From Planctomycetota bacterium (GTDB lineage: Bacteria > Planctomycetota > UBA11346): a DNA stretch of 64,000 nucleotides. The notes beneath the pieces are model-generated. The model did no database searches. It saw only the letters and a program-made list of their open reading frames with translations, and was not told the DNA's origin. Shown here piece by piece: positions 1-64,000 of the stretch; the first letter of the stretch is position 1, and the number at the start of each line of letters is the position of its first letter. The position numbers were made by a program, and so were the translations under genes. The stretch is from NCBI GenBank assembly GCA_035627695.1, contig DASPLE010000112.1:5626-69625 (forward strand), read 5' to 3'.

Positions 1-943
1 CGGGGTCGCAGAACAGCTGGCCGTGATCGCCCTTGAACAGCGCCTCGCGCACCGTCGCGCGCACCGCGTTGGCCGCCGGTCGTTCGGCGTGGACGACGAT
101 GCGCTCGGGACGGATGGCGATGGTCGGCGCGTCGCGCGTCACCGCCGACGCGACCCGCAGCGGGCCGAGAACCGTCTCGACGGCGTGGTCGTCGACGCGC
201 CGCGCCGCGACGAGGTTGGCCGCCCCGAGGAACGCGGCGACGAAGCGCGTCGCCGGCCGCTCGTACACGGCGCGCGGCACCCCGGACTGGGCGATGCGAC
301 CGCGATCCATGACGATGATGCGGTCGGAGACGGTCATCGCCTCCTCCTGATCGTGCGTCACCAGGACGAAGGTCGTGCCGAGCCGCCGCTGCAGGCGCCG
401 CAGCTCGAGCTGCAGATCGCCGCGCAGCTGCGCATCGAGCGCCGACATCGGCTCGTCGAGCAGCAGCACCGCGGGCTCGTTGACCAGCGCTCGGGCGACG
501 GCGACGCGCTGCTTCTGCCCGCCGGACAGCTCGTCGGGGCGGCGCGCGCGCAGCTCGTCGATGCGCAGCAGCGCCAGCGCGTCGGCGACGCGCCGGCGGA
601 CGTCGCCCTCGGCGGCGCGGCGCGCGCGCAGGCCGAAGGCGACGTTGTCGGCGACGCTCAGGTGCGGGAACAACGCGTAGCTCTGGAACACCGTGTTGAC
701 CGGCCGGCGGTGCGGCGGCTCGCCGGTGAGGTCGCGTCCATCGACCGTCACGCGTCCCGCATCGGCGCGTTCGAGCCCGGCGACGATGCGCAGCAGCGTG
801 GTCTTGCCGCATCCGGACGGCCCGAGCAGCGTGACGAACTCGCCGCGCGCGGCGGCGAAGCCGACGTGGTCGAGCACCGCGACGTGGCCGAAGCGCTTGC
901 GCACTCCCGTCACCACCAGTCCAGCGTCGGGCTTCGCCTGCAT
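1..943 (-). CDS. ABC transporter ATP-binding protein, PotA/polyamine-importer-like (3' end leaves the window)
   Basis: Absent from the ORF track because it runs off the window. My reverse translation from ATG (rc of 941-943) gives MQAKPDAGLVVTGVRKRFGHVAVLDHVGFAAARGEFVTLLGPSGCGKTTLLRIVAGLE (Walker A). Further on come TVFQSYALFPH, ELSGGQKQRVAVARAL (rc of about 505-535) and LLLDEP (Walker B). Confidence 0.85.
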   Translation of the reverse strand, partial: MQAKPDAGLVVTGVRKRFGHVAVLDHVGFAAARGEFVTLLGPSGCGKTTLLRIVAGLERADAGRVTVDGRDLTGEPPHRRPVNTVFQSYALFPHLSVADNVAFGLRARRAAEGDVRRRVADALALLRIDELRARRPDELSGGQKQRVAVARALVNEPAVLLLDEPMSALDAQLRGDLQLELRRLQRRLGTTFVLVTHDQEEAMTVSDRIIVMDRGRIAQSGVPRAVYERPATRFVAAFLGAANLVAARRVDDHAVETVLGPLRVASAVTRDAPTIAIRPERIVVHAERPAANAVRATVREALFKGDHGQLFCDP

Positions 944-1233
944 GCGCGTCGCGAGTTGTGGTCCGCCGCACCGGCCTGGCTACGGACGAGTGCCGGGCGG
1001 GTGCGCGCGCATGCCGCGGCTACCCGCATGCCCGGCTGGGGGTACCCCGGCATCGACCGTCCCCTCCGCTTCGCCGGCACGCTCCTCACGCCATCGCTGA
1101 CGGTGCAGGCATCATGCGACTCCCTGGCACGGTCGTGGCCCCGCCCGTCATAATGGGAGCGTCGCCTGCGGGCCGCGTGTCAGGTCAACAGGCTCCTCCT
1201 GGCGACTCCGGCCAACCTGAGGCCGGGATCGAA

Positions 1234-1268
1234 GCCCCCGCTCCGGCCGGAGCGGGGGCCTCTTTTTT
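1234..1268 (+). terminator. Rho-independent terminator with no upstream + strand gene
   Basis: Perfect 13-nt arms GCCCCCGCTCCGG (1234-1246) and CCGGAGCGGGGGC (1247-1259), followed by CTCTTTTTTC with a T6 run at 1263-1268. A second hairpin CCGGCC-aacctga-GGCCGG lies just upstream at about 1208-1226. Confidence 0.6.
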
Positions 1269-1295
1269 CGACCCCCGGCGCCCCGTCGGCGCGAT

Positions 1296-1324
1296 TTGCC
1301 GATTCAGCGGCCATAAGCTATGCT
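1296..1324 (+). promoter_or_regulatory. Candidate sigma70-type promoter for the kinase gene at 1374
   Basis: TTGCCG (1296-1301), 17-nt spacer, TATGCT (1319-1324), in a locally AT-richer patch about 50 nt upstream of the ATG. Motif match only. Confidence 0.3.
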
Positions 1325-1373
1325 CTGGTAGGAATCTGCGTCCGGCCTAGCAGGTCGGACCGCCGCCCTACCG

Positions 1374-3593
1374 ATGAGCACCCCCGACGCCGGTCTCCTG
1401 CCGCGCAACGACACCGAACTGGTGCGCTACGCCGTGCGCATCGGCCTGGTGGCGGGCGACCTCGCCGAGCAGGCGCTGGCGCGCTTCACCGCCGATGGCA
1501 CCGCCGCGCTGACCGATCTGATCGCGCGCGGCGCGCTGGATCGCGAGCGCGTGCTGGCGCTGCGCGACGGGCAGTTCGACTTCATGGACCGCCTCGGGAC
1601 CTACCGGCTGTTCGAGGTCCTCGGCCACGGCGGCATGGGCGTGGTCTACCGCGCCCACGACGAGCGCGGCGGCGAGGCCGCGGTGAAGGTCCTGTCGCCG
1701 CACCTGGCCCTCGACCGCGTGTACCAGCAGCGCTTCCTGCGCGAGGCCCAGGCGGCCGCGTCGGTCGCCAGCCCGTTCGTGGTGCGCTGCCACGGGGGCG
1801 GCTCCGGCGACGGCCGCTACTGGATCGCGATGGAGCTGATGCGCGGCGGCAACGCCGAGGACGCCGCCGAGCGCGAATGCGGCCGGCTGCCCCCCGAACG
1901 CTGCCTGCGCCTGATGCGCGACGCGGCCGAAGGACTCGAGGCGATCGATGCCGCCGGCCTGGTGCATCGCGACATCAAGCCGGCCAACCTGTTCCTGACC
2001 GAGGACGGACGCGCCAAGCTCGGCGACTTCGGCATCGCCCGCCTGCCCGAGGACGACGGCGCGACGCGCCTGACGGCGATCGGCCGGACCCTCGGCACGC
2101 CCGGGTTCATGGCGCCCGAGCAGGCCAGCGCGGTGCCCGACCTCGACATCCGCGCCGACGTCTACGGCATCGGCGCGACGCTGTACTGCCTGCTGACCGG
2201 CCAGGCGCCCTTCATCGGGTCGAGCAACTGGCTGGTGATGTCGCAGGCGCTGGCCAAGCCGCTGCCGGATCCGCGCGACCTCGCGCCCGAATGCCCGCCG
2301 GCCGTCGCCGCGATCGTGCGCGGCTGCGGCGCGCTGCGCCGCGACGATCGCTACCTGACGCCGGCCCTGCTGCGCGCCGACATCGAACGCGTGCTGGCGG
2401 GCGTGGCTCCGCGCCACCTGCCGGTCGCGGCGATGGCCGCCGTGGCGAGCTCGCCGACGCCGAAACGCGCGGCCGGCGCGCCTGAACTCGAGCGACGGAT
2501 CCTGATCGTCGACGACGACCCGCTGCTGACCAGGATCCACGAGTCCAAGTTCACCAGCGCCGGCTGGGAGGTGTCGGTCGCGCACGACGGCGCCACCGCC
2601 CTGGAGCGCGTCGCGACCTTCCGCCCGACGATCATGCTGCTCGATCTGGTGCTGCCCGGACTCGATGGACCGGAGGTCATCCGCCGCCTGCGCCGCGACG
2701 CGCAGACCGCCCTGCTGCCGATCGTGGTGCTGTCGAACGCCTATTTCGCCGACGAGCTGCGCGCGGCGCGCGAGGCCGGCGCCGATCTGATCCTCAGCAA
2801 GGTCGACCACGGCCCGCGCTCCGTGCTCGAGGCCGCCGAGCGCATGCTCGCCGACGACAGCGGCGCCCGCCGCGCGCCCGCGGTGCGGGTCGAGCCGCCG
2901 AGCGGACGCATCGATGGCGGACTGGCGCGCAGCGGCAAGCCCGCGCTGGCCGCGGCGCTGCGCGCGCTGGCCGCGGTCGGCGACGGTCCGGACGCGCGCG
3001 GCGACCTGCTGGAGGTGGCGAACAACCTGCGGCCGCTCACCGGGCTGTCCGCCGCGGCGCGCGCCCCCTACGCCGGCACGCTGGCGTCGGCCGGCGAATC
3101 GCTCGCGCGCCTGCTGCACAGCTGGCCGCGCCACGTCAATCCGTCGTCGCTGCGCACCCTGCGCCAGGCCTGCGATCGCCTCGATGCGATCCTCGCCGGC
3201 GACGCGGCGCCCGACCAGACGGCGGCGCGCGCGCTGGTGGTCGACGACGATCCGGTATCGCGCAACACCATGGTCCAGGCGGTGCGCAAGGTGAACGTCC
3301 AGGTCGAGGCGTGCGCGGACGCGGGCAGCGCCCTCGCCGCGTTGGCCAGCGCGCGCTTCGACATCGTCCTGTGCGACATGATGAAGCCGGGCCTCGACGC
3401 CGCTCAGCTCGTCAGGCGCGTTCGCGCCGACCCGCGCAACCGCGACCTGCCGATCATCGCCGTGACCGGGCTCGGCGATGTGGCGCGGGTCCTCCAGCCC
3501 GCGGCGGGCGAGCGGCCCATCGCCGACGACGTGATCGCCAAGCCGTTCCTGCTGATGGAGCTGGCGACCAAGACGCTCGTCCACCTGCGCTGA
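1374..3593 (+). CDS. Ser/Thr protein kinase fused to two response-regulator receiver (REC) domains
   Basis: ORF-track 739 aa. Kinase motifs: GHGGMGVVYRA, AVKVL, HRDIKPANLFL, DFGIARL, GTPGFMAPE. REC1: RILIVDDDPLL...MLLDLVLPGLDG. REC2: ALVVDDDPVS...VLCDMMKPGLD...IAKPF. Confidence 0.9.
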   Translation: MSTPDAGLLPRNDTELVRYAVRIGLVAGDLAEQALARFTADGTAALTDLIARGALDRERVLALRDGQFDFMDRLGTYRLFEVLGHGGMGVVYRAHDERGGEAAVKVLSPHLALDRVYQQRFLREAQAAASVASPFVVRCHGGGSGDGRYWIAMELMRGGNAEDAAERECGRLPPERCLRLMRDAAEGLEAIDAAGLVHRDIKPANLFLTEDGRAKLGDFGIARLPEDDGATRLTAIGRTLGTPGFMAPEQASAVPDLDIRADVYGIGATLYCLLTGQAPFIGSSNWLVMSQALAKPLPDPRDLAPECPPAVAAIVRGCGALRRDDRYLTPALLRADIERVLAGVAPRHLPVAAMAAVASSPTPKRAAGAPELERRILIVDDDPLLTRIHESKFTSAGWEVSVAHDGATALERVATFRPTIMLLDLVLPGLDGPEVIRRLRRDAQTALLPIVVLSNAYFADELRAAREAGADLILSKVDHGPRSVLEAAERMLADDSGARRAPAVRVEPPSGRIDGGLARSGKPALAAALRALAAVGDGPDARGDLLEVANNLRPLTGLSAAARAPYAGTLASAGESLARLLHSWPRHVNPSSLRTLRQACDRLDAILAGDAAPDQTAARALVVDDDPVSRNTMVQAVRKVNVQVEACADAGSALAALASARFDIVLCDMMKPGLDAAQLVRRVRADPRNRDLPIIAVTGLGDVARVLQPAAGERPIADDVIAKPFLLMELATKTLVHLR

Positions 3594-3610
3594 CGTCGGG
3601 TTCGCTCGGA

Positions 3611-3624
3611 GCGCGAAGCGCGAA
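3611..3624 (+). repeat. Heptamer repeat GCGCGAA x2 (shortest copy of the recurring GCKCGAA microsatellite)
   Basis: gcgcgaa gcgcgaa then gcc, 18 nt after the kinase stop codon (3591-3593). Same unit and orientation as the arrays at 40287 and 54172. Confidence 0.4.
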
Positions 3625-3656
3625 GCCATGAGCCGATCCCCGCATCACCGGACGCA

Positions 3657-4757
3657 TCAGCCAGGGGCCGCGCACGAACCCCGCGGAATGAACCTGCTGG
3701 CGAGGACGATGCGGTGGTCGTCGGCGACCGCCGCGCCGGTGATGAGGTCGCGCACCGCGGCGAACGCCGCGCGACCGATCTCGGTCTTCACCGTCCCGAC
3801 CGACGCCAGCGGCGGATGCACCTGCGCGGCGACATCGAGATCGTCGAAGCCGACCAGGCTCAGCCGTCGCGGGACGGCGACGCCGAGCTCGCCGGCGCGT
3901 TGCAGCGCCCCGAGCGCCATGGTGTCGTTGGCGCAGAAGATCGCCGTCGGCGGCCGGCGCAGCGCGAGCAGGCGGTCGAGCCCGTCCCGGCCCGAGACGA
4001 ACTCGAAATCGCCCGCGGCGACCAGCGCCTCGTCCCAGGCGATGCCGGCCTCGTCCAACGCCGCCCGGTAGCCGGCGAGGCGCTCGCGCATCACCGGCGT
4101 GCCGCGCAGCCCGGCGATGTGGCCGATGCGGCGATGCCCGAGGCCGATCAGGTGCGCGACGGCGTCGTGGGCGCCGCGCGCGTTGTCGACGTGCACCGAC
4201 GGGACCGGCGCGCCCTTGATCACGTCGTCGATCAGCACCAGCGGGACCAGCTTGGCGATCGGCAGCGCCTGGCTCTTGTGGTCGAGCGCGACGCCGACGA
4301 CGCCGTCGACCTTGCGCATCGTCCCGCGCGGCGCGTCCACCGCCGGGCGCGGCAGCACGTCGTCGGGCCGCGTCGCGAAGAACACCGCGTAGCCCTCCTC
4401 GCGCGCCGCGGCCTCGAAGCCGGCGAAGACCTGGCCGTAGTACGCGTTGGCGATGCCGTGGCGGATGTCCGGACCCATGATGAAGCCGAGGTTGCCGGTG
4501 CGCTTCACCACCTGGCCGGCGCGCGAGACGAACGTGCCCTTGCCGAGCTCGCGATAGAGCAGCCCCTCGTCGACCAGCTCGGTGACCGCGCGCCGCACGG
4601 TCATGTAGGACAGGCGGAAGCGCTTGGTCAGGTCGCGCTCCGGCGGCATGCGACCCGTCATCTTGCCGCTGAGGATCAGCTCCTTGAGCTGCTTCTTCGC
4701 CTGGAGGTACGGTGGTTCCTGGGCGGTGCGGTCGATGAGCTTCATGGCCGTCACCAT
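3657..4757 (-). CDS. Transcriptional regulator: GntR-type wHTH N-terminus plus LacI/PBP1-type sugar-binding domain
   Basis: ORF-track 366 aa. N-terminus PPERDLTKRFRLSYMTVRRAVTELVDEGLLYRELGKGTFV (GntR HTH). The remainder resembles the periplasmic-binding-protein-like fold of LacI-family regulators (TAIFCANDTMALGAL, LSLVGFDD). Confidence 0.85.
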   Translation of the reverse strand: MVTAMKLIDRTAQEPPYLQAKKQLKELILSGKMTGRMPPERDLTKRFRLSYMTVRRAVTELVDEGLLYRELGKGTFVSRAGQVVKRTGNLGFIMGPDIRHGIANAYYGQVFAGFEAAAREEGYAVFFATRPDDVLPRPAVDAPRGTMRKVDGVVGVALDHKSQALPIAKLVPLVLIDDVIKGAPVPSVHVDNARGAHDAVAHLIGLGHRRIGHIAGLRGTPVMRERLAGYRAALDEAGIAWDEALVAAGDFEFVSGRDGLDRLLALRRPPTAIFCANDTMALGALQRAGELGVAVPRRLSLVGFDDLDVAAQVHPPLASVGTVKTEIGRAAFAAVRDLITGAAVADDHRIVLASRFIPRGSCAAPG

Positions 4758-4836
4758 GCTCTAGACCTCGCCGCCGGCGACAAGGCGCGATAGCGCGACC
4801 AAAGCCGATCGGGCTTCGCGTCCGAGCCCGTCCGCC

Positions 4837-5544
4837 TCAGGGCCGGCGGAAGACCAGCAGGTGCTGACGCGGCAAGGTCGCGATGGTCTCGACCCATTCG
4901 AAGCCGAGCGACGCCATCTCCAGCCGCGCCTGGGCCTCGCTCATCGTGTGCAGCGGCTTGATCGGCACGTCCGGATCCTCGGCGCGGTACTCCACCAGCG
5001 CGACGCGGCCTCCGGGCCTGAGCGCGACGCGCAGCGCGTTCATCAGCTCGACGGGGTATTCGAGCTCGTGGTAGACATCGACGAACAGCGCCAGGTCGAT
5101 CGAGGCCGCGGGCAGGCGCGGATCGTCGATCGTGCCGAGCACCGGCTCGATGTTGGCGACCCCCGCATCCGCTGCCTTGGCGCGCAGCAGCGCGAGCATC
5201 TCCGGCTGGATGTCGACCGCGTAGACGCGCCGCGCGATGGCGGCGAGGCGCAGGCTGAAGTAGCTGGTGCCCGCGCCGATGTCGGCGACGACGTCGGTCG
5301 CGCGCAGCCGCAGCGTGTCGACCACCAGCGCGGGCCGCTCCTCCTCCTCGCGTTCGGGACGGTCGAGCCACTCGGCGCCCTCGTGGCCCATGACCTGGGC
5401 GATCTCGCGGCCGAGATGCCACTTGCCGATGCCATCGGCGCTGGGCTCGGTGAGCGCGTAGGGCTCGAGCGTCGCGGACTCGGCGCCGCCGAGCGCCAGG
5501 ACCAGGGCCCAGGCCAGGAGGCCGATGCGCAGCGTGGCGTGCAT
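4837..5544 (-). CDS. Class I SAM-dependent methyltransferase with N-terminal signal peptide
   Basis: ORF-track 235 aa. Signal-like MHATLRIGLLAWALVLALGGA and SAM motif I VADIGAGTSYFSLRLA. Confidence 0.85.
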   Translation of the reverse strand: MHATLRIGLLAWALVLALGGAESATLEPYALTEPSADGIGKWHLGREIAQVMGHEGAEWLDRPEREEEERPALVVDTLRLRATDVVADIGAGTSYFSLRLAAIARRVYAVDIQPEMLALLRAKAADAGVANIEPVLGTIDDPRLPAASIDLALFVDVYHELEYPVELMNALRVALRPGGRVALVEYRAEDPDVPIKPLHTMSEAQARLEMASLGFEWVETIATLPRQHLLVFRRP

Positions 5545-5595
5545 GCCGTGGTGATCACTGCGCCACGCGCCTGGACAAGCGACGATGCCGCGCCG

Positions 5596-7884
5596 TCAGC
5601 GCGGGCGGCGCAGGAGCAGCGCCGCCGCCGCGATCACCAGGCCCCCGACTGCGCCGGCGCCGCAGCCACCGCCCGATCCGCCGCCGCCACCGCCGCCGGC
5701 GGTCGATCCCGCGCCCGTCCCGGTTCCCGGCGGCGCCGGATCGCCCGCGCCGACCGTCACGCTGCGCGTCGCCGTCGCGCTGGCGCCGAGGTCGTCGAGC
5801 ACCGTCAACGCGACGGTGTAGGTGCCCGCGGTCCCATAGGCGTGCTGCGCGTCGATGCCGTGACCGAGCGCGCCATCGCCGAAGTCCCAGCGCCAGGCGA
5901 CGATCGCCCCGTCCGCGTCGCTCGCGCCGGCGCCGTCGACGTCAACCGTCAGCGCGGCGGTCGCGGCGGTGAACGCCGACTGCGGGGCGGCATTGCCCGA
6001 TGGCGGCGCGTACGGCGAGAGGCGCGCGCCGAGGATCGGCAGTTCAGCCCGCCCGTCCGGCAGCTCCCAGCCGACGGCCAGGTGGTCGCCGCCGCCGCCC
6101 TCCTTCTGCAGCGCCTCGATGTAGTAGGTGCGGCCCGCCTCGAGACGCACCGGCGCCGAGCGCTGCGCGGGGAACCTGGTCCACTCGCGCGGAGCGGTCC
6201 ACCCCGGGACGTGCGCGATCAGCCGCCGCGTCGCGGCGCGATGGTCGTCGCCGAGCCACAGCTGGCAGCGGTCGTCGCCGGCGACGACGAAGACGTAGTC
6301 GCCGGTCAGCGGCGGATGGACGACGCCGCGCACCCGCGCGCCGTAGAGGTCGCCGACGCCGGCGTACTCGAAGCGCGTCAGGTGCCGGCGCGCGTCGGGA
6401 GCAGCGGGGAATCGCGCGTCGGCCGTGAGATCGGCGACCGCGTCGCCGGCGATCCCGTGCCAGAGCTCGACCCAGGCCACGCCCTCGCCCATCGCCACGA
6501 CCTGCGTGTCGGCATGGCCGGCGGGCTCCTGCCCTTGCGCGCGCAGGCCGTTCCAGTCGCGCGCCGCGTCGTTCCACGCCCAGTGCTCGTCGCCCGCGTC
6601 GTGGGCGTGGTACCGGTTGCGGTCGAAGCGGTTGCCGCCGGCGGCGCCCTGCGCGTCGGGATCGGGGAAGTCGCAGCCGATGCCGCTGAGTCCATCCGCG
6701 CCGTGGTAGACGATCTCGTTGCCGTGGACGACGACGTTGCGCACCAGGCACGGGCCGAACTCGCCGACGCCGCGGTTCTGCGCGATCAGGGTGATGCCGT
6801 GCCCAGCGCGCACCGAGACCAGGTTGCCCGAGACGTCGACGTCGCGCGAGGCCGAGATCTGGATGCCGGCGCCGTACACCCACTCGCGCGTGCCGTTGTC
6901 GATCAGGCTGTTGTGGCGGATGGTCGCCGCGTAGCTGATCTCGTGGAAGATGCCGGCGTCGCGGTTGCGCGCGCAGGTGTTGTATTCGTAGGTCGTGCGG
7001 ATGTTGTCGATGTCGGTCCACAGGCCGGCGCCGCGGTTGTCGTGCACCCAGTTGTCGCGCACCACCAGGCCGTCGGTCAGCGCGAACTTGCTGCCGCCCG
7101 CCTCCCACCCGGCGTTGAAGCGCGCCCAGTTGTTGAAGGCGATCTCGTTGCCCTCGACCACCACGCCGTCGCCGTTCGAGCCGATGCCCTTCTGCCCGTT
7201 CATGACGATGCGGTTGCGCAGCGCGCGCCCGCCCGAGCCGAGGTTGACGCCGGTGCCGTGGTTGAGCCGCACCGTGCAGTCCGCCACCGTCCACCCCGGC
7301 GTCGGGTACTGGTCGCCGATCGCGCCCATCTGCGCCGGGATCGCGTACTTCTCCACCGTCAGCGCGCGGATCACGACGCGGCTCGCGCCGGGCGCGAACG
7401 CGCAGCGCGTGACGCTGGTCTCGACCACCCGCCCCGCCGGATCGTCGCCCAGCCAGATGCGGTCGGCGTCGTAGTCGAAGAACCACGTGCCGGGGACGAC
7501 CGCCGCCTTGCTCGCGACGTGCTGCAGCGGCTGGTCGTCGATGAACAGGTCCTCGGCGTGCTGGCTGCGCCAGCCCGGCTCGACGTCGCCGTGCACCTGG
7601 CCCTGCTGGGTCTGGTTGGACGCGAACCACAGCGCGCCCTCGCGCGTGAAGGACGTCAGCCGTCGCGCGCCGCTCAGGATCGCCCCCGGTTCGCCGATGA
7701 AGACCTGGTCGTCCTTCGGTCGGATGGCGGCGTGGCGGTGCACGCCGGAGCGGATGATGAACGTCGTCCCCGCCGGGTGCGCGTCGACGATCGCGCGCGC
7801 ATCGTCGCCCGGATGGATGTCGACGGCGTGCGCCGTGGCGGACAGGAACAGCGATGCGGCGACGACGCAGCGGATGCGTGCCAT
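5596..7884 (-). CDS. Secreted right-handed parallel beta-helix protein with PA14 and PKD domains and a Cys-containing C-terminal membrane-anchor/sorting signal
   Basis: C-terminal 762 aa of the 1430-aa track ORF. Start is ATG at 7884 (MARIRCVVAASLFLSATAHA signal), preceded by AGGAG. Beta-helix repeats (NHGTGV, GNEIAFNN, DNWVHDNRGAGLW). PA14-like segment (LTGDYVFVVAGDDRCQLWL...YYIEALQKEGGGGDHLAVGW). PKD motif WDFGDG. Tail GGGCGAGAVGGLVIAAAALLLRRPR. Confidence 0.85.
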   Translation of the reverse strand: MARIRCVVAASLFLSATAHAVDIHPGDDARAIVDAHPAGTTFIIRSGVHRHAAIRPKDDQVFIGEPGAILSGARRLTSFTREGALWFASNQTQQGQVHGDVEPGWRSQHAEDLFIDDQPLQHVASKAAVVPGTWFFDYDADRIWLGDDPAGRVVETSVTRCAFAPGASRVVIRALTVEKYAIPAQMGAIGDQYPTPGWTVADCTVRLNHGTGVNLGSGGRALRNRIVMNGQKGIGSNGDGVVVEGNEIAFNNWARFNAGWEAGGSKFALTDGLVVRDNWVHDNRGAGLWTDIDNIRTTYEYNTCARNRDAGIFHEISYAATIRHNSLIDNGTREWVYGAGIQISASRDVDVSGNLVSVRAGHGITLIAQNRGVGEFGPCLVRNVVVHGNEIVYHGADGLSGIGCDFPDPDAQGAAGGNRFDRNRYHAHDAGDEHWAWNDAARDWNGLRAQGQEPAGHADTQVVAMGEGVAWVELWHGIAGDAVADLTADARFPAAPDARRHLTRFEYAGVGDLYGARVRGVVHPPLTGDYVFVVAGDDRCQLWLGDDHRAATRRLIAHVPGWTAPREWTRFPAQRSAPVRLEAGRTYYIEALQKEGGGGDHLAVGWELPDGRAELPILGARLSPYAPPSGNAAPQSAFTAATAALTVDVDGAGASDADGAIVAWRWDFGDGALGHGIDAQHAYGTAGTYTVALTVLDDLGASATATRSVTVGAGDPAPPGTGTGAGSTAGGGGGGGSGGGCGAGAVGGLVIAAAALLLRRPR

Positions 7885-7931
7885 GCGGGGACTCCTGCGT
7901 GGGGACGGTGGACGGGGATGACGGACGGGGC

Positions 7932-10070
7932 TCAGCGCGGCTGGACGACCTCGATGTCGGGAAGCGACGTGCCGATGACGATCACGCCGCCCGGCTCGTT
8001 GCCGGCGGCGCGGAAGCCGTCCCAGTCCATCGGGCGGTCGAGCCACGCCCAATGGAGGGCGGCGGGATCGGGCACGATGTAGCGGTTGCCGTCGAAGACG
8101 TTGGTGGCGAAGCAATCGCCGCGCCCGGTGTCGGTGCAGGCGCCGCAGAACGCATCGGGGCTGGTCATGAGAACGGCGTTGCCGCTGACCAGCGAGCCCG
8201 TGGCGCGCGGCGTCTCGTCCTGCTCCATGATGACGATCCCGTCGGCACCGGGGTCGGTGGCGACGACGCGGTTGCCCTGCACGCGCACGTCGGCGGAATT
8301 GCGCACCAGGATCTGCGCGCCCCAGGCCCAGCCGTTGTCCTGCGAGCCGTTGCCGGCGACGTGGTTGCCGGCGATCAGCGCGCCTCGGCCCTGCTTGTGC
8401 GCGATGCCTTCGCGCGCGTTGCCGACGACGTGGTTGCCGGCGATCGTGGTGTCCCGCGTCGCGCCCTCGGTGATCAGGCCGGCGCCGTGGTTGCCGGTGA
8501 TCGACGTCCCGCGCACGAGCAGGCCGGCGCATGCGCCGAACTTGGCGCCGCCGGCCTCCCAACCAGGATCGAATCCGGCGTGGTTGTTGCCGGTGATGCG
8601 GCAGCCGTCGACGACGAGTCCATCGCCCGACCCGCAGACCCCCTGCTGGCCGTTGCCGGTGACGGTGCAGTCGAGCAGCCGGCTGCCGTCGCGCATCGCG
8701 ACGCCGGTGCCGTGGTTGTGGCGGATGACGCAGCGCTCGATGGTCCAGCGGACGACGCCCTCCTGGTCGCCGATCGCGCCCATCTGCGCGGGATTGGCGT
8801 AGCCTTCGATCACCAGGTCGCGCAGCACGACGCCCTGCGCGCTGCCGGCGAAGGCGCAACGCGCGACGCCGATCTCGACGACATGACCGGCGGGATCGTC
8901 CGCCAGGTGCACGGTGTCCGCGTCGTAGTCGAACAGGAAGGTGCCGGGCTCCAGGGCGGCGCGGTCGCGCACGTGGCGCAGCGGCCGCCCATCGCGCAGG
9001 CAGTCCTCGGCGAACACCGCGCCCGCGCGACCGGGCAGCGCGCGGCCGTGCACCTGGCCCTGCTGGTCCTGCGCGCGCGCGACCCAGTGGCCATCGGCGG
9101 GCACGGCGTCGGCGATGACGCGCGCGCCGGACATGATCGCGCCCTCGTCGCCCTGGAAGACGTCGCCGTCCTTCGGCCGCACCTGCTGCAGGCGATGGAC
9201 GCCGGCGAGCAGGCGGTAGCGGGTGCCGGGCGGGTGCGCGTCGACCGCGGCCTGGAGGTCGTCGCCGACGGCGATCACCACCTCGCCGACGGGCGGCCGG
9301 TCGGTCGGCGCGCCGCCGAGCACGGCGACCGCGCCGCCGACCAGCGAGCCCATCAGGACGATGCCCGCCGCCCACGACGCGAGGGTCACGCCCCCGGTCG
9401 CCGACGCCGTGGTCGCCGCGGCGCCGTGCAGCGTCGCCAGCGATGCGACGAGCGATGCGGGCGCCGCATGGGACGGCTGCGCGGTGAGCAGATTCAGGAT
9501 CGCCGCGGCCGACAGCGCGAAGCCGGCGCGGCCGAGCCGCACGCGCAGGCGATCGCGCGCCCGCGACAGCTGCGCCGCGATCGTCCCGGGCGGGACCGAC
9601 AGCGCCTGGGCCGCCTCCTCCTGCGTCAGACCGGCGAAGTAGTGGAGCAGCACCGGTCGGCGGTAGCGCTCGGGCAGGGCCTCGACCGCGTCGCGGACGG
9701 CCGCGATGGACTCGGCGTCGCCCGGATCGCGGGCGGCGGGTTCGGGCATGGCATCCTCGCGGCGTTCGCGGCGGCGGCGCGCGCTGCGTCGTTGGTCGAT
9801 GGCGGCCGCGCACACCAGGCGGCCGAGCCAGGCGGCGAAGGCGATGCCGCCGTCGTAGCGCGGCGCGGTGGCGATCAGGCGCAGCCACGCCTCCTGCACG
9901 GCCTCCTCGGCCAGGTGCGGGTCACCGGTGATGCGCAGCGCCTGGGTGTAGGTGCGGTCGGCGACGAGCCGGAGGAGGCGATCGAGCGCGGCGCGGTCGC
10001 CACCCTTGGCGAAGCGCAGGAACAGCGCTTCGGCGGTGTCGGCGTCGCTCGGATCCGGGGCGGCATGCAT
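7932..10070 (-). CDS. ECF sigma-70 factor fused through one TM helix to an extracytoplasmic beta-helix domain
   Basis: ORF-track 713 aa (GTG at 10073, ATG at 10070). Sigma region 2 (AEEAVQEAWLRL) and region 4 (ALPERYRRPVLLHYFAGLTQEEAAQALSVPPGTIAAQLSRARDRL). Hydrophobic segment WAAGIVLMGSLVGGAVAVLGGA. The beta-helix is collinear with the neighbour, sharing FDYDAD, DDPAG.VVE, RCAFA, PAQMGAIGDQ, NHGTGV, GWEAGG.KF and HWAW...DW.G.RA.G.EP. Confidence 0.85.
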   Translation of the reverse strand: MHAAPDPSDADTAEALFLRFAKGGDRAALDRLLRLVADRTYTQALRITGDPHLAEEAVQEAWLRLIATAPRYDGGIAFAAWLGRLVCAAAIDQRRSARRRRERREDAMPEPAARDPGDAESIAAVRDAVEALPERYRRPVLLHYFAGLTQEEAAQALSVPPGTIAAQLSRARDRLRVRLGRAGFALSAAAILNLLTAQPSHAAPASLVASLATLHGAAATTASATGGVTLASWAAGIVLMGSLVGGAVAVLGGAPTDRPPVGEVVIAVGDDLQAAVDAHPPGTRYRLLAGVHRLQQVRPKDGDVFQGDEGAIMSGARVIADAVPADGHWVARAQDQQGQVHGRALPGRAGAVFAEDCLRDGRPLRHVRDRAALEPGTFLFDYDADTVHLADDPAGHVVEIGVARCAFAGSAQGVVLRDLVIEGYANPAQMGAIGDQEGVVRWTIERCVIRHNHGTGVAMRDGSRLLDCTVTGNGQQGVCGSGDGLVVDGCRITGNNHAGFDPGWEAGGAKFGACAGLLVRGTSITGNHGAGLITEGATRDTTIAGNHVVGNAREGIAHKQGRGALIAGNHVAGNGSQDNGWAWGAQILVRNSADVRVQGNRVVATDPGADGIVIMEQDETPRATGSLVSGNAVLMTSPDAFCGACTDTGRGDCFATNVFDGNRYIVPDPAALHWAWLDRPMDWDGFRAAGNEPGGVIVIGTSLPDIEVVQPR

Positions 10071-10213
10071 CACCAGCTACCCGTACGCCCCGGCCGGATT
10101 GTTGCACGCATTCCGGGGCGGGGGGTCGCCGTCTCGGCAGTGACACGCCTCGGCGGCCGGCGGCCTGCCCTGATGAACCGCTCACCGGTTGGCGGGAGCC
10201 GACGCGTGCAGCC

Positions 10214-10459
10214 CTAGATGTCGTCCCGCGTTGCGCCCGCAGATCCCGGCGGATCCCAGGCGAAGTCGCTCTCGATGTCGAAGGCAACATCGCAGACGAC
10301 GACGCGGGCGAAGCGCCGGTAGGCCTCGTCCGAGACCCATGCCAACGCTTCACCCTTCACGGCGAAGACCTCGGGCGGGTGGTGGCAGTAGGCGTCCACC
10401 ACCTCCCACCCGTCCGCGGTCGGTACGACCAGCAGCAGCGAATCGACGCCCGCCGCCAT
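10214..10459 (-). CDS. Hypothetical small protein (81 aa)
   Basis: Track ORF with high third-position GC typical of the real genes here. No family recognised. Confidence 0.5.
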   Translation of the reverse strand: MAAGVDSLLLVVPTADGWEVVDAYCHHPPEVFAVKGEALAWVSDEAYRRFARVVVCDVAFDIESDFAWDPPGSAGATRDDI

Positions 10460-10468
10460 GGCCGGTGC

Positions 10469-10672
10469 TCAGACGTGCTGAGCGGTCAGCCCGGTGCGGT
10501 CGAGCGCGCCGCGGGCTTCGTCGAGCAGGTCGGCGACCTTGCCGACGCCGTCCTTGATGCGGTCGCCGAGCTCCATGAGCTCGTGGCGCGCCTCGGGATC
10601 GGTCGCCAGCTTGTAGGCCACGAACGCGGCGGCCGCAGCCACGCCGACGGTGATCAGATTCTTGCTGTCCAT
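10469..10672 (-). CDS. Small membrane-anchored helical protein (67 aa), YtxH/stress-protein-like
   Basis: Track ORF. N-terminal TM segment LITVGVAAAAAFVAYKL followed by a charged helical region. Codon usage is gene-like. Confidence 0.55.
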   Translation of the reverse strand: MDSKNLITVGVAAAAAFVAYKLATDPEARHELMELGDRIKDGVGKVADLLDEARGALDRTGLTAQHV

Positions 10673-10694
10673 TCTTGTCTCTCTCTGGTTCGGG

Positions 10695-10778
10695 TCAGCG
10701 GCGGGTGCCGCGGTTACGGAAGCGGTTCATCAACCAACGCAGGGCGAAGAGCTTGAACATCGGTCCGGCGAGTCGCAT
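10695..10778 (-). CDS. Candidate micro-protein (27 aa) MRLAGPMFKLFALRWLMNRFRNRGTRR
   Basis: Below the ORF-track cutoff. Found by reading the minus strand: GAGGTGA Shine-Dalgarno 4 nt upstream of the ATG (rc of 10776-10778), stop at 10695-10697, 22 nt upstream of the 67-aa gene. Confidence 0.25.
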   Translation of the reverse strand: MRLAGPMFKLFALRWLMNRFRNRGTRR

Positions 10779-10964
10779 AAGTCACCTCGACGACGATTCT
10801 AGCAGCCCGCTTGCGCGCTCCGCACCGACATCGCCCTTCTTCCACAGGCGAGCTCCGCGAAGTTAAGGACCTCGCAGTCCGTGTGATCTCCACGGCACGC
10901 GCCTGCGTCGATCACCCATCGGCGTAGGATCGCCGGGCCGCACCGCGGCGAGGATGGGTGGATC

Positions 10965-11888
10965 ATGGCGCGACCGATCTGGAGCGGGGCGATCAGCTTC
11001 GGCATCGTCAACATCCCGGTGAAGCTGTTCGGCGCGGTGCGCGACCGCGGGCTGCACTTCCATCAGATCAGCGAGAAGCACAAGAAGCGCATCCGCTACC
11101 GGAAGGTCGCCGAGGGCCATGACGAGGAGGTCCACCAGGACGACATCGTCAAGGGCTACGAACTGTCGAAGGGCCGCTACGTCATCGTCGCCGAGAAGGA
11201 GTTCCAGCAGCTCGCGGCGAAGAAGAGCAAGGCCATCGACATCATCGACTTCGTCGGCCTGCACGAGATCGACCCGCTGTACTTCGACCAGCCGTACTAC
11301 GTCGTGCCGGATGAGAAGGCCGGGCGTTCGTACTGGCTGCTGCTCGAGGCGCTGGCCAAGGCCGACAAGGTCGCGATCGCGCAGTTCGTCATGCGCAGCA
11401 AGGAATACCTCGCGGCCGTGCGACCGCTCAACGGCACGCTGTGCCTCGAGACCATGCGCTACGCCGACGAGATCGTCTCGCCCAAGGAGATCGGCATCGA
11501 CGACAGCGCGCGCGAGAAGCCGCAGGATCGCGAGCTCAAGATCGCCAACCAGCTCATCGAGTCGATGACCACGACCTTCGATCCGACGCACTACCGCGAC
11601 GACTACCGCGAGCGCGTGATGGCGTTCATCGAGAAGAAGGCCAAGGGCAAGGGCGTCGAGGTGCTGGACGAGGAGTGGGAGGACGAGCACCACGAGAAGC
11701 CGGGCAAGGTCATCGACCTGATGGCCGCGCTCGAGGAGAGCCTCAACCGCGCCAAGGGCGGCGCGCACCCGCGTTCGCGCAAGCCGGCGCTCAAGCACCA
11801 CGGCGACAAGCATCCGGACAAGGGCCACGAGAAGGGCCACGACAAGGGCGGCGACAAGGGCCACCACGGCCGCAAGCGCGCGGGCTGA
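10965..11888 (+). CDS. ku: Ku protein (non-homologous end joining)
   Basis: ORF-track 307 aa. MARPIWSGAISFGIVNIPVKLF is the canonical bacterial Ku N-terminus. The C-terminus is a Lys/His-rich basic tail. Confidence 0.95.
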   Translation: MARPIWSGAISFGIVNIPVKLFGAVRDRGLHFHQISEKHKKRIRYRKVAEGHDEEVHQDDIVKGYELSKGRYVIVAEKEFQQLAAKKSKAIDIIDFVGLHEIDPLYFDQPYYVVPDEKAGRSYWLLLEALAKADKVAIAQFVMRSKEYLAAVRPLNGTLCLETMRYADEIVSPKEIGIDDSAREKPQDRELKIANQLIESMTTTFDPTHYRDDYRERVMAFIEKKAKGKGVEVLDEEWEDEHHEKPGKVIDLMAALEESLNRAKGGAHPRSRKPALKHHGDKHPDKGHEKGHDKGGDKGHHGRKRAG

Positions 11889-11923
11889 CGCCGGGCGATC
11901 CAGACCACGAGGAGCTGCAGCAG

Positions 11924-13135
11924 ATGGACAATGGCATGAAGCGCGCGCTTCCGGTCGCCGCGGCCGGCGCCGCCGCCCTGGCGGCGTGGAAGATCGGACC
12001 GCGGCGCATCGCGCGCGGGCTCGGCGGCCTCGGCATCGCCGTCACGACGCACGTCGTCGACACGATCGCCGTCGAGGTTCGTCGCAACCGCGACGCGTGG
12101 CGCGATCCGGACGCGCGCGATGCGCAGCGCCCCGAGGCCGACGCCGAGGCATGTCCGATCCCCGCCGCCGCGCCCGCCGAGGCTGGCCCCCGGCTGCGCG
12201 GCAAGGCCGCGTGGTGGGCGGTGACCAAGGAGACCTTCGCCGGCTACGGCGCCGACAAGCTGCCGCGGCTGTCGGCGTCGCTCGCCTACTACACCATCTT
12301 CTCGCTCGCGCCCCTGCTGCTGCTGTGCCTGGGCATCATCGGCCTGGTCTTCGACCGCGAGACCGTGCAGGCGCAGCTGCTCGCGCAGTTCGGCCAGCTG
12401 ATCGGCAAGGAAGGCGCCGAGGCGATCGCGATCATGCTCGGCGCCGGCAGCGCGACGAAGTCGTCGGTCTTCGCGACGGTCATCGGCATCGCGATCCTGA
12501 TCTACACCGCGACCAACGTCTTCGTCGAGCTGCAGTCGGCGATCAACACCATCTGGAAGGTCGGACCGCGCGCCGGGCTCGGCTTCTGGGGCGCGATCCG
12601 GCGTCGGTTCGCGCCCTTCACCATGATCCTGGGCGTCGGCTTCCTGCTGATCACCTCCCTGATCGTCAGCGCCGGCGTCACCGCCCTCGCCGCCTGGCTG
12701 TCGCAGCGCTTCCCGGCGCTCGAGGTCGTCCTGCGCCTCGCCGACGTCGTCATCTTCCTCGGCCTCTCGACGCTGCTGTTCGCGATGATCTACAAGGTGC
12801 TGCCCGACGTGAAGCTGCGCTGGAGCGACGTGTGGTCGGGCGCGCTGCTCGCCGCGGTGATGTTCTCGATCGGGCGTTTCCTCATCGGCCTCTATCTCGG
12901 CCATTCGTCGGTCGCGTCGAGCTTCGGCGCCGCCGGGTCGCTGGTGGTGCTGCTGATCTGGATCTACTACTCGAGCCAGATGCTCCTGCTCGGCGCCGAG
13001 TTCACCCGCGCCCGCGTGCGGGTCTACGGGCCGCCGGTCGAGGTCGACGACGACGCGGCCAAGACGCTGCCCGACGAATGCCGCCCCGAGCCGGCGGTGG
13101 TCGGTCCATCGCAGCCGCCGAAAACCCGGCGGTGA
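11924..13135 (+). CDS. YihY/BrkB-family inner-membrane protein with a roughly 100-aa N-terminal extension
   Basis: In-frame ATG at 11924 (GAGGAG upstream) inside track ORF 11441..13135. Core LSASLAYYTIFSLAPLLLL...VFVELQSAINTIWKV plus multiple TM segments. Confidence 0.85.
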   Translation: MDNGMKRALPVAAAGAAALAAWKIGPRRIARGLGGLGIAVTTHVVDTIAVEVRRNRDAWRDPDARDAQRPEADAEACPIPAAAPAEAGPRLRGKAAWWAVTKETFAGYGADKLPRLSASLAYYTIFSLAPLLLLCLGIIGLVFDRETVQAQLLAQFGQLIGKEGAEAIAIMLGAGSATKSSVFATVIGIAILIYTATNVFVELQSAINTIWKVGPRAGLGFWGAIRRRFAPFTMILGVGFLLITSLIVSAGVTALAAWLSQRFPALEVVLRLADVVIFLGLSTLLFAMIYKVLPDVKLRWSDVWSGALLAAVMFSIGRFLIGLYLGHSSVASSFGAAGSLVVLLIWIYYSSQMLLLGAEFTRARVRVYGPPVEVDDDAAKTLPDECRPEPAVVGPSQPPKTRR

Positions 13136-13215
13136 GGCAGGCGACCACGGCGACGCGCCGCGCGCGATCAGGCGCCCGCGCGAAGCGGCGCCTGACGCCT
13201 CCGGCGCTGACCCCG

Positions 13216-14127
13216 ATGATGGCCAAGCCCGCCCCGCTGCCGAGCGGCGCCGGGTGGAGCTTCGAGTTCAAGTGGGACGGTTTCCGCGCGCTCGGCGCGT
13301 TCGACGGGATCGATCTGCGCCTGATCAGCCGCAACGGCAACGACCTGACCGTCCAGTTCCCCGAGATCGCCCCCCTGGCCAAGACCCTGCGCGAGCCGTG
13401 CCTGCTCGACGGCGAGCTGGTCGCGCTCGATGCGGATTCGCGACCGAGCTTCAGCCTGATGCAGCAGCGCGTGGACCGCGGCACGGCCGGCGGCGCGCGG
13501 ATGTCGATCGCCTACATCGTCTTCGACCTGCCGTGGCATGACGGCGATGATCTCTGCGCGATGCCGCTGACGGCGCGGCGCGCGCGGCTCGCCGAGCTGG
13601 GCCTCGACGACCCGCGCTGGCGCGTGCCGGGCTCCCACGACGACGGCGCCGAGATGCTGCGCCTGGCGCGCGCGCACGGCCTCGAGGGCGTCATCGCCAA
13701 GCGCGACGACAGCCCCTATCGCCCGGGCAGGCGCAGCGGCGAATGGCTGAAGATCAAGATCGTCAAACGCGACGAGTTCGTCGTCGGCGGCTACGCGTTC
13801 GGCAAGGACGGGAAGAGCCTCGGCGCGCTGCTGCTGGGCTTCCACGACGCCACCGGCCGGTTGATCTACGCCGGTCGCGTCGGCACCGGCTTCAGCATCC
13901 GGCAACGCCGCGAGCTCAAGGCGCGCCTCGACGCGCAGGCCTGCGCCGCCAGCCCGTTCGCGAACCTCAAGCGCCAGAAGGACGCGGTGTGGTCGACCCC
14001 GCTGCTGGTGGCCGAGGTCGGCTACAGCGAGTGGACGCACGACGCCTCGCTGCGCCATCCGACGTTCCAGGGACTGCGCGTCGACAAGTCGCCCGCGGAG
14101 GTCCTCGATCCGCGCGTCGGCGCGTGA
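13216..14127 (+). CDS. ATP-dependent DNA ligase, ligase domain only (no polymerase or phosphoesterase domain)
   Basis: In-frame ATG at 13216 inside track ORF 11986..14127. WSFEFKWDGFR (adenylation Lys motif I), LLDGELV, EGVIAKR, WLKIK. Confidence 0.9.
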   Translation: MMAKPAPLPSGAGWSFEFKWDGFRALGAFDGIDLRLISRNGNDLTVQFPEIAPLAKTLREPCLLDGELVALDADSRPSFSLMQQRVDRGTAGGARMSIAYIVFDLPWHDGDDLCAMPLTARRARLAELGLDDPRWRVPGSHDDGAEMLRLARAHGLEGVIAKRDDSPYRPGRRSGEWLKIKIVKRDEFVVGGYAFGKDGKSLGALLLGFHDATGRLIYAGRVGTGFSIRQRRELKARLDAQACAASPFANLKRQKDAVWSTPLLVAEVGYSEWTHDASLRHPTFQGLRVDKSPAEVLDPRVGA

Positions 14128-14140
14128 TCGCGTCCCGTTC

Positions 14141-14884
14141 CTAGAGCTCGACGGTTCGCGCCCAGCGACGGCGGTACGCGCGCGGCGACATCGCGAAGGC
14201 GCGGCGGAAGTCGCGGGTGAAATGGCTGTGGTCGCCATAGCCGACGGCCAGGGCGATGGCGGTGATCGGCTGCGCCCCGTCCACCAGCGAGCGGCAGGCG
14301 TGGTGCAGGCGCAGCTTGCGCTGGTACTGGAGCACGCTCGTGCCGAACGCGCTCGCGAACGCCCGCTCGAGCGAGCGCACCGATCGCCCGACGAAGCGCG
14401 CCAGGCGGCGCTTGTCGAGCGGCAGGTGGTAATGGCGCCTGAGGTGTTCGACGACCGGGCCGAGGCGATCGAACGGCGCGAGGGCGACCGCCGAGGCGTC
14501 GATGTCGCGCGTGATGCCGGCGGTCGCGACCACGCGGCCATCCCGACCGCGCAGCGGCACCTTGTTGGTCAGGTGCCAGCCGGCGGTGCGGTCCGGACGC
14601 GCGACCAGCTCGACGCGATCGCGCAGCGGCCGGCCGGCGAGGACCTGGCGATCGTCGCCCTGGTACTGCTGCGCGAGGTGCGGCGGGAAGAGCTCGTCGT
14701 CGCGCTTGCCGACGACCGCCGCCGCGTCGGCGAACCCGTAGTTGCGCAGCAGCGCGCGGTTGACGCGCAGGTAGCGGCCGGCGCGGTCCTTGATCCAGAA
14801 CTGCACGTCGTCGAGCGCGTCGAACAGGCTCTCGCCGTGGTCGTCGGCGAGCAGCGACGCCAGCGGATCGGTGCTCCGGGCCAT
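14141..14884 (-). CDS. AraC-family transcriptional regulator with N-terminal PAS-like sensor domain
   Basis: ORF-track 247 aa. PAS-like FWIKDRAGRYLRVNRALL...NKVPLRGRDGRVVATAGITRDI. C-terminal AraC HTH ITAIALAVGYGDHSHFTRDFRRAFAMSPRAYRR. Confidence 0.85.
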   Translation of the reverse strand: MARSTDPLASLLADDHGESLFDALDDVQFWIKDRAGRYLRVNRALLRNYGFADAAAVVGKRDDELFPPHLAQQYQGDDRQVLAGRPLRDRVELVARPDRTAGWHLTNKVPLRGRDGRVVATAGITRDIDASAVALAPFDRLGPVVEHLRRHYHLPLDKRRLARFVGRSVRSLERAFASAFGTSVLQYQRKLRLHHACRSLVDGAQPITAIALAVGYGDHSHFTRDFRRAFAMSPRAYRRRWARTVEL

Positions 14885-14975
14885 GTGTCGCGATCAGCAT
14901 GGTCGGTGGCGCCGCCGTCCAAGACCGGATCGCGGCGCCGGCCACGCTGCGCTGAACCGCTCGAGGAGTCAGCGA

Positions 14976-15884
14976 ATGAAGGTCGGCATCGACAGCTACT
15001 GCTACCACCGGTTCTTCGGCGAGGTCTACGCCCAGCAGCGTCCGCCGGAGCGGCGCATGACCCTCGAGGACTTCATCGACCGCGCGCACGCGCTCGGCGT
15101 CGATGGCGTGTCGCTGGAGTCCTGCTTCATCCCGCGGCGCGACGACCCCGGCTACCTGCGCGGGATCCGCGAGCGCCTGGACGGGTACGGCCTCGACCGG
15201 GTCTACGCCTGGGGCCACCCCGACGGCCTGCGCGGCGGCACGGCGCCGGAGGAGTACCAGGACATGATCGCCTCGCTGGCGCACGCCGGGCGGATCGGCG
15301 CGAAGGTCATGCGCATCGTCGGCTCGAGCCTGATGTTCCGCTTCGAGGACCACCAGGCGCAGATCCGTCGCCTCGCCGTGCAGCTGCGCGAGGCGGTCAA
15401 GGTCGCGGCCGACCACGGCATCAAGCTGGCGATCGAGAACCACATCGACTTCACGGCCAGGGAGATCCTGCAGCTGATCGAGGAGGTCGATTCGCCGTGG
15501 CTCGGCGTCAACTTCGACACCGGCAACTTCGCGCGCCTGCTCGACGACCCGATCAAGGGCATGGAGCTGCTCGCTCCGCATACGCTGGCGACGCACATCA
15601 AGGACCTGCGCGTCAACCCGATGGCGGCGGTGGACGACTGGTACTTCCTGTCGACCACGCCGGTGGGCGCCGGGTTCATCGACAACCTGCGCCTGGCGCG
15701 CCTGCTGCACGCCGCCGGCTACCAGGGCTTCCTCGCCATGGAGATCGACTTCCTCCATCCCGACTTCGCCGACGACGAGGACGGCGCGGTCGCCGCGAGC
15801 GTCGCATCGCTGCGCGCGATCGCCGCGGCGGTCACGGCCGAGGCGCCGGCCGCCCGGGCGGTCGCCACCGGACCGCGCCGATGA
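14976..15884 (+). CDS. Sugar phosphate isomerase/epimerase (xylose-isomerase-like TIM barrel)
   Basis: In-frame ATG at 14976 with GAGGAG upstream (track ORF 14790..15884). MKVGIDSYCY..., LAIENH, FDTGN. Confidence 0.85.
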   Translation: MKVGIDSYCYHRFFGEVYAQQRPPERRMTLEDFIDRAHALGVDGVSLESCFIPRRDDPGYLRGIRERLDGYGLDRVYAWGHPDGLRGGTAPEEYQDMIASLAHAGRIGAKVMRIVGSSLMFRFEDHQAQIRRLAVQLREAVKVAADHGIKLAIENHIDFTAREILQLIEEVDSPWLGVNFDTGNFARLLDDPIKGMELLAPHTLATHIKDLRVNPMAAVDDWYFLSTTPVGAGFIDNLRLARLLHAAGYQGFLAMEIDFLHPDFADDEDGAVAASVASLRAIAAAVTAEAPAARAVATGPRR

Positions 15885-17068
15885 GGCAGCTCAACGTCGC
15901 CATCCTCGGCACCAGCTTCATGGGCAAGGCGCACAGCAACGGCTGGACGCAGGCGCCGCGCTTCTTCGAGCTCGGCATCGCGCCCGTGCTCAAGGTCGCG
16001 TGCGGACAGGACGAGGAGCGGACGCGCCGCTTCGCCGCGACCTGGGGCTGGCATGAGCACGCCAGCGACTGGCGGCAGGTGATCGCGCGCGACGACATCG
16101 ACATCGTCGACATCGCGCTGCCGACCCACCTGCACCACGACGTCGCCATCGCCGCGGCGCGCGCCGGCAAGCACGTGTTCTGCGAGAAGCCGATGGCGTT
16201 ATCGCTGGCGCAGGCGCGCGCGATGCGCGACGCCGTCGACGCCGCGGGCGTGGTCGGCTACGTCAACCACAACTACCGCCGCCTGCCGGCGGTGATGCTG
16301 GCCAGGCAGCTGATCGATGACGGCCGGATCGGCCGGATCTTCCATTGGCGCGGCGCCTACCAGCAGGACTGGATCGTCGACCCGCGCTTCCCGCTGACCT
16401 GGCACCTGCGCGCCGAGTGCGCCGGGTCGGGTCCGCATGCCGACCTCAACTCGCACAGCGTCGACCTCGCGCACCTGCTGGTCGGAGGCATCGCCAGCGT
16501 GTCGTGCCTGACCGCCGGCTTCGTGGGCGAACGCCCCCTGGCCGGCGCCGGATCCGCGACCTTCCAGGCGGGCGAGGTCGGCCAGCGCACCGGCCGCGTC
16601 ACCGTCGAGGACGCCTCGCTGATGATGGTGCGTTTCGCGAACGGGGCGATCGGCTCCTTCGAGGCGACGCGCTTCGCCAGCGGGCGCAAGAACCGCAACG
16701 CCTTCGAGATCTACGGCAGCGACGGCGCGCTGTCGTTCGACCTCGAGCGCCTCAACGAGCTGCAGTTCCACGACCATCGCGCGCCGTCGGTCGAGCAGGG
16801 CTTCCGCACCATCCTCGCCACCGACCCCGGGCACGCCTACATGCGCCGCTGGTGGCCGCCCGGGCACACCATCGGCTACGAGCACACCTTCGTCCACGCG
16901 GTCGCCGACTTCCTGACCGCGATCGAACGCGGCGGGCGCATCCGCCCCGACTTCGCCGACGGCGTCGCGGTCATGGAGGTGCTCGAGGCGGGACTCGCGG
17001 CGATGCGCGACGGCCGCTGCGTGCAGGTGGCGGATCACGGCACCGCGGCCACGGGATCGTCGTCGTGA
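15881..17068 (+). CDS. Gfo/Idh/MocA-family oxidoreductase
   Basis: ATG at 15881 overlaps the previous stop (ATGA). LNVAILGTSFMGKAHS Rossmann motif and GKHVFCEKPMAL. In frame with track ORF 14222..17068. Confidence 0.9.
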   Translation: MRQLNVAILGTSFMGKAHSNGWTQAPRFFELGIAPVLKVACGQDEERTRRFAATWGWHEHASDWRQVIARDDIDIVDIALPTHLHHDVAIAAARAGKHVFCEKPMALSLAQARAMRDAVDAAGVVGYVNHNYRRLPAVMLARQLIDDGRIGRIFHWRGAYQQDWIVDPRFPLTWHLRAECAGSGPHADLNSHSVDLAHLLVGGIASVSCLTAGFVGERPLAGAGSATFQAGEVGQRTGRVTVEDASLMMVRFANGAIGSFEATRFASGRKNRNAFEIYGSDGALSFDLERLNELQFHDHRAPSVEQGFRTILATDPGHAYMRRWWPPGHTIGYEHTFVHAVADFLTAIERGGRIRPDFADGVAVMEVLEAGLAAMRDGRCVQVADHGTAATGSSS

Positions 17069-17976
17069 CGCCGATCGACCGCGAGCGGTACCGGCGCGAC
17101 GGCTTCGTCCTGGTCGACGTCCTCGCCCCGGCGGAGGCGCTTGCGCTACGCCAGCGGATCGACGAGGTCATCGACCGGCACCGCGTCGGCGGCGGCGCGG
17201 TGGATCGCTCCTTCCACGCCTCGCAGCACCAGCACCTCGGCGATCGCCTCGCGACCTACGGCACCGCCGCCAAGCACTACTATTTCCACCTGCTGACCGA
17301 ACCCGCGTTCCTGCCGATCCAATCGGTGTTCCACCGTCCGGAGATCCTCGACGCGATCGGGCAGCTGCTCGACGGTGGGCCGCTGATCATCGACAACGCC
17401 TCGTTGTTCGCGGCCGAGCCCGGGACCTGCTACCGGCTGCCGTGGCACCGCGACGTCATCCAGATCCCGCAGCGCGAGATCGACGAGGAGGCGCTCTTCA
17501 CCCCGACCCGATTCCACAACAACGTGCAGATCAACCTGCCGCTCCACGAGGACGAGACGCTGTGGGTCGTGCCGGGCAGCCACCGCCGGCCCAACACCGC
17601 CGCGGAGGACGCCGCGTTCGCCGGCTCGAAGCACTACGCGCCGCTCGCGGCCGAGATGCCCGGGGGCGTCAATGTGCGGATCGGCGCCGGGCAGGCGGTG
17701 CTCTACGACAACAACATCATCCATCGCGGCTGGAACGAGCGCTTCGCGCGTCCGCGCCGTTCGCTCCATCTCGGCTACCACGACGCGTCGCGGCCGCCGA
17801 CCTGGCACTTCTACCTGCTGGACGAGAGCAGCTTCACGCCCGCGTACCTCGCGCGCATGGAACCGGAGGTGCGCCGCATGATCGACGCGTACTTCGCGTG
17901 CCGGAAGCGCTACCCGAGGATCGAGGACACCTGGCGATCGCTGCGCCAAGCGACGGGGCCTACGCCTCAGGTCTGA
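17065..17976 (+). CDS. Phytanoyl-CoA dioxygenase (PhyH)-family Fe(II)/2-oxoglutarate oxygenase
   Basis: GTG at 17065 overlaps the previous stop (GTGA). LPWHRD, VPGSHR, HRGWNERFARPRRSLHLGY. In frame with track ORF 16345..17976. Confidence 0.8.
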   Translation: MTPIDRERYRRDGFVLVDVLAPAEALALRQRIDEVIDRHRVGGGAVDRSFHASQHQHLGDRLATYGTAAKHYYFHLLTEPAFLPIQSVFHRPEILDAIGQLLDGGPLIIDNASLFAAEPGTCYRLPWHRDVIQIPQREIDEEALFTPTRFHNNVQINLPLHEDETLWVVPGSHRRPNTAAEDAAFAGSKHYAPLAAEMPGGVNVRIGAGQAVLYDNNIIHRGWNERFARPRRSLHLGYHDASRPPTWHFYLLDESSFTPAYLARMEPEVRRMIDAYFACRKRYPRIEDTWRSLRQATGPTPQV

Positions 17977-18782
17977 CGGTGGCTGTCCGTGCCGTGCAGG
18001 TGACGCGCGGTCTTGTCCGACTTCTCCTTGCCGTCCACCGGAGCGGCGGCGTCGGCCGCCGCGAACGGGTCGGGCAGCGGTTCGACGGGCGTGCGCCACA
18101 CCGTGTCGATGCGCAGCAGCGGCGGCTGATTGCCCGGCGCGGCGACCGGCTGCTGCGGCGCGAGCGGCTGCGCGCCCTTCGGCCAGCTGATGACGTCGGC
18201 CGAGTGGCGCGAGCCGTGCACGGGTTCGCGCTTGCCGGTCATCGGCTGGGGGCTGTCGGGCGCGGCGGCGAGGCGTTCGAGCCGCGACGTCGCGCGCTTG
18301 GGCACGCGTCCGGTGTCCTTGGCCGGGACGCCGCCGCCGCGCCGTCCGATGCGATCGGTGACCGAGCGGCGCAGCGGCGCGGCGGTCGGCTCGGCGGGTT
18401 CCATCACCTCGGTCCGGACCTTGTCCTGGTCGCCGGCGCTGGAGGCGGTGGCGGGCGACGGACCCTTGGCCGAGACCTCGACGGTGATCCCGTCGACGAA
18501 CAGCTCGCCCTCGTCCGGCAGGTCGGACTGCTTCTTCCGCGGCGGCGGCGGGATCGGGATCTGCGGCATCGACGACGGCGCGGCGGGCAGCGACGGCAGC
18601 GGCGTGCTGTACATCGACGTCGAGCGGCGCAGGCCGTTGGCCTCGCCCTTGCGCATGCCGGGCACCGTCGGGTAGTCGGCGAAGATGTCGTCCTCGTCCT
18701 GGCGCGTCCGTCCGAACAGGCGCTGCGACCAGCGGCGCAGGCAGTCGACGACGGCGACCGCGGATGATCGGAATGCGCCCAT
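17967..18782 (-). CDS. Hypothetical Pro/Ser/Ala-rich, probably disordered protein (271 aa)
   Basis: Track ORF with gene-like third-position GC. No domain recognised. Its 3' end overlaps the convergent PhyH gene by 10 nt. Confidence 0.55.
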   Translation of the reverse strand: MGAFRSSAVAVVDCLRRWSQRLFGRTRQDEDDIFADYPTVPGMRKGEANGLRRSTSMYSTPLPSLPAAPSSMPQIPIPPPPRKKQSDLPDEGELFVDGITVEVSAKGPSPATASSAGDQDKVRTEVMEPAEPTAAPLRRSVTDRIGRRGGGVPAKDTGRVPKRATSRLERLAAAPDSPQPMTGKREPVHGSRHSADVISWPKGAQPLAPQQPVAAPGNQPPLLRIDTVWRTPVEPLPDPFAAADAAAPVDGKEKSDKTARHLHGTDSHRQT

Positions 18783-18933
18783 GGGTCAGGAAGAGTATGT
18801 ACCGGACCCGACCAGGTCGGAAACCCCAGATCACGGCATCGCTGTTCAGTCGATGCGGACGTAGCGGATCTCGCGGCACGCCGAGGCCCGCCCGCCTCCG
18901 GGCGCGGACGGACCCCGCCAGACGTTCCAGGCG

Positions 18934-20058
18934 TCAGGCGGGAAGGCTGACCAGGATGCTGGCGCCGCCGTCGACGGGATCGTCGAACCAGATCCGGCCA
19001 CCGTGACGCGTGACGATCTTGCGGCACAGGGCCAGACCGATGCCGGCGCCGGGATAGTCGTCGCGGCTGTGCAGGCGCTTGAACACCTCGAAGACCCGTT
19101 CGCGGTCCTCGCGCGCGACGCCGATGCCGTCGTCGTGGACGCCGATCGTCCACGCCGCGCCATCGCGTCGCGCCGTGATGCGCACGCGCGGCGCATGACC
19201 CGGACGACGGAAGGTCAGCGCGTTGACGATCAGGTGGCGCATGACGCTGGTCAGCTGGGCCGCCGAGCCGCGCACCGTCGGCAGGTCGCCGACGTCGATC
19301 CGAGCCCCGCACGCGTCGATGCGCGGCTGCGCCTGGAGGATCGCCTCGGCGACCACCGCGGCGAGCGCGACCTGATCGTCGACCGCCGGCATGCGGCCAT
19401 GACGCGAGTACTCGAGGATCGACGCGACCATCCCCTGCATCCGCACCGCGCCTTCGACCGCGAAGCGCATGTACTGCTGCGCGCGCGCATCGAGCCCGGC
19501 GCCGTAGCGCGAATCGAGCAGGTGCATGTAGTTGGCGATCATGCGCAGCGGTTCCTGCAGGTCGTGCGAGGCGCCGTAGGCGAACTGGTCGAGCTCGGCC
19601 TCGACCTGCGCGAGCTCGTCGGCGCGCGCGCGCGCGTCGCTGCGGTCGACCACGGCGCCGGTCGCCCCGACCATGGCGCCGGACGCGTCGCGCACGCTGC
19701 GCGCGCGATCACGGATCCAGCGCAGGACGCCGTCGGGCTGCACGATCCGGTACTCGATGTCGTACGGCGCGTCGTCCTCGACCAGCCGGCGCACCGCGTC
19801 CTCGACGCGGGCGCGGTCGTCGGGATGGACGCGATCCAGGAGATCCTGCACGGGCTGGCAGGTCTCGCGCTCGGCCAGGCCGAGCATGCGGTTGAGCGCG
19901 GCGTCGCGCGTGCCCTGCCCGGTCGCGAGGTCGACGCGCCACGTGCCGACCCCGGCGAGCGCGAGGTGCATCTCGGCGAGAGCGGCGCCCGAGGTGGCTG
20001 CGTTGGGCGTGGCCCGGGCGGTCTGCTGGCCGGCATCGGCCGCGGTCTGGGGGCTCAT
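18934..20058 (-). CDS. Sensor histidine kinase (PAS plus HisKA plus HATPase_c)
   Basis: Track ORF 18934..20082 (GTG). The first ATG is at 20058. PAS region (YRIVQPDGVLRWIRDRA), H-box FAYGASHDLQEPLR, ATPase G-boxes (DDGIGV, GAGIGLALC). Confidence 0.85.
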   Translation of the reverse strand: MSPQTAADAGQQTARATPNAATSGAALAEMHLALAGVGTWRVDLATGQGTRDAALNRMLGLAERETCQPVQDLLDRVHPDDRARVEDAVRRLVEDDAPYDIEYRIVQPDGVLRWIRDRARSVRDASGAMVGATGAVVDRSDARARADELAQVEAELDQFAYGASHDLQEPLRMIANYMHLLDSRYGAGLDARAQQYMRFAVEGAVRMQGMVASILEYSRHGRMPAVDDQVALAAVVAEAILQAQPRIDACGARIDVGDLPTVRGSAAQLTSVMRHLIVNALTFRRPGHAPRVRITARRDGAAWTIGVHDDGIGVAREDRERVFEVFKRLHSRDDYPGAGIGLALCRKIVTRHGGRIWFDDPVDGGASILVSLPA

Positions 20059-20128
20059 GGCGTCGAACCGTGCTGACGGCACGGTCGATCGTCAAAAGCA
20101 AAGGGCGGGTCTTGGAACAACTGGGCTT

Positions 20129-20154
20129 GCGCCGGCCCGGAACAGGGCCGGCGC
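20129..20154 (-). terminator. GC-rich hairpin just downstream of the AraC gene stop
   Basis: GCGCCGGCCC-ggaaca-GGGCCGGCGC, 5 nt after the stop codon at 20160-20162 on the minus strand. There is no clean T-run, only TTTGCTTTTG further on. Confidence 0.35.
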
Positions 20155-20159
20155 CACGC

Positions 20160-21203
20160 TCAGCCGGGCGCGTGCAGCCGCTGCCATTCGCTCGGCGTGC
20201 GACCCTTGAGCTTCTTGAAGACGATCGCGAAGTACTGGGACGAGCTGAAGCCCAGATCGAGGGCGATGTCGGTCACCGGCACGTCCCGTCGCGCCGCCAG
20301 GCGCCGGGCGGCCTCGTCGATGCGCAGCGCGGTCATGTACTCCAGCGCCGTCTGGCCGGTCTCGCCGCGGAAGACGGTGGCGAAATGCGCCGGGGACAGC
20401 CCCACGCGCTGCGCCATCTCGGCGAGCGCGGGGGGATCGGCGAGGCGCGTCGGCAGCCAGGCTATCAAGCGCTGGAATTCGGGTCGCGCCGGCGCGCGCT
20501 GCGCCGGCGACGCGGCGGCGCGCTGCGCCGCATGCAGGCGCGTGACCGACACCAGCAGCTCGACCAGCAGCGCCTGGACCATGATGACGGTCAGCGCGCG
20601 GTCCGGCGCCGAGGTCTCGACCCAGGCGCGATCGAGCTCGCCGAGGATGCGCCGGTAGATCGCCTCGATGCCGTGCGCGCCGTGGATGACGCGCGTGCCG
20701 AGGATCGGCTCGGCGTCGAAGGCGCGCGCCTCCGCCACCGCGACCGAGACGTCGCGCGCGCCGTCGTCCGCGCGGGCTCCGCCCAGCCGGCCCGCCAGCG
20801 GCAGCAGCGCCGGATCGAAGCCGACCGCGAAGTTGTGCTGCGGGTCCTTGGGATCGGGTCGTCCGCCGTGCGGTTCGCCGGGACGGGTGATCCACAGGTC
20901 GCCCGCGGCGAGGTCGAACGCGGCGCCGTCGACCGTCCACCGGCAACGCCCGGCGTGCACGTAGACGATCTCGTAGGTCGGGTGCCGGTGCTGGTGCAGG
21001 ACGTGATCGGCGGTGGTCACGGCCTCGTTGATGTGGGTGAAGGCCGGGAACTCCGGCAGCGGCGATTCGTAGCTGTGGAAGTAGCGGAACCCGACATCGG
21101 CGTCGGCGCCGTACTGCCGCCGCGGACCGTGCGAATCCGCACGCGGCCACGACGAAACCGGACGCGCCCCATCATCGTCGGCTACACTCACGCTCACGAT
21201 CAT
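20160..21203 (-). CDS. AraC-family transcriptional regulator (cupin plus HTH)
   Basis: C-terminal part of track ORF 20160..21536. Start taken at ATG 21203 so that it does not overlap the divergent GH38 gene. HTH LSPAHFATVFRGETGQTALEYMTALRI and VTDIALDLGFSSSQYFAIVFKKLKGRTPSEW. Confidence 0.8.
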   Translation of the reverse strand: MIVSVSVADDDGARPVSSWPRADSHGPRRQYGADADVGFRYFHSYESPLPEFPAFTHINEAVTTADHVLHQHRHPTYEIVYVHAGRCRWTVDGAAFDLAAGDLWITRPGEPHGGRPDPKDPQHNFAVGFDPALLPLAGRLGGARADDGARDVSVAVAEARAFDAEPILGTRVIHGAHGIEAIYRRILGELDRAWVETSAPDRALTVIMVQALLVELLVSVTRLHAAQRAAASPAQRAPARPEFQRLIAWLPTRLADPPALAEMAQRVGLSPAHFATVFRGETGQTALEYMTALRIDEAARRLAARRDVPVTDIALDLGFSSSQYFAIVFKKLKGRTPSEWQRLHAPG

Positions 21204-21267
21204 GGCCGGCGCCCGCCGCCGCCAATGCCCCACCAGCGCCCCGCGAAGCCCCCCTGCGAACGGACCC

Positions 21268-23409
21268 ATGGCCACCATCCACTGCATCTTCAACGCCCAC
21301 ATCGACCCGATCTGGCTGTGGCCGTGGCAGGCGTGCATCGACGAGGCGATCGCCACCTGCCGCAGCGCCTGCGATCGGCTCGATGCGCATCCCGACTTCG
21401 TCTTCAGCCAGGGCGAGGGCTGGATCTTCCAGCAGCTCGAGCGCTGCGACCCCGCGCTGTTCGCGCGCTGCGCCGCGCACATCCGCTCCGGCCGGTGGGA
21501 GATCGTCAACGGCTGGTGGGTGCAGCCGGATTGCAATCTGCCGAGCGGCTGGGGATTCGAACGCCAGATCGGCGTCGGCCTGCGCTATTTCGCCGGGCAC
21601 TTCCCCGGGCTGAAGCCGCGCGTCGGCTACAACATCGACAGCTTCGGCCACGCCGCGACGCTGCCCGGCTACATGCGCGCGGCCGGACAGGACCGCTACG
21701 TGATGATGCGGCCGCAGGAGCACGAGATGCGCCTGCCGGCGCGCCTCTTCCGCTGGCGCGGCTTCGACGGCGGACCCGAGGTGACGACCTTCCGCATCGC
21801 CGGCCACTACGGCACCGGCGACAACGTCTGGGGCGGCCACATCGACCGCGGGCTGACCGAGCTGCCCGCCGGCTGCGAGCACACCATGGTCTACTTCGGT
21901 CTCGGCGACCACGGCGGCGGCGCGACCGAGAACCAGATCGCGTGGGTGCGCGCCAACCAGCGCGCCTTCGCCGGGCACCAGCTGGTGTTCTCGACGCCGA
22001 CGCGCTTCTTCGACGCGGTCGCCGCGCAGAAGATCGAGCTGCCGCTGGTCACCGGCGAGCTGCAGCACCACGCGATCGGCTGCTACACCGTCCACCGCAA
22101 GGTGAAGACCGGCCTGCGCCGCGCCGAGCACCTGCTGCGCCAGGCCGAGCTCGCGATGGACGGCGCGCCGGCGATGCCGGGCATGCCGGCGTGGGAACCG
22201 CGCCTCGAGGAGGCGTGGCAGAAGGTCGCGTTCGTGCAGTTCCACGACACCATGGGCGGCACCTGCCTGCCGTCGGCGTACGCGCAGGTCGACGACCAGC
22301 TCGGCTTCGCCAACGCCATCGCCGACGAGGCCGTGCAGCAGCGCATGCGCGCGGCGATGATCGACCTGCCGGCGGATCCGCTGCAGCGCATCGTCTGCTG
22401 GAACCCGTCGGACCAGGCGTTCGCCGGCTGGATCGAGTTCGAGCCGTGGCTGCACGTGCCGTGGAACGACGGCACCGTCCTCGACGAGCGCGGCGCCGAG
22501 GTGCCGTACCAGAAGATCGCCCGTGAAGCCGTCACCGAGTTCCACTGGGGGCCGCCGCGCCTGCTGATGCGCCTGACGATCCCCGCCGGCGGGCGGCGGG
22601 TGCTGAAGCTGAAACCGGCGTCGCCGCCGGCGGTCGCCTACGCCGGCGTCGCCGTGCGCTCGACCGTCGCCGCCAACCGCGCCGGCGTCGGCTTCGACGC
22701 GGCCGACGGCAAGCTGCTGTTCGCCGCCGGCGCGCTGCCGCGTCCGCGGCTCGACCTGATCGACGATCCCAGCGACACCTGGACGCACCGCGTCGACCGC
22801 TACCTCGACGGTCCGGCGGAGTCGGCGCGCTGGAACGAGCCGACGTACATCGATTTCGGACCGCTCATGGCGTCCGCGATCCAGACCGGCGAGATCGGCC
22901 GCAGCCGGCTGAAGGCCGAGTGGCGGGTGCACGCCGACGACGCCTGGGTCGAGCTGCGCCTGCACGTGCATTGGCTCGAGAAGCAGAAGGTGCTCAAGCT
23001 GACGCTGCCGTTCCCGGCTCCGGCGGCCGACCGCGTCGACGGCATCCCCGGACGCTGGCTGGCGCGGCCGAACGCCGGGCGCGAGCTGCCGCTGCGCGAT
23101 TTCACCATCAACCGCTGCGACGACGGCCGTCAGCTCGCGGTGATCTGCCCGGACGCCTACGCGCTCGACGCCACGCCCGAGCGCCTGCGCATCACGCTGC
23201 TGCGCGCGCCGGTGATGGCGCACCACGAACCGCATCTCGGCAACGGCCCGCGCGGCGTGATCGCCGACCAGGGCGCGCACGAGTTCCGCTTCCGCTTCCA
23301 GCTCGGCCGCGACATCGCGCCGCAGGAGTGCGACGCGATCGCCACCGGCTGGCAGCGCGCGCCGCTGTGCGCCGACCTGACGCGCGGCATGCCGACGCGG
23401 GTGATGTAG
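21268..23409 (+). CDS. Glycoside hydrolase family 38 (alpha-mannosidase-like)
   Basis: In-frame ATG at 21268 (track ORF 21202..23409). MATIHCIFNAHIDPIWLWPWQ matches the GH38 N-terminal HID..WLW signature, followed by GWWVQPDCNLPSG. Confidence 0.85.
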   Translation: MATIHCIFNAHIDPIWLWPWQACIDEAIATCRSACDRLDAHPDFVFSQGEGWIFQQLERCDPALFARCAAHIRSGRWEIVNGWWVQPDCNLPSGWGFERQIGVGLRYFAGHFPGLKPRVGYNIDSFGHAATLPGYMRAAGQDRYVMMRPQEHEMRLPARLFRWRGFDGGPEVTTFRIAGHYGTGDNVWGGHIDRGLTELPAGCEHTMVYFGLGDHGGGATENQIAWVRANQRAFAGHQLVFSTPTRFFDAVAAQKIELPLVTGELQHHAIGCYTVHRKVKTGLRRAEHLLRQAELAMDGAPAMPGMPAWEPRLEEAWQKVAFVQFHDTMGGTCLPSAYAQVDDQLGFANAIADEAVQQRMRAAMIDLPADPLQRIVCWNPSDQAFAGWIEFEPWLHVPWNDGTVLDERGAEVPYQKIAREAVTEFHWGPPRLLMRLTIPAGGRRVLKLKPASPPAVAYAGVAVRSTVAANRAGVGFDAADGKLLFAAGALPRPRLDLIDDPSDTWTHRVDRYLDGPAESARWNEPTYIDFGPLMASAIQTGEIGRSRLKAEWRVHADDAWVELRLHVHWLEKQKVLKLTLPFPAPAADRVDGIPGRWLARPNAGRELPLRDFTINRCDDGRQLAVICPDAYALDATPERLRITLLRAPVMAHHEPHLGNGPRGVIADQGAHEFRFRFQLGRDIAPQECDAIATGWQRAPLCADLTRGMPTRVM

Positions 23410-23427
23410 CCCGCGCCGGCGAAGCGC

Positions 23428-24252
23428 TCAGAGCCGCGACGGCGGCGCGCCGAGCTCGCGGCGCACCAGGCGGGTGAACGTCGCGCGCGTCGGGAAGCCG
23501 CAGCGCGCGGCGACCTCGGTGACGGGGAAGCCTTCGCTGAGCAGCGCGCGCGCGAGCTCGAGGCGCTGGCGGGTGAGCGCGCGCTTCGGGCTCTCGCCGA
23601 AGTAGTCCTGGAACAGCGCGAAGGCCTGGCTGCGGCCCAGGCCGCTGGCGGCGATGACGTCGCGCGCGGTGATCGGCTCGTGCAGGCGGTGCCACAGCGC
23701 GCTGATCATCGCCGACAGCGCGGGATGCAGGCGGCCGAGCGGCTCGGCGGGCTCGGCGAGCACCTGCTCGATCAGCGCGGCGACCGCGCTGCGGCGCTCG
23801 GCCGGCGTCGATGCGGTGACGATCGCCTCGGCGAGCCGGCGGCACGGCTCGATGGGGACCTTGCTCCATAGCCGCGCGCCGTGCTCGGCCAGCAGCAGGT
23901 CGGAGAACGCGGCCTGGAAGCCCTGGCTGTAGCACGACGACCCCGGGCGCAGCGGTTCGTGCAGGTGCCAGACGCCCGGCAGGATCAGCAGCGCGTCGCC
24001 GGGACCGAGATCGACGGCGTGGCGCGCGCCGCGTCCGGCCGGGCCGCCGGTGACGCGCGCGACACCGTCGAGGCAGGCGACCAGCGTCGGCACGGTGTGC
24101 ATGTGCGCCTCGACGCCGGTCGGCGGCGCGGCGGCGCGGGCGCTCCAGATGTGGACGTCCTTCAGCCGGGCCGGCAGCCCCTGGAGCTGGACCCACAGTC
24201 GGCGGATGGCGTGGTCGTAGGCGGCGATCGGCATGGCTGCTGCTCGCGTCAT
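23428..24252 (-). CDS. AraC-family transcriptional regulator (cupin plus HTH)
   Basis: ORF-track 274 aa. C-terminal VTEVAARCGFPTRATFTRLVRRELGAPPS. Confidence 0.85.
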   Translation of the reverse strand: MTRAAAMPIAAYDHAIRRLWVQLQGLPARLKDVHIWSARAAAPPTGVEAHMHTVPTLVACLDGVARVTGGPAGRGARHAVDLGPGDALLILPGVWHLHEPLRPGSSCYSQGFQAAFSDLLLAEHGARLWSKVPIEPCRRLAEAIVTASTPAERRSAVAALIEQVLAEPAEPLGRLHPALSAMISALWHRLHEPITARDVIAASGLGRSQAFALFQDYFGESPKRALTRQRLELARALLSEGFPVTEVAARCGFPTRATFTRLVRRELGAPPSRL

Positions 24253-24398
24253 GCCAGCGGATGCTGCACGGGCGCGGCTGCAGGCAGGCTACGCCAGCCG
24301 CCGACAGGGCGCAATTGCTCCGATCGGTGTCGGACTTCCCGCACCCTGGCCCATGCCAGCCCGCCTGCGGCGGCGATGCTGGGTTCTACCCTCGCGCC

Positions 24399-26198
24399 AT
24401 GCCAACCACCGCCTCCAAGGCCGCCATGACCACCAAGCCCGCCGTCTCGTTCGCCCGCCGCGAAGCCGGAGGCGTCAGCGCGCCGCGCGACGTGGTCGCG
24501 GCGTTCGACGGCGCGCGGCGCTGGCTGATCATCGCGCCGCACGACGACGACGCGGTGCTGGGCATGGGCCTGGCCATCGTCGCCGCGACCACCGGCGGCG
24601 TGCAGGTCGACGTCGCCATCGTCAGCGATGGGCGGATGGGGTACGGCACCGCCGCCGAGCGCGACGGGATCGTCGCGCGCCGCGCCGTCGAGACCCGCGA
24701 CTCGCTGACCCGCGTCGGCGTGCCGGCCGAGCGCGTGCACTGGCTCGGCTTCCCCGACAGCGACCTGCCCAACCACCAGGGCGCGACCGCGGACGGCGGC
24801 ATCGCCCGCGCGCTGACCCGCGTCATGCGCCAGGTGCGCCCCGACGCCGTGTTCGCGCCGACCAACGCCGACCTGCATCCCGACCACCGCGTGGTCGCGT
24901 CGGAGACCGACATCGCCGTCTTCCACGCCGCCGGCGAGATCTGGCTCGAGCTCGGTCCGCAGCTCGAGCGCGTGCCGGCGCGCTGGGACTACGCGGTGTA
25001 CTGCCCGTTCCCCGAGCCGCCGACGCTGCTCGCGCGCGGCGACGATGCCGCCTTCGCCGCCAAGGTCGCCTCGGTCGAGGCCTATGTCAGCCAGGGCCAG
25101 ATCGCGTCGCTGATCGCCTCGATGCGCGCCGCCGGCCCGCTCGAGACCTACCTGCGCCGCACCTGGACGCCGTACCGCGCCAGCGACACCGTCGCGCTGT
25201 TCGGCGCCGCCGCGGTCGGCGACAGCGGCTGCCAGCGCGACGCGGTGCGCGCCGCGGCGTGGGTCGCGACCATGCCCGACGCGCCGTGGGCCGAACTGGT
25301 GTCGGCGCTGAAGGACCGCGCCGCGCCGCCGCTGCTGCTGGTCGGCGAGGGCTCGAGCCGCCTGTTCCCCGCGGGCTTCATGCTGTCGCTGGCCCGGCGC
25401 TGGGGCTGGCTGGATCGGATCGCCGCGGCGAGCGGCCGCATCGCGCAGACCCTCGACGCGACGAAGTGGCGCCCGCTGGCGCTGTCGAACTCCGGCCGCA
25501 CCCGCGAGGTGTACGACTTCATCAAGGCGACTCCGGGCACCAGGCCGCTGGCGCTGCTCGGGCTCGACGGCGGGCCGATCGCGCAGGCCGCGGCGGTGAA
25601 GCGCATCGTGCTCGATCAGCCCGAGGAGGCCGTCGCCGCGACGATCAGCGCGCTCGGCCAGGCGTTGATCCTGGCGCAGGGCCTGGCGAGTGCCGCCGGC
25701 AAGGCGTTCCCGCGCGCGGCGATCGCCACGGCGCTGGCGCCGCTGGTCACCGCCGAACCGCCCGACGCGGTGCGCGCGCTGCTGCCCGGCGTGAAGCGGG
25801 TGTTCTGGTGCGGCGCCGACGATGGCGTCGCCGCCGAGCTCGCGCTCAAGACCATGGAGATCACCGGGCTGGTCGGCATCGCGCCGGAGACCGGGCTGGT
25901 CCTGCACGGGCTCGAGGAGGTGCTGACCGAGAGCGACCTGGTCGTGCTGATCGATCCGCCGCGCGACGACCACGGCCCGCTGCAGAAGTACCTGATCGAC
26001 GGCACGTCGACGCGGGTCATCGCGCTGGCGAGCGCGCCCGCGGTCGGCGCGTGCTGGCTGCAGCCCGACCTCGGCGAGTGGTCGCCGCCGCTGCGCCTGG
26101 TCGCCGGCTGGCGCCTGCTCCTGTGCCTCGCCGCGGCGATCGGCCGCGATCCCGACAAGCCCGCACGCGCGCGCAAAGTCGGCAACCCCATCGTCTGA
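24399..26198 (+). CDS. Fusion protein: PIG-L/LmbE-family deacetylase plus tandem SIS (AgaS/GlmS-isomerase-like) domains
   Basis: In-frame ATG at 24399 (track ORF 24261..26198). PIG-L motifs: IIAPHDDDAVLGMG and HPDHRVVA. SIS1: LLLVGEGSSRLFP...LSNSGRTREV. SIS2: AELALKTMEITGL...LHGLEEVL. Confidence 0.8.
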   Translation: MPTTASKAAMTTKPAVSFARREAGGVSAPRDVVAAFDGARRWLIIAPHDDDAVLGMGLAIVAATTGGVQVDVAIVSDGRMGYGTAAERDGIVARRAVETRDSLTRVGVPAERVHWLGFPDSDLPNHQGATADGGIARALTRVMRQVRPDAVFAPTNADLHPDHRVVASETDIAVFHAAGEIWLELGPQLERVPARWDYAVYCPFPEPPTLLARGDDAAFAAKVASVEAYVSQGQIASLIASMRAAGPLETYLRRTWTPYRASDTVALFGAAAVGDSGCQRDAVRAAAWVATMPDAPWAELVSALKDRAAPPLLLVGEGSSRLFPAGFMLSLARRWGWLDRIAAASGRIAQTLDATKWRPLALSNSGRTREVYDFIKATPGTRPLALLGLDGGPIAQAAAVKRIVLDQPEEAVAATISALGQALILAQGLASAAGKAFPRAAIATALAPLVTAEPPDAVRALLPGVKRVFWCGADDGVAAELALKTMEITGLVGIAPETGLVLHGLEEVLTESDLVVLIDPPRDDHGPLQKYLIDGTSTRVIALASAPAVGACWLQPDLGEWSPPLRLVAGWRLLLCLAAAIGRDPDKPARARKVGNPIV

Positions 26199-26205
26199 GG
26201 ATCCC

Positions 26206-27231
26206 ATGACCCGCATCTCGTTCCTCTCGACCGCCCACATCCACGCCCAGCCCTGGATCGAATCGATCGCCAAGGCCGGCGATGGCCGACGCCTGCACCT
26301 GGTGTGGGACGACGTGCCTGAACGCGGCAGGCGTCACGCCGCGCTCGCCGGCGGCACCTTCGAGCCGAGCCTCGACAGGGTCCTCGCCGATGCCGCGACC
26401 GACGGCTTCGCCATCGCCAGCGAGAACGCGCCCAAGCAGCCGCTGCTGACGCGCGCGCTGGCGACCGGCAAGCCGGTGCTGTGCGAGAAGCCGGTCGCGC
26501 TCACCGTCGCGCAGGCCGACGAGATCGCGACGCTGATCGCGCGCCACGGCACGACCATGGTCAACGGCTACGTCTTCCCGTTCATGGGCTGCTACCAGGC
26601 GGTCATGCGCCTCGTCGCCAACCGCGCCTTCGGCCAGATCACGCACGTCTCCTTCCGCAACGCCCACGGCGGCGCGTGGTGGCGCTGGTTCGACGACGCC
26701 GCGCTGGCGTGGTTCCACGATCCGGCGAAGGCCGGCGGCGGCGGCCTGCTCGACGAGGGCACGCACGGGCTGCACCTGCTGCGCTGGCTGTTCGGGCCGG
26801 TGAAGCGCGTCTGGGCGACGCACCGCAACCTCTCGCACCAGTACCCGTCGGCCGACGACTTCGGCGTCATCCACCTCGACTTCGCGAGCGGCGTCTTCGG
26901 CACGGTCGAAGGCTCGTGGGTGCAGACCGCGGGACCGAAGGGCCTGCAGATCTGCGGCAGCGAGGCGGCGCTGAGCGCCGACAAGCCCCAGGAGTACCGC
27001 GTCCACCGCGGCAACGCGACCGTGCCGGTGAAGAACGCCGAGCCGCGTCCGAGCGAGCTCGACCGCCTGGTCGCCGCCATCCGCGGCACGCTCGACCGCG
27101 ACGAGCACCGCGTCGATCTGACCGCGGCGCTCGACGCGGCGCGGATCATGGCGGCGGCGCTGGCGAGCGCGCGCGATGGCCGCTGGATCGAGCTGGCGCC
27201 GGCTGCGGCGATCGCCGTCGCCCAGCGCTGA
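26206..27231 (+). CDS. Gfo/Idh/MocA-family oxidoreductase
   Basis: ORF-track 341 aa. GKPVLCEKPVAL. Starts 8 nt after the previous stop, with GAGGA upstream. Confidence 0.85.
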   Translation: MTRISFLSTAHIHAQPWIESIAKAGDGRRLHLVWDDVPERGRRHAALAGGTFEPSLDRVLADAATDGFAIASENAPKQPLLTRALATGKPVLCEKPVALTVAQADEIATLIARHGTTMVNGYVFPFMGCYQAVMRLVANRAFGQITHVSFRNAHGGAWWRWFDDAALAWFHDPAKAGGGGLLDEGTHGLHLLRWLFGPVKRVWATHRNLSHQYPSADDFGVIHLDFASGVFGTVEGSWVQTAGPKGLQICGSEAALSADKPQEYRVHRGNATVPVKNAEPRPSELDRLVAAIRGTLDRDEHRVDLTAALDAARIMAAALASARDGRWIELAPAAAIAVAQR

Positions 27232-27598
27232 TCGCGATCGACGGTCGCGGAGGCAGCGGGCGAGCACGGCCGCGTGTCGCGAAAACGCCCGCGGTGGCGG
27301 ATATCGCCGCTCCCGCGATGCGGCGAGCGATGCGGAATTGGACGGCGCCGCGCGCGGTCGCGACGCCGTCGCGTCAGCTACGAACACCACCGGATCGCGT
27401 GCAGGATCGCCTACACATCCGGCGATCGTCCGCGGAATCTGATAACGTCGCGCCAAGCACGTAGGATCCCGCTCGTAGCGGTTGCGGACGTTCCGCATCC
27501 CGTGGGCTGGCGGACCTGCGCTAGGCGCGGTGACGTCAGCCGCGACGCACGTTCACTGGTGGAACGCCGTCGCGCCGCCACCGCGAGGCGGTGGTGGA

Positions 27599-28387
27599 AT
27601 GGTGGTGGAATGGTGGCTGGGAGCGCTGCTGGTCGGCGCCGTGCCGGGGACACCCGAGCCGGTGAAGCCGGTCGCCGGGCTCCCCGAACTCGCCGGCCGG
27701 TTCTACGACGACGATCTGGGCTACCGCCCCGACCGCCCGCACTACCGCACGTGGCAGCTGACCGCCGCCCTGAAGATCGACCGCGTCGTCATCACGCTCG
27801 ACCATACGACGCTCGACGGACCGGTGGTCGATCGGCGCATCGATGTGCTCTCCGGATCGCTGGCGTGGACCGACGCGCTGGATCTCGGCGGTGATGACGG
27901 CGCCTGGTATTGCGCCGGCGCCGGCGGGCGCGGGCGCGGGAACTACGAAGGCGGCTGGATCCAGCGCCGCGGCCACCAGCTGCTGCACGACAACTACACC
28001 GCCACGCCGTACGAGGACGACACCTCGGTCGATGGCTACGCCTTCCTGAACGCCGGCTGGCTGGCGTGGACACCGTCGTGGACCAGCGCACGCCTGCGCG
28101 CCGGCATCGAGCTCACCGCCAGCGGCGAGGCGGTGACCGACGGCCAGCTCCAGTCGGCGCTCAAGCTGCGGGCGATCGGCGCCATCGGCCCGGTGTCGGC
28201 GTGGCTGGGCATGGTCGACAACCGCCATGGCGGCGACAGCGACAGCGATGCGGAGCAGGAAGTCCTCGAGCACGAGGAGGGCCTGATGTGGATCGGCGGC
28301 TTCTCGGCGTGGTGGTTCAGCTACGCGCTGGTGTGGCTGCCCGACGCCGAGGTCGCCGGCGCCGTCAGCGCCGAGTTCGGATTCTGA
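27599..28387 (+). CDS. Hypothetical protein, possibly an outer-membrane beta-barrel (C-terminal ...SAEFGF)
   Basis: In-frame ATG at 27599 in track ORF 27482..28387. High third-position GC, aromatic-rich alternating segments and a terminal Phe. No family recognised. Confidence 0.55.
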   Translation: MVVEWWLGALLVGAVPGTPEPVKPVAGLPELAGRFYDDDLGYRPDRPHYRTWQLTAALKIDRVVITLDHTTLDGPVVDRRIDVLSGSLAWTDALDLGGDDGAWYCAGAGGRGRGNYEGGWIQRRGHQLLHDNYTATPYEDDTSVDGYAFLNAGWLAWTPSWTSARLRAGIELTASGEAVTDGQLQSALKLRAIGAIGPVSAWLGMVDNRHGGDSDSDAEQEVLEHEEGLMWIGGFSAWWFSYALVWLPDAEVAGAVSAEFGF

Positions 28388-28417
28388 GGCGGCATCGGCG
28401 ATCGCGCCTCGCGCGCA

Positions 28418-28897
28418 TCACCACCAGCTGACGAGATCGAGCAGCCCGCAGGCGAGGTCGAAAGCCCACGCACCCGACTCGTTCTCGTGCGCCGGCGGCA
28501 TCGCGCGCCGACCGGGAACCGCCATCCGCGCCTGCGACAGCGGCCGACGCGGCATCAGCGCGATCTCGTCGCGATCGAACCAGATCACGTGGCAGCGGCG
28601 GCAGCACTCGATCTCGACCCCGCTGACCGGACGCACGGCGCGCATCGGCAGGCGGCAGATCGCGCACGCGCGCCGCGACGGGAGATCGGCATGTGCCCAG
28701 GCGGCGCGCATGGCCGCCTCCGAGCAGTGGCGACGCAGGATCGCGATGCCGACGAGCACGCCGTGACAGGCCTCGCAATGGTGGACGACGCCACGCCAAC
28801 CGCTGGCGCCGGCGACTCCGCCCTCGGGCAGGAACCTTTCGCGAGCGGTCGATCGCAGTCCGGGCAAAGCGGATCGTGCATCGCCCGAGTCTACCAC
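28418..28897 (-). CDS. Zinc-ribbon protein (zf-TFIIB-like, PF13453-type)
   Basis: ORF-track 159 aa (GTG start). CAICRLPMRAV...VEIECCRRCHVIWFDRDEI gives a CxxC...CxxC plus W-F-D-x-x-E pattern. A weaker first copy is HHCEACHGVLV. Confidence 0.55.
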   Translation of the reverse strand: MVDSGDARSALPGLRSTARERFLPEGGVAGASGWRGVVHHCEACHGVLVGIAILRRHCSEAAMRAAWAHADLPSRRACAICRLPMRAVRPVSGVEIECCRRCHVIWFDRDEIALMPRRPLSQARMAVPGRRAMPPAHENESGAWAFDLACGLLDLVSWW

Positions 28898-29184
28898 GGT
28901 CGCGGCCGTTCACCCTGGTCGCGGAGCAGCCGCGCTGGGCAGGACGTCGGCGCCTGCCCCCCGCCGGCGCGCGTCAGCGACCGAACCGGATGCGCATGCG
29001 CGGCGGGCGCCGCCGCGCGGACGCGCGCCGGCAGATGATCGGCCGCCACTCCGGAGCCGGTCCCCACCACGGCTCGCGCATCGCACGCGACACGCGTCGC
29101 ACGCCGATGCGGCGTACGGAGCGGCGGGCGTTGGACGGACGGCGGGTGGCGCGGGTGCGCATGGGACACCTCGGAGGTGAGGAC

Positions 29185-29315
29185 GTCGCGACCGCGCTGT
29201 CGTTGCGCGTGGGCGCCGGTCTGCCGGTCGCCTGGTCGTACGTCGGATGGAGATGGAGGGATGTCGACCGCGCTGGCGTTGCGCATGGACGCCGGAGCTG
29301 CCGGTCGCCTGGTCG
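29185..29315. repeat. Imperfect tandem duplication, two units of about 53 nt with a period of about 78 nt
   Basis: Unit 1 (29185-29238): gtcgcgaccgcgctgtcgttgcgcgtgggcgccggtctgccggtcgcctggtcg. Unit 2 (29263-29315): gtcgaccgcgctggcgttgcgcatggacgccggagctgccggtcgcctggtcg. The units differ by indels that break any common reading frame. Confidence 0.7.
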
Positions 29316-29482
29316 GATCCACGAAGAACAACGGAGCTGGCCCGGTCAGCGGACCTTCGGCCGCGGAGCCGTCGCGAGGACGGATCGGCGGGCCTATGCA
29401 TCGGTGCGGGCGGACGCGGTTTCCCGCGTCGTGTCACCCTCCCTACAACTCCGAAAAGAAAGAACGGTGTGTGCCCGCGTCG

Positions 29483-29520
29483 CGAAAACGAAGGAACCCC
29501 GGCTGGTCGGCCGGGGTTCC
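29483..29520 (-). terminator. Rho-independent terminator (minus strand), copy 2 of a near-identical pair
   Basis: On the minus strand: GGAACCCCGGC-cgacca-GCCGGGGTTCC followed by TTCGTTTTCG. Confidence 0.6.
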
Positions 29521-29684
29521 TGGGAAGTCGCGATCGCGGATGGATCAGGACCCGGAACCCCCGGCATGCCACGACATGCGCGAGCGCGTGGCGGCGTCGG
29601 CGAGGCTGGCTTTGGCAGCGGCGCGATGGGTGGCGATGGTCATGCGGCTCTCGTTGGATGACTCGGAAGCGACTCGGACGACTC

Positions 29685-29721
29685 GGAAACGAAGAACCCC
29701 CGGCGCTCGGGCCGGGGGTTC
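29685..29721 (-). terminator. Rho-independent terminator (minus strand), copy 1 of a near-identical pair
   Basis: On the minus strand: GAACCCCCGGC-ccgagc-GCCGGGGGTTC followed by TTCGTTTCC. It shares the stem core and trailing TTCGTTT with the hairpin at 29483-29520. Confidence 0.6.
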
Positions 29722-29922
29722 GTGAGGGATCGGTTGCGACCGACGATCACGAACGCCCTGGCGGGGCCGACTGGGCAGAACCCACGGTCGCTTTCACGAC
29801 CGACGGCTTGCGCATCGAACGATGCCAGCAGGTGATGACGGTGGCGGCCATGCGCGTGGTTCTACCTGGCTTGGAGATGACGTCAACCGTGGCATTTACC
29901 GTGCGATCAGCATCGCGCCCGA

Positions 29923-29990
29923 TTCGAGCGACCGCTTCGAGCTTCGAGCTTCTAGCTTCGAGCTTCGAGCTTCGAGCTTCGAGCTTCGAC
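29923..29990 (-). repeat. Heptamer microsatellite, about 9 units of GCTCGAA as read on the minus strand
   Basis: The + strand reads ttcgagc gaccgc (ttcgagc)x2 ttctagc (ttcgagc)x4 ttcgac. This is the reverse complement of the unit at 40287 and 54172. Confidence 0.9.
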
Positions 29991-30091
29991 GACGTCGGCC
30001 GCGGCCTGGACCGCGTCAGCCCACGCCTCGGCACTGATCGGCAACCGCGCCCGCCGATTGACCGCGCGCGCCGGCTTCGACATTGCCGCGC

Positions 30092-30387
30092 ATGAAGAAC
30101 GCCTGCGTCTGCGCCATCCTCGTCGCGATCGCCATCGTCGCCGGATGCGATCGCCGCGACAACGCCACGACCACCCCCGACCGACGCGGCCATGCGTTCG
30201 GCGAACGCGGGACGCCGCCGGGCGAAGCGACGCCGGGCGCCGACGAGACCTACTACACCGTCCAGCCCGGCGACACGCTGACGTCGATCGCCAAGGCGCA
30301 CGGCGTGCCGCTCGAGGTCCTGATCCGGCGCAACAACATCTCCGGCGATGCGGTGCCGGCGCGGCTGGTCGTGCCGGCGAAGCCGCG

Positions 30388-30391
<4 letters not shown>
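30092..30391 (+). CDS. LysM-domain lipoprotein
   Basis: ATG at 30092 within track ORF 30083..30391. Lipobox AIVAGC. LysM motif YTVQPGDTLTSIAKAHGVPLEVLIRRNNI. Confidence 0.75.
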
Positions 30392-31518
<1,127 letters not shown>

Positions 31519-31661
31519 GGTCCTACGCTCGCGCCGGCCGGAGCCCGCTCAACGGGTCGGGCTCGACGCCCCGTGACCGCCCCTGGGCGCTGCCGATGCT
31601 GGCGGTGAAACCAGCATCCGTCGACCGACCTCGTCCGTAGCATCCACCAGCGAGACACCCC

Positions 31662-32042
31662 ATGAACCGCATCATCGCCGCCGCCCTGCTAATCGCCTGC
31701 ATCACCGGCGCCGTCCAGGCCGCGGATGCCACGCACGTCACCACCCAGGCCGAGCTCGACGCGATCCTCGCCGCCAACGAGGGCACCGTGCTGCTCGACT
31801 TCCATGCTTCGTGGTGCGGGCCGTGCAAGATGCTGGCCAAGGAGATCGAAACCGTGACGACCGCGCACCCGGACGAGGTCACGGTCGTCAAGGTCGACAT
31901 CGACAAGGCCGAGGCCCTGGCGACCGCCTACAAGGTGTCGTCGATCCCGCACCTCGTGCTGTTCAAGGGCGGCAAGCAGACGGACAGCGCGGTCGGCTAC
32001 ATGAAGGCGCCCGAGCTGACCACGTGGCTCGGCCTGAAGTGA
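31662..32042 (+). CDS. Thioredoxin with N-terminal signal peptide (exported)
   Basis: ORF-track 126 aa. MNRIIAAALLIACITGAVQA signal sequence and active site WCGPC. Confidence 0.9.
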   Translation: MNRIIAAALLIACITGAVQAADATHVTTQAELDAILAANEGTVLLDFHASWCGPCKMLAKEIETVTTAHPDEVTVVKVDIDKAEALATAYKVSSIPHLVLFKGGKQTDSAVGYMKAPELTTWLGLK

Positions 32043-32088
32043 CACGAGGCGGTTGATCCCGCGGCGATGGCGCGTCGGATGCGTCGCC

Positions 32089-32880
32089 ATGTCGACCAGC
32101 CCCCTGCCGTGGTTCCACGGGCCGCGTGAACGCAGCCTCGCCATCGCGCTCGCGACCGGCCTCGCCGCCCTGCTGATCGTCGTCGCGTTCCTGCCGCGCC
32201 TGCCGCAGGACGAGGACTACCACCGCTTCGCCGACTGCCGCTGCTGGCTGGGCGTGTCCAACACCGCCGATGTGCTGTCGAACGCGCCGTTCGCGCTCGT
32301 CGGCATCGTCGGCCTGTGGCTGGCGGCGCGGCGGCGCACGCCCGAGCGTGCCGCGTGGCTGACGTTCTTCGTCGCGGTCGCGGCGACCGCCATCGGCTCC
32401 GGCTACTACCACCTCGCGCCCGACACGCCGCGGCTGTTCTGGGATCGCCTGCCGATGACCGTCGCGTTCATGGCGCTGACCGCGGCCATCGCCGGCGCGC
32501 GGCTGGGTCCGCGCCTGGGACGCTGGCTGCTCGCGCCGCTGGTCGTCGCCGGCGCCGCCAGCGCGGTGTACTGGCGGCAGAGCGAACTGGCCGGCGCCGG
32601 CGATCTGCGCTGGTACGCGATGGTCCAGTTCGCGCCGATGCTGGCGATCCCGCTGGTCATTGCGCTGACGCCGCGGCGTGACGTCGCGGGACGCGACATC
32701 GCCATGGTCATCGCGCTCTACGCGCTGTCGAAGCTGCTCGAGTGGCTCGACGCGCCCGTGCTCGAGCTGATCGGCGTCTCGGGCCACACGCTCAAGCACC
32801 TCGCGGCCGCGGCGGCGACGGGCTGGGTCGCGTGGATGCTGCGTCGACCAGCCGGGGGCGATGTCGTCACCCGCGGGTGA
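32089..32880 (+). CDS. Alkaline-ceramidase-family (PF05875-like) polytopic membrane protein
   Basis: In-frame ATG at 32089 in track ORF 32053..32880. About 7 hydrophobic segments. His motifs GSGYYHLAP, WDRLPM and GHTLKHL (HxxxH). Confidence 0.6.
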   Translation: MSTSPLPWFHGPRERSLAIALATGLAALLIVVAFLPRLPQDEDYHRFADCRCWLGVSNTADVLSNAPFALVGIVGLWLAARRRTPERAAWLTFFVAVAATAIGSGYYHLAPDTPRLFWDRLPMTVAFMALTAAIAGARLGPRLGRWLLAPLVVAGAASAVYWRQSELAGAGDLRWYAMVQFAPMLAIPLVIALTPRRDVAGRDIAMVIALYALSKLLEWLDAPVLELIGVSGHTLKHLAAAAATGWVAWMLRRPAGGDVVTRG

Positions 32881-33038
32881 TCCCGCCGGGCTGCCGCCAC
32901 GCACGGATCGGCACGAGCATTCCGGCGGCGGAGCGCTCACTCGGCCACGAGCCGTGGCGCCGCGCTGATCCAGCGCATCTGGAACCGCGAGACGCTGGGC
33001 GAGACCCTGCTGCGCTTCGCCGTCCGGCCGGTGCGCTA

Positions 33039-34958
33039 TCAGGCCGCGATCAGCGCGTCGAGGTCGCCTCGCGCCAGGGTCTCGCGCTCGAGCAGCGCCC
33101 GCGCGATGCGCTCGAGCGCCGCCCGCCGCTGATCCAGGATGCCGAGCGCGCGCTTGGCCTGGCCCTCGACCAGGGCCTTGAGCTCGTCATCGATCGCCTG
33201 CGCGGTGGTCTCGCTGTACGTGCGCTGCTCGTCGCCCTCGACGGCGAGGAAGCGCAGCGGGCTACTGCGTCCGTAGGTCACCGCGCCGAGCCGCTCGTTC
33301 ATGCCGTAGCGGGTGATCATCTGCCGCGCCAATGCCGTGACGCGCTCGAGGTCGTTGGCGGCGCCGGTCGAAAGGTCGCCCATGATCAGCAGCTCGGCGG
33401 CGCGCCCGCTCAGCATCACGCAGATCCGGTCGGCGAGCTCGTCGCGCGTCATCAGGTAGCGCTCCTCGGTCGGCAGCTGCAGGGTCGCGCCGAGCGCGCC
33501 GATCGAGCGCGGGATGATGGTCACGCGGTGGACGGGGTCCGCGCGCGGCACCGAGAGCGCGCAGAGCGCGTGCCCGGCCTCGTGGTACGCGACGCGGCGC
33601 TTCTCGTCGGCGTTCATGATGCTGCCGCGCTTCTTCAGGCCGAGCTGCATGCGGTCGATGGCCTCCTCGAAGTCGTGCATCGCGACCACCGCGGAGCGGC
33701 TGCGCGCGGCGCAGATCGCGGCCTCGTTGACGACGTTGGCCAGATCGGCGCCGACCATGCCCGGGGTGCGTTGCGCGACCTGGCGCAGATCGAGCCCGTC
33801 TGCGACCTTCACCTTGCGCGCATGGACGCGCAGGATCGCCTCGCGGCCGTTCAGGTCCGGCCGGTCGACCAGGACCTGGCGATCGAAGCGGCCGGCGCGC
33901 AGCAGCGCCGGATCGAGCACCTCGGGCCGGTTGGTCGCCGACATGATGATGACGCCGACCCCGGCCTCGAATCCGTCCATCTCGACCAGCAGCTGGTTGA
34001 GGGTCTGCTCGCGCTCGTCGTGCGTCGCCATCGCGCCGATGCCGCCGCGCGCGCGGCCGATCGCGTCGAGCTCGTCGATGAAGACGATGCACGGGGCGCG
34101 CTCCTTCGCCTGGGTGAACAGGTCGCGCATGCGCGCCGCGCCGACGCCAACGAACATCTCGACGAAGTCCGACCCGGACAGCGAGAAGAACGGCACCTCG
34201 GCCTCGCCGGCGACGGCCCGCGCGAGCAGCGTCTTGCCCGTGCCCGGCGGACCGACCAGCAGCACGCCGCGCGGGATGCGCGCGCCCAGGGCGCGGTAGC
34301 GCGCCGAGTCGCGGAGGAAGTCGACGACCTCGATCAGCTCCGCCTCGGCCTCGTCGACGCCGGCGACGTCGGCGAAGGTCACGCGCTCCGCCTGGTTGCG
34401 ATCGTAGATCTTCGCGCGGGTGCGCCCGAAGCTGAGCGGCCCGCCGCGGCCGGCGGCCCGCCTGGCCATGAACCACCACAGGCCGCCGATCAGCGCCAGC
34501 GGGATCAGCCACGACAGCACGAGGTTCCAGACCATCGTCGTGTCGATCTCGCCGACGACGGCGACGCCATGCGCGAGGAGCTCGTCGTGCAGCGCCTTGT
34601 CGTCGACGCCCGGCAGCCGGTGGGCGACGATCGGCCGCTCGGCCGCCGGCGGCGCGGGCGCGCCCCCTGCCGGTGGCGGCGTGACCGGCGCCGGCTGATC
34701 CGTCGGTGGCGTCGCCGGCGCGGCCGGCTTGAACGTCGCCGTCACCTGCGTCGGCGACACCGCCACGCGTTCGAGCCGGTCCTGCCGCAGCAGGGCGATG
34801 AACTCGCTGTACGGCACGCGCCGCGGACCGTACGCCGGACCGAGCAGGCCCTGCATGAGCACGATCAGCGCGAGCGAGGCGATGACGAACAGCCAGCGTC
34901 TTCGCCAGCCGTCCGTCGGACGCGGTCGCGGCGGCTGCTCGGACGTGCCCACGCTCAT
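33039..34958 (-). CDS. ftsH: ATP-dependent zinc metalloprotease FtsH
   Basis: Track ORF 33039..35018, start taken at ATG 34958. [27 protein letters not shown], Zn site HEAGHAL, N-terminal TM. Confidence 0.95.
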
Positions 34959-35171
34959 GCCCGCGGATGCTAGGTCGACATGACCGCGTCGATCCGCGGC
35001 GCAGGGCACATTGCACATCGCGCCCCGCGTGCCGCGCCCTCGCGCCGTCGGACGAGATCCCGACCGTGTCGAACTTCGAGCCGGCGCGATGGCGGCATCC
35101 GAGCCGCGTGTTTACAAGCCTGGCCCTCGAGCCGACCGGCTCGCCGACACCGCCAACGAGGAACACCATCC

Positions 35172-35633
35172 ATGCTCAACGACCTGTTCGCGCCACGCTA
35201 CGCCAGCGGCTTCGACCGCAGCTTCGACCGCATGGTCGACGACATGGCGCGGCTCTTCAACCAGTCGTGGGCGACGCCCTGGCGCACGAGCGCCGCCGGC
35301 GGCTTCCCCGCGAGCGAACTGTGGACCGACGAGAAGGGCGAGACCGCCGCGTTGACCCTCGAGGTGCCCGGATGCCGCGCGGAGGACATCGAGGTGTCCG
35401 TGGTCGGCAGCTCGCTGACCATCAAGGGCAGGCGCACCGTCGAGCTGCCCGAGAAGGGCGCGACGTGGCTGCTGCGCGAGCGCGCCGACGCCGAGTGGAA
35501 CCAGACGGTCAACCTGCCGTTCGACGTCGAAGCGGGGCAGGAGAAGGCGTCGTTCCGCGACGGCGTCCTGTGCATCACGCTCAAGCGCTCGGGCAAGGAC
35601 GCCCCGCGCCGCATCCCGCTGTCCGATCGCTGA
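35172..35633 (+). CDS. Hsp20/alpha-crystallin small heat-shock protein
   Basis: In-frame ATG at 35172 (track ORF 34980..35633). ACD pattern ...LTLEVPGCRAEDIEVSVVGSSLTIKG...ASFRDGVLCITL. Confidence 0.9.
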   Translation: MLNDLFAPRYASGFDRSFDRMVDDMARLFNQSWATPWRTSAAGGFPASELWTDEKGETAALTLEVPGCRAEDIEVSVVGSSLTIKGRRTVELPEKGATWLLRERADAEWNQTVNLPFDVEAGQEKASFRDGVLCITLKRSGKDAPRRIPLSDR

Positions 35634-35659
35634 TCCGCAACCCACACCTGGAGAGAACC

Positions 35660-36082
35660 ATGGCGAATTCCAACGACGAACGCGGCGTCTCCTCGCGGGG
35701 CGCGGGTCGGGACGTCGCGACCACGACGCGCGAGACCGCTCCCGACCGCGAGCGGCGCATCGCGGCGCCCTGCGACGCCTACGAGACCGCCGACCGCATC
35801 GTGATCCTCGCCGACATGCCCGGCGTCGATCAGGAGCACCTCGAGGTCACCCTGCACCGCGGCACGTTGCTCATGCGCGGGCGCGCCGGCAAGCCCGTGC
35901 CGGAGCACCTGCGTCCCTTCAGCGATGACGACGCGACGACCGTCTACGAGCGCACGCTCCAGGTCGCATCGTCGATCGATCCGGAGAAGGTCAGCGCGAC
36001 CATGAGCGATGGCGTCCTGCGCATCGAGCTGGCGAAGCCGCAGGAGGAGCGTCCGCGGCGCATCGCGATCAACCGCGGCTGA
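35660..36082 (+). CDS. Hsp20/alpha-crystallin small heat-shock protein (second copy)
   Basis: ATG at 35660 with GGAGAG upstream (track ORF 34967..36082). IVILADMPGVDQEHLEVTLHRGTLLMRG...ATMSDGVLRIEL. Confidence 0.85.
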   Translation: MANSNDERGVSSRGAGRDVATTTRETAPDRERRIAAPCDAYETADRIVILADMPGVDQEHLEVTLHRGTLLMRGRAGKPVPEHLRPFSDDDATTVYERTLQVASSIDPEKVSATMSDGVLRIELAKPQEERPRRIAINRG

Positions 36083-36090
36083 ATCACGGA

Positions 36091-36120
36091 GGCGCCTGCG
36101 TCGCAGCCGACGCAGGCGCC
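36091..36120. terminator. Strong hairpin between convergent hsp20 and AraC genes
   Basis: GGCGCCTGCGTCG-cagc-CGACGCAGGCGCC, a 13-bp perfect stem 9 nt after the hsp20 stop. No T-run on either side. Confidence 0.45.
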
Positions 36121-36161
36121 GTCCGGGCATCGGACGCGCCTCGATGAGACGCCCGTTGCCC

Positions 36162-37013
36162 TCACGGGAGGCGGTGGCGCGCCCGCCGGAATTCGGTCGG
36201 GCTGGCGCGATGGTGGCGGCGGAACGCGCGCGAGAAGTAGAACGGGTCCTCGTAGCCGCAGGCGCGGGCGACCTGCGCGATGGCGCGGTCATCGGCGGCG
36301 AGCAGGGCCGCGGCCTGATCCATGCGGCGGCGGGCGATGAACGCGTGCGGCGGCACGCCGAAGGCGGCGGTGAAGGCGCGGCGGAACTGCACGGCGCCGA
36401 TGCCCGAGGCCCGGGCCAGCAGCGGGATCGGCACACCGGCGGGGAAGCGCCGTTCGATCAGCGCGATCGCGGGAGCGAAGCGTTCGCGCTGCGCGGCGAT
36501 CGCGACCTCGTCCCGCGCGACGCGATCCAGGGCGGCGCCGGCGACCGCCAGCGCGAACGCGTGCACGGCCGCGGACAGCGCCGCGCCGCCGCCGGCGACG
36601 TGCTCGGCGAGACGGCGGTACATCGGACGCCACCACCGCCAGTCGCCCTCCGGCCACGCCAGGACCTCGCGCACCTGCGCGAGGCGCTGCGTCAACGGCA
36701 GGCCGTCGGCGGTGAAGTGCAGCCAGTGCACGCGCATCGCGCGCTCGCAGACGTGGGCGTTCGCGGCATGCGCCGGGATCAGGTAGACGCTGCCGGGCCG
36801 CAGGTCGGTCCACGCGCCGCCGAGGCAGTACCGGGCGCCGCCCGATATCGGCACGTAGATGCGGTTGAAATCGCGGCGATACGCGCGCGGCTTCGACCAT
36901 CGCGGATCGCAGTGGTAGAGCCCGCCGGCGATGACCGAGACCGAGCTGGTGGCCATGCCCACGACCCTACCCGTGGCGATCGTTTCATCCAGGCGCTTCG
37001 CTCTGGTGTCCAT
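36162..37013 (-). CDS. AraC-family transcriptional regulator
   Basis: ORF-track 283 aa. HTH VQFRRAFTAAFGVPPHAFIARRRM and IAQVARACGYEDPFYFSRAFRRHHRASPTEFR. The start is uncertain: an alternative ATG at 36956 would leave the repeats below intergenic. Confidence 0.8.
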   Translation of the reverse strand: MDTRAKRLDETIATGRVVGMATSSVSVIAGGLYHCDPRWSKPRAYRRDFNRIYVPISGGARYCLGGAWTDLRPGSVYLIPAHAANAHVCERAMRVHWLHFTADGLPLTQRLAQVREVLAWPEGDWRWWRPMYRRLAEHVAGGGAALSAAVHAFALAVAGAALDRVARDEVAIAAQRERFAPAIALIERRFPAGVPIPLLARASGIGAVQFRRAFTAAFGVPPHAFIARRRMDQAAALLAADDRAIAQVARACGYEDPFYFSRAFRRHHRASPTEFRRARHRLP

Positions 37014-37071
37014 GTCATGGGGATGTCCGCGCCACTAGGCTGCCGACGGATCATCCATCGTTTCATCCAGG
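36979..37071. promoter_or_regulatory. Two perfect 15-nt direct repeats ATCGTTTCATCCAGG, 78 bp apart, in the AraC/PhyH divergent region
   Basis: Copies at 36979-36993 and 37057-37071. A third TCATCCA lies at 37051-37057. This patch is the AT-richest of the region. Confidence 0.35.
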
Positions 37072-37078
37072 ATCAGCC

Positions 37079-37915
37079 ATGGACCACCGCCCCACCTTCG
37101 CCATGGTCCCGACCGATGCCGAGCTGCGCACCGTACCGCGCGACCTGAGCTACCACCCGAGCCCGGTGCGGACGCCACGCACGCTCACGGCCGAGCAGGT
37201 CGCGCGCTTCGACCGCGACGGCCACCTGAGCGGCCTGCGCATCTTCGCTCCCGACGAGATCGCCGCGCATCGCGCCTACTTCGACGACCTGCTGGCGCGC
37301 GTCCTCGCAACGGGCGGCGACAGCTACTCGATCAGCACCGCGCACCTGCGCTACGCGCCGGTCTACGACCTGCTGCGCGAGCCGCGCATCGTCGCGGTGG
37401 TCAGGGACCTGCTCGGCGACGACGTCGTGGCGTGGGGCTCGCACTACTTCTGCAAGATGCCCGGCGACGGCAAGGTCGTCGACTGGCACCAGGACGCGAG
37501 CTACTGGCCGCTGACGCCGGCGAAGACCGTGACGGTGTGGCTGGCGATCGACGACGCGCGCGTCGACAACGCCTGCATGCGCTACATCCCGGGCACGCAC
37601 CGCCTCGGGCACCTGACGTACGCGCTGAACGAGGGCGCGTCGGACGCCGTGCTGCCGCAGTCGGTCGCCGGGGCCGAATCGCTCGGCACGCCGATCGACG
37701 TCGAGCTGGACGCCGGCATGGTCGCGATCCACAGCGACCTGCTCCTGCACGGCTCGCGGGCCAACACCTCGACGCGGCGTCGCTGCGGCCTGACCCTGCG
37801 CTACTGCGCCGCCGACGTGCGCGCCGGGCTCGGCTGGGCGGAGAAGGGCACCGTCGTCGCGGGTCGCGACCGCGATGGCCACTGGGGCGACCCGCCGCGC
37901 CCGACCGGACGCTGA
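37079..37915 (+). CDS. Phytanoyl-CoA dioxygenase (PhyH)-family oxygenase
   Basis: ORF-track 278 aa. WHQDASYWPL, IPGTHRLGHL, HGSRANTSTRRRCGLTLRY. Confidence 0.85.
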   Translation: MDHRPTFAMVPTDAELRTVPRDLSYHPSPVRTPRTLTAEQVARFDRDGHLSGLRIFAPDEIAAHRAYFDDLLARVLATGGDSYSISTAHLRYAPVYDLLREPRIVAVVRDLLGDDVVAWGSHYFCKMPGDGKVVDWHQDASYWPLTPAKTVTVWLAIDDARVDNACMRYIPGTHRLGHLTYALNEGASDAVLPQSVAGAESLGTPIDVELDAGMVAIHSDLLLHGSRANTSTRRRCGLTLRYCAADVRAGLGWAEKGTVVAGRDRDGHWGDPPRPTGR

Positions 37916-38080
37916 TCGCGCGGCTGCGCTGCCGGCGCGCTCCGCCATCGGTCAAGCCGCGCTCCGGTGGGCCGATCATTCCCGCTTTGGCGACCGTTCC
38001 GCTGGATGGCGCCCGCCAAGTCGCTGCGCCTCCCGCCCTTCCGCGCTGACATCGCCGGCGCCACCCCCATCAAGGCATCC

Positions 38081-39379
38081 ATGAGCATCTCCTGCGGCAC
38101 CGGCCGACGCGTCATCAACCCCGAGATCGGCCACGTGCTGTGCGGCTACGGCCCCTACGCCAACACCGGCGTGCACGACGACATCGTCGTCACCGCCCTG
38201 TGGCTGGACGACGGTCAGCAGCGCGCCGTGCTGCTGAACTACGATCTGATCGGGCTGCGCTCGATCACCGCCAAGCGCATCCGCACCGCGGTGGCGCGGA
38301 CGGTCGGGATCCCGATGGACCGGGTGTTCACCGTCTGCACCCACGTCCATTCCGGGCCGAACGTGATCGAGGTCCGGGTGCACGGCGAGGCGGGCCCCAA
38401 CCCGGAGTGCCGCGCCGACTACCTCGAGCGCCTCCTCGTCTGGTCGACCGAGGCCGCGGCCGACGCGAAGTCGGACGGCGAGGACTGCATCCTGCGCTAC
38501 AACTTCACCGACACCGACGGCAACATGAACCGGCGCTTCAACTTCCCCGACCGCCGCGGCGCGTACATCCCGGACAACAAGCAGCTCATCGGCCAGTCGC
38601 GCGAGTACGTCGACCGCGAGCTGGGCATCATCGCCTTCCGCAAGAAGGGCACGCTGAACCGCTACAAGGCGATCATCACCAACTACACCTGCCACCCGCT
38701 GTGCGTCGGCAACTCCTCCGACCTGGTCACCGCCGATTTCCCGGGCGTGCTGCGCCGCACCGTCGAGGAGACCTTCGCCGGCAGCCGCTGCCTGACCACC
38801 ACCGGCGCGGCCGGCGACAACCACCCGCTGATGCCCGAGTCGGGCTTCGCGAGCGCCGAGGACATGGGCAGGCGCCTCGGCCGCCTGGCGATCATGCGCG
38901 CCTACGATTCGGTCGCGGCGGACGACCAGAGCCTGCGCCTCGCGCACGTCGACGTGGCGATGGCGGTGCGCGACGAGACCACCGCGGGCATGCAGCCGGA
39001 GGCTTTCGCCCGCACCCACCCGCTGAAGAAGGATCGCGCGCCGTTGCGCACCGAGGTCAGCCTGATCGGCATCGGTCCGGTGCTGCTCGCCGGATTCCCG
39101 GGCGAACCGATGGCGGAACAGGGCGCGATGCTGAAGTGGCAGAGCCCGTTCCTCAAGACCTACGCGCTGTTCACCGCGACCGACAACCTCGGTTACTTCC
39201 CGACCACCAACCAGTTCCTGTGGGGCGGCTACGAGACCAACACCAGCCTCTTCGCGCATAGCGCGGGCGACGGGCTGGTGCGCGACATCCTGACCGGGGC
39301 GCATCGCCTGGTGGCCGAGCGGCCGCTGACGCTGTCGACCACCGACGGCGCGTTCGAGGACGGCAGCCCCGCCGCCTGA
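38081..39379 (+). CDS. Neutral/alkaline non-lysosomal ceramidase-like hydrolase (PF04734-like N-terminal domain)
   Basis: In-frame ATG at 38081 (track ORF 37967..39379). INPEIGHVLCGYGPYANTGVHDDIVVTALWLDDGQQRAVLLNYDLIGL and CTHVHSGP. Confidence 0.6.
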   Translation: MSISCGTGRRVINPEIGHVLCGYGPYANTGVHDDIVVTALWLDDGQQRAVLLNYDLIGLRSITAKRIRTAVARTVGIPMDRVFTVCTHVHSGPNVIEVRVHGEAGPNPECRADYLERLLVWSTEAAADAKSDGEDCILRYNFTDTDGNMNRRFNFPDRRGAYIPDNKQLIGQSREYVDRELGIIAFRKKGTLNRYKAIITNYTCHPLCVGNSSDLVTADFPGVLRRTVEETFAGSRCLTTTGAAGDNHPLMPESGFASAEDMGRRLGRLAIMRAYDSVAADDQSLRLAHVDVAMAVRDETTAGMQPEAFARTHPLKKDRAPLRTEVSLIGIGPVLLAGFPGEPMAEQGAMLKWQSPFLKTYALFTATDNLGYFPTTNQFLWGGYETNTSLFAHSAGDGLVRDILTGAHRLVAERPLTLSTTDGAFEDGSPAA

Positions 39380-39455
39380 GCGCGTCCCCGGGACGGGGAC
39401 GTCGGCGGTTGCGCCGGGCGGTCGGCGGCGAAGACATCCTCACGAGGCGCAGCAC

Positions 39456-40265
39456 ATGAGCGACCGTCCCCTGCAGCGCGACGACCTGGTCCGCGACCTG
39501 CGCCAGCGCTGCGCGATCCGCCCCGGCGCCATCCTCATCGTCCACGCGTCGCTGAAGGCGATCGGCCGGGTCGAGGGCGGCGCCGCGACCGTCGTCGCCG
39601 CGCTGCAGGAGGCGCTGACCACGAGCGGCACGCTGCTCATGCCGACGTTCTCGCACCCGACCCGCGACGGCGTCTGGCGCATGGCCGACACGCCGAGCCG
39701 CACCGGCGCCGTCACCGAGGCGCTGCGCACGGGCGCCGGCGCCGTGCGCAGCCTCCATCCGACGCATTCGGTCACCGCCTGGGGCGCGCGCGCCGGCGAA
39801 CTGACCGAAGGGCACGAGCGCACGTCCGGACTGGGCGTCGGAAGCCCGTTCCACCGGGCCGTCGAAGCCGGCGCCGACCTCCTGATGATCGGCTGCGACC
39901 TGACCTCGTGCAGCCTCGTCCACGTCGCCGAGGCGCTGGTGCGCGCGCCGTATCTCGGCCGCGTGTTCTACGACGGCTACGAGCGCGACCTCACGGCGTT
40001 CGATCGCGCCGGCCGCCAGCGCGCATTCCCGCCGGTCGACGTGCCGACCGACTCGGCGGGCTTCGTCGTCGTGCAGCAGGCGCTGGAGAAGCAGCGCGCC
40101 ATCGCCCACGTCGGGCTCGGCGAGGCGCCATGCCTGCGCTTCACCGGGCGGGCGTGCCTCGATGCCGCGGTGGTCCTGCTGCGCGCCGATCCGGCGGCAT
40201 TGCTCTGCGCGTCGCCGACGTGCGCGGTGTGCATCAAGGCGCGGACGATCGTGCGCGGCGGCTGA
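39456..40265 (+). CDS. Aminoglycoside N3-acetyltransferase (AAC(3)/Antibiotic_NAT) family protein
   Basis: ORF-track 269 aa. ILIVHASLKAIG.VEGGA..VV.AL, GTLLMPTFS, RTGAVTEA, SLHPTHSV.AWG, and SLVHVAE are typical of PF02522. Confidence 0.8.
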   Translation: MSDRPLQRDDLVRDLRQRCAIRPGAILIVHASLKAIGRVEGGAATVVAALQEALTTSGTLLMPTFSHPTRDGVWRMADTPSRTGAVTEALRTGAGAVRSLHPTHSVTAWGARAGELTEGHERTSGLGVGSPFHRAVEAGADLLMIGCDLTSCSLVHVAEALVRAPYLGRVFYDGYERDLTAFDRAGRQRAFPPVDVPTDSAGFVVVQQALEKQRAIAHVGLGEAPCLRFTGRACLDAAVVLLRADPAALLCASPTCAVCIKARTIVRGG

Positions 40266-40286
40266 GCGACCGCGCCCGAGCGGAGA

Positions 40287-40317
40287 GCGCGAAGCGCGAA
40301 GCTCGAAGCTCGAAGCC
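40287..40317 (+). repeat. Heptamer microsatellite (GCGCGAA)x2 (GCTCGAA)x2
   Basis: Starts 22 nt after the stop of the AAC(3)-like gene. A downstream TTCGAGC at about 40343 can pair with the last unit. Confidence 0.85.
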
Positions 40318-40449
40318 GCGACGACGGTCGAATCCACTGGGTTTCGAGCGATTCCGCGGTCGCGAAGCCGCGTAACGACGAGCCCGGCGCCGGAGAATCG
40401 CTGCAGACGGCGCTGGCGCAGCCTGGGCGTCGCATCCTCCGGAGCAGCC

Positions 40450-41787
40450 ATGGCCGAAGTCATCCGCCGCGTGCGGCCGACGCCGAGCGACGCGTACCTC
40501 GCCAATCCCCACAAGGGCGCCTGCACCTTCCAGCGCTTCGCCGGCGATCCGCTGTTCGCCGGCACGGCGTGGTCCGAGCAGGGACCGCTCACCTTCCCGG
40601 AGCGCGCCTTCCCCGGCACGACGCCCGCCTACCTGCCGAGCACCGTGGCCTACTGCCGTTGGTACTGGCAGATGCTGGAGCCGGCGCCGGGCAGCTACGA
40701 GTTCGGCATCCTCGACCAGGCGCTGGCGACCGCGGCGGCGCGCGGGCAGACGCTGGCCATCCGCCTGATGCCGTTCGGCCATCCGGCGGATCCGCAGCTG
40801 CCGCGCTGGTATGCCGACCGCCACGGCGCGGACGCCAAGGGCCATCCGGATCACGACTCCGCCCCGTACCTGGAGCACTTCGGCGGGCTGATCCGCGAAG
40901 CCGGGCGTCGCTTCGACGGCGATCCGCGGCTCGAGTCGATCGACCTGGCGTACATCGGCTACTGGGGCGAAGGCGCCGGGACGTGCAGCGCCGAGCAGTG
41001 CCGGCGCTTCGCCGAGCTGTTCCGCGAATCGTTCCCGACCACGCCGCGCCTGGGCATGATGGGCGACGCGCAGATGCGCGCGGCGCTGGCGACCGGCACC
41101 GGCTGGCGCTGCGACTGCTTCGGCGACCTGCGCGCGCCGGGCGACGCGTGCGTCATGCGCCACCATTCGTGGAACCACATGCTGGAGGGCTATCCGCGCG
41201 CGATGGCCGAATGCGGCGCGGTCGACACCTGGCGCACCGCGCCCGTGCACTTCGAGACCTGCTGGGTGCCGATGACCTGGCAGCAGCGCGGCTTCGATCT
41301 CGACTACATCATCGGCCAGGGCCTGAAGTGGCACGGCACCTACTTCATGCCCAAGTCGTGCGGTCTGTCGCCGGAATGGGTCGATCAGCTTTCCGACTTC
41401 TGCCGCCGCCTCGGCTACCGCTACGTCCTGCGCCACGCCGCGCTGCAGAGCCCGACGCCGATCGCCGGCGGCTGGTTCGGCTTCCAGGCGTTCATCGAGA
41501 ACGTCGGCGTCGCGCCGATCTACCACCGCTACGATCTCGCGATCCGCCTGCGCCAGCGCGACCGCGAGGAGATCGTCACCGTCCCCGACGTCGATATCCG
41601 CACGTGGCTGCCGGGCGACGCCTGGATCGACCGCCGCATCCCCCTGCCGCCCGGCCTGCGTCCCGGCTGGGCCGACCTCGCGCTGGGCATCATCCGCCCC
41701 GGCGAGCGCGACGCGCGCGTGCGCTTCGCGGTCGAGGAGACCTTCGGCAACGGCTGGGTGTCGCTCGGCGGGATCGAGCTGGACTGA
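40450..41787 (+). CDS. DUF4874/DUF4832-like glycoside-hydrolase-fold protein
   Basis: In-frame ATG at 40450 (track ORF 40162..41787). NPHKGACTFQRF, YCRWYWQMLEP..G.Y.F, and IGYWGEGAG resemble the DUF4874/4832 family, from memory only. Confidence 0.6.
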   Translation: MAEVIRRVRPTPSDAYLANPHKGACTFQRFAGDPLFAGTAWSEQGPLTFPERAFPGTTPAYLPSTVAYCRWYWQMLEPAPGSYEFGILDQALATAAARGQTLAIRLMPFGHPADPQLPRWYADRHGADAKGHPDHDSAPYLEHFGGLIREAGRRFDGDPRLESIDLAYIGYWGEGAGTCSAEQCRRFAELFRESFPTTPRLGMMGDAQMRAALATGTGWRCDCFGDLRAPGDACVMRHHSWNHMLEGYPRAMAECGAVDTWRTAPVHFETCWVPMTWQQRGFDLDYIIGQGLKWHGTYFMPKSCGLSPEWVDQLSDFCRRLGYRYVLRHAALQSPTPIAGGWFGFQAFIENVGVAPIYHRYDLAIRLRQRDREEIVTVPDVDIRTWLPGDAWIDRRIPLPPGLRPGWADLALGIIRPGERDARVRFAVEETFGNGWVSLGGIELD

Positions 41788-41791
41788 CGCC

Positions 41792-43480
41792 ATGAGCGCC
41801 CAACCCATGTCCCGCGTCGCGCGACGCCGCGGCGCGGCGGTGCTGCTCGAAGTGCTGCACAGCGAGGGCGTCCGCTACATCTTCGGCAATCCGGGCACCA
41901 CCGAGCTGCCGCTGATGGACGCGCTGCACGCCGCTCCCGACATCGCCTACGTCCTCGGCCTGCAGGAGGCCAGCGTGGTGGCGATGGCCGACGGCTACGC
42001 CCAGGCGGCGCGCCGGCCCGGTTTCGTCAACCTGCACACCGCGGGCGGCCTCGGCCACGGCATGGGCAACCTGCTCAACGCCAGCGTTTCGGGCACGCCG
42101 CTGGTGATCACGGCGGGCCAGCAGGATTCGCGCCACACCATCACCGATCCGCTCCTGCTGGGCGACCTGGTGCGCATCGCCGCGCCGGCGGTGAAGTGGG
42201 GCCAGGAGGTCACGCACGCCGACCAGCTGCCGGTGCTGCTGCGCCGCGCCTTCCACGACGCGATGGCCGCCCCGACCGGAGCGGTCTTCCTCTCCCTGCC
42301 GATGGACGTCATGGAGGAGATGAGCGCGGTCGCGATCGACCAGCCGTCCACCATCGATCGCCGGCCGATCGCCGGATCGCTCGACGAGCTCGCCGGCCAC
42401 CTCGCCGCGATCGCGCCGGGTCGACTGGCGCTGATCGCCGGCGATGAGATCGACGCCAGCGACGCCGCCGCGCAGGTCGTGGCGCTGGCGGATCTGCTCG
42501 GCGCGCCCGTCTACGGCTCGTCGTGGCCGTCGCGCATCCCGTTCCCGACCTCGCATCCGCTGTGGGCGGGGAACCTGCCGACCAAGGCGAGCGCGATCGC
42601 GCAGCGGCTCGCCGGCTACGACGCGATCTTCGCGCTCGGCGGCAAGTCGCTGATCACCATCCTCTACAGCGAGGGGCCGGCCGTGCCGGCAGGCTGCGCC
42701 GTCTTCCAGCTCTCGGCCGACGTCCGCGACCTCGGACGGACGTACGCCACGCGGCTGTCGGTGGTCGGCGACATCCGTCGCTCGCTCGACGCCCTGCTGC
42801 CGCTGCTGGCGAACGCCGCGTCACGCAACGCGGCCGCGTACGCTGCGCTGCGCGCCGGCGCGGTCGCCGACCTGGCTCGCCGGCGCGCGGCGTTGGCGGC
42901 GACCGCGGCCGAGCAGATCGGGGCACCGGTCATGACGCCGCTGGTCGCCGCGCAGCAGGCGATGCGCGCGATCGGCCCGGACGTGGCGATCGTCGACGAG
43001 GCGATCGCCACCTCGGTCCACCTGCGCGGCTTCCTCGACAGCGGCTGGCCGCGCCAGTACTCGTTCCTGCGCGGCGGCGGCCTGGGCTGGGGCATGCCGG
43101 CCGCGGTGGGCTTCTCGCTGGGCCTCGATCGCGCGCCGGTGGTCTGCCTGGTCGGCGACGGCGCCGCGCTGTATTCGCCGCAGGCGCTGTGGACCGCGGC
43201 GCGCGAGGCGCTGCCGGTGACCTTCGTGGTGATGAACAACCGCGAATACAACGTGCTCAAGAACTTCATGCGTTCCCAGCCGCACTACCTCTCGACGCAG
43301 CGCGATCGTTTCATCGCCATGGACCTCGATCGCCCGGCGATCGACTTCCTCGCCCTGGCGCAGGCGCTCGGCGTCCCGGCGCGCCGCGTCGAGCGCGCGC
43401 AGGACGTCGCCGCGGCGATCGAGGCCGGCATCGCCTCGCGGCTCCCGAACCTGATCGAGGTGGTCATCAGCGCCGAGTGA
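41792..43480 (+). CDS. Thiamine-pyrophosphate enzyme, benzoylformate-decarboxylase/acetolactate-synthase-like
   Basis: ORF-track 562 aa. VRYIFGNPGTTELPLMDAL and a TPP-binding GDGAALYSPQALWTAAR...VVMNNREYN motif. Confidence 0.9.
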   Translation: MSAQPMSRVARRRGAAVLLEVLHSEGVRYIFGNPGTTELPLMDALHAAPDIAYVLGLQEASVVAMADGYAQAARRPGFVNLHTAGGLGHGMGNLLNASVSGTPLVITAGQQDSRHTITDPLLLGDLVRIAAPAVKWGQEVTHADQLPVLLRRAFHDAMAAPTGAVFLSLPMDVMEEMSAVAIDQPSTIDRRPIAGSLDELAGHLAAIAPGRLALIAGDEIDASDAAAQVVALADLLGAPVYGSSWPSRIPFPTSHPLWAGNLPTKASAIAQRLAGYDAIFALGGKSLITILYSEGPAVPAGCAVFQLSADVRDLGRTYATRLSVVGDIRRSLDALLPLLANAASRNAAAYAALRAGAVADLARRRAALAATAAEQIGAPVMTPLVAAQQAMRAIGPDVAIVDEAIATSVHLRGFLDSGWPRQYSFLRGGGLGWGMPAAVGFSLGLDRAPVVCLVGDGAALYSPQALWTAAREALPVTFVVMNNREYNVLKNFMRSQPHYLSTQRDRFIAMDLDRPAIDFLALAQALGVPARRVERAQDVAAAIEAGIASRLPNLIEVVISAE

Positions 43481-43534
43481 GCGTCGAACTCCCGGCGTCG
43501 ATCACCGCTCTTCCGCGCGCGTCCTCCGCCACTC

Positions 43535-44650
43535 TCACCAGTGCGTCGGCGCACCGCTCAGGCGCTGCACCCAGTGGATCGTGCCGACCAGGTTCTTGTT
43601 CCAGGCCTGGGTGCGGCAGCGGTTCAGCGCCCACGTGCTGCTCGCGTTGGGCGGGGACATCATGTACGTGTCGCGCGCGTTCGGATCGGGCGAGCCGAAC
43701 CCATCCCAGTTGCCGTACGGGCTGCCGTTGGGCGTCTTCAGGCCGGCGCAGATGTTGTCGTATTCAGGCGTCAGCGTCGCGGCCGACCACTGCACGCGGT
43801 ACCAGAGCCGCACCTCGGCGCCGACGATCTGATCGAACGCCTGCCTGGTGCCGAACGCGCCCTGCTCGCCCGCGCCGACGACCTCGCCCCAGTCCTTGTA
43901 GCCCTGGCTGGCGCCCGCCCCGCAGGTGACGACGAAGGTCGCGTCCTGGTCGCGATAGACCCGGAACCAGGAGCGGCCCACCGATTCGATCCGCGCCTGC
44001 GTGTCGCCATGGATGTAGAGTGACCAGTTGCTGGCGCCGCCCGCCGACGGGATGGCGATGGCGTCCGAGACCGTCGGATAGCCGTTGGTCACCTGCGGCT
44101 GCGGATCGGGATTGCGCAGGTACGGGAAGCCGCGATCAGGCGCGCCGGCGGTCGTCGAGATCGGATTGTAGACCGCGGTGATCCGCGTCGCGAAGGGCGG
44201 GCGCTGCAGCACGTGCATCGGGCAGCGGGCGACCGATTTCACCGCCGGCCAGGCGCGGCGATCGGGGTCGCCGTCGCCGTCGCCGTCCTCGACGAGGCTG
44301 AGCGAGAAGAACGCCGGCCATCCGGGATCGTCGCCGCGCGGACCGGTGCTTCCGTCGCGGACGTCGAGCCAGCCGTAGGCCTCGCGGTGCTTGTCGCCCG
44401 GCGGCGCCGCCGCCGGGCTCGACGGCGCGGTGCCGTAGCCGAGGCGCGACGCCTCGAGGATGTAGTCGCAGGCGGCGAGCAGCATGATCCGCGCCTGGGC
44501 CTCGGCGACGATACCGTTGGTCTCCTCGACATCGCTGCGCATGCGCGCGAGGAACGAGAACGACAGCGCCGCGAGCAGGGCGACGATGCCCGAGACGATG
44601 ATCAGGACCGTGCCGCGGCGGCCCGGTCGTCGGCCAGCCGTGCTGTTCAT
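43535..44650 (-). CDS. GspK-like minor-pseudopilin-type protein (371 aa) with a novel C-terminal domain
   Basis: ATG at 44650 within track ORF 43535..45418. N-terminus RRGTVLIIVSGIVALLAALSFSFL resembles the GspK/PilX-type hydrophobic N-terminus without the FTLxE motif. 4-nt overlap with the upstream gene. Confidence 0.7.
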   Translation of the reverse strand: MNSTAGRRPGRRGTVLIIVSGIVALLAALSFSFLARMRSDVEETNGIVAEAQARIMLLAACDYILEASRLGYGTAPSSPAAAPPGDKHREAYGWLDVRDGSTGPRGDDPGWPAFFSLSLVEDGDGDGDPDRRAWPAVKSVARCPMHVLQRPPFATRITAVYNPISTTAGAPDRGFPYLRNPDPQPQVTNGYPTVSDAIAIPSAGGASNWSLYIHGDTQARIESVGRSWFRVYRDQDATFVVTCGAGASQGYKDWGEVVGAGEQGAFGTRQAFDQIVGAEVRLWYRVQWSAATLTPEYDNICAGLKTPNGSPYGNWDGFGSPDPNARDTYMMSPPNASSTWALNRCRTQAWNKNLVGTIHWVQRLSGAPTHW

Positions 44651-45828
44651 GGATCGTCCAGGGTCGGGGTGTTCACGTGGCCGGACGCGTTGTCCCAGCG
44701 CGCCCAGCCGCCGTCGCGGCCGCGCTGCTGCCGCGCGCCGCGCAGGCTGGTGCCCCAGCCGCTGAAGGTCAGCGCCATGGCGTTGCCGGTCACCGGGCTG
44801 ACGACCCGGACCTTGCACATGCTGATCGGACGCGCGTCCTTGATGAAGCGGCTGACCGACACCGTCGCGTTCGGCCAGTGCGCCGGTCGGCCGGCGCGCA
44901 GCAGCGATTCGGGGACATCGGTCGCCTTCTTGAAGTCGCCGACCTCGTTGGCGTTCCCCGATCCGGCGTCGAATCCGACCATGTAGGCGTACCGGTTCGC
45001 CTCGTTCAGCGGCTTGCCCGACCCGTCGGGGTTGGGGATGGCGTACACGCCCTTGGTCGTGCAGCGGTACTTGCCCGGCGGCACGCGCGCGCGGTTGAGG
45101 CGTTCCTCGTGGCGGAAGAAGCCGTTCGCGCCGCTCTGCGTCTTCACGTACCAGTTCAGCACCGCGCCGTTGCGGCCCATGGTGTCCGGACCGCCCGGAT
45201 CGAAGGTGGCGAAGATGCTGTTCGGCGGAGCGTACTCGCACAGGCCGTAGAATCCGAGCGCGTCGCGCAGGCGCTGGATCTGGAACGGATACCAGTGGTG
45301 CGCCGCCGCAGGCGCGCCGCTGTAGGCGACGCTCTGCGCCGGCGAGACCGGCGCATTGAAGCCGAAGCTGAAGGTGTTCGCCTCGGCGGTCGAGAAGATC
45401 GCGTAGCGGCCGAGCCACATCTTCGACGTGCTGCGCTCGGCGAGGTTGCCGCGGTACCAGGTCCGGCTGCTGCTGGGATCCCAGGCCTTCTCATCGGAGC
45501 GCCAGGATTGGTCGTCCTCCGTGTCGAACGCGCCGCCGCCGTTCGGCCACACCGTCGCGAAGGGCGTGAACGGCAGCCCATAGCGGCCGACGGCGGCGCG
45601 CAGCGGGGCGGTCGCGGCGTCCGGATCGTCGTACTCGCGCCAGAAATCGATCTCGTCGTGCGCGGCCGCGACGCCGACGCGCAGCATCGCGTTCTCGAGC
45701 GCGAGGCGGTTGGCGGCCGCGACCGTGAGGCTCGCGGCGCGGAACGCCGCGAACGCGGTGACGACGATGATCGCGCCGAGCGCGACGGAGATGATCAGCT
45801 CGATCAGGGTGAAGGCGCGGTGCTGCAT
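44647..45828 (-). CDS. Prepilin-type N-terminal cleavage/methylation-domain protein (393 aa)
   Basis: ATG at 45828 within track ORF 44647..47265. MQHRAFTLIELIISVALGAIIVVTAF carries the class III signal peptide motif FTLIE. The remainder is unrecognised and aromatic-rich. Confidence 0.8.
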   Translation of the reverse strand: MQHRAFTLIELIISVALGAIIVVTAFAAFRAASLTVAAANRLALENAMLRVGVAAAHDEIDFWREYDDPDAATAPLRAAVGRYGLPFTPFATVWPNGGGAFDTEDDQSWRSDEKAWDPSSSRTWYRGNLAERSTSKMWLGRYAIFSTAEANTFSFGFNAPVSPAQSVAYSGAPAAAHHWYPFQIQRLRDALGFYGLCEYAPPNSIFATFDPGGPDTMGRNGAVLNWYVKTQSGANGFFRHEERLNRARVPPGKYRCTTKGVYAIPNPDGSGKPLNEANRYAYMVGFDAGSGNANEVGDFKKATDVPESLLRAGRPAHWPNATVSVSRFIKDARPISMCKVRVVSPVTGNAMALTFSGWGTSLRGARQQRGRDGGWARWDNASGHVNTPTLDDP

Positions 45829-45830
45829 GA

Positions 45831-47900
45831 TCAGCGGATGGTCAGCGGGACGCGTGGATCGTAGTAGTTGAACCGCGCCACCTCGATCGCCCGCAGGCGC
45901 GCCGAGGTCGGCAGCGGACCGCGATCGAGACGCAGGTTGAAGTTGCGGTCCGCGCCGAAGCGGCCGGAGAACACCTCCGGGGCGACGCCGCCCAGGCCGC
46001 GATCGGCGGCGTTGTCGTTCATCACCATGATCGCGGAGACATCCTGACCGGTCGGGCCGCCGGCGACGCTCTGCTTGAACATCAGGACCTTTTCCGGGTT
46101 CCTGAATGAGAACAGGTGATCGTCCGCCCACTCGAGGCCGCACATCGGATTGGTCGCGCTGCCCAGCGCATCCTTGAACTGGTACGTCGCGCCACTGCCC
46201 GTCGGCGCGACCCAGTTGCTGTAGGTCAGCGCGTGCGGCGCGGCGAACGGGTACTTGCTCGCGTCGACCGTCGCGCCCGGCGCGGTCTCGAAGTCCTCGT
46301 ACGCATGCCAATCCGCCGCCCAGAAGACGATCTGGCGGCAACGGTCCATGGGCTTGAACGGAGCGGTCAGGGTGAAGTGCGAGCTGCGCCCCCATTCGCC
46401 GCCCGCGGTGCTCGGCCCGATCTCGTGCTCCGGGTACATCCAGCTGGCCCCGGCGTGCAGCACCGGCTGGGCGGGGATCGGCTTCCACTGCGCGGCGTCG
46501 ACGTTCGACCCGCTGATCGTGCCGGTTTCCGGCGGGGAGAAGAGGTCGTACTCGATCAGCGGATGATCCATCATGATCGCCCGCTGCGTCGGCCTGGGCA
46601 CGCGCCAGTCGTAGGGATTCTCGGCGCTGAACTGCATGATCATGCGCAGGCAGCGCTCGTGGTAGTAGCGGATCTTGCCGTCGGTCAGGCCGATCGGAGC
46701 GGGTGGACCCGCCTGGCCGCCGAGCGTCACCGGAGGGATCGGCACACCGGGGCCGGCATCGGACAGGCACGGATCGCCAGCGATGCCCGAGTCGCCCGGG
46801 CTGTGCGGATGGAACGAGGTCATGCAGGCGGTGGCGTGCGCGAGGAAGCGCATCGCCTGGACCTGCTTCCACGGCTCGGGGCTCGCGTCGAATCCGGTCG
46901 GGATGCTCGACGGGTCGGGCGGATCGTAGGTGCCGGGGTCGATGCCCTTGCGGACGCAATACCAGTACGCGGCCTGCACGTAACGCATGAGCGAGGCGCG
47001 CGACGGCACGCCCTGGTTGGGGAACATCCCCTTGTAGTAGGCGACCGCCGAGTCCGGCGGGCCGGTGTAGCGGCCGTACATGAACGGCAGGAAGCCGTAG
47101 TAGTCGGCTCCCTCCTGCCAGAAGAACACCTTGCGGATATCGGGATCGCCGCCCTGCGGATCGTGCGCGTGCTCCCACGCCTCCTCGATGCAGGCGCTCT
47201 GCAGCATCCACGAGATGTTCGATGATTCGTTCTGCGGCACCGGCCGGTCGTAGGCGTAGTCCCACGTGAACCGCGTCATGTTCAGCCCCGTCGGCAGGAA
47301 CTCGTCGTAGAGGAAGCTGTGCGTCGGCGGCGACGGGTACGGCACGTAGTACGGCCAGTTCTTCTTCGCCAGGATGTGCACCGCGTTGTTCTGCGGGTAT
47401 CCCAGGATCGCGAAGACCAGCCGCTGGCTCTCGTTGGGAGCCTCGGTGTCGGTCTGGTTCGCGTTCACCAGGTTGCGCTCCTCGGTGTTGGTCGTCGCCA
47501 TCGGCTGCGAGTAGTACAGGTAGGCGCCGTCGTCGAGCAGGCGCTGGATCTCGTCGCCGTTGGAGTCGAGGCGCCGCGCGATATCCGTCGGCAGCGGCAT
47601 GATGCCGAAGCGGTGCGACGACAGGCGCTGCTCGAGATCGAAGGCCTGCGAGCGGTAGCTGACCGGCACGTCCCAGGGTTTCAGCGCCTCGGTGTCGATC
47701 GCCGGGTTGGCGTTCGCCGTGGCGTTGAAGGCCTCGACCATCTCCTCGGCCTTGGTCGCGGCGATGACGCGGAAGCGCGCGAACTGCTGCGCCTTCAGCC
47801 CGGCGGGGAAGGACATCATCACCGTCACGACGGCGAAGGAGACCAGCCCGAGCGCGATCGCGATCTCGAACAGCGTGAAGGCGGAGCGGTTCATCGTCAT
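45831..47900 (-). CDS. Prepilin-type N-terminal cleavage/methylation-domain protein, unusually large (about 689 aa)
   Basis: Track ORF 45831..47936. MTMNRSAFTLFEIAIALGLVSFAVV. Alternative ATGs at 47936 and 47894. The stop lies 2 nt before the next gene start. Confidence 0.8.
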   Translation of the reverse strand: MTMNRSAFTLFEIAIALGLVSFAVVTVMMSFPAGLKAQQFARFRVIAATKAEEMVEAFNATANANPAIDTEALKPWDVPVSYRSQAFDLEQRLSSHRFGIMPLPTDIARRLDSNGDEIQRLLDDGAYLYYSQPMATTNTEERNLVNANQTDTEAPNESQRLVFAILGYPQNNAVHILAKKNWPYYVPYPSPPTHSFLYDEFLPTGLNMTRFTWDYAYDRPVPQNESSNISWMLQSACIEEAWEHAHDPQGGDPDIRKVFFWQEGADYYGFLPFMYGRYTGPPDSAVAYYKGMFPNQGVPSRASLMRYVQAAYWYCVRKGIDPGTYDPPDPSSIPTGFDASPEPWKQVQAMRFLAHATACMTSFHPHSPGDSGIAGDPCLSDAGPGVPIPPVTLGGQAGPPAPIGLTDGKIRYYHERCLRMIMQFSAENPYDWRVPRPTQRAIMMDHPLIEYDLFSPPETGTISGSNVDAAQWKPIPAQPVLHAGASWMYPEHEIGPSTAGGEWGRSSHFTLTAPFKPMDRCRQIVFWAADWHAYEDFETAPGATVDASKYPFAAPHALTYSNWVAPTGSGATYQFKDALGSATNPMCGLEWADDHLFSFRNPEKVLMFKQSVAGGPTGQDVSAIMVMNDNAADRGLGGVAPEVFSGRFGADRNFNLRLDRGPLPTSARLRAIEVARFNYYDPRVPLTIR

Positions 47901-48144
47901 GCCGGACGGCCGCGGCGCGGCGAACCGGACGCCCATACCGGAATCATGGTTGCCATTGCACGCCTCCGCATAGCGACGTCGCCGCCGCCGCGCGCGCCGG
48001 GGCGTGCGCTCGGCTCAGCCGTCGACCACTTCGCCACGAGAGGCGCGATCGCTACATGCAATCCGGCACGACCGTCCACGCCCGGAACCGCTCCCGGCCC
48101 CGGGGAAGCCTGTATCGAGCCACGACCGGCCGGAGAGCTGGGCC

Positions 48145-50496
48145 ATGAAGTCCCCCGTACGCCATTTCGCCTGCCATGTCCTGCTGATCGCCTGCGCCGC
48201 TGCCGCCGAGGACCCCGTCGCCGCCGGCGGTTTCGCGACCGGGCTGACGCTCGGCGATGGCGGCTGGAGCGCGCCGGCGACCATCGACGAGCGCGCGTGC
48301 CGCGAGCTCGTCGGCCAAGGCGTCGTCGCGCTGCCGGTGTGGTGGGGCGATGGCATGCGGCCGCCGGCCGGGCAGGCGTTCCGCATCGAGGTCGACTTCC
48401 GCGACACCGCCTCCAGCCCGATCCGCGTCGAGGTCTTCGCCGGGCTGCCCGGCCGCTACGAGCTGCACCGCATCGGCGGACTCGGCGACGGCGCCTGGCG
48501 CACCGCGCTCATCCCCCTGCCCGCCGACATGGTCATGCGCCTGCCGGGGCGGGATCACACCGAGCTGGTGTTCAGCGCGCCCGCCGGCGGACCCGTCGCC
48601 TTCGCCGATCTGCGCATCGTCGCCGGCGATCCGGTCGCGGACGAGGCGCGCTGGTGTGCCGAGACCCGCGCCTGGGTCGCGCGGGCGCAGGCCGTCCAGC
48701 GCGCAGCGCTGACCGCGTCGGAGACCGCGCAGGCGCCGGTGCTTCCCGGCGCGTCGACGCACGGCGCGATCGCCTTCGTGCGCCCGTGCTGGGACCCGAT
48801 CCGCCCGGTCTCGGCGCCGCAGGCGGGCGAGGTCGGCGCTCCGCTGCGCCTGACCCTGGCGCGCAACGAGATCGAATCCGGCCAATTCGGCGTCCACGCC
48901 CACGGCATGGCGCTCAGCGACGTCGCCATCGCCCTGATCGCCGCGCCGCGCCGCGACGACGGCCTGACGCTCGGCGCCGAGGTCGAGCTGCTGACAGCGG
49001 AATTCGCCGCCGTGCACGAGGACGGCCACGAAGGACGGCGCCTCGCGCCGCAGCGGCTGTGGCCGTCGCATCCAGTGGCGATCGCTCCCGGCCGCTCGCA
49101 CGCCTTCTGGCTGACCGTCGCCGGCGACCGCACGCGGCCCGAGCCCGGCGTGTACCATGCCGAGGTCGCGGTCACCGCCGGCGGCGAGGCCGTCGCCGCG
49201 CTGCGCGTGGAGATCGTCGTCGCGCCGCTGGACCTGATCGGCATGGACGAGGCGGGTCTGGCGATGGGCGGCTGCGTCGCCGGCGCCGTCCCCCGGCACG
49301 AGATGGCGGCGATGCGCCGCCAGAACCACAACAGCATCAACTTCTGGTACAGCGGCTTCGCGCCCGCCATCCAGCGGATCTCGGCGACCGAGTTCACCCT
49401 CGACTTCCGCATCCTCGACGAGGTCATGCGCGACGCGCGCGAGAGCGGCATCACCAGCGTGGTGTGGTTCCTGGGCGGCGATCCGTACGGCTTCCCGGAC
49501 ACCCTCCATCTGGAACGCGAGCTGTACCGCTGCGTCGTCACCGGCGACGGCGGCATGGAGGGCCGCAAGGAGTACCTGCGCCGGGCGATGGCCGCGCCGG
49601 ATGCGCTGCTGCCCGAGCTGCGCGATCTCTATCGCGACTGGGTCGCCCAGGTGACGGCGCACGCGCGCGCCGCGGATTGGCCGGAGCTCATCCTGACCCC
49701 CTATGACGAGCCGGCGAAATGGACCCAGGACCGCAACCACGCCAAGCTGCTCTACTACCGCGACGCCACCGGCTACGAGCACATCGCCAAGCCGCGTCGC
49801 GAGGACATCGCCAAGACCATCGATCGCCTGACCCGCGAGGGCATCCCCTTCGAGGAGCTCGGCACCGGCGGGGCCGGACGGTGGCACAAGCCGCACTTCG
49901 AGGAGTCGTGCGCGCTGATCCGCGCCGGCGATCCCGACGTGCGCATCTACGGCTCGATCCACCACGGCACCGACGGCCTGCCGTTCCTCGACGACATCGA
50001 CGTCTTCTGCACCAACATGATCCAGGAGAACGAGGCGCTGGGCGACATCGTCCGCGCCGCCCAGCCGGTCGCGCCGTCGACCCGGGCGAAGGCGTTCTGG
50101 CAATACGCCGGCATGCAGGATGCGCTGAACGCGCGCTGGGAGTTCGGCTTCCGCTTCGCGCGCTACGATTCGCGCGGCTCGCTGTGCTGGGCGTATAACT
50201 TCGCCAACGACCGCTTCGATACCAGCGGCGGCGGCGCGTGGATCTACGCGTGGACCACGCCGTACGCGGTGGTCCGTTCGCCGTCGTACGAGGCGCTGCG
50301 CGAGGCGTGGGACGACCGCCGCTACATCGAGACGGTGCGCGCGCGGGCGCGCAGCGCCGGCCCGGCGGAGGTCGCCGAGGCCGAGGCGTTCCTGGCGACG
50401 CTGTTCGCCGAGGCCGCGGCCGCCCAGACCGATCGCGGCGCGGCGATCGAACACTGCCGCGCGCGCCTGCGCGATCGCCTGCTGGCCGGGCCGTGA
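48145..50496 (+). CDS. Secreted hypothetical protein, glycoside-hydrolase-like (DUF4091-like?)
   Basis: ATG at 48145 with GGAGAG upstream (track ORF 48004..50496). Signal MKSPVRHFACHVLLIACAAAA. LARNEIESGQFGV resembles the DUF4091-family motif. The family call is tentative. Confidence 0.7.
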   Translation: MKSPVRHFACHVLLIACAAAAEDPVAAGGFATGLTLGDGGWSAPATIDERACRELVGQGVVALPVWWGDGMRPPAGQAFRIEVDFRDTASSPIRVEVFAGLPGRYELHRIGGLGDGAWRTALIPLPADMVMRLPGRDHTELVFSAPAGGPVAFADLRIVAGDPVADEARWCAETRAWVARAQAVQRAALTASETAQAPVLPGASTHGAIAFVRPCWDPIRPVSAPQAGEVGAPLRLTLARNEIESGQFGVHAHGMALSDVAIALIAAPRRDDGLTLGAEVELLTAEFAAVHEDGHEGRRLAPQRLWPSHPVAIAPGRSHAFWLTVAGDRTRPEPGVYHAEVAVTAGGEAVAALRVEIVVAPLDLIGMDEAGLAMGGCVAGAVPRHEMAAMRRQNHNSINFWYSGFAPAIQRISATEFTLDFRILDEVMRDARESGITSVVWFLGGDPYGFPDTLHLERELYRCVVTGDGGMEGRKEYLRRAMAAPDALLPELRDLYRDWVAQVTAHARAADWPELILTPYDEPAKWTQDRNHAKLLYYRDATGYEHIAKPRREDIAKTIDRLTREGIPFEELGTGGAGRWHKPHFEESCALIRAGDPDVRIYGSIHHGTDGLPFLDDIDVFCTNMIQENEALGDIVRAAQPVAPSTRAKAFWQYAGMQDALNARWEFGFRFARYDSRGSLCWAYNFANDRFDTSGGGAWIYAWTTPYAVVRSPSYEALREAWDDRRYIETVRARARSAGPAEVAEAEAFLATLFAEAAAAQTDRGAAIEHCRARLRDRLLAGP

Positions 50497-50501
50497 GCCG
50501 C

Positions 50502-51887
50502 ATGCCGACGCTCCGCCTGATCGCCGCGGCGGCGCTCGCCCTCGCCGCCGGCGATCTCGCCGCGGCCGTGCATCGCATCGGGCCAGGCGATGATCTGGGC
50601 AGGATCCGCACGCTCCACGCCGGCGACGTGGTCGAGATCGCCTCGGGCACCTACAACCAGGCCGCGCGCTGGTCGTGCGCCGGCACGCCCGATGCGCCGG
50701 TCGTCATCCGCGGCGTCGGTCCGACGCGCCCGCTGATCGACGCCACCGGCGTCCTCGTCGACGGCGCGATCCGCCGGCCGCGCGCGTGCCTGCAGATCGA
50801 CGGCGTCGACGTGGTCGTCGAGCGCCTCGAGTTCGCCAACGCGCGCAACAGCCAGAACGGCTGCGGCTTCCGCTCGTCGGCGCCGCGCGACGCCCTCGCG
50901 GCGACGGTCGTGCTGCGCGATTGCGTCATCCACGACTGCGACATGGGCATCCAATCGGACGGCGGCCAGCACCTGGTGGTCGAGGGCTGCGACATCTTCC
51001 GCTGCGGCACGCCCGACTTCGCCGGCGCCAGCCACAACATCTACGCCGGCAACCGCCGGCTGACGGTGCGCGGCAGCTGGATCCACGACTCGACCGTCGG
51101 CTACAACATCAAGACCCGCTGCCACTACGTCGAGCTGCTCTACAACCTGATCAGCGGCTCGGCCGAGGGCGAGGTCGACCTGGTCGATTCCGACTGGACC
51201 AGGCTGCCGGACGCGAACGCGCTGATGCTCGGCAACGTCGTCGTCAGCACGCAGCGCCTGCCGACCGCGAACAAGCAGCGCTTCGTCGTCTTCGGCGACG
51301 AGGGCGAGGCCCATCCGGGCTCGCTCTTCGTCTACCACAACACCTTCATCGCCGGGACGCCCGACATCGATTTCCTCTCCTGCCGCCACCCCGAGAGCGG
51401 CATCATCGCCGCGAACAACGTGTTCTGGGGCAGCGGCACGGTCGGCACGTCGTGCGACGGACCGTTCGCCGGCGCCGCCAATTGGATCGAGGGCGGCGGC
51501 AGGCTGCCGCCGGGATTCGCCGTCGGCGGCGTCGATCCACGCTTCGTCGCGCCGGCGACCGGCGACTTCCGCCTGGCCGCGTCGTCGCCGTGCCGCGATC
51601 TCGGCCGCGCGCCGCTTCCGTACCGGGACGGCGATGGCAACGAGTGCATCGCGGTCGCCGAGTGGATGTACGTCGCCGTCGGCGATCTCGCGCCGCGCGG
51701 CGTCGACGCGCGCTGCGACCTCGGCGCCTACGAGGTCGGCGGGAAGGTCGGCGGCGCGAACCGCCGCGCGCGCCGCGCGGCGGCCAAGCCGAAGGCCAAG
51801 GCCAAGGCCGATCCCGAGGCCGATGCGCAGGTGCCGGCGGGGGACGCCCCTGCCCCCGCCGTGGATCCGCCCCCGGCGCCGCGCTGA
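50502..51887 (+). CDS. Secreted right-handed parallel beta-helix (pectate-lyase-fold) protein
   Basis: ATG at 50502 (track ORF 50238..51887). Signal MPTLRLIAAAALALAAG. Repeats VLRDCVIHDCDMGIQS and VVEGCDIFRCG. DFRLAASSPCRDLG. Lys/Ala/Pro-rich tail. Confidence 0.8.
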   Translation: MPTLRLIAAAALALAAGDLAAAVHRIGPGDDLGRIRTLHAGDVVEIASGTYNQAARWSCAGTPDAPVVIRGVGPTRPLIDATGVLVDGAIRRPRACLQIDGVDVVVERLEFANARNSQNGCGFRSSAPRDALAATVVLRDCVIHDCDMGIQSDGGQHLVVEGCDIFRCGTPDFAGASHNIYAGNRRLTVRGSWIHDSTVGYNIKTRCHYVELLYNLISGSAEGEVDLVDSDWTRLPDANALMLGNVVVSTQRLPTANKQRFVVFGDEGEAHPGSLFVYHNTFIAGTPDIDFLSCRHPESGIIAANNVFWGSGTVGTSCDGPFAGAANWIEGGGRLPPGFAVGGVDPRFVAPATGDFRLAASSPCRDLGRAPLPYRDGDGNECIAVAEWMYVAVGDLAPRGVDARCDLGAYEVGGKVGGANRRARRAAAKPKAKAKADPEADAQVPAGDAPAPAVDPPPAPR

Positions 51888-51989
51888 TCGACAACGGATC
51901 CGACGATGCGCCGTATGCGCCCCGCCTGGTAACAGGGCCGGTCCTGGTGGAGAATCAGGTGTCCGCCATCTTCGTCCTGGGATCCCATC

Positions 51990-54167
51990 ATGCGCCTCGC
52001 GCTCGCCGTCGCCTGCACCCTGACCTGCCACCTCGCGACCGCCGCGGACAGGCCGGTCGTGCTCCAGACCGCGGTCGAGCCGATCGCCACCGTGCCGGCG
52101 CCGCCCGCGTGGGACCGCTTCACCATCCTCGTCTGGCAGATCAACACCGACGTGGTGAGCGATCGGGCGCTCTACGAGTCGGTGAACCTGCGCGGATTCC
52201 ACGTCGACCGCCGCAACGACAAGCTCCAGGAGTTCGCCCGCGAGACCGGCTGGCCCTTCTACGTCGACCACGCGGCCGACAAGGGCTACCTGCACGTCCG
52301 TCCGAATGTGATCGCCCCGCTGATGCGCAAGAAGGACATCATCGTCCGCCCCAACAGCCTCGCCGATCCGGCGACCATCGCGACGATGAAGGACCACCTG
52401 CGCGCGAACGTCGCCTCGGCGAAGGGTTCGTCGGTCGTCGCCTACGCCTTCGACGACGAGGTCTCCACCGGCAGCTTCTGCTCGCCGATCGAAGCCGACG
52501 GCCATCCGCTGTCCGTCGCCGGCTATCGCCGCGAACTGGAGCGCACCTACGGCACCATCGCCGCCCTGAACGCGCAGTACGGCACCGACCACCACGACTT
52601 CGCCGCGATCGAGCCGCAGAGCTTCGAGGCCTTCCGCCGCCAGCTGACCAAGGACGGCATCGCGACGCTCAATCTCAGCGCGTGGTGCGACTGGCGCGCC
52701 GCGATGGACACCCAGTTCGCCGACTGCCTCATCGACCTGACCAACTTCACCAACGGGCTCGACCCCGCGGTGCCGGCCGGCTTCGTCGGCGGGCAGAGCC
52801 CGAACGCCTTCGGCGGGTACGACTACCGCAAGCTGACCAAGGCCGTGCAGTGGATGGAGGCGTACGACATCGGCGCCTCGAACGAGGTGCTGCGCAGCTT
52901 CTGGGATCAGCGGAGCAGCCGCATGCAGACCTTCTTCTCGAGCGAGAACCCGAAGCTCGACTCGTGGTACCTGTGGTACTACCTGTGCCACGGCAACCGC
53001 GGCGTGATCGCGTGGCCGAACGTGGACGCCAAGAACCAGCCGTGGTTCGCCAACGGCGCGGTCGCCGACTTCATCGCCGCCAACGCCGAGACCTTCAAGG
53101 AGGTCCAGGGCCCGGTGTCGCAGAAGATCCTCGGCGGCGAGTTCGTCCACGACCCCGTCGCGCTCTACTATTCGCACCCCAGCATCCAGCTCAGCTGGGC
53201 GCTGGACGCGGCGCCGCACGGCGGCACCTGGCCGAACCGGCTGTCGTCGATGGACAACCACCTGTCGACCAGCGGCCTGTCGCGCATCGGCTGGCTCAAG
53301 ACGCTCGAGGATCTCGGCGTGCAGGGCAAGTTCATCCACCAGGACCACCTGCTCGAGGGCGCGCTGATCCGCGACGGCTACAAGGTGCTGGTGCTCAACC
53401 GCACGCTGTGCCTGTCGGACGCCGAGGCGACGGCGATCAAGGCGTTCGCGGCCAAGGGCGGCACGGTCATCGCCGACCACCTCTGCGGCATCTGCGACGA
53501 GCACGGCAAGGCGCGCGCGGTCGGCGCGCTCGACGACCTGTTCGGCGTCAGCCGGGATCTCGGCCGCGGCTGGCTGGACGGCGACGACATGACCGAGGTC
53601 GACGGCGAGCGTGACGACCGCCTCTCCGAGAAGAGCTGGGCGGTCGGCGCCGCCCGCAGCTCGGGCATGGCGGTGTTCGAGAAGGGCCTGAAGGCCGCGG
53701 ACGGGGCGACGGCGAGCGCGGCGGACGGCACCGCGGTGGTCGTGCACAAGGCTAGGGCCGTGTACCTGAACCTCTCGCCGATCGGCTACCTGCTGCAGCG
53801 CTCGAGCGACACCGCGGCGCCGTGGCTCGACTTGGTGGGCGGCCTGCTCAAGGCTGCCACGGTCGAACCGCGCATCCACGTCGCGGTCGGCGGCAAGGCG
53901 GCCAAGCGCATCGAGACGCTGTTCTGGAAGCACGGCGACCGCACCACGCTCTGCGTCGTCGGCAACATCGATCGCGCGGCGACCATCGACAGCTTCGGCA
54001 CCACCGGCGGCGCGCTCGGCGACGCCGAGGTCGAGCTGACGCTGCGCTTCGCCCGGCCGGTCAAGAAACTGGTCAACGAGCGCACCGGCGCCGCGCTCGG
54101 CGACGGCGCCGAGTTCAAGGACCGCTTCACGCCGTGGCAGGCGAACGTCTACACGTTCAGCGAGTAG
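51990..54167 (+). CDS. Secreted GH42-like beta-galactosidase-family protein
   Basis: ORF-track 725 aa. Signal MRLALAVACTLTCHLATA. Central region with Y..EL.R.YG.I..LN..YGT and a class-I-glutamine-amidotransferase-like trimerisation-type segment VLVLNRTLCLSDAEATAIKAFAAKGGTVIADH. Family call is moderate. Confidence 0.7.
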   Translation: MRLALAVACTLTCHLATAADRPVVLQTAVEPIATVPAPPAWDRFTILVWQINTDVVSDRALYESVNLRGFHVDRRNDKLQEFARETGWPFYVDHAADKGYLHVRPNVIAPLMRKKDIIVRPNSLADPATIATMKDHLRANVASAKGSSVVAYAFDDEVSTGSFCSPIEADGHPLSVAGYRRELERTYGTIAALNAQYGTDHHDFAAIEPQSFEAFRRQLTKDGIATLNLSAWCDWRAAMDTQFADCLIDLTNFTNGLDPAVPAGFVGGQSPNAFGGYDYRKLTKAVQWMEAYDIGASNEVLRSFWDQRSSRMQTFFSSENPKLDSWYLWYYLCHGNRGVIAWPNVDAKNQPWFANGAVADFIAANAETFKEVQGPVSQKILGGEFVHDPVALYYSHPSIQLSWALDAAPHGGTWPNRLSSMDNHLSTSGLSRIGWLKTLEDLGVQGKFIHQDHLLEGALIRDGYKVLVLNRTLCLSDAEATAIKAFAAKGGTVIADHLCGICDEHGKARAVGALDDLFGVSRDLGRGWLDGDDMTEVDGERDDRLSEKSWAVGAARSSGMAVFEKGLKAADGATASAADGTAVVVHKARAVYLNLSPIGYLLQRSSDTAAPWLDLVGGLLKAATVEPRIHVAVGGKAAKRIETLFWKHGDRTTLCVVGNIDRAATIDSFGTTGGALGDAEVELTLRFARPVKKLVNERTGAALGDGAEFKDRFTPWQANVYTFSE

Positions 54168-54171
54168 CAGG

Positions 54172-54247
54172 GCGCGAAGCCGGAGCCGCGAAGCGCGAAG
54201 CGCGAAGCTCGAAGCTCGAAGCTCGAAGCTCGAAGCGCGAAGCGCGA
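54172..54247 (+). repeat. Heptamer microsatellite, about 11 units of GCGCGAA/GCTCGAA
   Basis: gcgcgaa gccggag ccgcgaa (gcgcgaa)x2 (gctcgaa)x4 gcgcgaa gcgcga, beginning 5 nt after the stop codon at 54165-54167. Confidence 0.9.
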
Positions 54248-54303
54248 CGAGTCCATCATCCGACGCAATCCGCTCGCTGACCGCGAGCGACCAGGAGCAC
54301 CGC

Positions 54304-56499
54304 ATGTCCACCGCCGCCGCCGGTTCGCGTCTCGCAGCGCCGCAGCCCATGGACGACCGCGACTTCATCGCCTGGTTCGACCTCTCGCGCCCGGGCATGG
54401 ATGAGGCGCGCCGCCTGAGCGACGCGGGGTCGCACCACGCGGCGGCATTGGCGGCCGCGGCGGCGGCGAGCGGAGGCGTGGCGCCGGGCGTCATCCCCGG
54501 CGGCGAGATCGCGGCGATCCGCTCGGCGATCGCGCGCCATGCGCCAGGCAGCGTCGAGCACGAACGCCGCGTCGCCGAGCTGTGGCTCGCGCCGCGCCTG
54601 CCGGCGGAAGGCGAGCTGCCGTACGTCGACGATCGGCGCCTCGGCCATTACGCCCGCGTCGGGCGCGTGCGCGGCAACGAGACGCTGACGCTGGCGCTGC
54701 TCTTCGCGACGACCGGCGAGCGGCGCTACGCCGACGCGGCGATCGCGGCGGGCCTCGCCGCGGCGGCGCGGCTCGATCCGACCGGCGGTTCACCGACCAA
54801 CTCCTGGCATCCGGGCGCGCCGGCGGGCGGCGATCACGACGTCGAGCTGCAGCTGCAGTACTGGATGGCGGCGTGGCCGCTCATCGACACGGCGATGACG
54901 CCCGAGCAGCGCCTGTCGTGGATGAAGGCGATCCTGCCGGCAGCGCGGAGCCGCCTGATCGCCAACCGCGACGAGATCGCCTTCAACCTGTCGCTGCATC
55001 CCACGCTCTCGGCGCTGCTCGTCGCCGTCGCCTTCCCGGCGCTGCGCGACGCCGCGGGGTGGATCGACGAGATCGCCGCGCGCCTGACCACGACCTACGC
55101 CGGCGCGCCGTTCGCGACCGCCGACGGCTACACCCGCGAAGGCACCGCCTATCACGACGTCAACACGCGGCTCCTGGCCTGGGCGCACCTGGCGCTCGCT
55201 CGCGGGATCGGCCGACGCCTGCCCGCGCTCGCCACGGCCTGCGCCGGCGCCTTCGCCATGCAGGCGCTGTTCGTCTGCCCCGACGGTTCGGGCTGGATGG
55301 TCGGCGACGGCAACCGCCTCTCCCTGCACGAGCCGTGGGTCGATGCCCACGAGTCGCTGCACCTCGGCGCGGCGCTGTTCGACCGGCCGGAGTGGAAGGC
55401 CCTGGCGGGATCGGTCGCCACGACCGATCCGACGCTGCTCGACCTGTGGCTGATGGGCGCTGACGGCATCGCGCGCTGGGCGGCCTGGCCGCGCGTCGAC
55501 GTGGCGCGTCGCGACGTCGCCGACGCGCACGCGCCCGCGTCGTGCTTCCACGCGCTGCGCGCTGGTCGCGGCCTCGACGCGCACGCCGGGCTGCTGTGCT
55601 TCGGTTCGGAGATGAACCACGCGCACCACGACAAGGGCCAGGTGCTGCTCTACGGGCTGGGCCGGCACCTGCTCTCCGACCACGGCCATCCCGGCTACGG
55701 CCCGAGCGACATGGTCCCCGGCTACAGCGCGCGCATCCACGGCGTCGCGGCGGTCATCCGGCGCACGCCGATGGGGCCGCGCACCGATCACGCCGACTAC
55801 ACCGCCAGCCTGGCGCAGCTGAAGACCGAGCACATCTCGGTGGCGCTCGGTGAACATCGCTACTACGAGAACCACGTCGTGCAGCGCGCGCTCGCGCTGG
55901 TCTCGCCGTGGGGCGCGGCGGATCCCGGGCGAGACGCCTTCTGGCTGATCTGGGACAGCGTCACCTGGAAGCGCGGCTGGCCGGGCACCGCGCCCGAGTC
56001 GCACGAGCTGATCGACACCATCTTCCCGTTCCATGCCCCGGGCTGCGCCGCCGTCGTCTGCGACGGCGGGCGCAGCATCGTCAGCCGTTACGATGGACCG
56101 GACGGCGCGCCGTTCACCCCGGGCGGGCCGACGCGCGCGCAGCTGCGCGCAGCGCACGAGCTGTCCGATTCCGACGCCAACCTCCAAGTCACGCGCCTCG
56201 ACACGCCGGGCAGCGCGGCGACCTGGGACGCGGTCGTGCAGAGCGGATCGACCAACACCACCGGCGGACCGTTCGTCGAACGGCCGATGGGACTGTTCCG
56301 CTGGCGCGGGCGGCTGGCGCACCACGCCGCCTACGTGCTGGTGCCGTTCCGGGGCGTGCGCGGCGACGTCTTCGCACCGGTCGCCGGTGAAGCGGACGAC
56401 GACGGACTGATCGCGCGCGTCACCTTGCCCAGCGGCGTCGTGACGGTCTCGGTCGGCGGCATGCGCAACCATGCGCTGGTCGCCGCGGTCTCGCGCTGA
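54304..56499 (+). CDS. Heparinase II/III-family polysaccharide-lyase-like protein
   Basis: ORF-track 731 aa. FGSEMNHAHHDKGQVLLYGLGRHLLSDHGHPGYG matches the Hepar_II_III core pattern. The N-terminal half is an alpha/alpha toroid-like region. Confidence 0.7.
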   Translation: MSTAAAGSRLAAPQPMDDRDFIAWFDLSRPGMDEARRLSDAGSHHAAALAAAAAASGGVAPGVIPGGEIAAIRSAIARHAPGSVEHERRVAELWLAPRLPAEGELPYVDDRRLGHYARVGRVRGNETLTLALLFATTGERRYADAAIAAGLAAAARLDPTGGSPTNSWHPGAPAGGDHDVELQLQYWMAAWPLIDTAMTPEQRLSWMKAILPAARSRLIANRDEIAFNLSLHPTLSALLVAVAFPALRDAAGWIDEIAARLTTTYAGAPFATADGYTREGTAYHDVNTRLLAWAHLALARGIGRRLPALATACAGAFAMQALFVCPDGSGWMVGDGNRLSLHEPWVDAHESLHLGAALFDRPEWKALAGSVATTDPTLLDLWLMGADGIARWAAWPRVDVARRDVADAHAPASCFHALRAGRGLDAHAGLLCFGSEMNHAHHDKGQVLLYGLGRHLLSDHGHPGYGPSDMVPGYSARIHGVAAVIRRTPMGPRTDHADYTASLAQLKTEHISVALGEHRYYENHVVQRALALVSPWGAADPGRDAFWLIWDSVTWKRGWPGTAPESHELIDTIFPFHAPGCAAVVCDGGRSIVSRYDGPDGAPFTPGGPTRAQLRAAHELSDSDANLQVTRLDTPGSAATWDAVVQSGSTNTTGGPFVERPMGLFRWRGRLAHHAAYVLVPFRGVRGDVFAPVAGEADDDGLIARVTLPSGVVTVSVGGMRNHALVAAVSR

Positions 56500-56721
56500 C
56501 GCTCGCGGAAACGCCAACCGGACAGCGGTTTTCCCGATCCCACGAAGTGACACGCGAGGCCGCGCGCGGCGCCGGGCAGGCCGTCGCGACGCGCGGCCGC
56601 GGACTGTCTCAATCGCCGCGGACGGTGACGGAATGCGGCGCGAGGTTGTCGCGTAACGCGCATCCGCGCGTGGAGAGAGCCGCTGACCAGCTCCACCACC
56701 GCGCCGCGCAAGGACCTCCCC

Positions 56722-59091
56722 ATGATCAGCCGCTTCGCCGTCGTCTCCGGCGCGCTCTGCCTCTCGATCACCGCGGCCGGCGCCGCGACCAGCGCGGTCG
56801 GCGATCCGGAGATCAAGACCGATCATCCGTACTACCAGGGCGAGCTGGCCTACTCGACGGTCGACAACCTGGTCGCGTCGGCGCTCAACACGCCCGGCCG
56901 TCCGAGCACGGGCGATCCGGTCAAGGACACGATCCTCAGGCTCTACTACTGGCGCCTCGAGCACTACTACCACCGCATGAGCCCGGAGGAGTACAACCTG
57001 CCGGGCGTCGTTCCCAATCCGGCCAACAACAATCCGCTGATGATCGACTACGACTGCCTGTCGCAGCAGTTCAGCTACGGCTGGGGCCTGTGCGGCACGA
57101 ACCACGCGACCATCCGCCCGATCCTCGAGGCCGCGAACCTGCCGACGCGACGCCGCGGCATCAACGGCGACACCACGCACGAGGTCTACGCCAACGGGCG
57201 CTGGGTGATGATGAACACCGACAGCGCCAGCGTCATCTCGATGAGCAACAGCACGACGGCGGAATTCGCCGGCGTCGACGACCTGATCGCGAACAAGAAC
57301 CTGATGATCGCCAATCCGCTCGGCCTGCCGCAATACGCCTTCGGCAGCCAGGTCTCCGGCGCGCAAGGCACGCACTCGCAGGACTGGTACTACTACTACG
57401 ACACCGGCTTCGATCTGTCCGTCGCCGCCGCCAGCCGGATGTACGCGGAAGGCTACCAGGCGAGGCCGATCTCCTACGTGCTCAAGCGCGGCGAGACCTT
57501 CACGCGCTTCGCCGATCGCGACGGGCTGCCGACGCACCTCGGCGCGCCGGGCGCGTACCGCTGGTGGGGCTACGTCGGCGCCGGCGGCCCGTTCCGCGAC
57601 TGGTCGTACGTCGGCACCGCCACGGCGCCGGCGCTGAACCCGCCGCCGACCTCTCGCGCGCTGGCCAACACGCGCTTCGGCAACGGCATCTTCACCTGGA
57701 CGCCGAGCCTGTCCGCCGGCGACGCCGACGACGCCGTGGTGACCAAGGATCCTGCCATCGTCTACGCCACGACCTCGCCGCAGCTCGCCTCGTCGAGCGG
57801 CACCGCGACGATCACGCTGAGCTTCTTCAGCCCGTACACCATCGCCGCGGTGCCGTCCAACGGCGCCGACCCCGCGCTCCCGGGCGCGACGGGCGGCGCG
57901 TGGATCGTGCCGACCGCGGTCGGATCGGTGCCCTTCGAGATCTCGGTCAACAACGGCGCGTCGTGGACCGGCGCCGGCACCCTCTCGGGCACCACGCCGC
58001 TCGACTTCACCGACCTGGTCAAGGGCCGGCACGCGTACCTGATGCGCTTCACCGTCGGCACGGCGAGCGGACTCGACGGCTTCACGCTGCGCACCTGCGT
58101 CGGCGTCTCGGCCGCGGTCTTCCCGACGCTGAAGGACGGCGGCAGCGTGGTGACCTACAACGCCGGTCAGCGCGGCGTGATCGAGCAGAACCCGGACTTC
58201 AGCAGCCTCGCCAACGCCGACGCGTTCAAGGTCGCCGACAGCGGCAACGCGACGTTCACGCCCCTGACCGCGTCCAACACCTTCGCCTACCGCAGCACCA
58301 ACAACCAACCGATGTCGCTGACCTACCGGCTCGCGGCGCCGGCCGGCACGAAGCTCAAGCTGATCCATGCGGCGGCCGATGTCGGCAGCCGCAACCCGGT
58401 CCCCGCCGGCGCCTACGCGCGGCTGCAGTACTCGACCAACGGCGGCGGCTCGTTCGCGACCTTCGCCGACTACACGCCCGCCGCCGACAACGAACTGTCG
58501 CACGGCTGGGTCTATGGTTCGGCGGACGTATCCGGCGCGGACGTCGACGAGGTCCTGATCCGCCTCGTCACCTACAACGGCGGCTACACCGCCAGCGTCC
58601 GCTTCGTGCGGCTGTACGGCGAGCACGGCACGGGAACGCCCGGCCAGCTGACGATCGTGCACGGCTGGGACGATGCGACCGCCGCCGGACGAACGTTCAC
58701 GCACGTCGTCCCGGCCGGCACAAGCTCGACGTCGTACACCGTGCCGACCGCCGGCGCCGCGGTCAGCCGCAGCGTCAGCTTCAGCGTCCCCGCCTCGATC
58801 GGCGGCGGCGGGACGACCGGCTCCGGCACCACCGGCACGACCGGCACCGGCACCACCGGGACGTCCGGCGCCACCGGCACGACCGGATCCGGAACGAGCG
58901 GAACGACTGGCACCAGCGGCTCGGGCACCTCGGGGACGACCGGGACGGCCTCGACGGGCACCGCCGGGGGCGGAGGCAGCGGCTCGTCCGCGGGCACGGG
59001 CGACGTCGGCTGCGGCAGGGGCGGCGGCGTGGCGGCCGCCATCGGTGTCGCCCTGATGCTGGCGCTCGGCCTGCGGCGTGGTCGCGGCTGA
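56722..59091 (+). CDS. Secreted protein with transglutaminase-core-like Cys-His-Asp motif, Gly/Thr/Ser linker and Cys-containing C-terminal anchor
   Basis: ORF-track 789 aa. Signal MISRFAVVSGALCLSITAAGA. YGWGLCGTNHA...THEVYANGRWVMMNTD. Linker TGSGTTGTTGTGTTGTSG.... Tail GDVGCGRGGGVAAAIGVALMLALGLRRGRG. Confidence 0.75.
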   Translation: MISRFAVVSGALCLSITAAGAATSAVGDPEIKTDHPYYQGELAYSTVDNLVASALNTPGRPSTGDPVKDTILRLYYWRLEHYYHRMSPEEYNLPGVVPNPANNNPLMIDYDCLSQQFSYGWGLCGTNHATIRPILEAANLPTRRRGINGDTTHEVYANGRWVMMNTDSASVISMSNSTTAEFAGVDDLIANKNLMIANPLGLPQYAFGSQVSGAQGTHSQDWYYYYDTGFDLSVAAASRMYAEGYQARPISYVLKRGETFTRFADRDGLPTHLGAPGAYRWWGYVGAGGPFRDWSYVGTATAPALNPPPTSRALANTRFGNGIFTWTPSLSAGDADDAVVTKDPAIVYATTSPQLASSSGTATITLSFFSPYTIAAVPSNGADPALPGATGGAWIVPTAVGSVPFEISVNNGASWTGAGTLSGTTPLDFTDLVKGRHAYLMRFTVGTASGLDGFTLRTCVGVSAAVFPTLKDGGSVVTYNAGQRGVIEQNPDFSSLANADAFKVADSGNATFTPLTASNTFAYRSTNNQPMSLTYRLAAPAGTKLKLIHAAADVGSRNPVPAGAYARLQYSTNGGGSFATFADYTPAADNELSHGWVYGSADVSGADVDEVLIRLVTYNGGYTASVRFVRLYGEHGTGTPGQLTIVHGWDDATAAGRTFTHVVPAGTSSTSYTVPTAGAAVSRSVSFSVPASIGGGGTTGSGTTGTTGTGTTGTSGATGTTGSGTSGTTGTSGSGTSGTTGTASTGTAGGGGSGSSAGTGDVGCGRGGGVAAAIGVALMLALGLRRGRG

Positions 59092-59135
59092 CTGCGCCGC
59101 GCGCCGGCGGATCGCGGGGGGTATGCTCTCCCGGC

Positions 59136-62100
59136 ATGCGCGACCAACCGATCGGTGATCCGTCCGTCGCGGCCGGCGCGATGACGCCCGCGCGTCCGTC
59201 GACCAGCTGGGCGGTCACCATGCAGGCGACCCTGCGCGCCGGCGCCAACGACGGCTGGGAACGCGTGGCGCGCGACGCGCGCGCGGCGGCGGCGGCACCG
59301 GCGCTGCGCGGCGTCGATCTCGCCACGCGGCTGCGCGATGCCGGTCGCGCGGGCGACGAGGGCGGCCCGCGCTATCGCGTCGACCAGCAGCTCGGCCACG
59401 GCGCCACCGCCGGCGTCTGGGCGATCCACGACCGCAGCCTCGACCGCCCGCTCGCCGCGAAGGTCCTCGACGGCTCCGAGGTCGACCGTCATCTCGACGC
59501 GCTGATCGCCGAGGCGCGGACGACCGCGTCGCTGCAGCACCCGAACGTCGTGCCGGTGCACGAGATCGAGATCGGCGACGACGGCCGCCCGTACTTCACC
59601 ATGGATCGCGTCGACGGCCGCTCGCTCGGCTCGGTGCTGATCGCGTCGCTGCCGACGAAGCGCGACGCGGCGGTGCCCGACCTCAACGCGGTGGTCTCGG
59701 TGCTGATCGCGGTCGCCAACGCCGTGTCGTACGCGCACCATCGCGGCGTCATCCACCAGGACGTCAAGCCCGACAACATCATGCTCGGCACCTTCGGCGA
59801 GGTGCTGCTGGTCGACTGGGGATCGTCGCAGCGCCTGGATGTCGTGCCGCAGCGCATCTGCGGGACGCCGCTGTACATGGCGCCCGAGCAGGCGCGCCGC
59901 GGCCAGGTCGACCGGCGCAGCGACATCTACGCCCTCGGCGCGACGCTCTTCCACGCGCTCATGCTGCGGCCGCCGCTGTGCGATGACGACGAGGCCTCCT
60001 TCTGGCGGCGCAAGCGCGACGGCGACATCGACCAGCCGACCGCCGATGAACGGCGGCGCGTGCCGGAGGCGCTGACGGCGATCGCCGCCAAGGCGATGGC
60101 GACCGATCCGGGAGCGCGCTATGCCACGGTCGAGGCGCTGATCGCCGACCTGCGTTCGTACCAGGCCGGGCTGGCGGTGACGGCGCAGCGCGAGACCTGG
60201 ACGCGACGCGGCGCGCGCTGGCTCCGCCGCAACCGCCTCGCCATCGCCGTCGCGCTGCCGGTGGCGGCGACCATCCTCGTGCTCGTCGGGCTGCTCTACA
60301 GCCAGCGCCTGAAGCAGGTCGCGTTCTGGGGCCAGCCGGTCCTGCACGAGACCTTCGACGACGCGACGTTGGCGCGGTGGGCGCCCTCGCACGGGAACTT
60401 CGCCGTGCGCGACGGCGCGCTCGTCACGACCACGCGCACCAACATCCTGATCCTGCGCGAGCGTCTCACCGGCGACCTGGCGTTCGAATACGACGCGTGG
60501 ACCACGCCCGGAGCCCTGCCGGGCGACCTGTCCCTGATGTGGTTCGACGAGGTGCGGTTCGATGTGAACTCCGACGGCCACCCGAACCCCGGCCGCGCTA
60601 TCGCCGTGCCGGAACACGCGACCCAGGTCCAGTTCGGCGCCCACGACGGCGCCTACACCATGGTGACCATCGGCCGGCATCTGCTCTACGACGACGCGCG
60701 GCCGATCCCTGGACAACGCCATCACCTGCGCGTCGAGCTGCGCGACAACGTGCTGACCCTCGCGGTCGACGGCGTCGAACGCTGCCGCCATGTCGACGCG
60801 CTGCCATTCCGCGGCGGCTACCTCGGCCTGTACGGCTACTACCCGGGCCAGGCCTTCGACGACGTGCGCGTCTATCGCCGGCACCCGCCCGAGCTCGTTC
60901 CGGCATGCGCGGTCGGCGACTCCTACCTGCGCGACGGCGACCATGCCCGCGCGGCGGCCGAGTACGCCGTGGTCATCGCCGCCCATCCGGGAACCGCCAC
61001 CGCCGACGAGGCGGCATTCCGCGCCGGGCTGGCGCGGTGGCGCGAGGGCGACGCCCTCGCCGCCGACGCGCTCTGGCGGTCGATGGCGGGAACGACCTGG
61101 GACGACGAGATCGCGCTGCTGCGGCTCGACGCCGAGCTGCAGCGCGGCGCCGACGCCCCCCTCATCGCCGCGATCGACCGCCTGGCGATCGAGCGGCCGG
61201 CGCTGACGCATCGGCTCGGCGACCTGTGGTGCTCGGCGATGGAGGCGCTGCTCGCGCGACCGGCGACGGTCGCGAACCGCGCGCTCGCCGGCGCGTACCT
61301 CGAGCTGCGCGACCGCCGGCTGGGCGCGCACACGGGCTCGCGGATCAACGCCGCCCGCGGGCTGCTCTACCTCGAACGCTGGCAGGAGGTGCTCGACCGG
61401 TTCCCGCAGCAGCGCTCGCAATGCTGCGCCGCGCAGATCGCCCTCGGCCGCCCGGACGTGGTCATCGACCGCTACCCCGATCGCAACGTGATGGTCTTCG
61501 AGGCGCTGCTCGCGAGCGGTCGCTACGACGAGTTCGTGACCCGCTGCCAGATGGACAACGGCTACGACCCGCGACGCGACCGCCACGTGATGGGCCAGAT
61601 GGGCGAGACGGCGCTCGCGGCGGAGCTCTATCCCTGGGACCAGATGCGCCTGGCGGATGCCGGGATCTTCAGCGCGTCGACGACGCCGAGCCCGGACGAC
61701 TGGGGTTGGCGCCGCCGGATGGTCCTCTCGGGGCGCGCGGAGGCGATTCCGGCGGAGGCGGCGGCTGGCGACATGGCCGTGCTGATGGCGCTCGGCCGCA
61801 TCGACGACGCGCTCGCGCTCAGCGACCACCAGGAGCCGCGCTTCTACGCCTGGCCGCGGTACCTGGTCGGGCTGCGCGCGGCGATCGCCGGCGATCTGGC
61901 GGGGGCGCGACGCTGGTTCACCGTGCCGCCGAACCGGGTCTTCACCCAGCTGCGCTGCGAGCCGGCGCGCACGCTGATCCTGCCCTGGCTGCGCGAGCTG
62001 CGCGGGGAGAGCGACGCGCTCGCCAGGGCCTGCGTCGACACCCGCGACCGCTGGCGGTGGTTCGAGCGCCAGCGGGCATGGCATCTCGCGCGATACGTGC

Positions 62101-62333
62101 TCGGCGAGATCGACGAGGCCGGCCTACGCTCGCAGCCCTACCGCCAGTTCGCCGAGGCCGATCTGCTGCTCGCCCAGGCGGTGATGGCGGAGCGGCGTGG
62201 CGATCGCGCCGCCGCCGTGGCGTCCTACGGCGCGTGGTCCGACATCCCGCGCTGGCGGCGTGCCGAGGCGATCGACCCGGTGTGCGAGGAGTTCGTCGCC
62301 TGGCGGGTGAGGACGCTCGCGGCCGCGCGCTGA
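59136..62333 (+). CDS. Membrane Ser/Thr protein kinase with extracytoplasmic concanavalin/DUF1080-like domain and TPR-like helical repeats
   Basis: In-frame ATG at 59136 in track ORF 56547..62333. Kinase motifs LAAKVL, HQDVKPDNIML, VDWGS, GTPLYMAPE. TM LAIAVALPVAATILVLVGLLY. Lectin-fold segment FAVRDGALV...LRVELRDNVLTLAVDG...FDDVRVYR. Confidence 0.9.
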   Translation: MRDQPIGDPSVAAGAMTPARPSTSWAVTMQATLRAGANDGWERVARDARAAAAAPALRGVDLATRLRDAGRAGDEGGPRYRVDQQLGHGATAGVWAIHDRSLDRPLAAKVLDGSEVDRHLDALIAEARTTASLQHPNVVPVHEIEIGDDGRPYFTMDRVDGRSLGSVLIASLPTKRDAAVPDLNAVVSVLIAVANAVSYAHHRGVIHQDVKPDNIMLGTFGEVLLVDWGSSQRLDVVPQRICGTPLYMAPEQARRGQVDRRSDIYALGATLFHALMLRPPLCDDDEASFWRRKRDGDIDQPTADERRRVPEALTAIAAKAMATDPGARYATVEALIADLRSYQAGLAVTAQRETWTRRGARWLRRNRLAIAVALPVAATILVLVGLLYSQRLKQVAFWGQPVLHETFDDATLARWAPSHGNFAVRDGALVTTTRTNILILRERLTGDLAFEYDAWTTPGALPGDLSLMWFDEVRFDVNSDGHPNPGRAIAVPEHATQVQFGAHDGAYTMVTIGRHLLYDDARPIPGQRHHLRVELRDNVLTLAVDGVERCRHVDALPFRGGYLGLYGYYPGQAFDDVRVYRRHPPELVPACAVGDSYLRDGDHARAAAEYAVVIAAHPGTATADEAAFRAGLARWREGDALAADALWRSMAGTTWDDEIALLRLDAELQRGADAPLIAAIDRLAIERPALTHRLGDLWCSAMEALLARPATVANRALAGAYLELRDRRLGAHTGSRINAARGLLYLERWQEVLDRFPQQRSQCCAAQIALGRPDVVIDRYPDRNVMVFEALLASGRYDEFVTRCQMDNGYDPRRDRHVMGQMGETALAAELYPWDQMRLADAGIFSASTTPSPDDWGWRRRMVLSGRAEAIPAEAAAGDMAVLMALGRIDDALALSDHQEPRFYAWPRYLVGLRAAIAGDLAGARRWFTVPPNRVFTQLRCEPARTLILPWLRELRGESDALARACVDTRDRWRWFERQRAWHLARYVLGEIDEAGLRSQPYRQFAEADLLLAQAVMAERRGDRAAAVASYGAWSDIPRWRRAEAIDPVCEEFVAWRVRTLAAAR

Positions 62334-62335
62334 GA

Positions 62336-63403
62336 TCAGGCCCCCGCGTAGCGCGATGCCGGCGAGGGCTGCAGCCGGACGAGGTCGCCGCTGCGCGCGG
62401 ACCGGTAGATCGCCAGGACGACGCGCACCGACTCGCGCGCCTCGTCCGGAGCGACCGGCGGCTGACGGCCCTCGCGCAGCGCGTCGACCACCTCCTGCAG
62501 CTGCCGGCGATGACCGTCGCCGGCGACCGTCTGGGCGTTGCCGCCGGGAGCCGGGATCCCGGGCAGCGCGCGCAGGTCCGCATCGCCGGACTCCTCGGCC
62601 ATGAACTCCCAGCGCACGAGGCGGTCGTCCTCCAGCACGGCGCAGCCGCGATCGCCGCTGATCTCGATGCGCCGCGAGAAGCCGGGCCACGACGCGGTCG
62701 ATGCCTGGATGCTCCCGAGCGCGCCGCACGGGAAGCGCAGCGCCGCGACCGCCGTATCCTCCACCTCGATCGCGTCATGCGCGCAGCGCGCGGTGCGCGC
62801 CAGCACCTCGCTCGGCATGCCGACCATCCATTGCAGCAGGTCGACCCCGTGGATGCCCTGGTTCATCAGCGCGCCGCCGCCGTCGAGGTCCCAGGTGCCG
62901 CGCCAACCGCCGGCGCGGTAGTACGCGTCGTCGCGCCACCAGTTGGTCATCGCCTGGCACAGCGCCAGGCGACCGAAACGACCGGCGTCGACCGCCGCCT
63001 TCAACGCCCGCGCGCCGGGCGCGAAGCGGTTCTGGAAGACGCAGGCGATCCGCCTGCCGTGGCGCGCCGCGACCGCGATCATCGCGTCGATGCGATCCTC
63101 GCGCACCTCGATCGGCTTCTCGCAGACCACGTGCTTGCCCGCCGCGAGCGCCGCCAGCGCGGACTCGGCATGCAGCCCGCTCGGCGTGGTGACGCAGACC
63201 ACATCGACGTCGTCGCGGCGGATCAGCGCGCCGAGATCGCCAGCGGCGTCGATGCCGTGCGTCCTGGCGAACGCGGCGCACCGCGCCGGGTCAGGCGACC
63301 AGGCGGCGAGCAGCCGCGCGCCGGCGACCCGGCGCAACGCGAGCGCATGCGTCGCGGCGACCGAACCGGTGCCGACCACGGCGAAGCCGAGCGGCGCGGT
63401 CAT
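62336..63403 (-). CDS. Gfo/Idh/MocA-family oxidoreductase
   Basis: ATG at 63403 within track ORF 62336..63772. FAVVGTGSVAATHA, GKHVVCEKPIE. Confidence 0.9.
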   Translation of the reverse strand: MTAPLGFAVVGTGSVAATHALALRRVAGARLLAAWSPDPARCAAFARTHGIDAAGDLGALIRRDDVDVVCVTTPSGLHAESALAALAAGKHVVCEKPIEVREDRIDAMIAVAARHGRRIACVFQNRFAPGARALKAAVDAGRFGRLALCQAMTNWWRDDAYYRAGGWRGTWDLDGGGALMNQGIHGVDLLQWMVGMPSEVLARTARCAHDAIEVEDTAVAALRFPCGALGSIQASTASWPGFSRRIEISGDRGCAVLEDDRLVRWEFMAEESGDADLRALPGIPAPGGNAQTVAGDGHRRQLQEVVDALREGRQPPVAPDEARESVRVVLAIYRSARSGDLVRLQPSPASRYAGA

Positions 63404-64000
63404 CGTCCCCTCCCGCGCAGGCGCTCGACCAGCCAGGGGATCGAGGCGTGGCCGCGGAACACGTGGCCGCCGTCGTAGTGGTCGAGCGCGAGGGCCTGCG
63501 CGGCGCCGCTCGCGCGATACGCGCTCGCGACGCGGCCGAACGCCGGTTCGAGCGGATAGCGCGCATCGCTGCGACCCGATTCGACGAACAGCGGTCGCGG
63601 CGCGATCAGCGCGGCGATGTCGGGCAGCTCGCAGATCGCGCCGATGCCGCGGGGATGGTGGCAGACGCAGTGCCCATGCCACACGGTCTGGGCGAAGGTG
63701 GTGAAGAAGCCGCTGAGCACGGCGCCCGCGACGCGCTCGTCGAGCGCCGCGAGCAGCTGCGACAGCCAGCATCCGCCCGACAGGCCGGCGGCGCCGATCG
63801 CGCGCGGATCCACGTCGTCGCGCGCGGCGAGCAGCGATACCCCGGCCATCAGCTCGAACACCCGCAGCCCGGTCAGGTCGAGCCCGACGTGGTTCAGCCG
63901 CGCCCAGGCGAGGAAGCAGCCGGTGATGCTGCCGTCGTCGGACATGCGCTCGGCCAGCGCCACGTCGCGTTCGCCCATGCCCGCGTTGTCCGGGGCGAGC
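63400..64000 (-). CDS. Alpha/beta-hydrolase (esterase/dienelactone-hydrolase-like), 5' end outside the window
   Basis: Track ORF 63400..63978, with the open frame continuing to the window edge. Nucleophile elbow GLSGG. The stop overlaps the next start (ATGA). Confidence 0.7.
   Translation of the reverse strand, partial: LAPDNAGMGERDVALAERMSDDGSITGCFLAWARLNHVGLDLTGLRVFELMAGVSLLAARDDVDPRAIGAAGLSGGCWLSQLLAALDERVAGAVLSGFFTTFAQTVWHGHCVCHHPRGIGAICELPDIAALIAPRPLFVESGRSDARYPLEPAFGRVASAYRASGAAQALALDHYDGGHVFRGHASIPWLVERLRGRGR

Follow-up and report, generated by a model that had tools for sequence, protein, structure and literature searches.

Organization of the gene A–gene B locus

The window analyzed here, a 64,000-nt stretch of DNA from a member of the Planctomycetota, contains two adjacent genes on the minus strand, referred to as gene A and gene B. 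The upstream gene, gene A, encodes an ECF sigma factor that continues, through a transmembrane (TM) helix, into a beta-helix domain. Its features are as follows.

7932..10070, minus strand: gene A, 712 aa, with ECF sigma factor, linker, TM helix and degenerate GH120-like beta-helix in a single open reading frame (ORF)
9771..9959, minus strand: gene A sigma-70 region 2, aa 38-100 (PF04542, E 2.5e-11; AF2 pLDDT >90)
9543..9701, minus strand: gene A sigma-70 region 4, aa 124-176 (PF08281, E 5e-15, and PF04545; AF2 pLDDT >90)
9375..9527, minus strand: gene A juxtamembrane linker, predicted cytoplasmic, aa 182-232, with the motif RxG..LSAAA..L......AAP..L, in which Pro204 is invariant
9303..9374, minus strand: gene A single Gly-rich TM helix, aa 233-256, WAAGIVLMGSLVGGAVAVLGGAPT (Kyte-Doolittle hydropathy)
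7935..9290, minus strand: gene A right-handed beta-helix, predicted extracytoplasmic, aa 261-712, a degenerate paralog of the putative catalytic domain of gene B
8466..8468, minus strand: gene A codon E535, at the position of an Asp that is invariant in the family and matches the XylC nucleophile D382 (GLWTD replaced by GLITE; PMC3507262)
8394..8396, minus strand: gene A codon K559, at the position of a Glu that is invariant in the family and matches the XylC acid/base E405 (GIFHEIS replaced by GIAHKQG; PMC3507262)

The sigma domain matches PF04542, PF08281, PF04545 and PF07638, and a Pfam search for regions 1 and 3 gave no match. The score against TIGR02937 (sigma70-ECF) is 80.4 bits, with a cut-off of 42.9, so that both Pfam and this model bear out the preliminary description, according to which regions 2 and 4 are complete. 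With regions 2 and 4, and without 1 or 3, the domain belongs with the ECF (group 4) sigma-70 factors. Gene A stayed below the cut-off of all NCBIfam equivalog and subfamily models, and TIGR02989, which describes a Rhodopirellula/Verrucomicrobium family, reached 46 bits versus a cut-off of 124.55. In the AF2 model, the sigma part forms two helical domains (pLDDT >90), and the beta-helix was predicted with a pLDDT of 91.9.

A single hydrophobic segment, centered on aa 242 with a Kyte-Doolittle maximum of 2.05, is the sole peak of at least 1.6 in the whole protein. It is followed by the beta-helix, with a Pfam Beta_helix/NosD match at aa 441-613, which agrees with the hydrophobic helix and the domain of about 450 aa reported earlier. 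The TM helix stands where gene B has its signal peptide, and the homology between the two proteins begins just past this helix. From hydropathy, charge distribution and homology, we infer that the beta-helix lies outside the cytoplasm, as had been assumed, since from the mature N-terminus of gene B onward it is homologous to proteins that carry signal peptides.

Gene B and the non-coding features of the locus are listed below.

5596..7884, minus strand: gene B, 762 aa, with signal peptide, GH120-like beta-helix, PA14, PKD and a Cys-Gly hydrophobic C-terminal tail
6463..7824, minus strand: gene B beta-helix, aa 21-474 (BLASTP to gene A; profile-to-PDB alignment)
7012-7014, minus strand: gene B putative catalytic codon D291, the XylC-equivalent Asp
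6940-6942, minus strand: gene B putative catalytic codon E315, the XylC-equivalent Glu
6037..6357, minus strand: gene B PA14 domain, aa 510-616 (PF07691, E 6.2e-8)
5752..5988, minus strand: gene B PKD domain, aa 633-711 (PF18911, E 1.3e-20)
5599..5673, minus strand: gene B C-terminal tail with a Gly run, Cys741-Gly, a hydrophobic stretch and RRPR, a putative sorting/anchor signal
7885..7931, minus strand: spacer of 47 nt between genes A and B, with AGGAG 8 nt before the gene B ATG
10071..10125, minus strand: conserved block of 55 nt upstream of gene A, TGCAAC-N13-CG(T/C)AC-GGGTA, common to the ortholog L052

The signal peptide of gene B has its cleavage site between AHA and V, and the Pfam matches and hydrophobic tail substantiate the PA14, PKD and C-terminal anchor ascribed to this protein before. 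Similar tails occur in P0003, L003dn and L027, and a comparison of the gene B tail with the NCBIfam sorting signals (MYXO-CTERM, PEP-CTERM and others) gave no match even at E values up to 10. Gene B is probably a secreted GH120-like glycosidase of the retaining type that also has PA14 and PKD domains and is anchored at the cell surface.

The 47-nt distance and the AGGAG were as described previously. Neither promoter-like nor terminator-like sites were found in the spacer, which makes it likely that genes A and B are co-transcribed, and no sigma-70 promoter or terminator was found within positions 3500-11000. Nucleotide similarity to the locus of L052, an ortholog of gene A, starts at the 55-nt block, and the genes farther upstream are not alike. 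The block is a candidate promoter or short leader, with a non-canonical spacing that does not fit GAAC-N16/17-CGT, and no meaningful second copy of it (TGCAAC-N13-CGNAC) was found within the window. It had been suggested to look for an ECF-type promoter upstream of 10070 and of 7884; neither position has a canonical site, GAAC-N15-18-CGT being absent upstream of both genes and present in the whole window at chance level. The neighborhood of the two genes is rich in genes for sugar uptake and catabolism, including a GntR/LacI-type regulator, a sugar ABC transporter and a GH38 gene. No protease gene linked to the locus was found.

Paralogy of the beta-helices and recurrence of the fusion

BLASTP aligned aa 264-708 of gene A with aa 21-474 of gene B at 43% identity over 459 columns (E 2e-102). 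This is far above the similarity of generic beta-helix repeats, and the two domains are indeed collinear paralogs. The apparent fusion could have reflected a frameshift or a missed stop, and the preliminary description had named this as a point to check. Gene A is a single ORF, and the same 712-aa product is encoded in ENA ERZ27257312 and Logan SRR7003766. This identical ORF in two other assemblies, together with full-length homologues, rules out a frameshift or assembly artefact as the source of the fusion. When 1.84 billion representative proteins were searched exhaustively with an HMM, the full-length sigma-TM-beta-helix homologues P0002, P0025 and P0027 were obtained, which share the architecture in intact, full-length ORFs at only 36-43% identity to gene A. 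Including L052, which is 70% identical to gene A, the search of other genomes proposed earlier thus shows that the fusion is present in two assemblies besides this one and recurs in four other genomes or metagenomes. A scan of GTDB genomes found 47 loci of the beta-helix family, none of which (0/47) has a fused sigma domain. Searching metagenome contigs with a sensor-specific DNA pattern gave no more fused loci, and an alignment-driven metagenome scan returned generic ECF sigma genes only.

The gene downstream of the sensor-type ORF at locus L003 is 58% identical to gene B, whereas gene A and gene B are approximately 44% identical. Since gene B is nearer to its orthologs than to gene A, the A-B pair appears to be old and co-inherited, and a recent in situ duplication of gene B as the origin of the gene A beta-helix was rejected. 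A comparison of gene A with its L052 ortholog gave dN/dS values of 0.19 for the sigma domain (aa 1-181), 0.43 for the linker and TM helix, and 0.47 for the beta-helix (aa 261-628), which indicates that gene A is under purifying selection, weaker on the beta-helix than on the sigma domain. Codon 344 of the L052 ortholog is an in-frame TAG, which may be a sequencing error, or could mean that the gene is dispensable.

Active-site residues and the origin of the fusion

A Foldseek search with the gene A beta-helix gave XylC (GH120, 3vst) as the best PDB match, with a TM-score of 0.69 on the query and 0.50 on the target (E 2.9e-12). XylC, which is likewise a right-handed beta-helix, uses Asp382 as nucleophile and Glu405 as acid/base, and Lys358 and Glu353 are also active-site residues (PMC3507262). 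In a profile-to-PDB alignment, E353, K358, D382 and E405 align to the family motifs GWEAGGxKF, GLWTD and GIFHEIS, and so correspond to a conserved Glu, Lys, Asp and Glu. The sequence match to GH120 covers only about 110 residues at approximately 12% identity (E 1.7e-6), whereas membership of GH120 is defined by full-length similarity and the inserted beta-sandwich of XylC, and the family is therefore best described as GH120-like and not placed in GH120. The catalytic assignment and substrate of the family are extrapolated from this remote relationship. Gene B keeps all XylC-equivalent residues (E261, K266, D291 and E315). Gene A retains E505 and K510 and has lost the catalytic pair, with E535 at the Asp position and K559 at the Glu position. 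The question raised before, whether the putative catalytic residues are kept in only one of the two beta-helices, can thus be answered with yes: the Lys/Asp/Glu triad K266, D291 and E315 is complete in gene B and degenerate in gene A, which fits a division into effector and sensor.

The loss of the triad is not restricted to gene A. Of the 158 aligned domain instances, 149 have the complete Lys/Asp/Glu triad, gene B among them. None of the four full-length sigma fusions has preserved it (KEK in gene A, KDK in P0002, KDG in P0025 and KQD in P0027), nor has either of the two proteins with a TM-FecR-beta-helix arrangement (P0034, KDY, and P0039, KET). Hence, a broken triad was found in 6/6 signaling architectures versus 3/152 others (Fisher p = 4e-9). 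The degenerate domains form a clade in the tree, with only 20% bootstrap support, so that this 6/6 association does not represent six independent events. The Glu and Lys binding residues of GWEAGGxKF are mostly retained in the sensors.

In four cases, a beta-helix gene lies downstream of a sensor-type gene with a broken triad; the triad of the downstream gene was checked, and is intact, in three (gene B, L003 and L051). In the window, gene A (KEK) is followed by gene B with its intact triad. At L003, ORF 2-1048 (KET) is followed, 3 nt on, by the gene that is 58% identical to gene B. P0034 is followed after 19 nt by a secreted beta-helix protein with an intact triad. In the fourth case, P0027 is followed by a 113-aa gene and then by a 754-aa Beta_helix and PKD gene, the triad state of which is not in the tally. 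P0105 was considered as a neighbor of P0027 and rejected, as it sits on an unrelated locus.

C-terminal extensions of variable kind have been described for planctomycetal ECF sigma factors, and it has been proposed that they arose when the sigma module was duplicated and inserted (Pinto et al. 2020, PMC7671368); ECF57, for example, has WD40 extensions (PMC8999054). Gene A resembles these proteins in two respects. Its extension has homologues among the ordinary proteins of related organisms that lack a sigma domain, here a family whose members are secreted and stand alone (47 genomic loci), and its nearest sigma relatives combine the sigma-linker-TM module with unrelated outer domains (WD40, carboxypeptidase-regulatory-like and serpin). 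In P0172, a sigma domain that is 48% identical and the same linker are joined to a different outer domain, and P0014-P0024 carry still other ones. Such a module with exchangeable outer domains fits the cassette model (PMC7671368), although the gene A cassette takes in a linker motif and TM helix beyond sigma regions 2 and 4. Gene A also differs from the published cases in that the donor family, an intact paralog next door and a specific catalytic loss can be identified, and in that the fusion occurs in several genomes. The identifiable donor, the catalytic loss and the conservation together suggest that the extension was selected, and is not fortuitous.

Alternatively, the fusion might have no part in sensing and be a by-product of the insertion of a sigma cassette into a duplicated beta-helix gene, with the beta-helix decaying and the sigma domain inactive or otherwise regulated. 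Pinto et al., who describe such insertions, questioned whether the extensions are functional (PMC7671368), the catalytic positions have decayed to different residues in different members, dN/dS is higher for the beta-helix than for the sigma domain, and the L052 ortholog contains a stop codon. However, the architecture persists in intact, full-length ORFs as divergent as 36-43% identity to gene A, the fold is confidently predicted, and dN/dS is below 1. Moreover, it is the catalytic residues that are gone while the binding residues are kept, and the arrangement of a dead and a live paralog recurs on a FecR scaffold. We therefore consider such a by-product improbable.

The membrane tether and possible activation of the sigma domain

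In the preliminary description, gene A was presented as a sigma factor, anti-sigma factor and sensor in one protein. Gene A does combine a sigma domain, TM helix and extracytoplasmic domain in one polypeptide, as in IutY and ECF52, but the anti-sigma part was overstated. Neither Pfam nor NCBIfam gave an anti-sigma match in aa 182-232, and no recognizable anti-sigma domain of the ZAS (HxxxCxxC), RskA or FecR N-terminal type precedes the TM helix. The absence of a zinc-binding motif noted earlier is corroborated by the lack of any Cys between aa 88 and 356. The 51 aa between sigma domain and TM helix would not accommodate an anti-sigma domain of four helices. An AF2 prediction of aa 1-262, using 21 sequences, gave a confident sigma domain and low confidence for linker and TM helix (aa 182-262), with a pLDDT of 40-76 in the linker and no confident docking onto the sigma domain; an embedded anti-sigma domain is thus unsupported. 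The linker motif with Pro204 is conserved in 21 sigma-TM-extension proteins with unrelated outer domains. With no detectable anti-sigma domain, inactivity of the sigma domain would have to come from the tether itself.

Based on the observed architecture, paralogy, loss of catalytic residues, conservation and synteny of the A-B pair, we propose that gene A encodes a pseudo-enzyme glycan receptor that tethers an ECF sigma factor, and that ligand-triggered proteolysis frees the sigma domain for transcription of A-B, a reading that we regard as fairly probable, though by no means firm. Genes A and B would form a two-gene unit in which B cleaves a glycan and the dead beta-helix of A, which preserves the fold along with a portion of the sugar-binding site (E505 and K510) and has lost the catalytic pair, senses the same glycan or its products. 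The intact gene A product would keep the sigma domain at the membrane, and ligand binding would lead to a site-1 cut followed by intramembrane (RseP-type) proteolysis. The freed sigma domain would then direct transcription of A-B and thereby close a positive feedback loop. For the release step there is an experimental precedent in the tethered sigma factor IutY, which is set free by Prc and RseP (PMC8999054).

The sigma domain might instead be active while tethered, comparable to ToxR and CadC, with the ligand altering oligomerization or conformation and the linker of about 50 residues reaching RNA polymerase without proteolysis. The search results contained neither an anti-sigma domain nor a linked protease gene, the long linker is rich in Ala, Gly, Ser and Thr and is predicted to be disordered, and the invariance of the Pro204 motif hints at a separate function for the linker, all of which would suit such a mechanism. 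Nevertheless, we consider it unlikely. Site-2 proteases favor helix-destabilized TM segments, as in RseP substrates, and the Gly-rich TM helix of gene A is probably of this type. In addition, IutY, the sole experimentally studied tethered ECF sigma factor, requires cleavage by Prc and RseP (PMC8999054).

The proposed glycan receptor could also have a different ligand. The dead beta-helix might monitor the cell's own surface polysaccharide, or bind the gene B product and report its export or occupancy, in which case gene B would be a remodeler of surface glycans. The anchor-like tail suggests that gene B is probably retained at the cell surface, the two genes are probably co-transcribed, and XylC crystallized with four monomers (PMC3507262), which makes contacts between paralogs conceivable. 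However, the retention of E505 and K510 in gene A, and of their equivalents in most sensors, is more in line with a sugar-binding site than with an interface between proteins, and the neighboring sugar-uptake and catabolism genes also argue against this explanation, to which we assign a low probability.

A receptor that is a paralog of the enzyme it controls seemed unfamiliar in the preliminary description, and this part of the claim needs to be qualified. In Clostridium thermocellum, the GH10 sensor module of RsgI6 is 57% identical to Xyn10D, a xylanase regulated by sigma-I6 (PMC4711584). In that system, the outer sensor likewise has the fold of a glycoside hydrolase and continues to bind polysaccharide although its activity is very low (PMC4711584; Bahari et al. 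2011 cited there), and it is a close paralog of the enzyme whose gene is activated by the cognate sigma factor. In both proteins one TM segment would relay the signal, and the RseP-type cleavage of RsgI6 is proposed for gene A as well. The two systems differ in that sigma-I and RsgI, with its RsgI_N domain, are separate proteins, whereas gene A combines sigma domain, TM helix and sensor without an anti-sigma domain. Furthermore, the RsgI6 sensor is a GH10 TIM barrel and not a GH120-like beta-helix, it belongs to another phylum, and the paralogous enzyme of gene A is encoded by the adjacent gene, probably on the same transcript. A Pfam search found no RsgI_N domain in gene A, and its sigma factor is of the ECF type and fused, in contrast to the separate SigI-family partner of RsgI; the two systems are alike in function alone. 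The sigma/anti-sigma fusion IutY of Pseudomonas putida (ECF243) and the actinobacterial ECF52 and ECF53 proteins (for example SCO4117) likewise have ECF sigma factor, TM helix and outer domain in one chain, and in ECF52 the outer part is a carbohydrate-binding domain (PMC8999054, PMC5826349). Unlike gene A, these proteins contain an anti-sigma part (FecR-type or ZAS) between sigma domain and membrane, and IutY receives its signal from a TonB-dependent receptor and not from a ligand-binding enzyme fold of its own. The fusion of an ECF sigma factor to a dead paralog of the adjacent enzyme is therefore a variation on known sigma/anti-sigma designs, and the sensor-effector paralogy itself has a precedent.

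Pinto et al. (PMC7671368) raised the question whether extensions acquired by cassette insertion can regulate, and the A-B locus is a concrete, testable case, as the origin of the extension is identifiable, the fusion occurs in several genomes, and the catalytic residues are lost while fold and binding residues are kept. The arrangement of dead and live paralogs on a FecR-type scaffold, and RsgI6 in Firmicutes, suggest that the conversion of an enzyme into the receptor that controls it may have happened more than once. A general rule for the Planctomycetota and their relatives, by which a copy of a secreted enzyme loses catalysis and joins a sigma-linker(Pro204)-TM or TM-FecR scaffold directly upstream of the live enzyme, where it senses the substrate of that enzyme, is a tentative extension of these findings. 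If true, the seemingly random planctomycetal ECF extensions would make up a combinatorial library of transmembrane sigma receptors with one component each, in which no classical anti-sigma domain is needed and release or auto-inhibition would depend on the linker motif that is invariant among them. Such receptors would offer a route to the inducers and substrates of uncharacterized planctomycetal CAZymes, and gene A may supply a compact single-gene module for transmembrane sensing and transcription.

Architecture and recurrence of the fusion

Gene A had been described as an ECF sigma factor joined through a transmembrane (TM) helix to a beta-helix domain paralogous to the secreted product of the next gene, B, and the factual statements of this preliminary description were all borne out. 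The following features belong to the two genes (positions in the window, which has a G+C content of 72-75%):

7932-10070, minus strand: gene A, the sigma-TM-beta-helix fusion
9375-9527, minus strand: linker after sigma region 4 (A aa 182-232), motif RxG..LSAAA..L......AAP..L, found also in the homologs P0002, P0014-P0027 and P0172-P0191
5596-7884, minus strand: gene B, the secreted paralog
5599-5673, minus strand: C-terminal tail of B (aa 738-762), with a Gly/Ser/Thr-rich run, Cys-Gly, ~15 hydrophobic residues and an Arg-rich end (RRPR)

The sigma regions and the beta-helix of A lie in a single open reading frame of 712 aa (Sigma70_r2, aa 38-100; Sigma70_r4_2, aa 124-175; Beta_helix/NosD, aa 441-613), which scores 80.4 bits against TIGR02937 (sigma70-ECF; cut-off 42.9). 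The sole strongly hydrophobic segment, with Kyte-Doolittle values up to 2.05, is the TM helix at aa 233-256. We infer that the N-terminus is inside and the C-terminus outside: the sigma domain needs access to RNA polymerase, homologs of the beta-helix have signal peptides, and the TM helix is preceded by a basic stretch (RLRVRLGR) and followed by a flank of net acidic charge.

A sequencing frameshift or missed stop codon does not account for the fusion, as two other contigs, one from ENA (30 kb) and one from Logan (11 kb), encode the identical 712-aa product and share its neighbors with the window. When a profile of A and P0002 was searched against 1.84 billion representative proteins, the top matches were full-length and had the fused architecture: P0002 (709 aa; Planctomycetota by its NCBI name), P0025 (697 aa) and P0027 (733 aa). 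Pfam confirmed sigma regions 2 and 4 and Beta_helix in P0025 and P0027, and the P0025 gene is located on a contig of the Planctomycetota genome MGR_bin361. A fifth fusion, at locus L052:331-2208 (GCA_043737525.1, JAYTAL010000026.1), aligns with A aa 2-628 in a single frame at 70% aa identity. Early in the beta-helix, at codon 344, its frame is interrupted by a TAG, beyond which the sequence is well conserved and the catalytic positions are degenerate in the same way (GLLVETG, GISHKQG). This TAG may be a sequencing error, the mark of a very recent pseudogene or a site of read-through, or may point to a dispensable gene. Two metagenome scans gave no additional sigma-beta-helix fusions, and in GTDB representative genomes the sigma domain was fused in 0 of 47 loci with family members. 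The fusion is real and conserved, but rare.

The beta-helix of the putative sensor and its secreted paralog

Gene B starts 47 nt past the stop codon of A, with an AGGAG 8 nt before its ATG, and encodes 762 aa: a signal peptide that ends in AHA (V following), the beta-helix, PA14 (aa 510-616), PKD (aa 633-711) and the hydrophobic C-terminal tail. This type of tail is common to B-like Planctomycetota proteins, occurring also in P0003, L003:1052-3190 and L027, and resembles MYXO-CTERM and PEP-CTERM sorting signals; no NCBIfam model matched it, even at E up to 10. The claimed paralogy was evident in BLASTP, in which A aa 264-708 aligned with B aa 21-474 at 43% identity (E 2e-102). This homology starts exactly at the mature N-terminus of B, so that the sigma domain, linker and TM helix of A replace the signal peptide of B.

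Most family members are stand-alone secreted proteins, spread over many phyla, including Azospirillum, Planctomycetota, Acidobacteriota, Chloroflexota and the candidate phyla radiation. The AlphaFold model of A aa 261-712 was confident (pLDDT 91.9, pTM 0.91), and its best PDB match was XylC, the founding GH120 beta-xylosidase (3vst; E 2.9e-12, TM 0.69 on query), followed by other carbohydrate-active beta-helices, i.e., BT_1002, alginate epimerases, GH110 and polysaccharide lyases. The family profile also matched the XylC sequence (E 1.7e-6), aligning His352-Glu353 and Lys358 of XylC with GWEAGGxKF, Asp382 with GLWTD and Glu405 with GIFHEIS. The proposed nucleophile of XylC is Asp382 and its acid/base Glu405, the -1 sugar being bound by Glu353 and Lys358 (PMC3507262). 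We consider the family GH120-like, with an identity to XylC of only ~12%, which is too low to infer the substrate.

It had been proposed to check whether putative catalytic residues are kept in only one of the two paralogs, and this was the case. B is complete (E261, K266, D291, E315), and A retains E505 and K510 and has lost the other two, with E535 at the Asp position (GLITEG) and K559 at the Glu position (GIAHKQG). Among the GTDB loci and first homologs, Lys was present in 80/80, Asp in 78/80 and Glu in 78/81, the only exceptions being A, P0002 and a truncated ORF in locus L003. Among the top 150 representatives and controls, 149 domain instances had the Lys-Asp-Glu triad (KDE). All four full-length sigma fusions were degenerate (A, KEK; P0002, KDK; P0025, KDG; P0027, KQD), and so were P0034 (KDY; L051:46-2064) and P0039 (KET), in which a short N-terminus, a TM segment and FecR (PF04773) are combined with the beta-helix. 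These six were the only proteins of the set with a sigma or FecR N-terminus, and three other cases deviated from KDE (the first tandem domain of P0026, the second domain of P0032, and P0066). The triad was thus degenerate in 6/6 signaling fusions versus 3/152 others (Fisher p = 4e-9, a figure inflated by shared ancestry); since the degenerate domains may share ancestry, the six do not count as independent events. Most sensors keep the Glu/Lys binding pair, and binding residues kept with chemistry lost is the pattern that should be expected for an enzyme-derived receptor. The FecR-beta-helix proteins are a second signaling scaffold with the same putative dead-enzyme receptor. P0026 (947 aa) contains two tandem family beta-helices, the first KDM, with Met at the acid/base position, and the second intact, and may represent a dead/live pair inside one polypeptide.

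Origin and selection of the pair

A sensor-type gene followed by a beta-helix gene was found in four cases (A, L003, P0027 and P0034). Locus L003 (Planctomycetota MGR_bin222) has a 5'-truncated ORF (nt 2-1048) with a degenerate domain that is 46% identical to A and shares the derived features GLLAEG and NAREGI with it, and 3 nt further a gene whose 713-aa product is a secreted beta-helix 58% identical to B, its triad intact and its tail of the same Cys-Gly type. Downstream of the P0027 fusion lie a gene of 113 aa and, next to it, one of 754 aa with Beta_helix and PKD domains. The gene that begins 19 nt after P0034 (L051) encodes a secreted beta-helix of >1280 aa, in which the triad is intact and PKD-type repeats occur. 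In MGR_bin361, the P0025 gene is cut off by the end of its contig, and another contig of this genome (L027) begins within a B-like gene; the two contigs may be adjacent. In a neighbor-joining tree, B grouped with the downstream gene of L003, P0030 and L004, and all seven degenerate domains grouped together with 20% bootstrap (A with P0025, 63%; the upstream gene of L003 with P0027, 52%). As B is nearer to its orthologs (58%, 53%) than to A (44%), the duplication is old and did not take place recently at this locus, and A and B have been inherited together.

Proteins with the most closely related sigma domains bear entirely different outer domains, namely WD40 repeats, carboxypeptidase-regulatory-like repeats or a serpin, joined via a TM helix (found among P0016/P0018, P0015/P0019-P0021 and P0023, the latter 673 aa). 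The sigma-TM-serpin protein is an odd architecture by itself. P0172 has a 48% identical sigma domain, the same linker and a different domain past the TM helix. Pro204 of the linker was invariant in 21/21 sigma-TM-extension proteins with unrelated outer domains, a conservation equal to that of core sigma residues, and after the motif comes a low-complexity stretch and then the TM helix. No Pfam family covers this segment (A aa 182-232), which may serve in auto-inhibition or in recognition by a protease. A duplication-and-insertion model has been proposed for planctomycetal ECF sigma factors that left the regulatory function of the extensions open (PMC7671368). The sigma module of A matches this model and extends it, since the mobile unit takes in the linker and TM helix. 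Together with the named homologs, this sigma-cassette biology places A-B probably in Planctomycetota. The dN/dS values of A versus its L052 ortholog were 0.19 for sigma, 0.43 for linker plus TM and 0.47 for the beta-helix, and the architecture is kept between homologs only 36-43% identical to A. Together with the intact predicted fold, this argues that at least the C-terminal extension of A is under selection.

Transcription, activation and relation to known systems

The ECF-type promoter that it had been proposed to look for was not found, as GAAC-N16/17-CGT does not occur upstream. At the nucleotide level, the window and L052 become similar just 55 nt before the ATG of A, the genes upstream being different, and the conserved stretch includes one candidate element, which has no repeat elsewhere in the window:

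10071-10125, minus strand: candidate promoter element, TGCAAC-N13-CG(T/C)AC-GGGTA, conserved with L052

Directly upstream of A, on the same strand, are two small ORFs of 81 aa (10214-10459) and 67 aa (10469-10672; hydrophobic helix at the N-terminus) with no Pfam match above curated cut-off, both missing from the region before the L052 ortholog. Co-transcription of A and B is probable, as their 47-nt spacer has no promoter-like or terminator-like site. Sugar-related genes are abundant around the pair:

3657-4757, minus strand: GntR-family regulator with LacI-type sugar-binding domain
21085-23406: GH38 alpha-mannosidase
neighborhood of A-B: sugar ABC transporter and GFO/IDH/MocA oxidoreductases
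neighborhood of A-B: methyltransferase with a signal-peptide-like N-terminus, which may be part of the A-B transcript

PIG-L and GH42-like genes occur elsewhere in the window. A 739-aa protein with a Ser/Thr kinase domain and two response-regulator receiver domains is encoded at 1374-3593 (plus strand), convergent with the GntR/LacI-type regulator gene and 63 nt from it, and a non-homologous end-joining cluster (10965-14127, plus strand; Ku, BrkB/YihY-family membrane protein, LigD-type ATP-dependent DNA ligase) is divergent from A-B. Four ORFs, at 45834-48014 (minus), 47974-50493 (plus), 54040-56496 (plus) and 56629-59088 (plus), have no Pfam match at E up to 1e-5, measure 727-840 codons stop to stop and have a coding-like GC3 of 0.90-0.94.

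The observations behind the reading that we prefer are domain order, the single TM helix, paralogy, catalytic-residue loss, synteny and purifying selection. The dead beta-helix of A would bind the glycan substrate of B, or its product; binding would trigger site-1 and then intramembrane cleavage, and the freed sigma domain would increase A-B transcription. For the tethered sigma factor IutY, cleavage by Prc and RseP has been demonstrated (PMC8999054). A built-in anti-sigma part, as previously suggested, was not found in A: there was no domain match, only 51 residues separate region 4 from the TM helix, and, as noted before, the HxxxCxxC motif does not occur there, since A has no Cys from aa 88 to 356. 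In the AlphaFold model of A aa 1-262, sigma regions 2 and 4 had a pLDDT >90, and the linker (40-76) was not docked on sigma. That no anti-sigma domain is recognised would also fit a sigma factor that may be active while tethered, like ToxR.

Besides activation by release, the pairing of a sensor with a paralogous effector can be compared with known systems. It had been called unfamiliar, which has to be qualified, as it is documented in SigI6/RsgI6; what is new is its combination in one polypeptide with an adjacent live paralog. In Clostridium thermocellum RsgI6, the outer module is a GH10 domain that has very low activity but retains binding to xylan and cellulose and is 57% identical to Xyn10D, whose promoter is activated by sigma-I6 (PMC4711584). 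SigI6/RsgI6 is the closest system in function, but it is a two-protein sigma/anti-sigma pair with another fold in another phylum, whereas A is one polypeptide. In structure, the IutY and ECF52/ECF53 sigma/anti-sigma fusions are closest, but A has no recognisable anti-sigma domain of the kind that defines them. By its evolutionary origin, A is to be placed among the planctomycetal sigma-cassette insertions. A-B therefore combines known kinds and is no new category; what is new is a one-polypeptide ECF sigma factor that has no recognisable anti-sigma domain, carries a putative pseudo-GH120-like receptor and is followed directly by the live paralog of this receptor, and a FecR-scaffold version of this dead-receptor arrangement exists in parallel.

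Follow-up and report, generated by a model that had tools for sequence, protein, structure and literature searches.

A conserved and transcribed minus-strand locus of uncultured soil Planctomycetota: a candidate tandem conditional-termination leader upstream of a small basic protein gene

Introduction

Attenuators that were found by Term-seq in Firmicutes and respond to antibiotics or translation stress precede resistance genes encoding ABC-F proteins, methyltransferases, and efflux pumps. In riboswitches and in TRAP-, PyrR-, and LicT-type systems, the terminator balance is set by a ligand or a protein. Autoregulatory operators can adjoin the ribosome-binding site of their own gene, as in the two-stem-loop thrS operator and the S10/L4 ribosomal-protein leaders; the L4/S10 leader combines attenuation with translational control. 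Many RNA-binding peptides are disordered on their own. Type III toxin-antitoxin loci (ToxIN) carry several tandem RNA repeats of ~36 nt, a terminator, and then the gene of a ~170-aa endoribonuclease toxin.

Furthermore, the trpL attenuator of Sinorhizobium releases an RNA, rnTrpL, which acts in trans (PMC6614838). In mycobacterial leaderless polycysteine short ORFs (sORFs), stalling at Cys codons unmasks a downstream ribosome-binding site and thus exerts translational control (bioRxiv 10.1101/834739). Here, a locus of uncultured soil Planctomycetota is described and compared with these systems.

Results

Organization of the locus

The locus occupies an interval of ~1.2 kb in the window, that is, the whole 64-kb stretch of DNA that was analyzed. 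It was resolved into a minus-strand array of a promoter, two micro-ORF/terminator cassettes, a structured Domain I, two Y elements, and ORF3. The features are, in minus-strand order:

29934-29989, no strand assigned: heptamer microsatellite (GCTTCGA)8 detected with TRF, in the space separating the LysM promoter from the divergent RNA1 promoter, 5' of the latter
29859-29886, minus: sigma-70-like promoter with -35 box TTGACG (29886-29881), 16-nt spacer, -10 box TAGAAC (29864-29859), and 7 nt to A29851
29747-29851, minus: RNA1 body, identical with micro-ORF1 (34 codons); 90-98% identity in relatives vs 81-92% for the flanking genes
29747-29762, minus: antiterminator 5' strand of cassette 1, GCCAGGGCGUUCGUGA, comprising the last five codons and the stop of ORF1; pairs with 29725-29711
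29683-29721, minus: intrinsic terminator T1, stem 29721-29694 plus tail UUCUUCGUUUCC, called by a terminator scanner
29660-29687, minus: three copies of GACTCGGA (plus-strand reading) in a variable linker 3' of T1
29545-29643, minus: micro-ORF2, 32 codons here and 38 in lineages L002 and L004, with a Shine-Dalgarno-like motif GAGAG/AGAGG 5' of it
29551-29565, minus: antiterminator 5' strand of cassette 2, GCCGGGGGUUCCGGG, within the last codons of ORF2; pairs with 29524-29510
29483-29521, minus: intrinsic terminator T2, stem 29521-29492 plus tail UCGUUUUCG, called by the scanner
29331-29454, minus: Domain I, a 124-nt four-way junction in the RNAalifold consensus, closed by the 8-bp helix P1 (29454-29447 with 29338-29331)
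29179-29323, minus: two tandem Y-shaped elements (three-way junctions) of ~67 nt, Rep1 (29323-29257) and Rep2 (29246-29179)
29163-29178, minus: ribosome-binding region of ORF3, with Shine-Dalgarno GAGG (29172-29169) inside a small CACCU/AGGUG hairpin
28974-29162, minus: ORF3, an Arg-rich orphan protein of 62 aa, MRTRATRR...RRVSRAMREPWWGP...PIICRR..., with coding signature and Shine-Dalgarno sequence

The heptamer array, both micro-ORFs, the terminator hairpins, and the three copies of GACTCGGA had been listed in a preliminary description of the locus and were all found where it had placed them. The hairpin GACGCGG/CCGCGTC at 29413-29430 and the tandem duplication (period 76-77 nt, 29189-29315) were confirmed, as was the cassette spacing of ~208 nt, which is 208 nt from ATG to ATG. 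Antiterminator complementarity, the four-way junction, and the layout as a single leader go beyond the observations made there.

Comparison with described systems

As in leader-peptide attenuators of the trp/his type, a short ORF in the leader lies 5' of an intrinsic terminator (ORF1/T1 and ORF2/T2, in five lineages). Also alike, the antiterminator uses the 5' arm of the terminator, and according to computation the two structures are mutually exclusive; the antiterminator strand would lie within reach of the ribosome, under its footprint at the ORF end, and the terminated product would be a discrete small RNA, as for rnTrpL. In contrast to the trp/his type, neither micro-ORF peptide holds a run of regulatory codons, and no cognate biosynthetic operon follows, the downstream gene encoding an orphan 62-aa protein. 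Further differences are two cassettes in series followed by another 330 nt of structured RNA, conservation of the first cassette RNA far beyond the need of a leader peptide, and a first ORF that would be leaderless. The latter property is shared with the mycobacterial sORFs: the 5' end of the transcript would coincide with the AUG of a short, unannotated ORF, which as first cistron would control downstream expression through mRNA structure; here, however, the ORFs lack a codon run, intrinsic terminators make up the structures, and the phylum is another.

The Firmicutes attenuators are similar in logic, with efficient translation of the leader ORF leading to termination and impaired translation to read-through, whereas the present product is an orphan basic protein of 62 aa. 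As in the thrS and S10/L4 operators, the gene of a small, very basic protein has two repeated structured elements immediately 5' of its Shine-Dalgarno sequence. ORF3, however, has no homology to a ribosomal protein or synthetase and no known fold (pLDDT 56), and the elements are a candidate operator only. ToxIN likewise has tandem structured RNA repeats transcribed 5' of a protein gene from one promoter; membership in this group was rejected, since here two repeats of ~67 nt occur, the terminators lie upstream and none precedes ORF3, and the 62-aa product has no Pfam or NCBIfam match.

The kind of system is known; the RNA family is new. Covariance models of the Rfam 15 families gave no match at gathering score in the 64-kb window, and at E <= 10 only terminator-driven noise appeared, e.g., the rnk leader with 22.5 bits vs a threshold of 55. 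The orthologous region of lineage L040 likewise had no Rfam match. An RNA family scan, as proposed earlier, yielded no Rfam assignment; structured RNA was recovered through RNAalifold consensus and covarying helices.

Conservation and promoter

Four further lineages of the clade, all uncultured soil Planctomycetota, provided syntenic contigs for comparison with the window. With five lineages the statistics are thin, and structure scores exceeded shuffle controls only modestly. The locus is a conservation mosaic in which blocks of 87-98% identity alternate with linkers of 10-60%, the flanking genes showing 81-92%. The blocks are the RNA1 body (90-98%), the 3' end of ORF2 (92-95%), Domain I (87-91%), and Rep2 (92-97%). 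Conservation has a sharp onset, no more than 2 nt from 29851 and just 3' of the conserved promoter, and stops at the ORF3 stop codon; positions 29887-30049, towards the LysM and ATPase genes, showed only 9-45% identity and contain the length-variable microsatellite. In its exact form this array is confined to the present lineage; it is long in L040, as (CGAAGYC)n, short in L033 and L034, and absent from L002 and L004; as judged from the alignment, it is outside the transcript and the conserved design.

The promoter pattern TTGAC[G/C]-16 nt-TA[G/C]A[A/T]C-7 nt-ATGG was kept in all five lineages and in a Logan contig (run X4); boxes and spacing are conserved, and the spacer sequence has diverged. 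A consensus scanner made no promoter call at 29886-29859, and the assignment therefore rests on phylogenetic footprinting. The predicted transcription start falls on the AUG of ORF1, which would thus be leaderless. Neither scanner nor alignment revealed a promoter-like footprint for RNA2 and the leader.

Homologues of the ATPase gene with at most 68% identity (L035-L039) showed no synteny, and the element was absent there. Scans with exact 20-mers, CTGCTGGCATCGTTCGATGC in genome contigs and CCACCGTCATCACCTGCTGG in metagenome contigs, returned chance matches only; therefore, the element is rare or the 20-mers have been lost in more distant relatives. The matching contigs (L005-L032) lacked extended similarity, and the window's own assembly was also not among the matches. 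One of them, L011, shares ~40 nt without terminator or synteny and was judged a chance match. The suggestion of a dispersed element family was not borne out: a covariance model of the Y element detected two copies per locus and none elsewhere in 142 kb, and a blastn search of the window with this unit gave no hit besides the unit itself.

Terminator/antiterminator switches

T1 and T2 have stems of 11-12 bp with nine G-C pairs and T-rich tails. Under a strict hairpin-plus-T-tail rule, three terminators exist in the entire window, two of which are T1 and T2, and scanning 3 kb gave three sites vs 0.5 expected from shuffles; the features exceed chance. The two cassettes resemble each other significantly in terminator and tail only (score 38 vs a shuffle maximum of 30); the parts 5' of the terminators show no significant likeness.

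Upstream of each terminator, a competitor strand was identified. The cassette 1 antiterminator duplex has -23.2 kcal/mol vs -13.9 +/- 2.6 for shuffled sequences (1 of 1000 as good) and that of cassette 2 has -25.8 vs -15.8 +/- 2.9 kcal/mol (2 of 1000). A control terminator at 1234 had no upstream competitor strand, 341 of 1000 shuffles being as good. In folds of partial transcripts, the antiterminator was the MFE pairing in both cassettes until the 3' arm of the terminator had been transcribed. Relative to the antiterminator state, the terminator state was favored by ~8 kcal/mol, so that any read-through would need a kinetic basis.

The competitor strands are invariant including synonymous sites, whereas the remainder of ORF2 evolves freely. 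The sole substitution in the cassette 1 strand (L004) falls on the mismatched A, and the core GCCGGGGGUUCC of the cassette 2 strand does not vary at four four-fold-degenerate codon positions in any lineage. Owing to this invariance, the alternative fold shows no covariation. Both terminators were kept: the T1 pair 29714:29701 changes from C-G to U-A in L040 and the metagenome runs X3-X5, and a G-C to G-U change in T2 pairs on the minus-strand RNA only.

Micro-ORFs and RNA1

The ORF1 frame is uninterrupted in every lineage and shows a weak third-position bias; we estimate roughly even odds for a 35-codon open frame arising by chance in DNA of 70% G+C. The near-invariance of RNA1 extends beyond the ORF1 stop codon, and its 5' 45 nt are nearly invariant. 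The invariant 5' segment, AUCACCUGCU, presumably resembles the anti-Shine-Dalgarno end of 16S rRNA, which is a lead. The hairpin 29801-29786 carries a compensatory change from C-G to U-A in two lineages, and pair 29808:29779 changes from A-U to C-G in one. Conservation over the whole length of RNA1, including hairpins inside ORF1, is more readily expected of a functional RNA than of a simple leader peptide.

ATG, frame, and stop of ORF2 were kept in five of five lineages, and an 18-nt indel is in frame. Codon changes, however, amounted to 7-10 nonsynonymous vs 0-3 synonymous per pair without codon-position bias, and conservation is limited to the 3' 40 nt. ORF2 lacks constraint at the protein level and therefore does not encode a conserved small protein, contrary to what had been considered. 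Every relative lacks 20-21 nt at the GACTCGGA repeat, which is thus a lineage-specific expansion and no conserved part.

Domain I and Y elements

Domain I includes the GAAA-loop hairpin 29430-29413 and is followed by a U-rich linker. Although just five sequences were compared, three of the eight P1 pairs differ on both sides; several G-U pairs also define the strand. In several lineages P1 is directly followed by 5-8 U, a terminator-like geometry. Hairpins are conserved in relatives with compensatory changes in T1, the RNA1 hairpins, and P1, and G-U pairs such as those in P1 and T2 are possible on the minus-strand RNA only.

Both Y copies were present in every lineage whose contig reaches that far. 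In 21 modelled pairs, 98% of cells were paired vs 29-47% with partners slid. The outer helix is GGAUG/CAUCC in one copy and GACGU/ACGUC in the other, pairing in both.

ORF3

The interval had been called gene-free; this does not hold, because the 62-codon minus-strand ORF behaves like a real gene. Synonymous to nonsynonymous changes were 11:12 and 15:11 in two independent pairs, the best of six frames, vs 9:15 and 9:14 for the antisense frame that shares wobble positions. Protein identity is 71-81%, similar to neighboring proteins, and the indel between lineages is 3 nt and in frame. In the ribosome-binding region, GAGGUGUCCCAUG is invariant in all lineages; the putative sequestering hairpin at the Shine-Dalgarno sequence was derived by inspection, and lineages retain it only in part.

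A more distant homologue of 63 aa (P0129) has the same start and also a 657-nt gap upstream. Beyond P0129, ORF3 had no match among 1.84 billion representative proteins, and no Pfam or NCBIfam match was found. AlphaFold2 gave a pLDDT of 56 and a pTM of 0.16; the protein is extremely basic and predicted to be largely disordered when alone.

Automatic annotation called no gene in the interval in L002 or L040 and a 296-codon opposite-strand ORF across it in L004; apparently, it tends to miss a gene of this type or to call the wrong strand. The ORFs of the interval had been regarded as Arg-rich shadows. The long plus-strand ORFs (28693-29661, 29177-29725, 29247-30095) were rejected because lineage indels break their frames, and the GC3 signal of the genome is absent from every frame across 29200-29900; ORF3, with its coding signature, had been dismissed wrongly.

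Transcripts in soil metatranscriptomes

Contigs of soil metatranscriptomes cover two RNA blocks of the locus and no neighboring gene; they have a depth of about 3, are unstranded, and their ends are unmapped. A contig of run X7 extends from 29824 to 29631, from RNA1 through T1 into ORF2, ending 60 nt beyond T1. It crosses T1; therefore, read-through RNA exists. A contig of run X11 covers Domain I and starts just downstream of T2, and a second start site 3' of T2 may exist. No further close-relative contig was found in these RNA runs within 20 kb around the locus.

Discussion

The interval is best explained as a single conserved, transcribed minus-strand unit running from about 29851 to 28974 in a small clade of uncultured soil Planctomycetota; the conserved minus-strand RNA locus with two ORF-plus-terminator cassettes that had been proposed is supported by five lineages. 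Both cassettes seem to belong to a single leader. Our tentative preference, held with slightly less than even confidence, is a tandem conditional-termination leader that would control the 62-aa protein and also release abundant short RNAs. We infer conditional termination with the ribosome as sensor, and binding of the ORF3 protein at the Y elements. A sigma-70-type promoter would fire at or beside the micro-ORF1 AUG, and the transcript would encounter T1 and then T2, both conditional intrinsic terminators. Within a cassette, the final codons of the short ORF would serve as 5' strand of an antiterminator competing for the 5' arm of the terminator. A ribosome at the micro-ORF stop would cover this strand, the terminator would fold, and a short abundant RNA would be released; when translation of the micro-ORF is slow or absent, the antiterminator would fold first and polymerase would pass T1 and T2 into the long leader. 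This leader would bear the four-way junction and the two Y elements abutting the ORF3 Shine-Dalgarno sequence. The Y elements are a likely operator at which a factor would tune ORF3 translation, and this factor may be the Arg-rich ORF3 protein itself, as a dimer or at two sites.

A more far-reaching form of this reading is possible, if rather improbable: an undescribed composite riboregulator in which two serial micro-ORF attenuators, of which the first lacks a leader, would gate a new structured RNA domain together with an orphan Arg-rich RNA-binding protein regulating itself via the tandem Y operators, RNA1 as the abundant terminated product doubling as a trans-acting RNA.

A serious rival, although unlikely, is that RNA1 (~165 nt, from 29851 to ~29685) acts in trans as an independent sRNA with a constitutive terminator, as RNA2 may do too; RNA1 might then have a dual function with its 34-aa peptide, and ORF3 would be a separate downstream gene. 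RNA1 has its own conserved promoter footprint, the strong terminator T1, and the highest conservation of the locus (90-98%), its nearly invariant 5' 45 nt resembling a seed; its RNA was detected in a soil metatranscriptome in which neighboring mRNAs were not. The weak third-position bias of ORF1 also fits, and attenuator-like RNAs are able to act in trans (PMC6614838). However, the X7 contig runs 60 nt beyond T1, RNA2 and the leader show no promoter-like footprint, and the significant antiterminator complementarity at both T1 and T2 would have no role in a simple sRNA.

Less likely still, the terminators may be conditional without the ribosome being the sensor; instead, an RNA-binding protein, e.g., the ORF3 product in a feedback, or a small molecule as ligand would bind the RNA1 body, RNA2, or Domain I and set the antiterminator/terminator balance. 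Observations that bear on a riboswitch are the covarying P1 of Domain I with its U-rich tract and the compensatory hairpins of RNA1 next to a terminator/antiterminator pair, made on five sequences and with no clue to a ligand. Both RNAs are structured and more conserved than a leader peptide needs, the ORF2 peptide is unconstrained, P1 is followed by 5-8 U in several lineages, and the very basic ORF3 protein is predicted to be largely disordered. Against this, no Rfam riboswitch or leader matched even at E <= 10, and the downstream gene gives no metabolite hint. Furthermore, all lineages preserve the micro-ORF starts and frames as well as the placement of the stops with respect to the antiterminator strands, which a non-ribosomal sensor would not need.

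That the locus simply comprises three small-protein genes (34, 32, and 62 aa) with functional peptides and ordinary terminators is very unlikely. None of the three frames is interrupted in any lineage, Shine-Dalgarno-like motifs precede ORF2 and ORF3, and ORF1 could be leaderless; however, dN is at least dS in ORF2 without codon-position bias, the strongest conservation is untranslated (Domain I, the repeats, and the stretch behind the ORF1 stop), and none of the three peptides has an NCBIfam match, ORF3 also lacking a Pfam match. Finally, the earlier proposal that the ATPase gene (30388-31518) has a long 3' UTR which runs antisense through the LysM gene and stops at these terminators can practically be dismissed, since the ATPase gene shares the strand of the terminators but the conserved promoter at 29886-29859, the abrupt start of conservation at 29851, the poorly conserved, length-variable stretch 29887-30049, and the lack of any long close-relative contig over the LysM or ATPase gene in the RNA runs all speak against it.

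Regulatory RNAs of Planctomycetota appear little studied, and a literature search found no planctomycete-specific study. The locus described here is a concrete candidate for a regulatory RNA that is conserved and expressed. It offers two new structured RNA motifs, the four-way junction of Domain I and the tandem Y elements, and its serial pair of terminator/antiterminator switches is an unusual arrangement. Furthermore, Arg-rich "shadow" ORFs in DNA of high G+C content should be compared with relatives before they are dismissed. If the ribosome-sensing model is true, attenuation by leaderless short ORFs would extend beyond Actinobacteria.

Setting and conservation of the locus

The preliminary description had taken the interval 28898-30091 of this soil-metagenome DNA (G+C ~72%) for a gene-free region and a candidate small-RNA or micro-ORF locus. 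The feature is real, conserved and expressed, and the description itself was only partly correct. The landmarks it named were recovered: an eight-copy heptamer array (29934-29989), minus-strand ORFs of 34 and 32 codons (ORF1 and ORF2), two terminator-like minus-strand hairpins (T1, 29721-29694; T2, 29521-29492), GACTCGGA in three copies, a hairpin at 29413-29430 and a tandem duplication with a period of 76-77 nt. Plotted by codon position in each frame, G+C gave no coding signal from ~29200 to 29900 and a moderate one at 28900-29200, in phase with a 62-codon minus-strand ORF (ORF3). This ORF carries several marks of a real gene, and the interval is thus not gene-free.

Features of the locus
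28418-28897, minus: Zn-ribbon protein gene (Pfam Zn_ribbon_TFIIB, E = 1e-5), one border of the interval
29454-29331, minus: Domain I, a four-way junction closed by the 8-bp helix P1
29565-29551, minus: antiterminator strand of cassette 2, GCCGGGGGUUCCGGG, within the last codons of ORF2
29762-29747, minus: antiterminator strand of cassette 1, GCCAGGGCGUUCGUGA, the last five codons and stop of ORF1
29886-29881 and 29864-29859, minus: promoter boxes
ATG at 30092, plus: LysM lipoprotein gene, the other border, divergent from the Zn-ribbon gene
after the LysM gene and convergent with it: AAA_21 ATPase gene
1234-1259, plus: third strong terminator hairpin, GCCCCCGCTCC-GGCC-GGAGCGGGGGC followed by CTCTTTTTTC

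Orthologous loci were gathered via the flanking LysM and ATPase proteins, yielding syntenic contigs of four other lineages (L001/L002, L004, L033/L034, L040/L043), which were aligned with the window as alignment A2; further variants came from contigs of six other soil metagenome runs. Conservation sets in sharply, no more than 2 nt from 29851, and stops at 28974.

Table. Identity of the four other lineages to the window
RNA1 body (29851-29747): 90-98%
ORF2 3' end: 92-95%
T2: 85-92%
Domain I: 87-91%
Rep1 (first tandem element): 88-89%
Rep2 (second tandem element): 92-97%
ORF3: 72-83% (three lineages with the full gene)
Flanking protein genes: 81-92%
Microsatellite-bearing spacer: 9-45%
Linker after T1: 23-59%
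U-rich linker: 24-36%
Beyond the ORF3 stop: 33-50%

The window's ATPase has its nearest named relative, at 90% identity, in a 'Planctomycetes bacterium' MAG; homologues of at most 68% identity stand in unrelated contexts. Two scans of genome and metagenome collections with exact 20-mers returned chance matches only. As far as these searches reach, only a narrow, uncultured clade carries the element. AAA_21 ATPase homologues of ~68% identity (L039, Logan SRR33641988; L035-L038) have very different settings: one closes an RND efflux operon, another lies among many short genes including Abi_alpha, YqaJ, DUF2726 and an HTH_17 gene; hence, the ATPase family seems mobile across contexts.

The Zn-ribbon (TFIIB-type) gene lies outside the conserved unit, because it is missing from L002 and L040. 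Located directly downstream of ORF3, it occurs only in the window's lineage, and at its position L002 and L040 have ~100-155 nt and then directly a convergent gene. Either this lineage gained the gene by insertion or the others lost it; co-transcription with ORF3 is possible.

Expression in soil metatranscriptomes

Two soil metatranscriptome runs contained contigs of close relatives. The X7 contig covers 29824-29631 (RNA1 body, T1 and the start of ORF2) and is ~97% identical when a 20-nt lineage-specific insert is not counted; the X11 contig covers 29473-29259 (Domain I and the start of Rep1). Some RNA of the locus therefore crosses T1. Both contigs are strandless with a depth of only ~3, and the minus strand was assigned because of the terminator tails, the promoter and G-U pairs. 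When the same runs were compared with 20 kb (20001-40000), the other long matches were only low-identity ftsH pieces from many organisms. Contaminating DNA would have given about thirty times more matched sequence elsewhere in these 20 kb; since such matches did not appear, RNA of the locus is much more abundant than the neighbouring mRNAs.

Promoter region

All lineages and a contig of metagenome run X4 share the arrangement TTGAC[G/C], 16 nt, TA[G/C]A[A/T]C, 7 nt, ATGG, in which the 16-nt spacer occurs in four different versions. This phylogenetic footprint identifies a putative promoter at 29886-29859, with transcription predicted to start at A29851, where the AUG of ORF1 begins. A consensus scanner did not call it because the -10 box ends in C. 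The LysM gene (30058-30094, plus) has a conserved TTGACC box, a -10-like GACATT ending 7 nt before the ATG and no Shine-Dalgarno sequence. The promoter geometry is the same as that of RNA1; hence, this organism may often use leaderless mRNAs.

The heptamer microsatellite sits between these divergent promoters and varies among relatives: (GCTTCGA)8 in the window (29934-29989), a longer (CGAAGYC)n in L040 (L040:6900-7010), a short one in L033/L034 (L033:3650-3700) and none in L002/L004. It may thereby change the spacing between both promoters. Assemblies break there, and in every metagenome unrelated organisms contribute an enormous k-mer depth.

Two ORF-terminator cassettes

Under a stricter scan, the 64 kb contained just three strong terminators, T1 and T2 among them; canonical terminators appear rare in this genome. 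T1 shows a double change from C-G to U-A (29714/29701) in L040 and in metagenome runs X3-X5, and T2 keeps its pairing via a G-C to G-U change, which works only on minus-strand RNA. Upstream of each lies a strand able to pair with the 5' arm of the terminator. The duplex reached -23.2 kcal/mol in cassette 1 (shuffled upstream sequence: -13.9 ± 2.6, equalled in 1/1000) and -25.8 kcal/mol in cassette 2 (-15.8 ± 2.9, equalled in 2/1000); the window's other strong terminator has no such partner (341/1000 shuffles). When the transcript was folded up to the terminator loop, the antiterminator was the minimum-energy structure; upon addition of the 3' arm, the terminator was favoured by ~8 kcal/mol. 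Both competitor strands are unvaried, four-fold-degenerate sites included, apart from one change at a mismatched base. After each ORF, a small hairpin starts in the stop codon (U-GAUC...GAUC); its extension varies with pairs kept (AC/GU in L040, AG/CU in L002, A/U in L004, read from the further alignment A8). The cassettes are significantly alike in terminator and tail only.

The invariant 5' segment of RNA1 (29812-29851, minus) includes AUCACCUGCU, which resembles, with one change, what we take to be the 16S rRNA 3' end (AUCACCUCCU, anti-Shine-Dalgarno). It is a possible candidate seed targeting ribosome-binding sites.

Structured leader

RNAalifold divided the 330 nt between T2 and ORF3 into three parts. 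In Domain I, both bases are exchanged in three of the eight closing-helix pairs, although just five sequences were compared (A-U to G-C; U-A, U-G or C-G; U-A to C-G), and several G-U pairs fix the strand. The hairpin at 29413-29430 is one arm of this domain; read on the RNA strand, its loop is GAAA. Directly after P1 comes a U-rich linker whose length varies and which contains 5-8 consecutive U in several lineages. The tandem duplication, claimed to be conserved at the nucleotide or RNA level, corresponds to two Y-shaped three-way junctions of ~67 nt each, both kept everywhere. In 21 modelled pairs, 98% of cells are paired as compared to 29-47% with slid partners; the sequence of the outer helices is not the same in the two copies, yet pairing is kept in both. 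A covariance model found exactly two copies per locus and none elsewhere in 142 kb. Rep2 ends 17 nt before the ORF3 start codon, and the ORF3 Shine-Dalgarno GAGG lies within a small hairpin.

ORF3

The start region GAGGUGUCCCAUG is invariant and the stop codon is the exact edge of conservation. Protein identity between lineages is 71-81%, comparable to the neighbours, with an in-frame 3-nt indel. All six frames were compared, because an antisense frame shares the wobble positions of ORF3; in each of two independent pairs, synonymous:nonsynonymous counts were best for the sense frame (11:12 and 15:11 versus 9:15 and 9:14). A more distant homologue of 63 aa (P0129, 59% identity) has the same N-terminus and a 657-nt gap before its gene. 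ORF3 matched nothing in Pfam or NCBIfam, and 1.84 billion representative proteins held no further relatives; its structure was predicted at low confidence (pLDDT 56). Automatic gene calling erred here: over the RNA elements of L004 (L004:1-891, plus) it set a 296-codon ORF on the opposite strand, and in L002:1580-2733 and L040 it called nothing, missing the 62-aa gene.

Proposed working and alternatives

The simplest model using all parts is one unit with conditional termination, which we put forward tentatively, at somewhat short of an even chance. A ribosome completing ORF1 or ORF2 would mask the antiterminator strand, the terminator would fold and a short RNA would be released. If the micro-ORFs were poorly translated, the antiterminator would fold first and polymerase would go on to transcribe the leader and ORF3. 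A second layer of control, acting on translation, would come from the structured leader elements next to the ribosome-binding site, and the basic ORF3 protein itself may exert it.

Free-standing sRNAs, possibly with dual function, are a clearly less probable reading; RNA is found across T1. That the same switches sense a ligand or protein instead of the ribosome is doubtful. Three small-protein genes are improbable. ORF1 and ORF2 are open in 5/5 lineages with start and stop unchanged, and an 18-nt indel in ORF2 is in frame. ORF1 has a weak third-position bias, and two of its 'synonymous' changes are a compensatory pair in a hairpin (29801-29786); near-invariance also extends past its stop codon. 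ORF2 shows no codon-position bias and 7-10 nonsynonymous versus 0-3 synonymous codon changes per pair; judged from these substitutions, its peptide is unconstrained. The suggestion that the terminators end the ATPase 3' UTR can be practically dismissed.

A ToxIN-like type III toxin-antitoxin system was ruled out by repeat number, terminator position and protein size, and no Rfam family matched. The closest kinds are leader-peptide attenuators, among which S. meliloti trpL/rnTrpL RNA also acts in trans (PMC6614838), and the leaderless short-ORF attenuators of mycobacteria (bioRxiv 10.1101/834739). Unlike in both of these, neither regulatory codon runs nor a biosynthetic operon is present; the locus combines two serial switches with a long structured leader and an orphan product. 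The kind of system, a cis-acting leader/attenuator or an sRNA, is already known; the family and its architecture are new.

Follow-up and report, generated by a model that had tools for sequence, protein, structure and literature searches.

Three tightly coupled minus-strand genes (g1, g2 and g3) in a 64,000-nt stretch of Planctomycetota DNA, the whole of which is called the window here, encode proteins that begin like the minor pseudopilins of type IV pili or T2SS. The locus raises the question of what these proteins form, and whether they act together with the genes that they face. A first-pass annotation had suggested that the trio is a fibre-tip or adhesin module tied to a divergent run of secreted polysaccharide-enzyme-like genes at 48145-59091.

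Results

Gene organization

The coordinates and lengths of the three genes, the 2-nt gap between g1 and g2 and the 4-nt overlap between g2 and g3 were reproduced exactly as first annotated (Table 1). The g1 frame remained open further upstream, to ATG 47936 (701 aa); ATG 47900, or possibly ATG 47894, is nevertheless favoured as the true start by the promoter-like motif at 47905-47930. Compared with the Escherichia coli reference proteins (GspI, 125 aa; GspJ, 195 aa; GspK, 327 aa), g1 was about 5.5 times as long as GspI and g2 about twice as long as GspJ, in agreement with their earlier description as oversized, and g3 was of normal size for GspK.

Table 1. Trio genes and upstream features, with positions counted from the first nucleotide of the window.
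Feature	Position	Strand	Description
g1	45831-47900	-	689 aa; pilin-like, GspI/PilV position; open reading frame and MTMNRSA|FTLFE motif
g2	44647-45828	-	393 aa; pilin-like, GspJ/PilW position; starts MQHRA|FTLIELIISVALG
g3	43535-44650	-	371 aa; GspK/PilX position, without Glu5; predicted trimer cap
ECF-type promoter-like motif GTCCGG-N16-CGTC	47905-47930	-	sequence GTCCGGttcgccgcgccgcggcCGTC
Divergent intergenic region	47901-48144		between g1 and the gene of a secreted 783-aa protein of no recognised family (48145-50496)

N-terminal signatures

The prepilin motif [G/A]FTLxE was present in g1 (MTMNRSA|FTLFEIAIALG) and g2, and g3 had a GspK-type N-terminus without Glu5 (...RRGTVLIIVSGIVALLAAL; cleavage site RRG|TVLIIVSG). 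Protein g2 exceeded the cut-offs of Pfam N_methyl PF07963 (24.3 bits; cut-off 21.2) and TIGR02532 (21.1 bits; cut-off 16.3). The score of g1 with Pfam N_methyl was sub-threshold (10.2 bits), its exact FTLFE motif notwithstanding. Residues 12-64 of g3 aligned to positions 2-54 of the NCBIfam model T2SS_GspK (NF037980; 22.6 bits, cut-off 130), a match common to 30 of the 119 members of the g3 family; six family members matched ComGG. In the g2 family, TIGR02532 was matched by 59 of 79 members and PRK10557 by 35 of 79.

The signature was fixed across the families. Residues F+1, T+2, L+3 and E+5 were invariant or nearly so across 103 g1 and 79 g2 sequences, with Glu5 in all 100 g1 sequences covering the position (3 more were gapped) and in all 79 g2 sequences covering it. 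Glu5 was absent from all 119 g3 sequences, which followed the cleavage-site pattern R-x-G|T-[IV]-L-I-x-V-A-G. The residue at position -1 was Gly in 56 and Ala in 41 members of the g1 family, and Ala in 47 and Gly in 32 members of the g2 family; the alanine that the first-pass annotation had singled out is thus truly there in g1 and g2 of the window but is usual in both families, and no anomaly.

Similarity of the trio to GspI, GspJ, GspK or any pilin ends at the N-terminal helix. Alignments with hhalign to GspI, GspJ and GspK extended over 17-40 columns (g2 with E. coli GspJ, residues 2-34 only, probability 82%; g3 with GspK, probability 6% across 40 columns). Protein g2 passed N_methyl, but matches with the GspI, GspJ and GspK models stayed below the family cut-offs. 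This purely helical homology, with all scores against these three models far below cut-off, is a point against reading the proteins as filament subunits.

Several more specific families were rejected for the trio. As a full-family GspK, g3 was rejected by its score and by the confinement of the match to positions 2-54, and its PDB sequence and fold searches were empty; g1 and g2 were rejected as GspI and GspJ by their sizes and by below-cut-off or helix-only scores (g1 with GspI, TIGR01707, a weak 14.4 bits against a cut-off of 44.35). Pfam DUF1559 was unmatched by all three proteins up to E 1. A PilY1/PilC tip adhesin, with its Sec signal peptide and C-terminal beta-propeller, was not supported: Pfam matches beyond N_methyl were lacking, and g1 has a prepilin-type, not Sec-type, N-terminus. 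The Verru_Chthon cassette proteins A-D (TIGR02596-TIGR02600) are pseudopilin-like proteins of uncharacterised function, encoded by cassettes that Verrucomicrobium and Chthoniobacter have in multiple copies, and no paper on them was found. The trio resembles them as repeated prepilin-motif cassettes of the PVC superphylum without a known function, but its families are separate: weak matches covered only the N-terminal helix, with scores far under the subfamily cut-offs (g1 with protein B, 14.4 bits, cut-off 51.4; g2 with protein D, 11.9 bits, cut-off 70).

Globular domains and predicted structures

The AF2 models of g1 (pLDDT 83, pTM 0.83) and g3 (pLDDT 83) were predicted to begin with N-terminal helices of 50-55 residues (9-60 and 12-67, respectively; pLDDT 88-98), and g3 to have a conserved C-terminal strand at 357-363. 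Both models are consistent with a pilin-type alpha-1 helix followed by a globular head, which in g1 comprises some 630 residues and combines a conserved core with variable loops.

The C-terminal domains of the trio were unmatched in Pfam, NCBIfam, PDB profile and hhalign searches and, for the g1 and g3 models, in Foldseek, which bears out the earlier statement that they belong to no recognised family. In Foldseek searches of the PDB, neither model matched a pilin or GspK (best E, 2.9 with g1 and 4.9 with g3), and nothing in BFVD matched the g1 fold. Because confident models were obtained for two of the three proteins with no relative in the PDB, the g1 and g3 domains are candidates for new folds. 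The pilin alpha-beta roll behind the helix was likewise unsupported by Foldseek of these models, an observation that speaks against a filament role. Tyr, Asn, Pro and Phe were enriched in the trio proteins; the richness noted earlier was confirmed in g1 relative to the other proteins of the window for Tyr (4.6 vs. 2.2%), Asn (3.9 vs. 1.9%) and Pro (9.7 vs. 5.9%).

Families and cassette conservation

Each gene represents its own family, which carries no annotation and was confined to Planctomycetota MAGs. Full-length homologues numbered more than 80 per protein (E down to 1e-180), so that the trio is not a product of chance, and more than 150 for g1 (identity 37-48%), with 278 clusters at 50% identity having E <= 1e-30. 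The order g1-g2-g3 was kept in about 110 cassettes, and single MAGs had 11 copies or more. In the genome set, 63 of 67 loci were complete trios, the median gaps being about 10 nt (g1/g2) and -4 nt (g2/g3). In the metagenome set, the order was direct in 46 loci and compatible in 8 more, most others ending at a contig edge. In both sets g3 was always the third gene. The distance matrices of the three proteins were correlated (r = 0.84-0.90; 0 of 499 permutations as high), which indicates that cassettes duplicate and diverge as units.

Upstream motif and neighbouring regulators

The -10 element of the motif in the window ends 4 nt ahead of ATG 47900, so that an mRNA started from it would have no leader or almost none. 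The match is a weaker one, with c instead of t flanking both elements; both points count against the proposed reading. Within the window the pattern occurred 4 times vs. 4.35 expected, that is, not above chance; its weight therefore rests on the family-wide enrichment. Of 67 exact matches to GTCCGG-N15-18-CGTC, 27 lay within the 360 nt upstream of g1, these zones representing 1.1% of the sequence searched (58-fold enrichment). Enrichment was 50-fold in 45 independent metagenome loci (13 of 42 positive). Ten further matches preceded the sigma gene of sigma-FecR-trio operons, the first pilin of larger operons or an uncalled g1; L028 and L029 have the motif ahead of their sigma genes. The spacer was only 16 nt (24 cases) or 17 nt (13 cases). 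With its CGTC-type -10 element, fixed spacing and position, GTCCGG-N16/17-CGTC has the features of a putative ECF sigma-dependent promoter; a sigma-70-type promoter was not matched in 43300-48300.

A dedicated regulator was found within five genes in 37 of 67 loci, the commonest neighbours being FecR anti-sigma proteins with PA14 or Laminin_G_3 and regulators of the LacI, AraC and GntR types. FecR (with PA14) occurred in 16 loci (position -1 in 7 of those) and ECF sigma in 14 (position -2 in 6), and in L090 the FecR stop overlapped the g1 start. About one-fifth of the copies adjoined an ECF sigma together with a FecR anti-sigma carrying an outer PA14 or Laminin-G domain; other copies adjoined LacI, AraC or GntR regulators. 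The top families among 110 immediate neighbours were regulatory domains and pilins, with few carbohydrate-enzyme families among those listed. Any connection of the trios with glycans would be indirect, through these regulators.

Larger pilin operons and assembly machinery

Divergent members belonged to operons in which as many as seven genes were pilin-like. In L084, a GspG-like (185 aa) and a GspH-like (194 aa) gene were followed by g1, g2, g3 and two further pilins, and the operons of L069, L007, L053, L066 and L002 were similar. Small GspG- and GspH-like pilins thus precede divergent trios in the T2SS order G-H-I-J-K. Together with the presence of Glu5 in g1 and g2 but not g3 and with the invariant gene order and translational coupling, this upholds the resemblance to a minor-pseudopilin tip set first proposed for the window.

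The reported lack of machinery nearby also held. Homologues of GspC/D/E/F/L/M/O were not detected by tblastn across the whole 64-kb window, in which no pilin-motif genes besides the trio were found, nor was machinery detected when the larger genes nearby were scanned with Pfam. Neither the window nor some 2.2 Mb of cassette flanks showed a prepilin peptidase, secretin or platform protein. One trio-bearing contig, L109, also encoded a GspE/PilB-type ATPase (Pfam T2SSE, 234 bits; best score as GspE), which may be there by chance.

Discussion

Proposed role of the trio

We consider it somewhat probable that each trio provides a tip or initiation trimer, exchangeable for the others and under its own regulation, for a type IV filament whose machine is encoded at another place. 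The three proteins would be inner-membrane-anchored pilin-like subunits that combine 1:1:1 into the initiation or tip complex of a type IV pilus or T2SS pseudopilus, corresponding to the core trimer GspI-GspJ-GspK or PilV-PilW-PilX. Glu5 of g1 and g2 would pair with the subunit above in the filament, and g3 would be the top-most subunit, as expected because it lacks Glu5. The prepilin peptidase, ATPase, platform protein and secretin needed for processing and assembly would be supplied from outside the cassette. With at least 10 diverged copies in each genome, the lineage would have a set of alternative tips, many presumably transcribed from the ECF-type promoter, possibly by the adjoining sigma factors. 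From the varied regulators beside the copies, different tips would be made in response to different cues, probably carbohydrates.

Alternative readings

Both the origin of the region and its partner genes could be seen differently. The lower GC that the first-pass annotation had noticed by eye was real in g1 (0.678; gene mean 0.724, sd 0.021) and might suggest an artefact, pseudogenes or a recently imported island. However, GC3 of the trio was native (0.925-0.942 vs. 0.942, sd 0.014), so that the dip, which sits in first codon positions, reflects amino-acid composition and not foreign origin; the frames are moreover intact and kept in hundreds of homologues, which refutes such an origin and leaves it practically no probability. 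The original proposal joined the trio and 48145-59091 into one fibre-tip module capturing polysaccharide or displaying enzymes. The 244-nt divergent intergenic region common to both, the Beta_helix and GH42M signatures in two of the five genes of that locus, the signal peptides in four, and the binding of dextran by pili-like fibres of Planctomycetes (PMC5394234) are in its favour. Nevertheless, the glycan-enzyme signatures were limited to those two genes and the other three had no recognisable family, homologues of the five (E<1e-10) were absent beside other cassettes bar one weak 25% match, and the most frequent families among the immediate neighbours of cassettes were regulatory domains and pilins. 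Adjacency means little here because carbohydrate-enzyme genes are dense across the window generally. Carbohydrate enzymes lay <=10 kb away in about 7 of 11 loci with full Pfam context, and the other loci were beside PriA, RND efflux pumps or a TonB receptor. The tip-set part of the proposal thus stands on the fixed Glu5 pattern, order and coupling, but its functional tie to 48145-59091 fails, and the joint module is very improbable.

Two further readings concern the role of the trio in the cell. As a membrane-anchored periplasmic or inner-membrane complex for binding, sensing or uptake, it would be the output of an ECF sigma system, and its prepilin-type N-termini would be devices for insertion, processing or anchoring only. 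This would agree with the lack of assembly machinery beside about 120 distinct cassettes, with globular domains having no pilin-like fold match, with the position of the trio in sigma-FecR-trio operons, where a regulated transducer or transporter often is, and with one cassette downstream of a TonB-dependent receptor. The phylum also has big prepilin-signal paralogue families with no assigned role, such as the 68 DUF1559 paralogues of Planctopirus limnophila, which may not be filament subunits (PMC10632474). The pattern of two proteins with and one without Glu5, the GspK-type third N-terminus and the G-H-I-J-K-like order of divergent operons are hard to explain without filament-type helix packing, and we regard the periplasmic complex as rather unlikely. 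Still less likely, in our judgement, are cargo-selecting T2SS pseudopilus tips by which each regulon would have its own secretion adaptor and not an adhesin. The best N-terminal matches were to T2SS models (GspK for g3; GspG and GspH for the extra small pilins), the sole linked ATPase scored best as GspE, secreted enzymes often adjoined cassettes in some loci, and the 48-59 kb genes mostly have signal peptides. However, many cassettes lack neighbours that encode secreted enzymes, T2SS and type IV pilus subunits cannot be told apart by the N-terminal helix alone, and we know of no precedent for at least 10 alternative T2SS tips.

Comparison with known systems

The tip or initiation trimer that we favour shares with GspI-GspJ-GspK and PilV/W/X ('PilIJK', PMC13533445) three coupled genes, [G/A]FTLxE with Glu5 in the first two, a GspK-type third N-terminus without Glu5, a conserved C-terminal strand in the third protein, a long N-terminal helix and, in divergent members, a position after GspG- and GspH-like genes. 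Type IV filaments in general depend on a PilI/J/K core trimer to license their assembly, and PilK gives or receives a terminal beta-strand (PMC13533445). The trio differs in globular domains without detectable sequence or fold homology, in the enlarged first two proteins, and in its at least 10 copies per genome, away from machine operons and linked to ECF sigma/FecR.

In Myxococcus xanthus, one machine serves several minor-pilin sets (PMC7541494), namely three sets of four minor pilins plus a Sec-exported PilY1 beta-propeller adhesin. The trios resemble these in forming several paralogous tip or priming sets per genome, in presumably sharing one machine and being used under different conditions, and in that some minor pilins are large; they differ in having at least 10 sets of three, no PilY1 and a bulky domain fused to the first pilin. 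The DUF1559 paralogues are likewise a lineage-specific expansion of prepilin N-termini with no assigned role (PMC10632474), but are single genes and not fixed three-gene cassettes with the I-J-K motif pattern. PilB of Streptococcus sanguinis, CofB and other bulky modular pilins, which are displayed at filament tips, also join a pilin module to a bulky domain (PMC8179133), and a tip position would be expected for the trio as well. Their modules are recognisable (e.g., vWA, lectin), whereas the domains of g1, g2 and g3 match no signature or solved fold and the whole trimer is enlarged or novel.

Significance

The globular domains of the trio define three new protein families with no relative in Pfam, NCBIfam or the PDB. 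Type IV filament tips determine the binding target of a pilus and its assembly, and the systems known to us have one to three tip sets each; at least 10 diverged, separately regulated sets per genome would, if true, represent a novel means of diversifying a single machine. To our knowledge, almost no regulation has been mapped in Planctomycetota, and the ECF-type promoter with its sigma/FecR-PA14 linkage offers a concrete, testable circuit. A more specific version, in which one machine would draw on a library of at least 10 new-fold tip trimers, each sensor-switched by an ECF sigma and FecR (PA14 or Laminin-G) or by LacI, AraC or GntR and substrate-matched for polysaccharide capture, appears fairly unlikely. 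If true, it would be a pilus-based counterpart of the SusC/D loci of Bacteroidota and would give a molecular identity to the glycan-binding fibres on planctomycete crateriform structures (PMC5394234). Should the glycan link hold, the trio genes would be candidates for whole-polysaccharide uptake by Planctomycetota.

Cassette Structure and Distribution

The pilin-like genes g1, g2 and g3 of the window (GspI/PilV, GspJ/PilW and GspK/PilX positions, respectively) are one instance of a cassette that is specific to the lineage, highly expanded and separately regulated. Re-derived coordinates placed the three minus-strand genes exactly where the first-pass annotation had put them, with a 2-nt gap between g1 and g2 and a 4-nt overlap between g2 and g3. 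All three were called as strong genes by a codon-usage gene caller trained on related loci plus the window. Tyr, Asn, Pro and Phe were enriched in the trio proteins, upholding an earlier claim on composition. The dip in GC content noticed at first pass was real for g1 (0.678 vs. a gene mean of 0.724, sd 0.021; window GC 72%). GC3 of the trio was native (0.925-0.942 vs. 0.942, sd 0.014); the dip is therefore due to amino-acid composition, and a foreign origin was ruled out.

Features of the window and of related loci (positions are in the window unless a locus is named)
Feature	Position	Strand	Description
Ser/Thr kinase	1374-3593	+	739 aa, Response_reg (receiver) domain matches
Beta-helix/PA14/PKD protein	5596-7884	-	762 aa, probable glycan-binding
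ECF sigma/beta-helix fusion	7932-10073	-	713 aa, Sigma70_r2 + r4_2 fused to right-handed beta-helix
Ku-like gene	10965-11888	+	N-terminal sequence MARPIWSGAISFGIVNIPVKLF
BrkB-family membrane protein	11924-13135
Ligase-like gene	13216-14127	+	ATP-dependent type, N-terminal sequence FEFKWDGFRA
GH38	21202-23409
PIG-L	24327-26198
Small gene	30083-30391		Adjoins the AAA_21/AAA_15 ATPase
AAA_21/AAA_15 ATPase	30388-31518	-	376 aa
DUF4832	40450-41787
g3	43535-44650	-	371 aa, N-terminus ...RRGTVLIIVSGIVALLAAL
g2	44647-45828	-	393 aa, N-terminus MQHRA|FTLIELIISVALG
g1	45831-47900	-	689 aa, N-terminus MTMNRSA|FTLFEIAIALG
Promoter-like motif	47905-47930	-	GTCCGG-N16/17-CGTC type, just upstream of g1
48-59 kb locus	48145-59091		Five genes divergent from g1
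Second motif copy	56498-56523	-	GTCCGG-N16-CGTC, intergenic
Ser/Thr kinase	59136-62333	+	1065 aa, 11 kb from the trio
Kinase homologue	L002:2302-5676
Kinase homologue	L069:10158-12926
TonB-dependent receptor	L086:7534-9705		Plug + beta-barrel, directly 5' of trio, same direction
Trio of L109	L109:164-4501
Machinery-like operon	L109:4639-9091	-	Convergent with the trio of L109

Searches with the three family HMMs against our own gene calls in 67 loci recovered 63 complete trios in the order g1-g2-g3, with median gaps of about 10 nt (g1-g2) and -4 nt (g2-g3). A separately retrieved set of 79 metagenome loci likewise showed mainly this order; deviations came from contig ends or were artefacts of the coordinates of stop-to-stop ORFs. 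Across 52 full cassettes, the pairwise distance matrices of the three proteins were correlated (r = 0.84-0.90; none of 499 permutations as high); cassettes therefore duplicate and diverge together. Tandem trios lay side by side in three loci (L019, L032 and L087), and a fourth (L063) had, besides its trio, a partial cassette in divergent orientation on the other strand. These pairs are probably recent duplications and show a route by which the repertoire grows.

More than 150 full-length homologues were found for g1 (37-48% identity, 600-900 aa) and 89 for g2, and g3 had 382 matches at E ≤ 0.001. All trio homologues with a source name came from Planctomycetes or Planctomycetota, nearly all were annotated as hypothetical proteins, and none had Pfam domains other than N_methyl. 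Among 1.84 billion representative proteins, the g1 profile matched 278 clusters at E ≤ 1e-30, rising to 364 when the limit was E ≤ 1e-10. With one genome per GTDB species, the 116 relatives of g1 were limited to 18 metagenome-assembled genomes (MAGs). At least 11 cassette loci were present in each of Co_metawrap_1754 (GCA_038213805.1, JBBQSO01) and MGR_bin416 (JACDGQ01), and seven in each of three more MAGs; JACDEI01 also counts among the cassette-rich MAGs. The source habitats were bogs, soils and mats. About ten cassettes, judged from locus tags, were present in the VEL07 MAG, which is from the same sample as the window contig (ERZ27257312). By these sequence comparisons, the trio proteins form three new families, found only in a few MAGs of Planctomycetota.

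Subunit Features and Filament Machinery

The minor-pseudopilin tip set proposed by the first-pass annotation was favored by the motif pattern, the N-terminal matches, the helices and the pilin-operon context, and the trio is best read as an I-J-K-like filament tip. Residues F+1, T+2, L+3 and E+5 were invariant or nearly so in the g1 and g2 families; in the g3 family (R-x-G|T-[IV]-L-I-x-V-A-G), Glu5 was absent from all 119 members. Glu5 of one subunit pairs with the N-terminus of its neighbor in type IV filaments, and the apical, GspK-type subunit is without it. Glu5 in the first two subunits and its absence from the third is thus the GspI-J-K pattern. Ala at position -1, previously regarded as an anomaly, alternated with Gly across both families (Gly 56, Ala 41 in g1; Gly 32, Ala 47 in g2), and is therefore ordinary in the window proteins. 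Ser also occurred at -1 in adjoining pilin-like genes (e.g., RRS|FTLTE of L069).

Window g2 scored above the thresholds of Pfam N_methyl and TIGR02532, and g1 below; among relatives of g2, TIGR02532 was matched by 59 of 79 and PRK10557 by 35. Residues 12-64 of window g3 resembled the N-terminal 54 positions of the NCBIfam model T2SS_GspK (22.6 bits vs. a cut-off of 130), and T2SS_GspK and ComGG were matched by 30 and 6 of 119 g3 relatives, respectively. AlphaFold2 models built from deep alignments were confident for g1 (pLDDT 83, pTM 0.83) and g3 (pLDDT 83, pTM 0.76), and both opened with an N-terminal helix of 50-55 residues. GspK-type subunits have recently been found to supply a terminal strand in cis (PMC13533445); the conserved and confidently predicted C-terminal strand of the g3 model (357-363) fits this. 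In divergent family members the trio was embedded in larger pilin operons: that of L084 consists of a GspG-like gene (185 aa), a GspH-like gene (194 aa), g1, g2, g3 and two further pilins, and similar operons were found in L069, L007, L053, L066 and L002.

Membership in the GspI, GspJ or GspK families themselves was rejected on both score and fold. Alignment with E. coli GspI, J and K by hhalign covered 17-40 columns, in the N-terminal helix only. PDB sequence profile searches with all three family alignments returned nothing outside the pilin helix of g2, and Foldseek gave no match for the g1 and g3 models against PDB or for g1 against BFVD (best E 0.85 or worse). The C-terminal regions, which had not been recognized at first pass, were without sequence match behind the N-terminal helix, and those of g1 and g3 without fold match. 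The core of the g1 family was well conserved (34 invariant columns) and interrupted by variable loops at 141-160, 201-240, 281-300, 321-340, 361-400, 481-500, 561-580 and 621-640, several of which coincided with low-confidence segments of the model. The cassette retains the tip-trimer logic of GspI/J/K and PilV/W/X with new globular domains, the three subunits presumably forming a complex.

The lack of machinery near the trio extended to the whole 64 kb: neither tblastn with the E. coli proteins GspC to GspO nor Pfam scans of most larger window genes found such machinery (T2SS or type IV pilus), and no further pilin-motif genes were found. Flanks of about 120 distinct cassettes (approximately 2.2 Mb) contained none either, with the sole exception of L109. 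The operon there, partly duplicated in L108, encodes an ATPase of GspE/PilB type (352 aa; Pfam T2SSE, 234 bits; top NCBIfam matches GspE and PilB). Next come two proteins of 707 and 253 aa without family match, with 4-nt overlaps between the genes. By eye, both carry 'G.sLp.Al' repeats at the N-terminus that resemble those of GspF/PilC; a divergent filament platform is therefore possible. This only machinery-like gene set near any cassette shows that a trio-bearing organism owns at least one filament ATPase, and does not imply linkage to the cassette. We infer both the machine used by the cassette and its ligand.

Regulatory Neighbors and Upstream Motif

Regulators were the most consistent partner of the trio. 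Clustering of 466 neighboring genes and annotation of cluster representatives identified FecR anti-sigma factors in 16 loci (position -1 in 7; most had PA14 at the C-terminus), ECF sigma factors in 14 (position -2 in 6), LacI-type regulators in 10, AraC regulators in 4, and GntR regulators that have a periplasmic-binding domain also in 4. A regulator of these types was within five genes in 37 of the 67 loci and within two genes in 27. The FecR-PA14 stop overlapped the g1 start in L090, and Laminin_G_3 took the place of PA14 in the anti-sigma factor of L089. A Pfam census of 110 immediate neighbors (149 families) gave PA14 (9 members), FecR (8), N_methyl (6), Peripla_BP_3 (5), AraC (4), and Pkinase, Peptidase_S26 and GntR (3 each); carbohydrate enzymes were not prominent among the top 25 families listed.

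Signal peptidase I (Peptidase_S26) and DUF4337 each adjoined three cassettes as immediate neighbors. The receptor arrangement of L086 was reminiscent of FecA-FecR-FecI-type trans-envelope signaling. At least six other cassettes (L002, L069, L080, L066, L052 and L051) had a homologue of the 1065-aa window kinase (28-36% identical) within 10 kb; the kinase may be another recurring regulator, or the genomes may merely be kinase-rich.

A k-mer screen found TGTCCGG upstream of g1, extended to the bipartite motif [C/G]T-GTCCGG-[A/T]...CGTC-T. The 2.42 Mb of strand sequence contained 67 exact copies of GTCCGG-N15-18-CGTC, 27 of them in the 360 nt before g1 (1.1% of the sequence; 58-fold enrichment). 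Ten more were also cassette-linked: some preceded the sigma gene in operons of the sigma-FecR-trio type (L028, L029) or the leading pilin gene of larger operons (L053, L056, L084), and the remainder preceded g1 genes overlooked by the gene caller. The spacer was 16 nt (24 cases) or 17 nt (13), although 15-18 nt were allowed. Among 45 non-redundant metagenome loci, independent of motif discovery, the motif was present in 13 of 42 (50-fold enriched). A CGTC -10 element at such spacing is a hallmark of ECF sigma promoters, and the motif before adjacent sigma genes fits autoregulation.

In the window alone the motif was at chance level (4 matches vs. 4.35 expected), and the instance upstream of g1 is credible because of its position, not its frequency. 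The end of its -10 element is 4 nt from the ATG at 47900, which excludes the start at 47936 and argues for a g1 mRNA that is leaderless or has a very short leader; transcription is predicted to begin near 47896-47900. The second copy, between two plus-strand genes and with no minus-strand target, is probably a chance match. Scanning 43300-48300 for sigma-70 promoters and terminators gave nothing useful.

Carbohydrate-Related and Other Window Genes

The partnership with the 48-59 kb glycan locus proposed by the first-pass annotation did not hold, as the locus was absent beside other cassettes: apart from one 25% match, none of its five genes had a homologue there. Glycan-enzyme signatures were found in only two of the five, and PDB sequence searches with four gave one weak GH42M match. 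By our own count, carbohydrate-enzyme genes were about 7 of the 47 window genes; with carbohydrate-type genes throughout the window (the beta-helix/PA14 protein, the ECF sigma/beta-helix fusion, GH38, PIG-L and DUF4832), adjacency to the trio is expected by chance. Carbohydrate enzymes were within 10 kb in about 7 of 11 loci with full Pfam context, the others adjoining PriA, RND pumps or a TonB-dependent receptor. Enrichment at cassettes was not demonstrable against this high background and with a census of the top 25 families. Only an indirect link to carbohydrates survives, through the sensor domains (PA14, Laminin-G) and the regulators of sugar type.

Elsewhere in the window, the unusual fusion of an ECF sigma factor to a beta-helix was followed by the probable glycan-binding protein. 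The Ku-like and ligase-like genes, assigned by N-terminus alone and flanking the BrkB-family gene, look like a non-homologous end-joining pair. The AAA_21/AAA_15 ATPase is of a type found in abortive-infection and OLD-type defense genes.

Precedents and Significance

Literature searches on planctomycete pseudopilins, the Verru_Chthon cassette and prepilins with ECF and FecR returned no description of the system. Among known systems, it comes nearest to M. xanthus, with its three minor-pilin/PilY1 sets (PMC7541494), and to modular pilins (PMC8179133). On the boldest reading, the trios would be substrate-matched pilus tips that capture polysaccharide; if true, they would connect to the dextran-binding fibers of planctomycete crateriform structures (PMC5394234).
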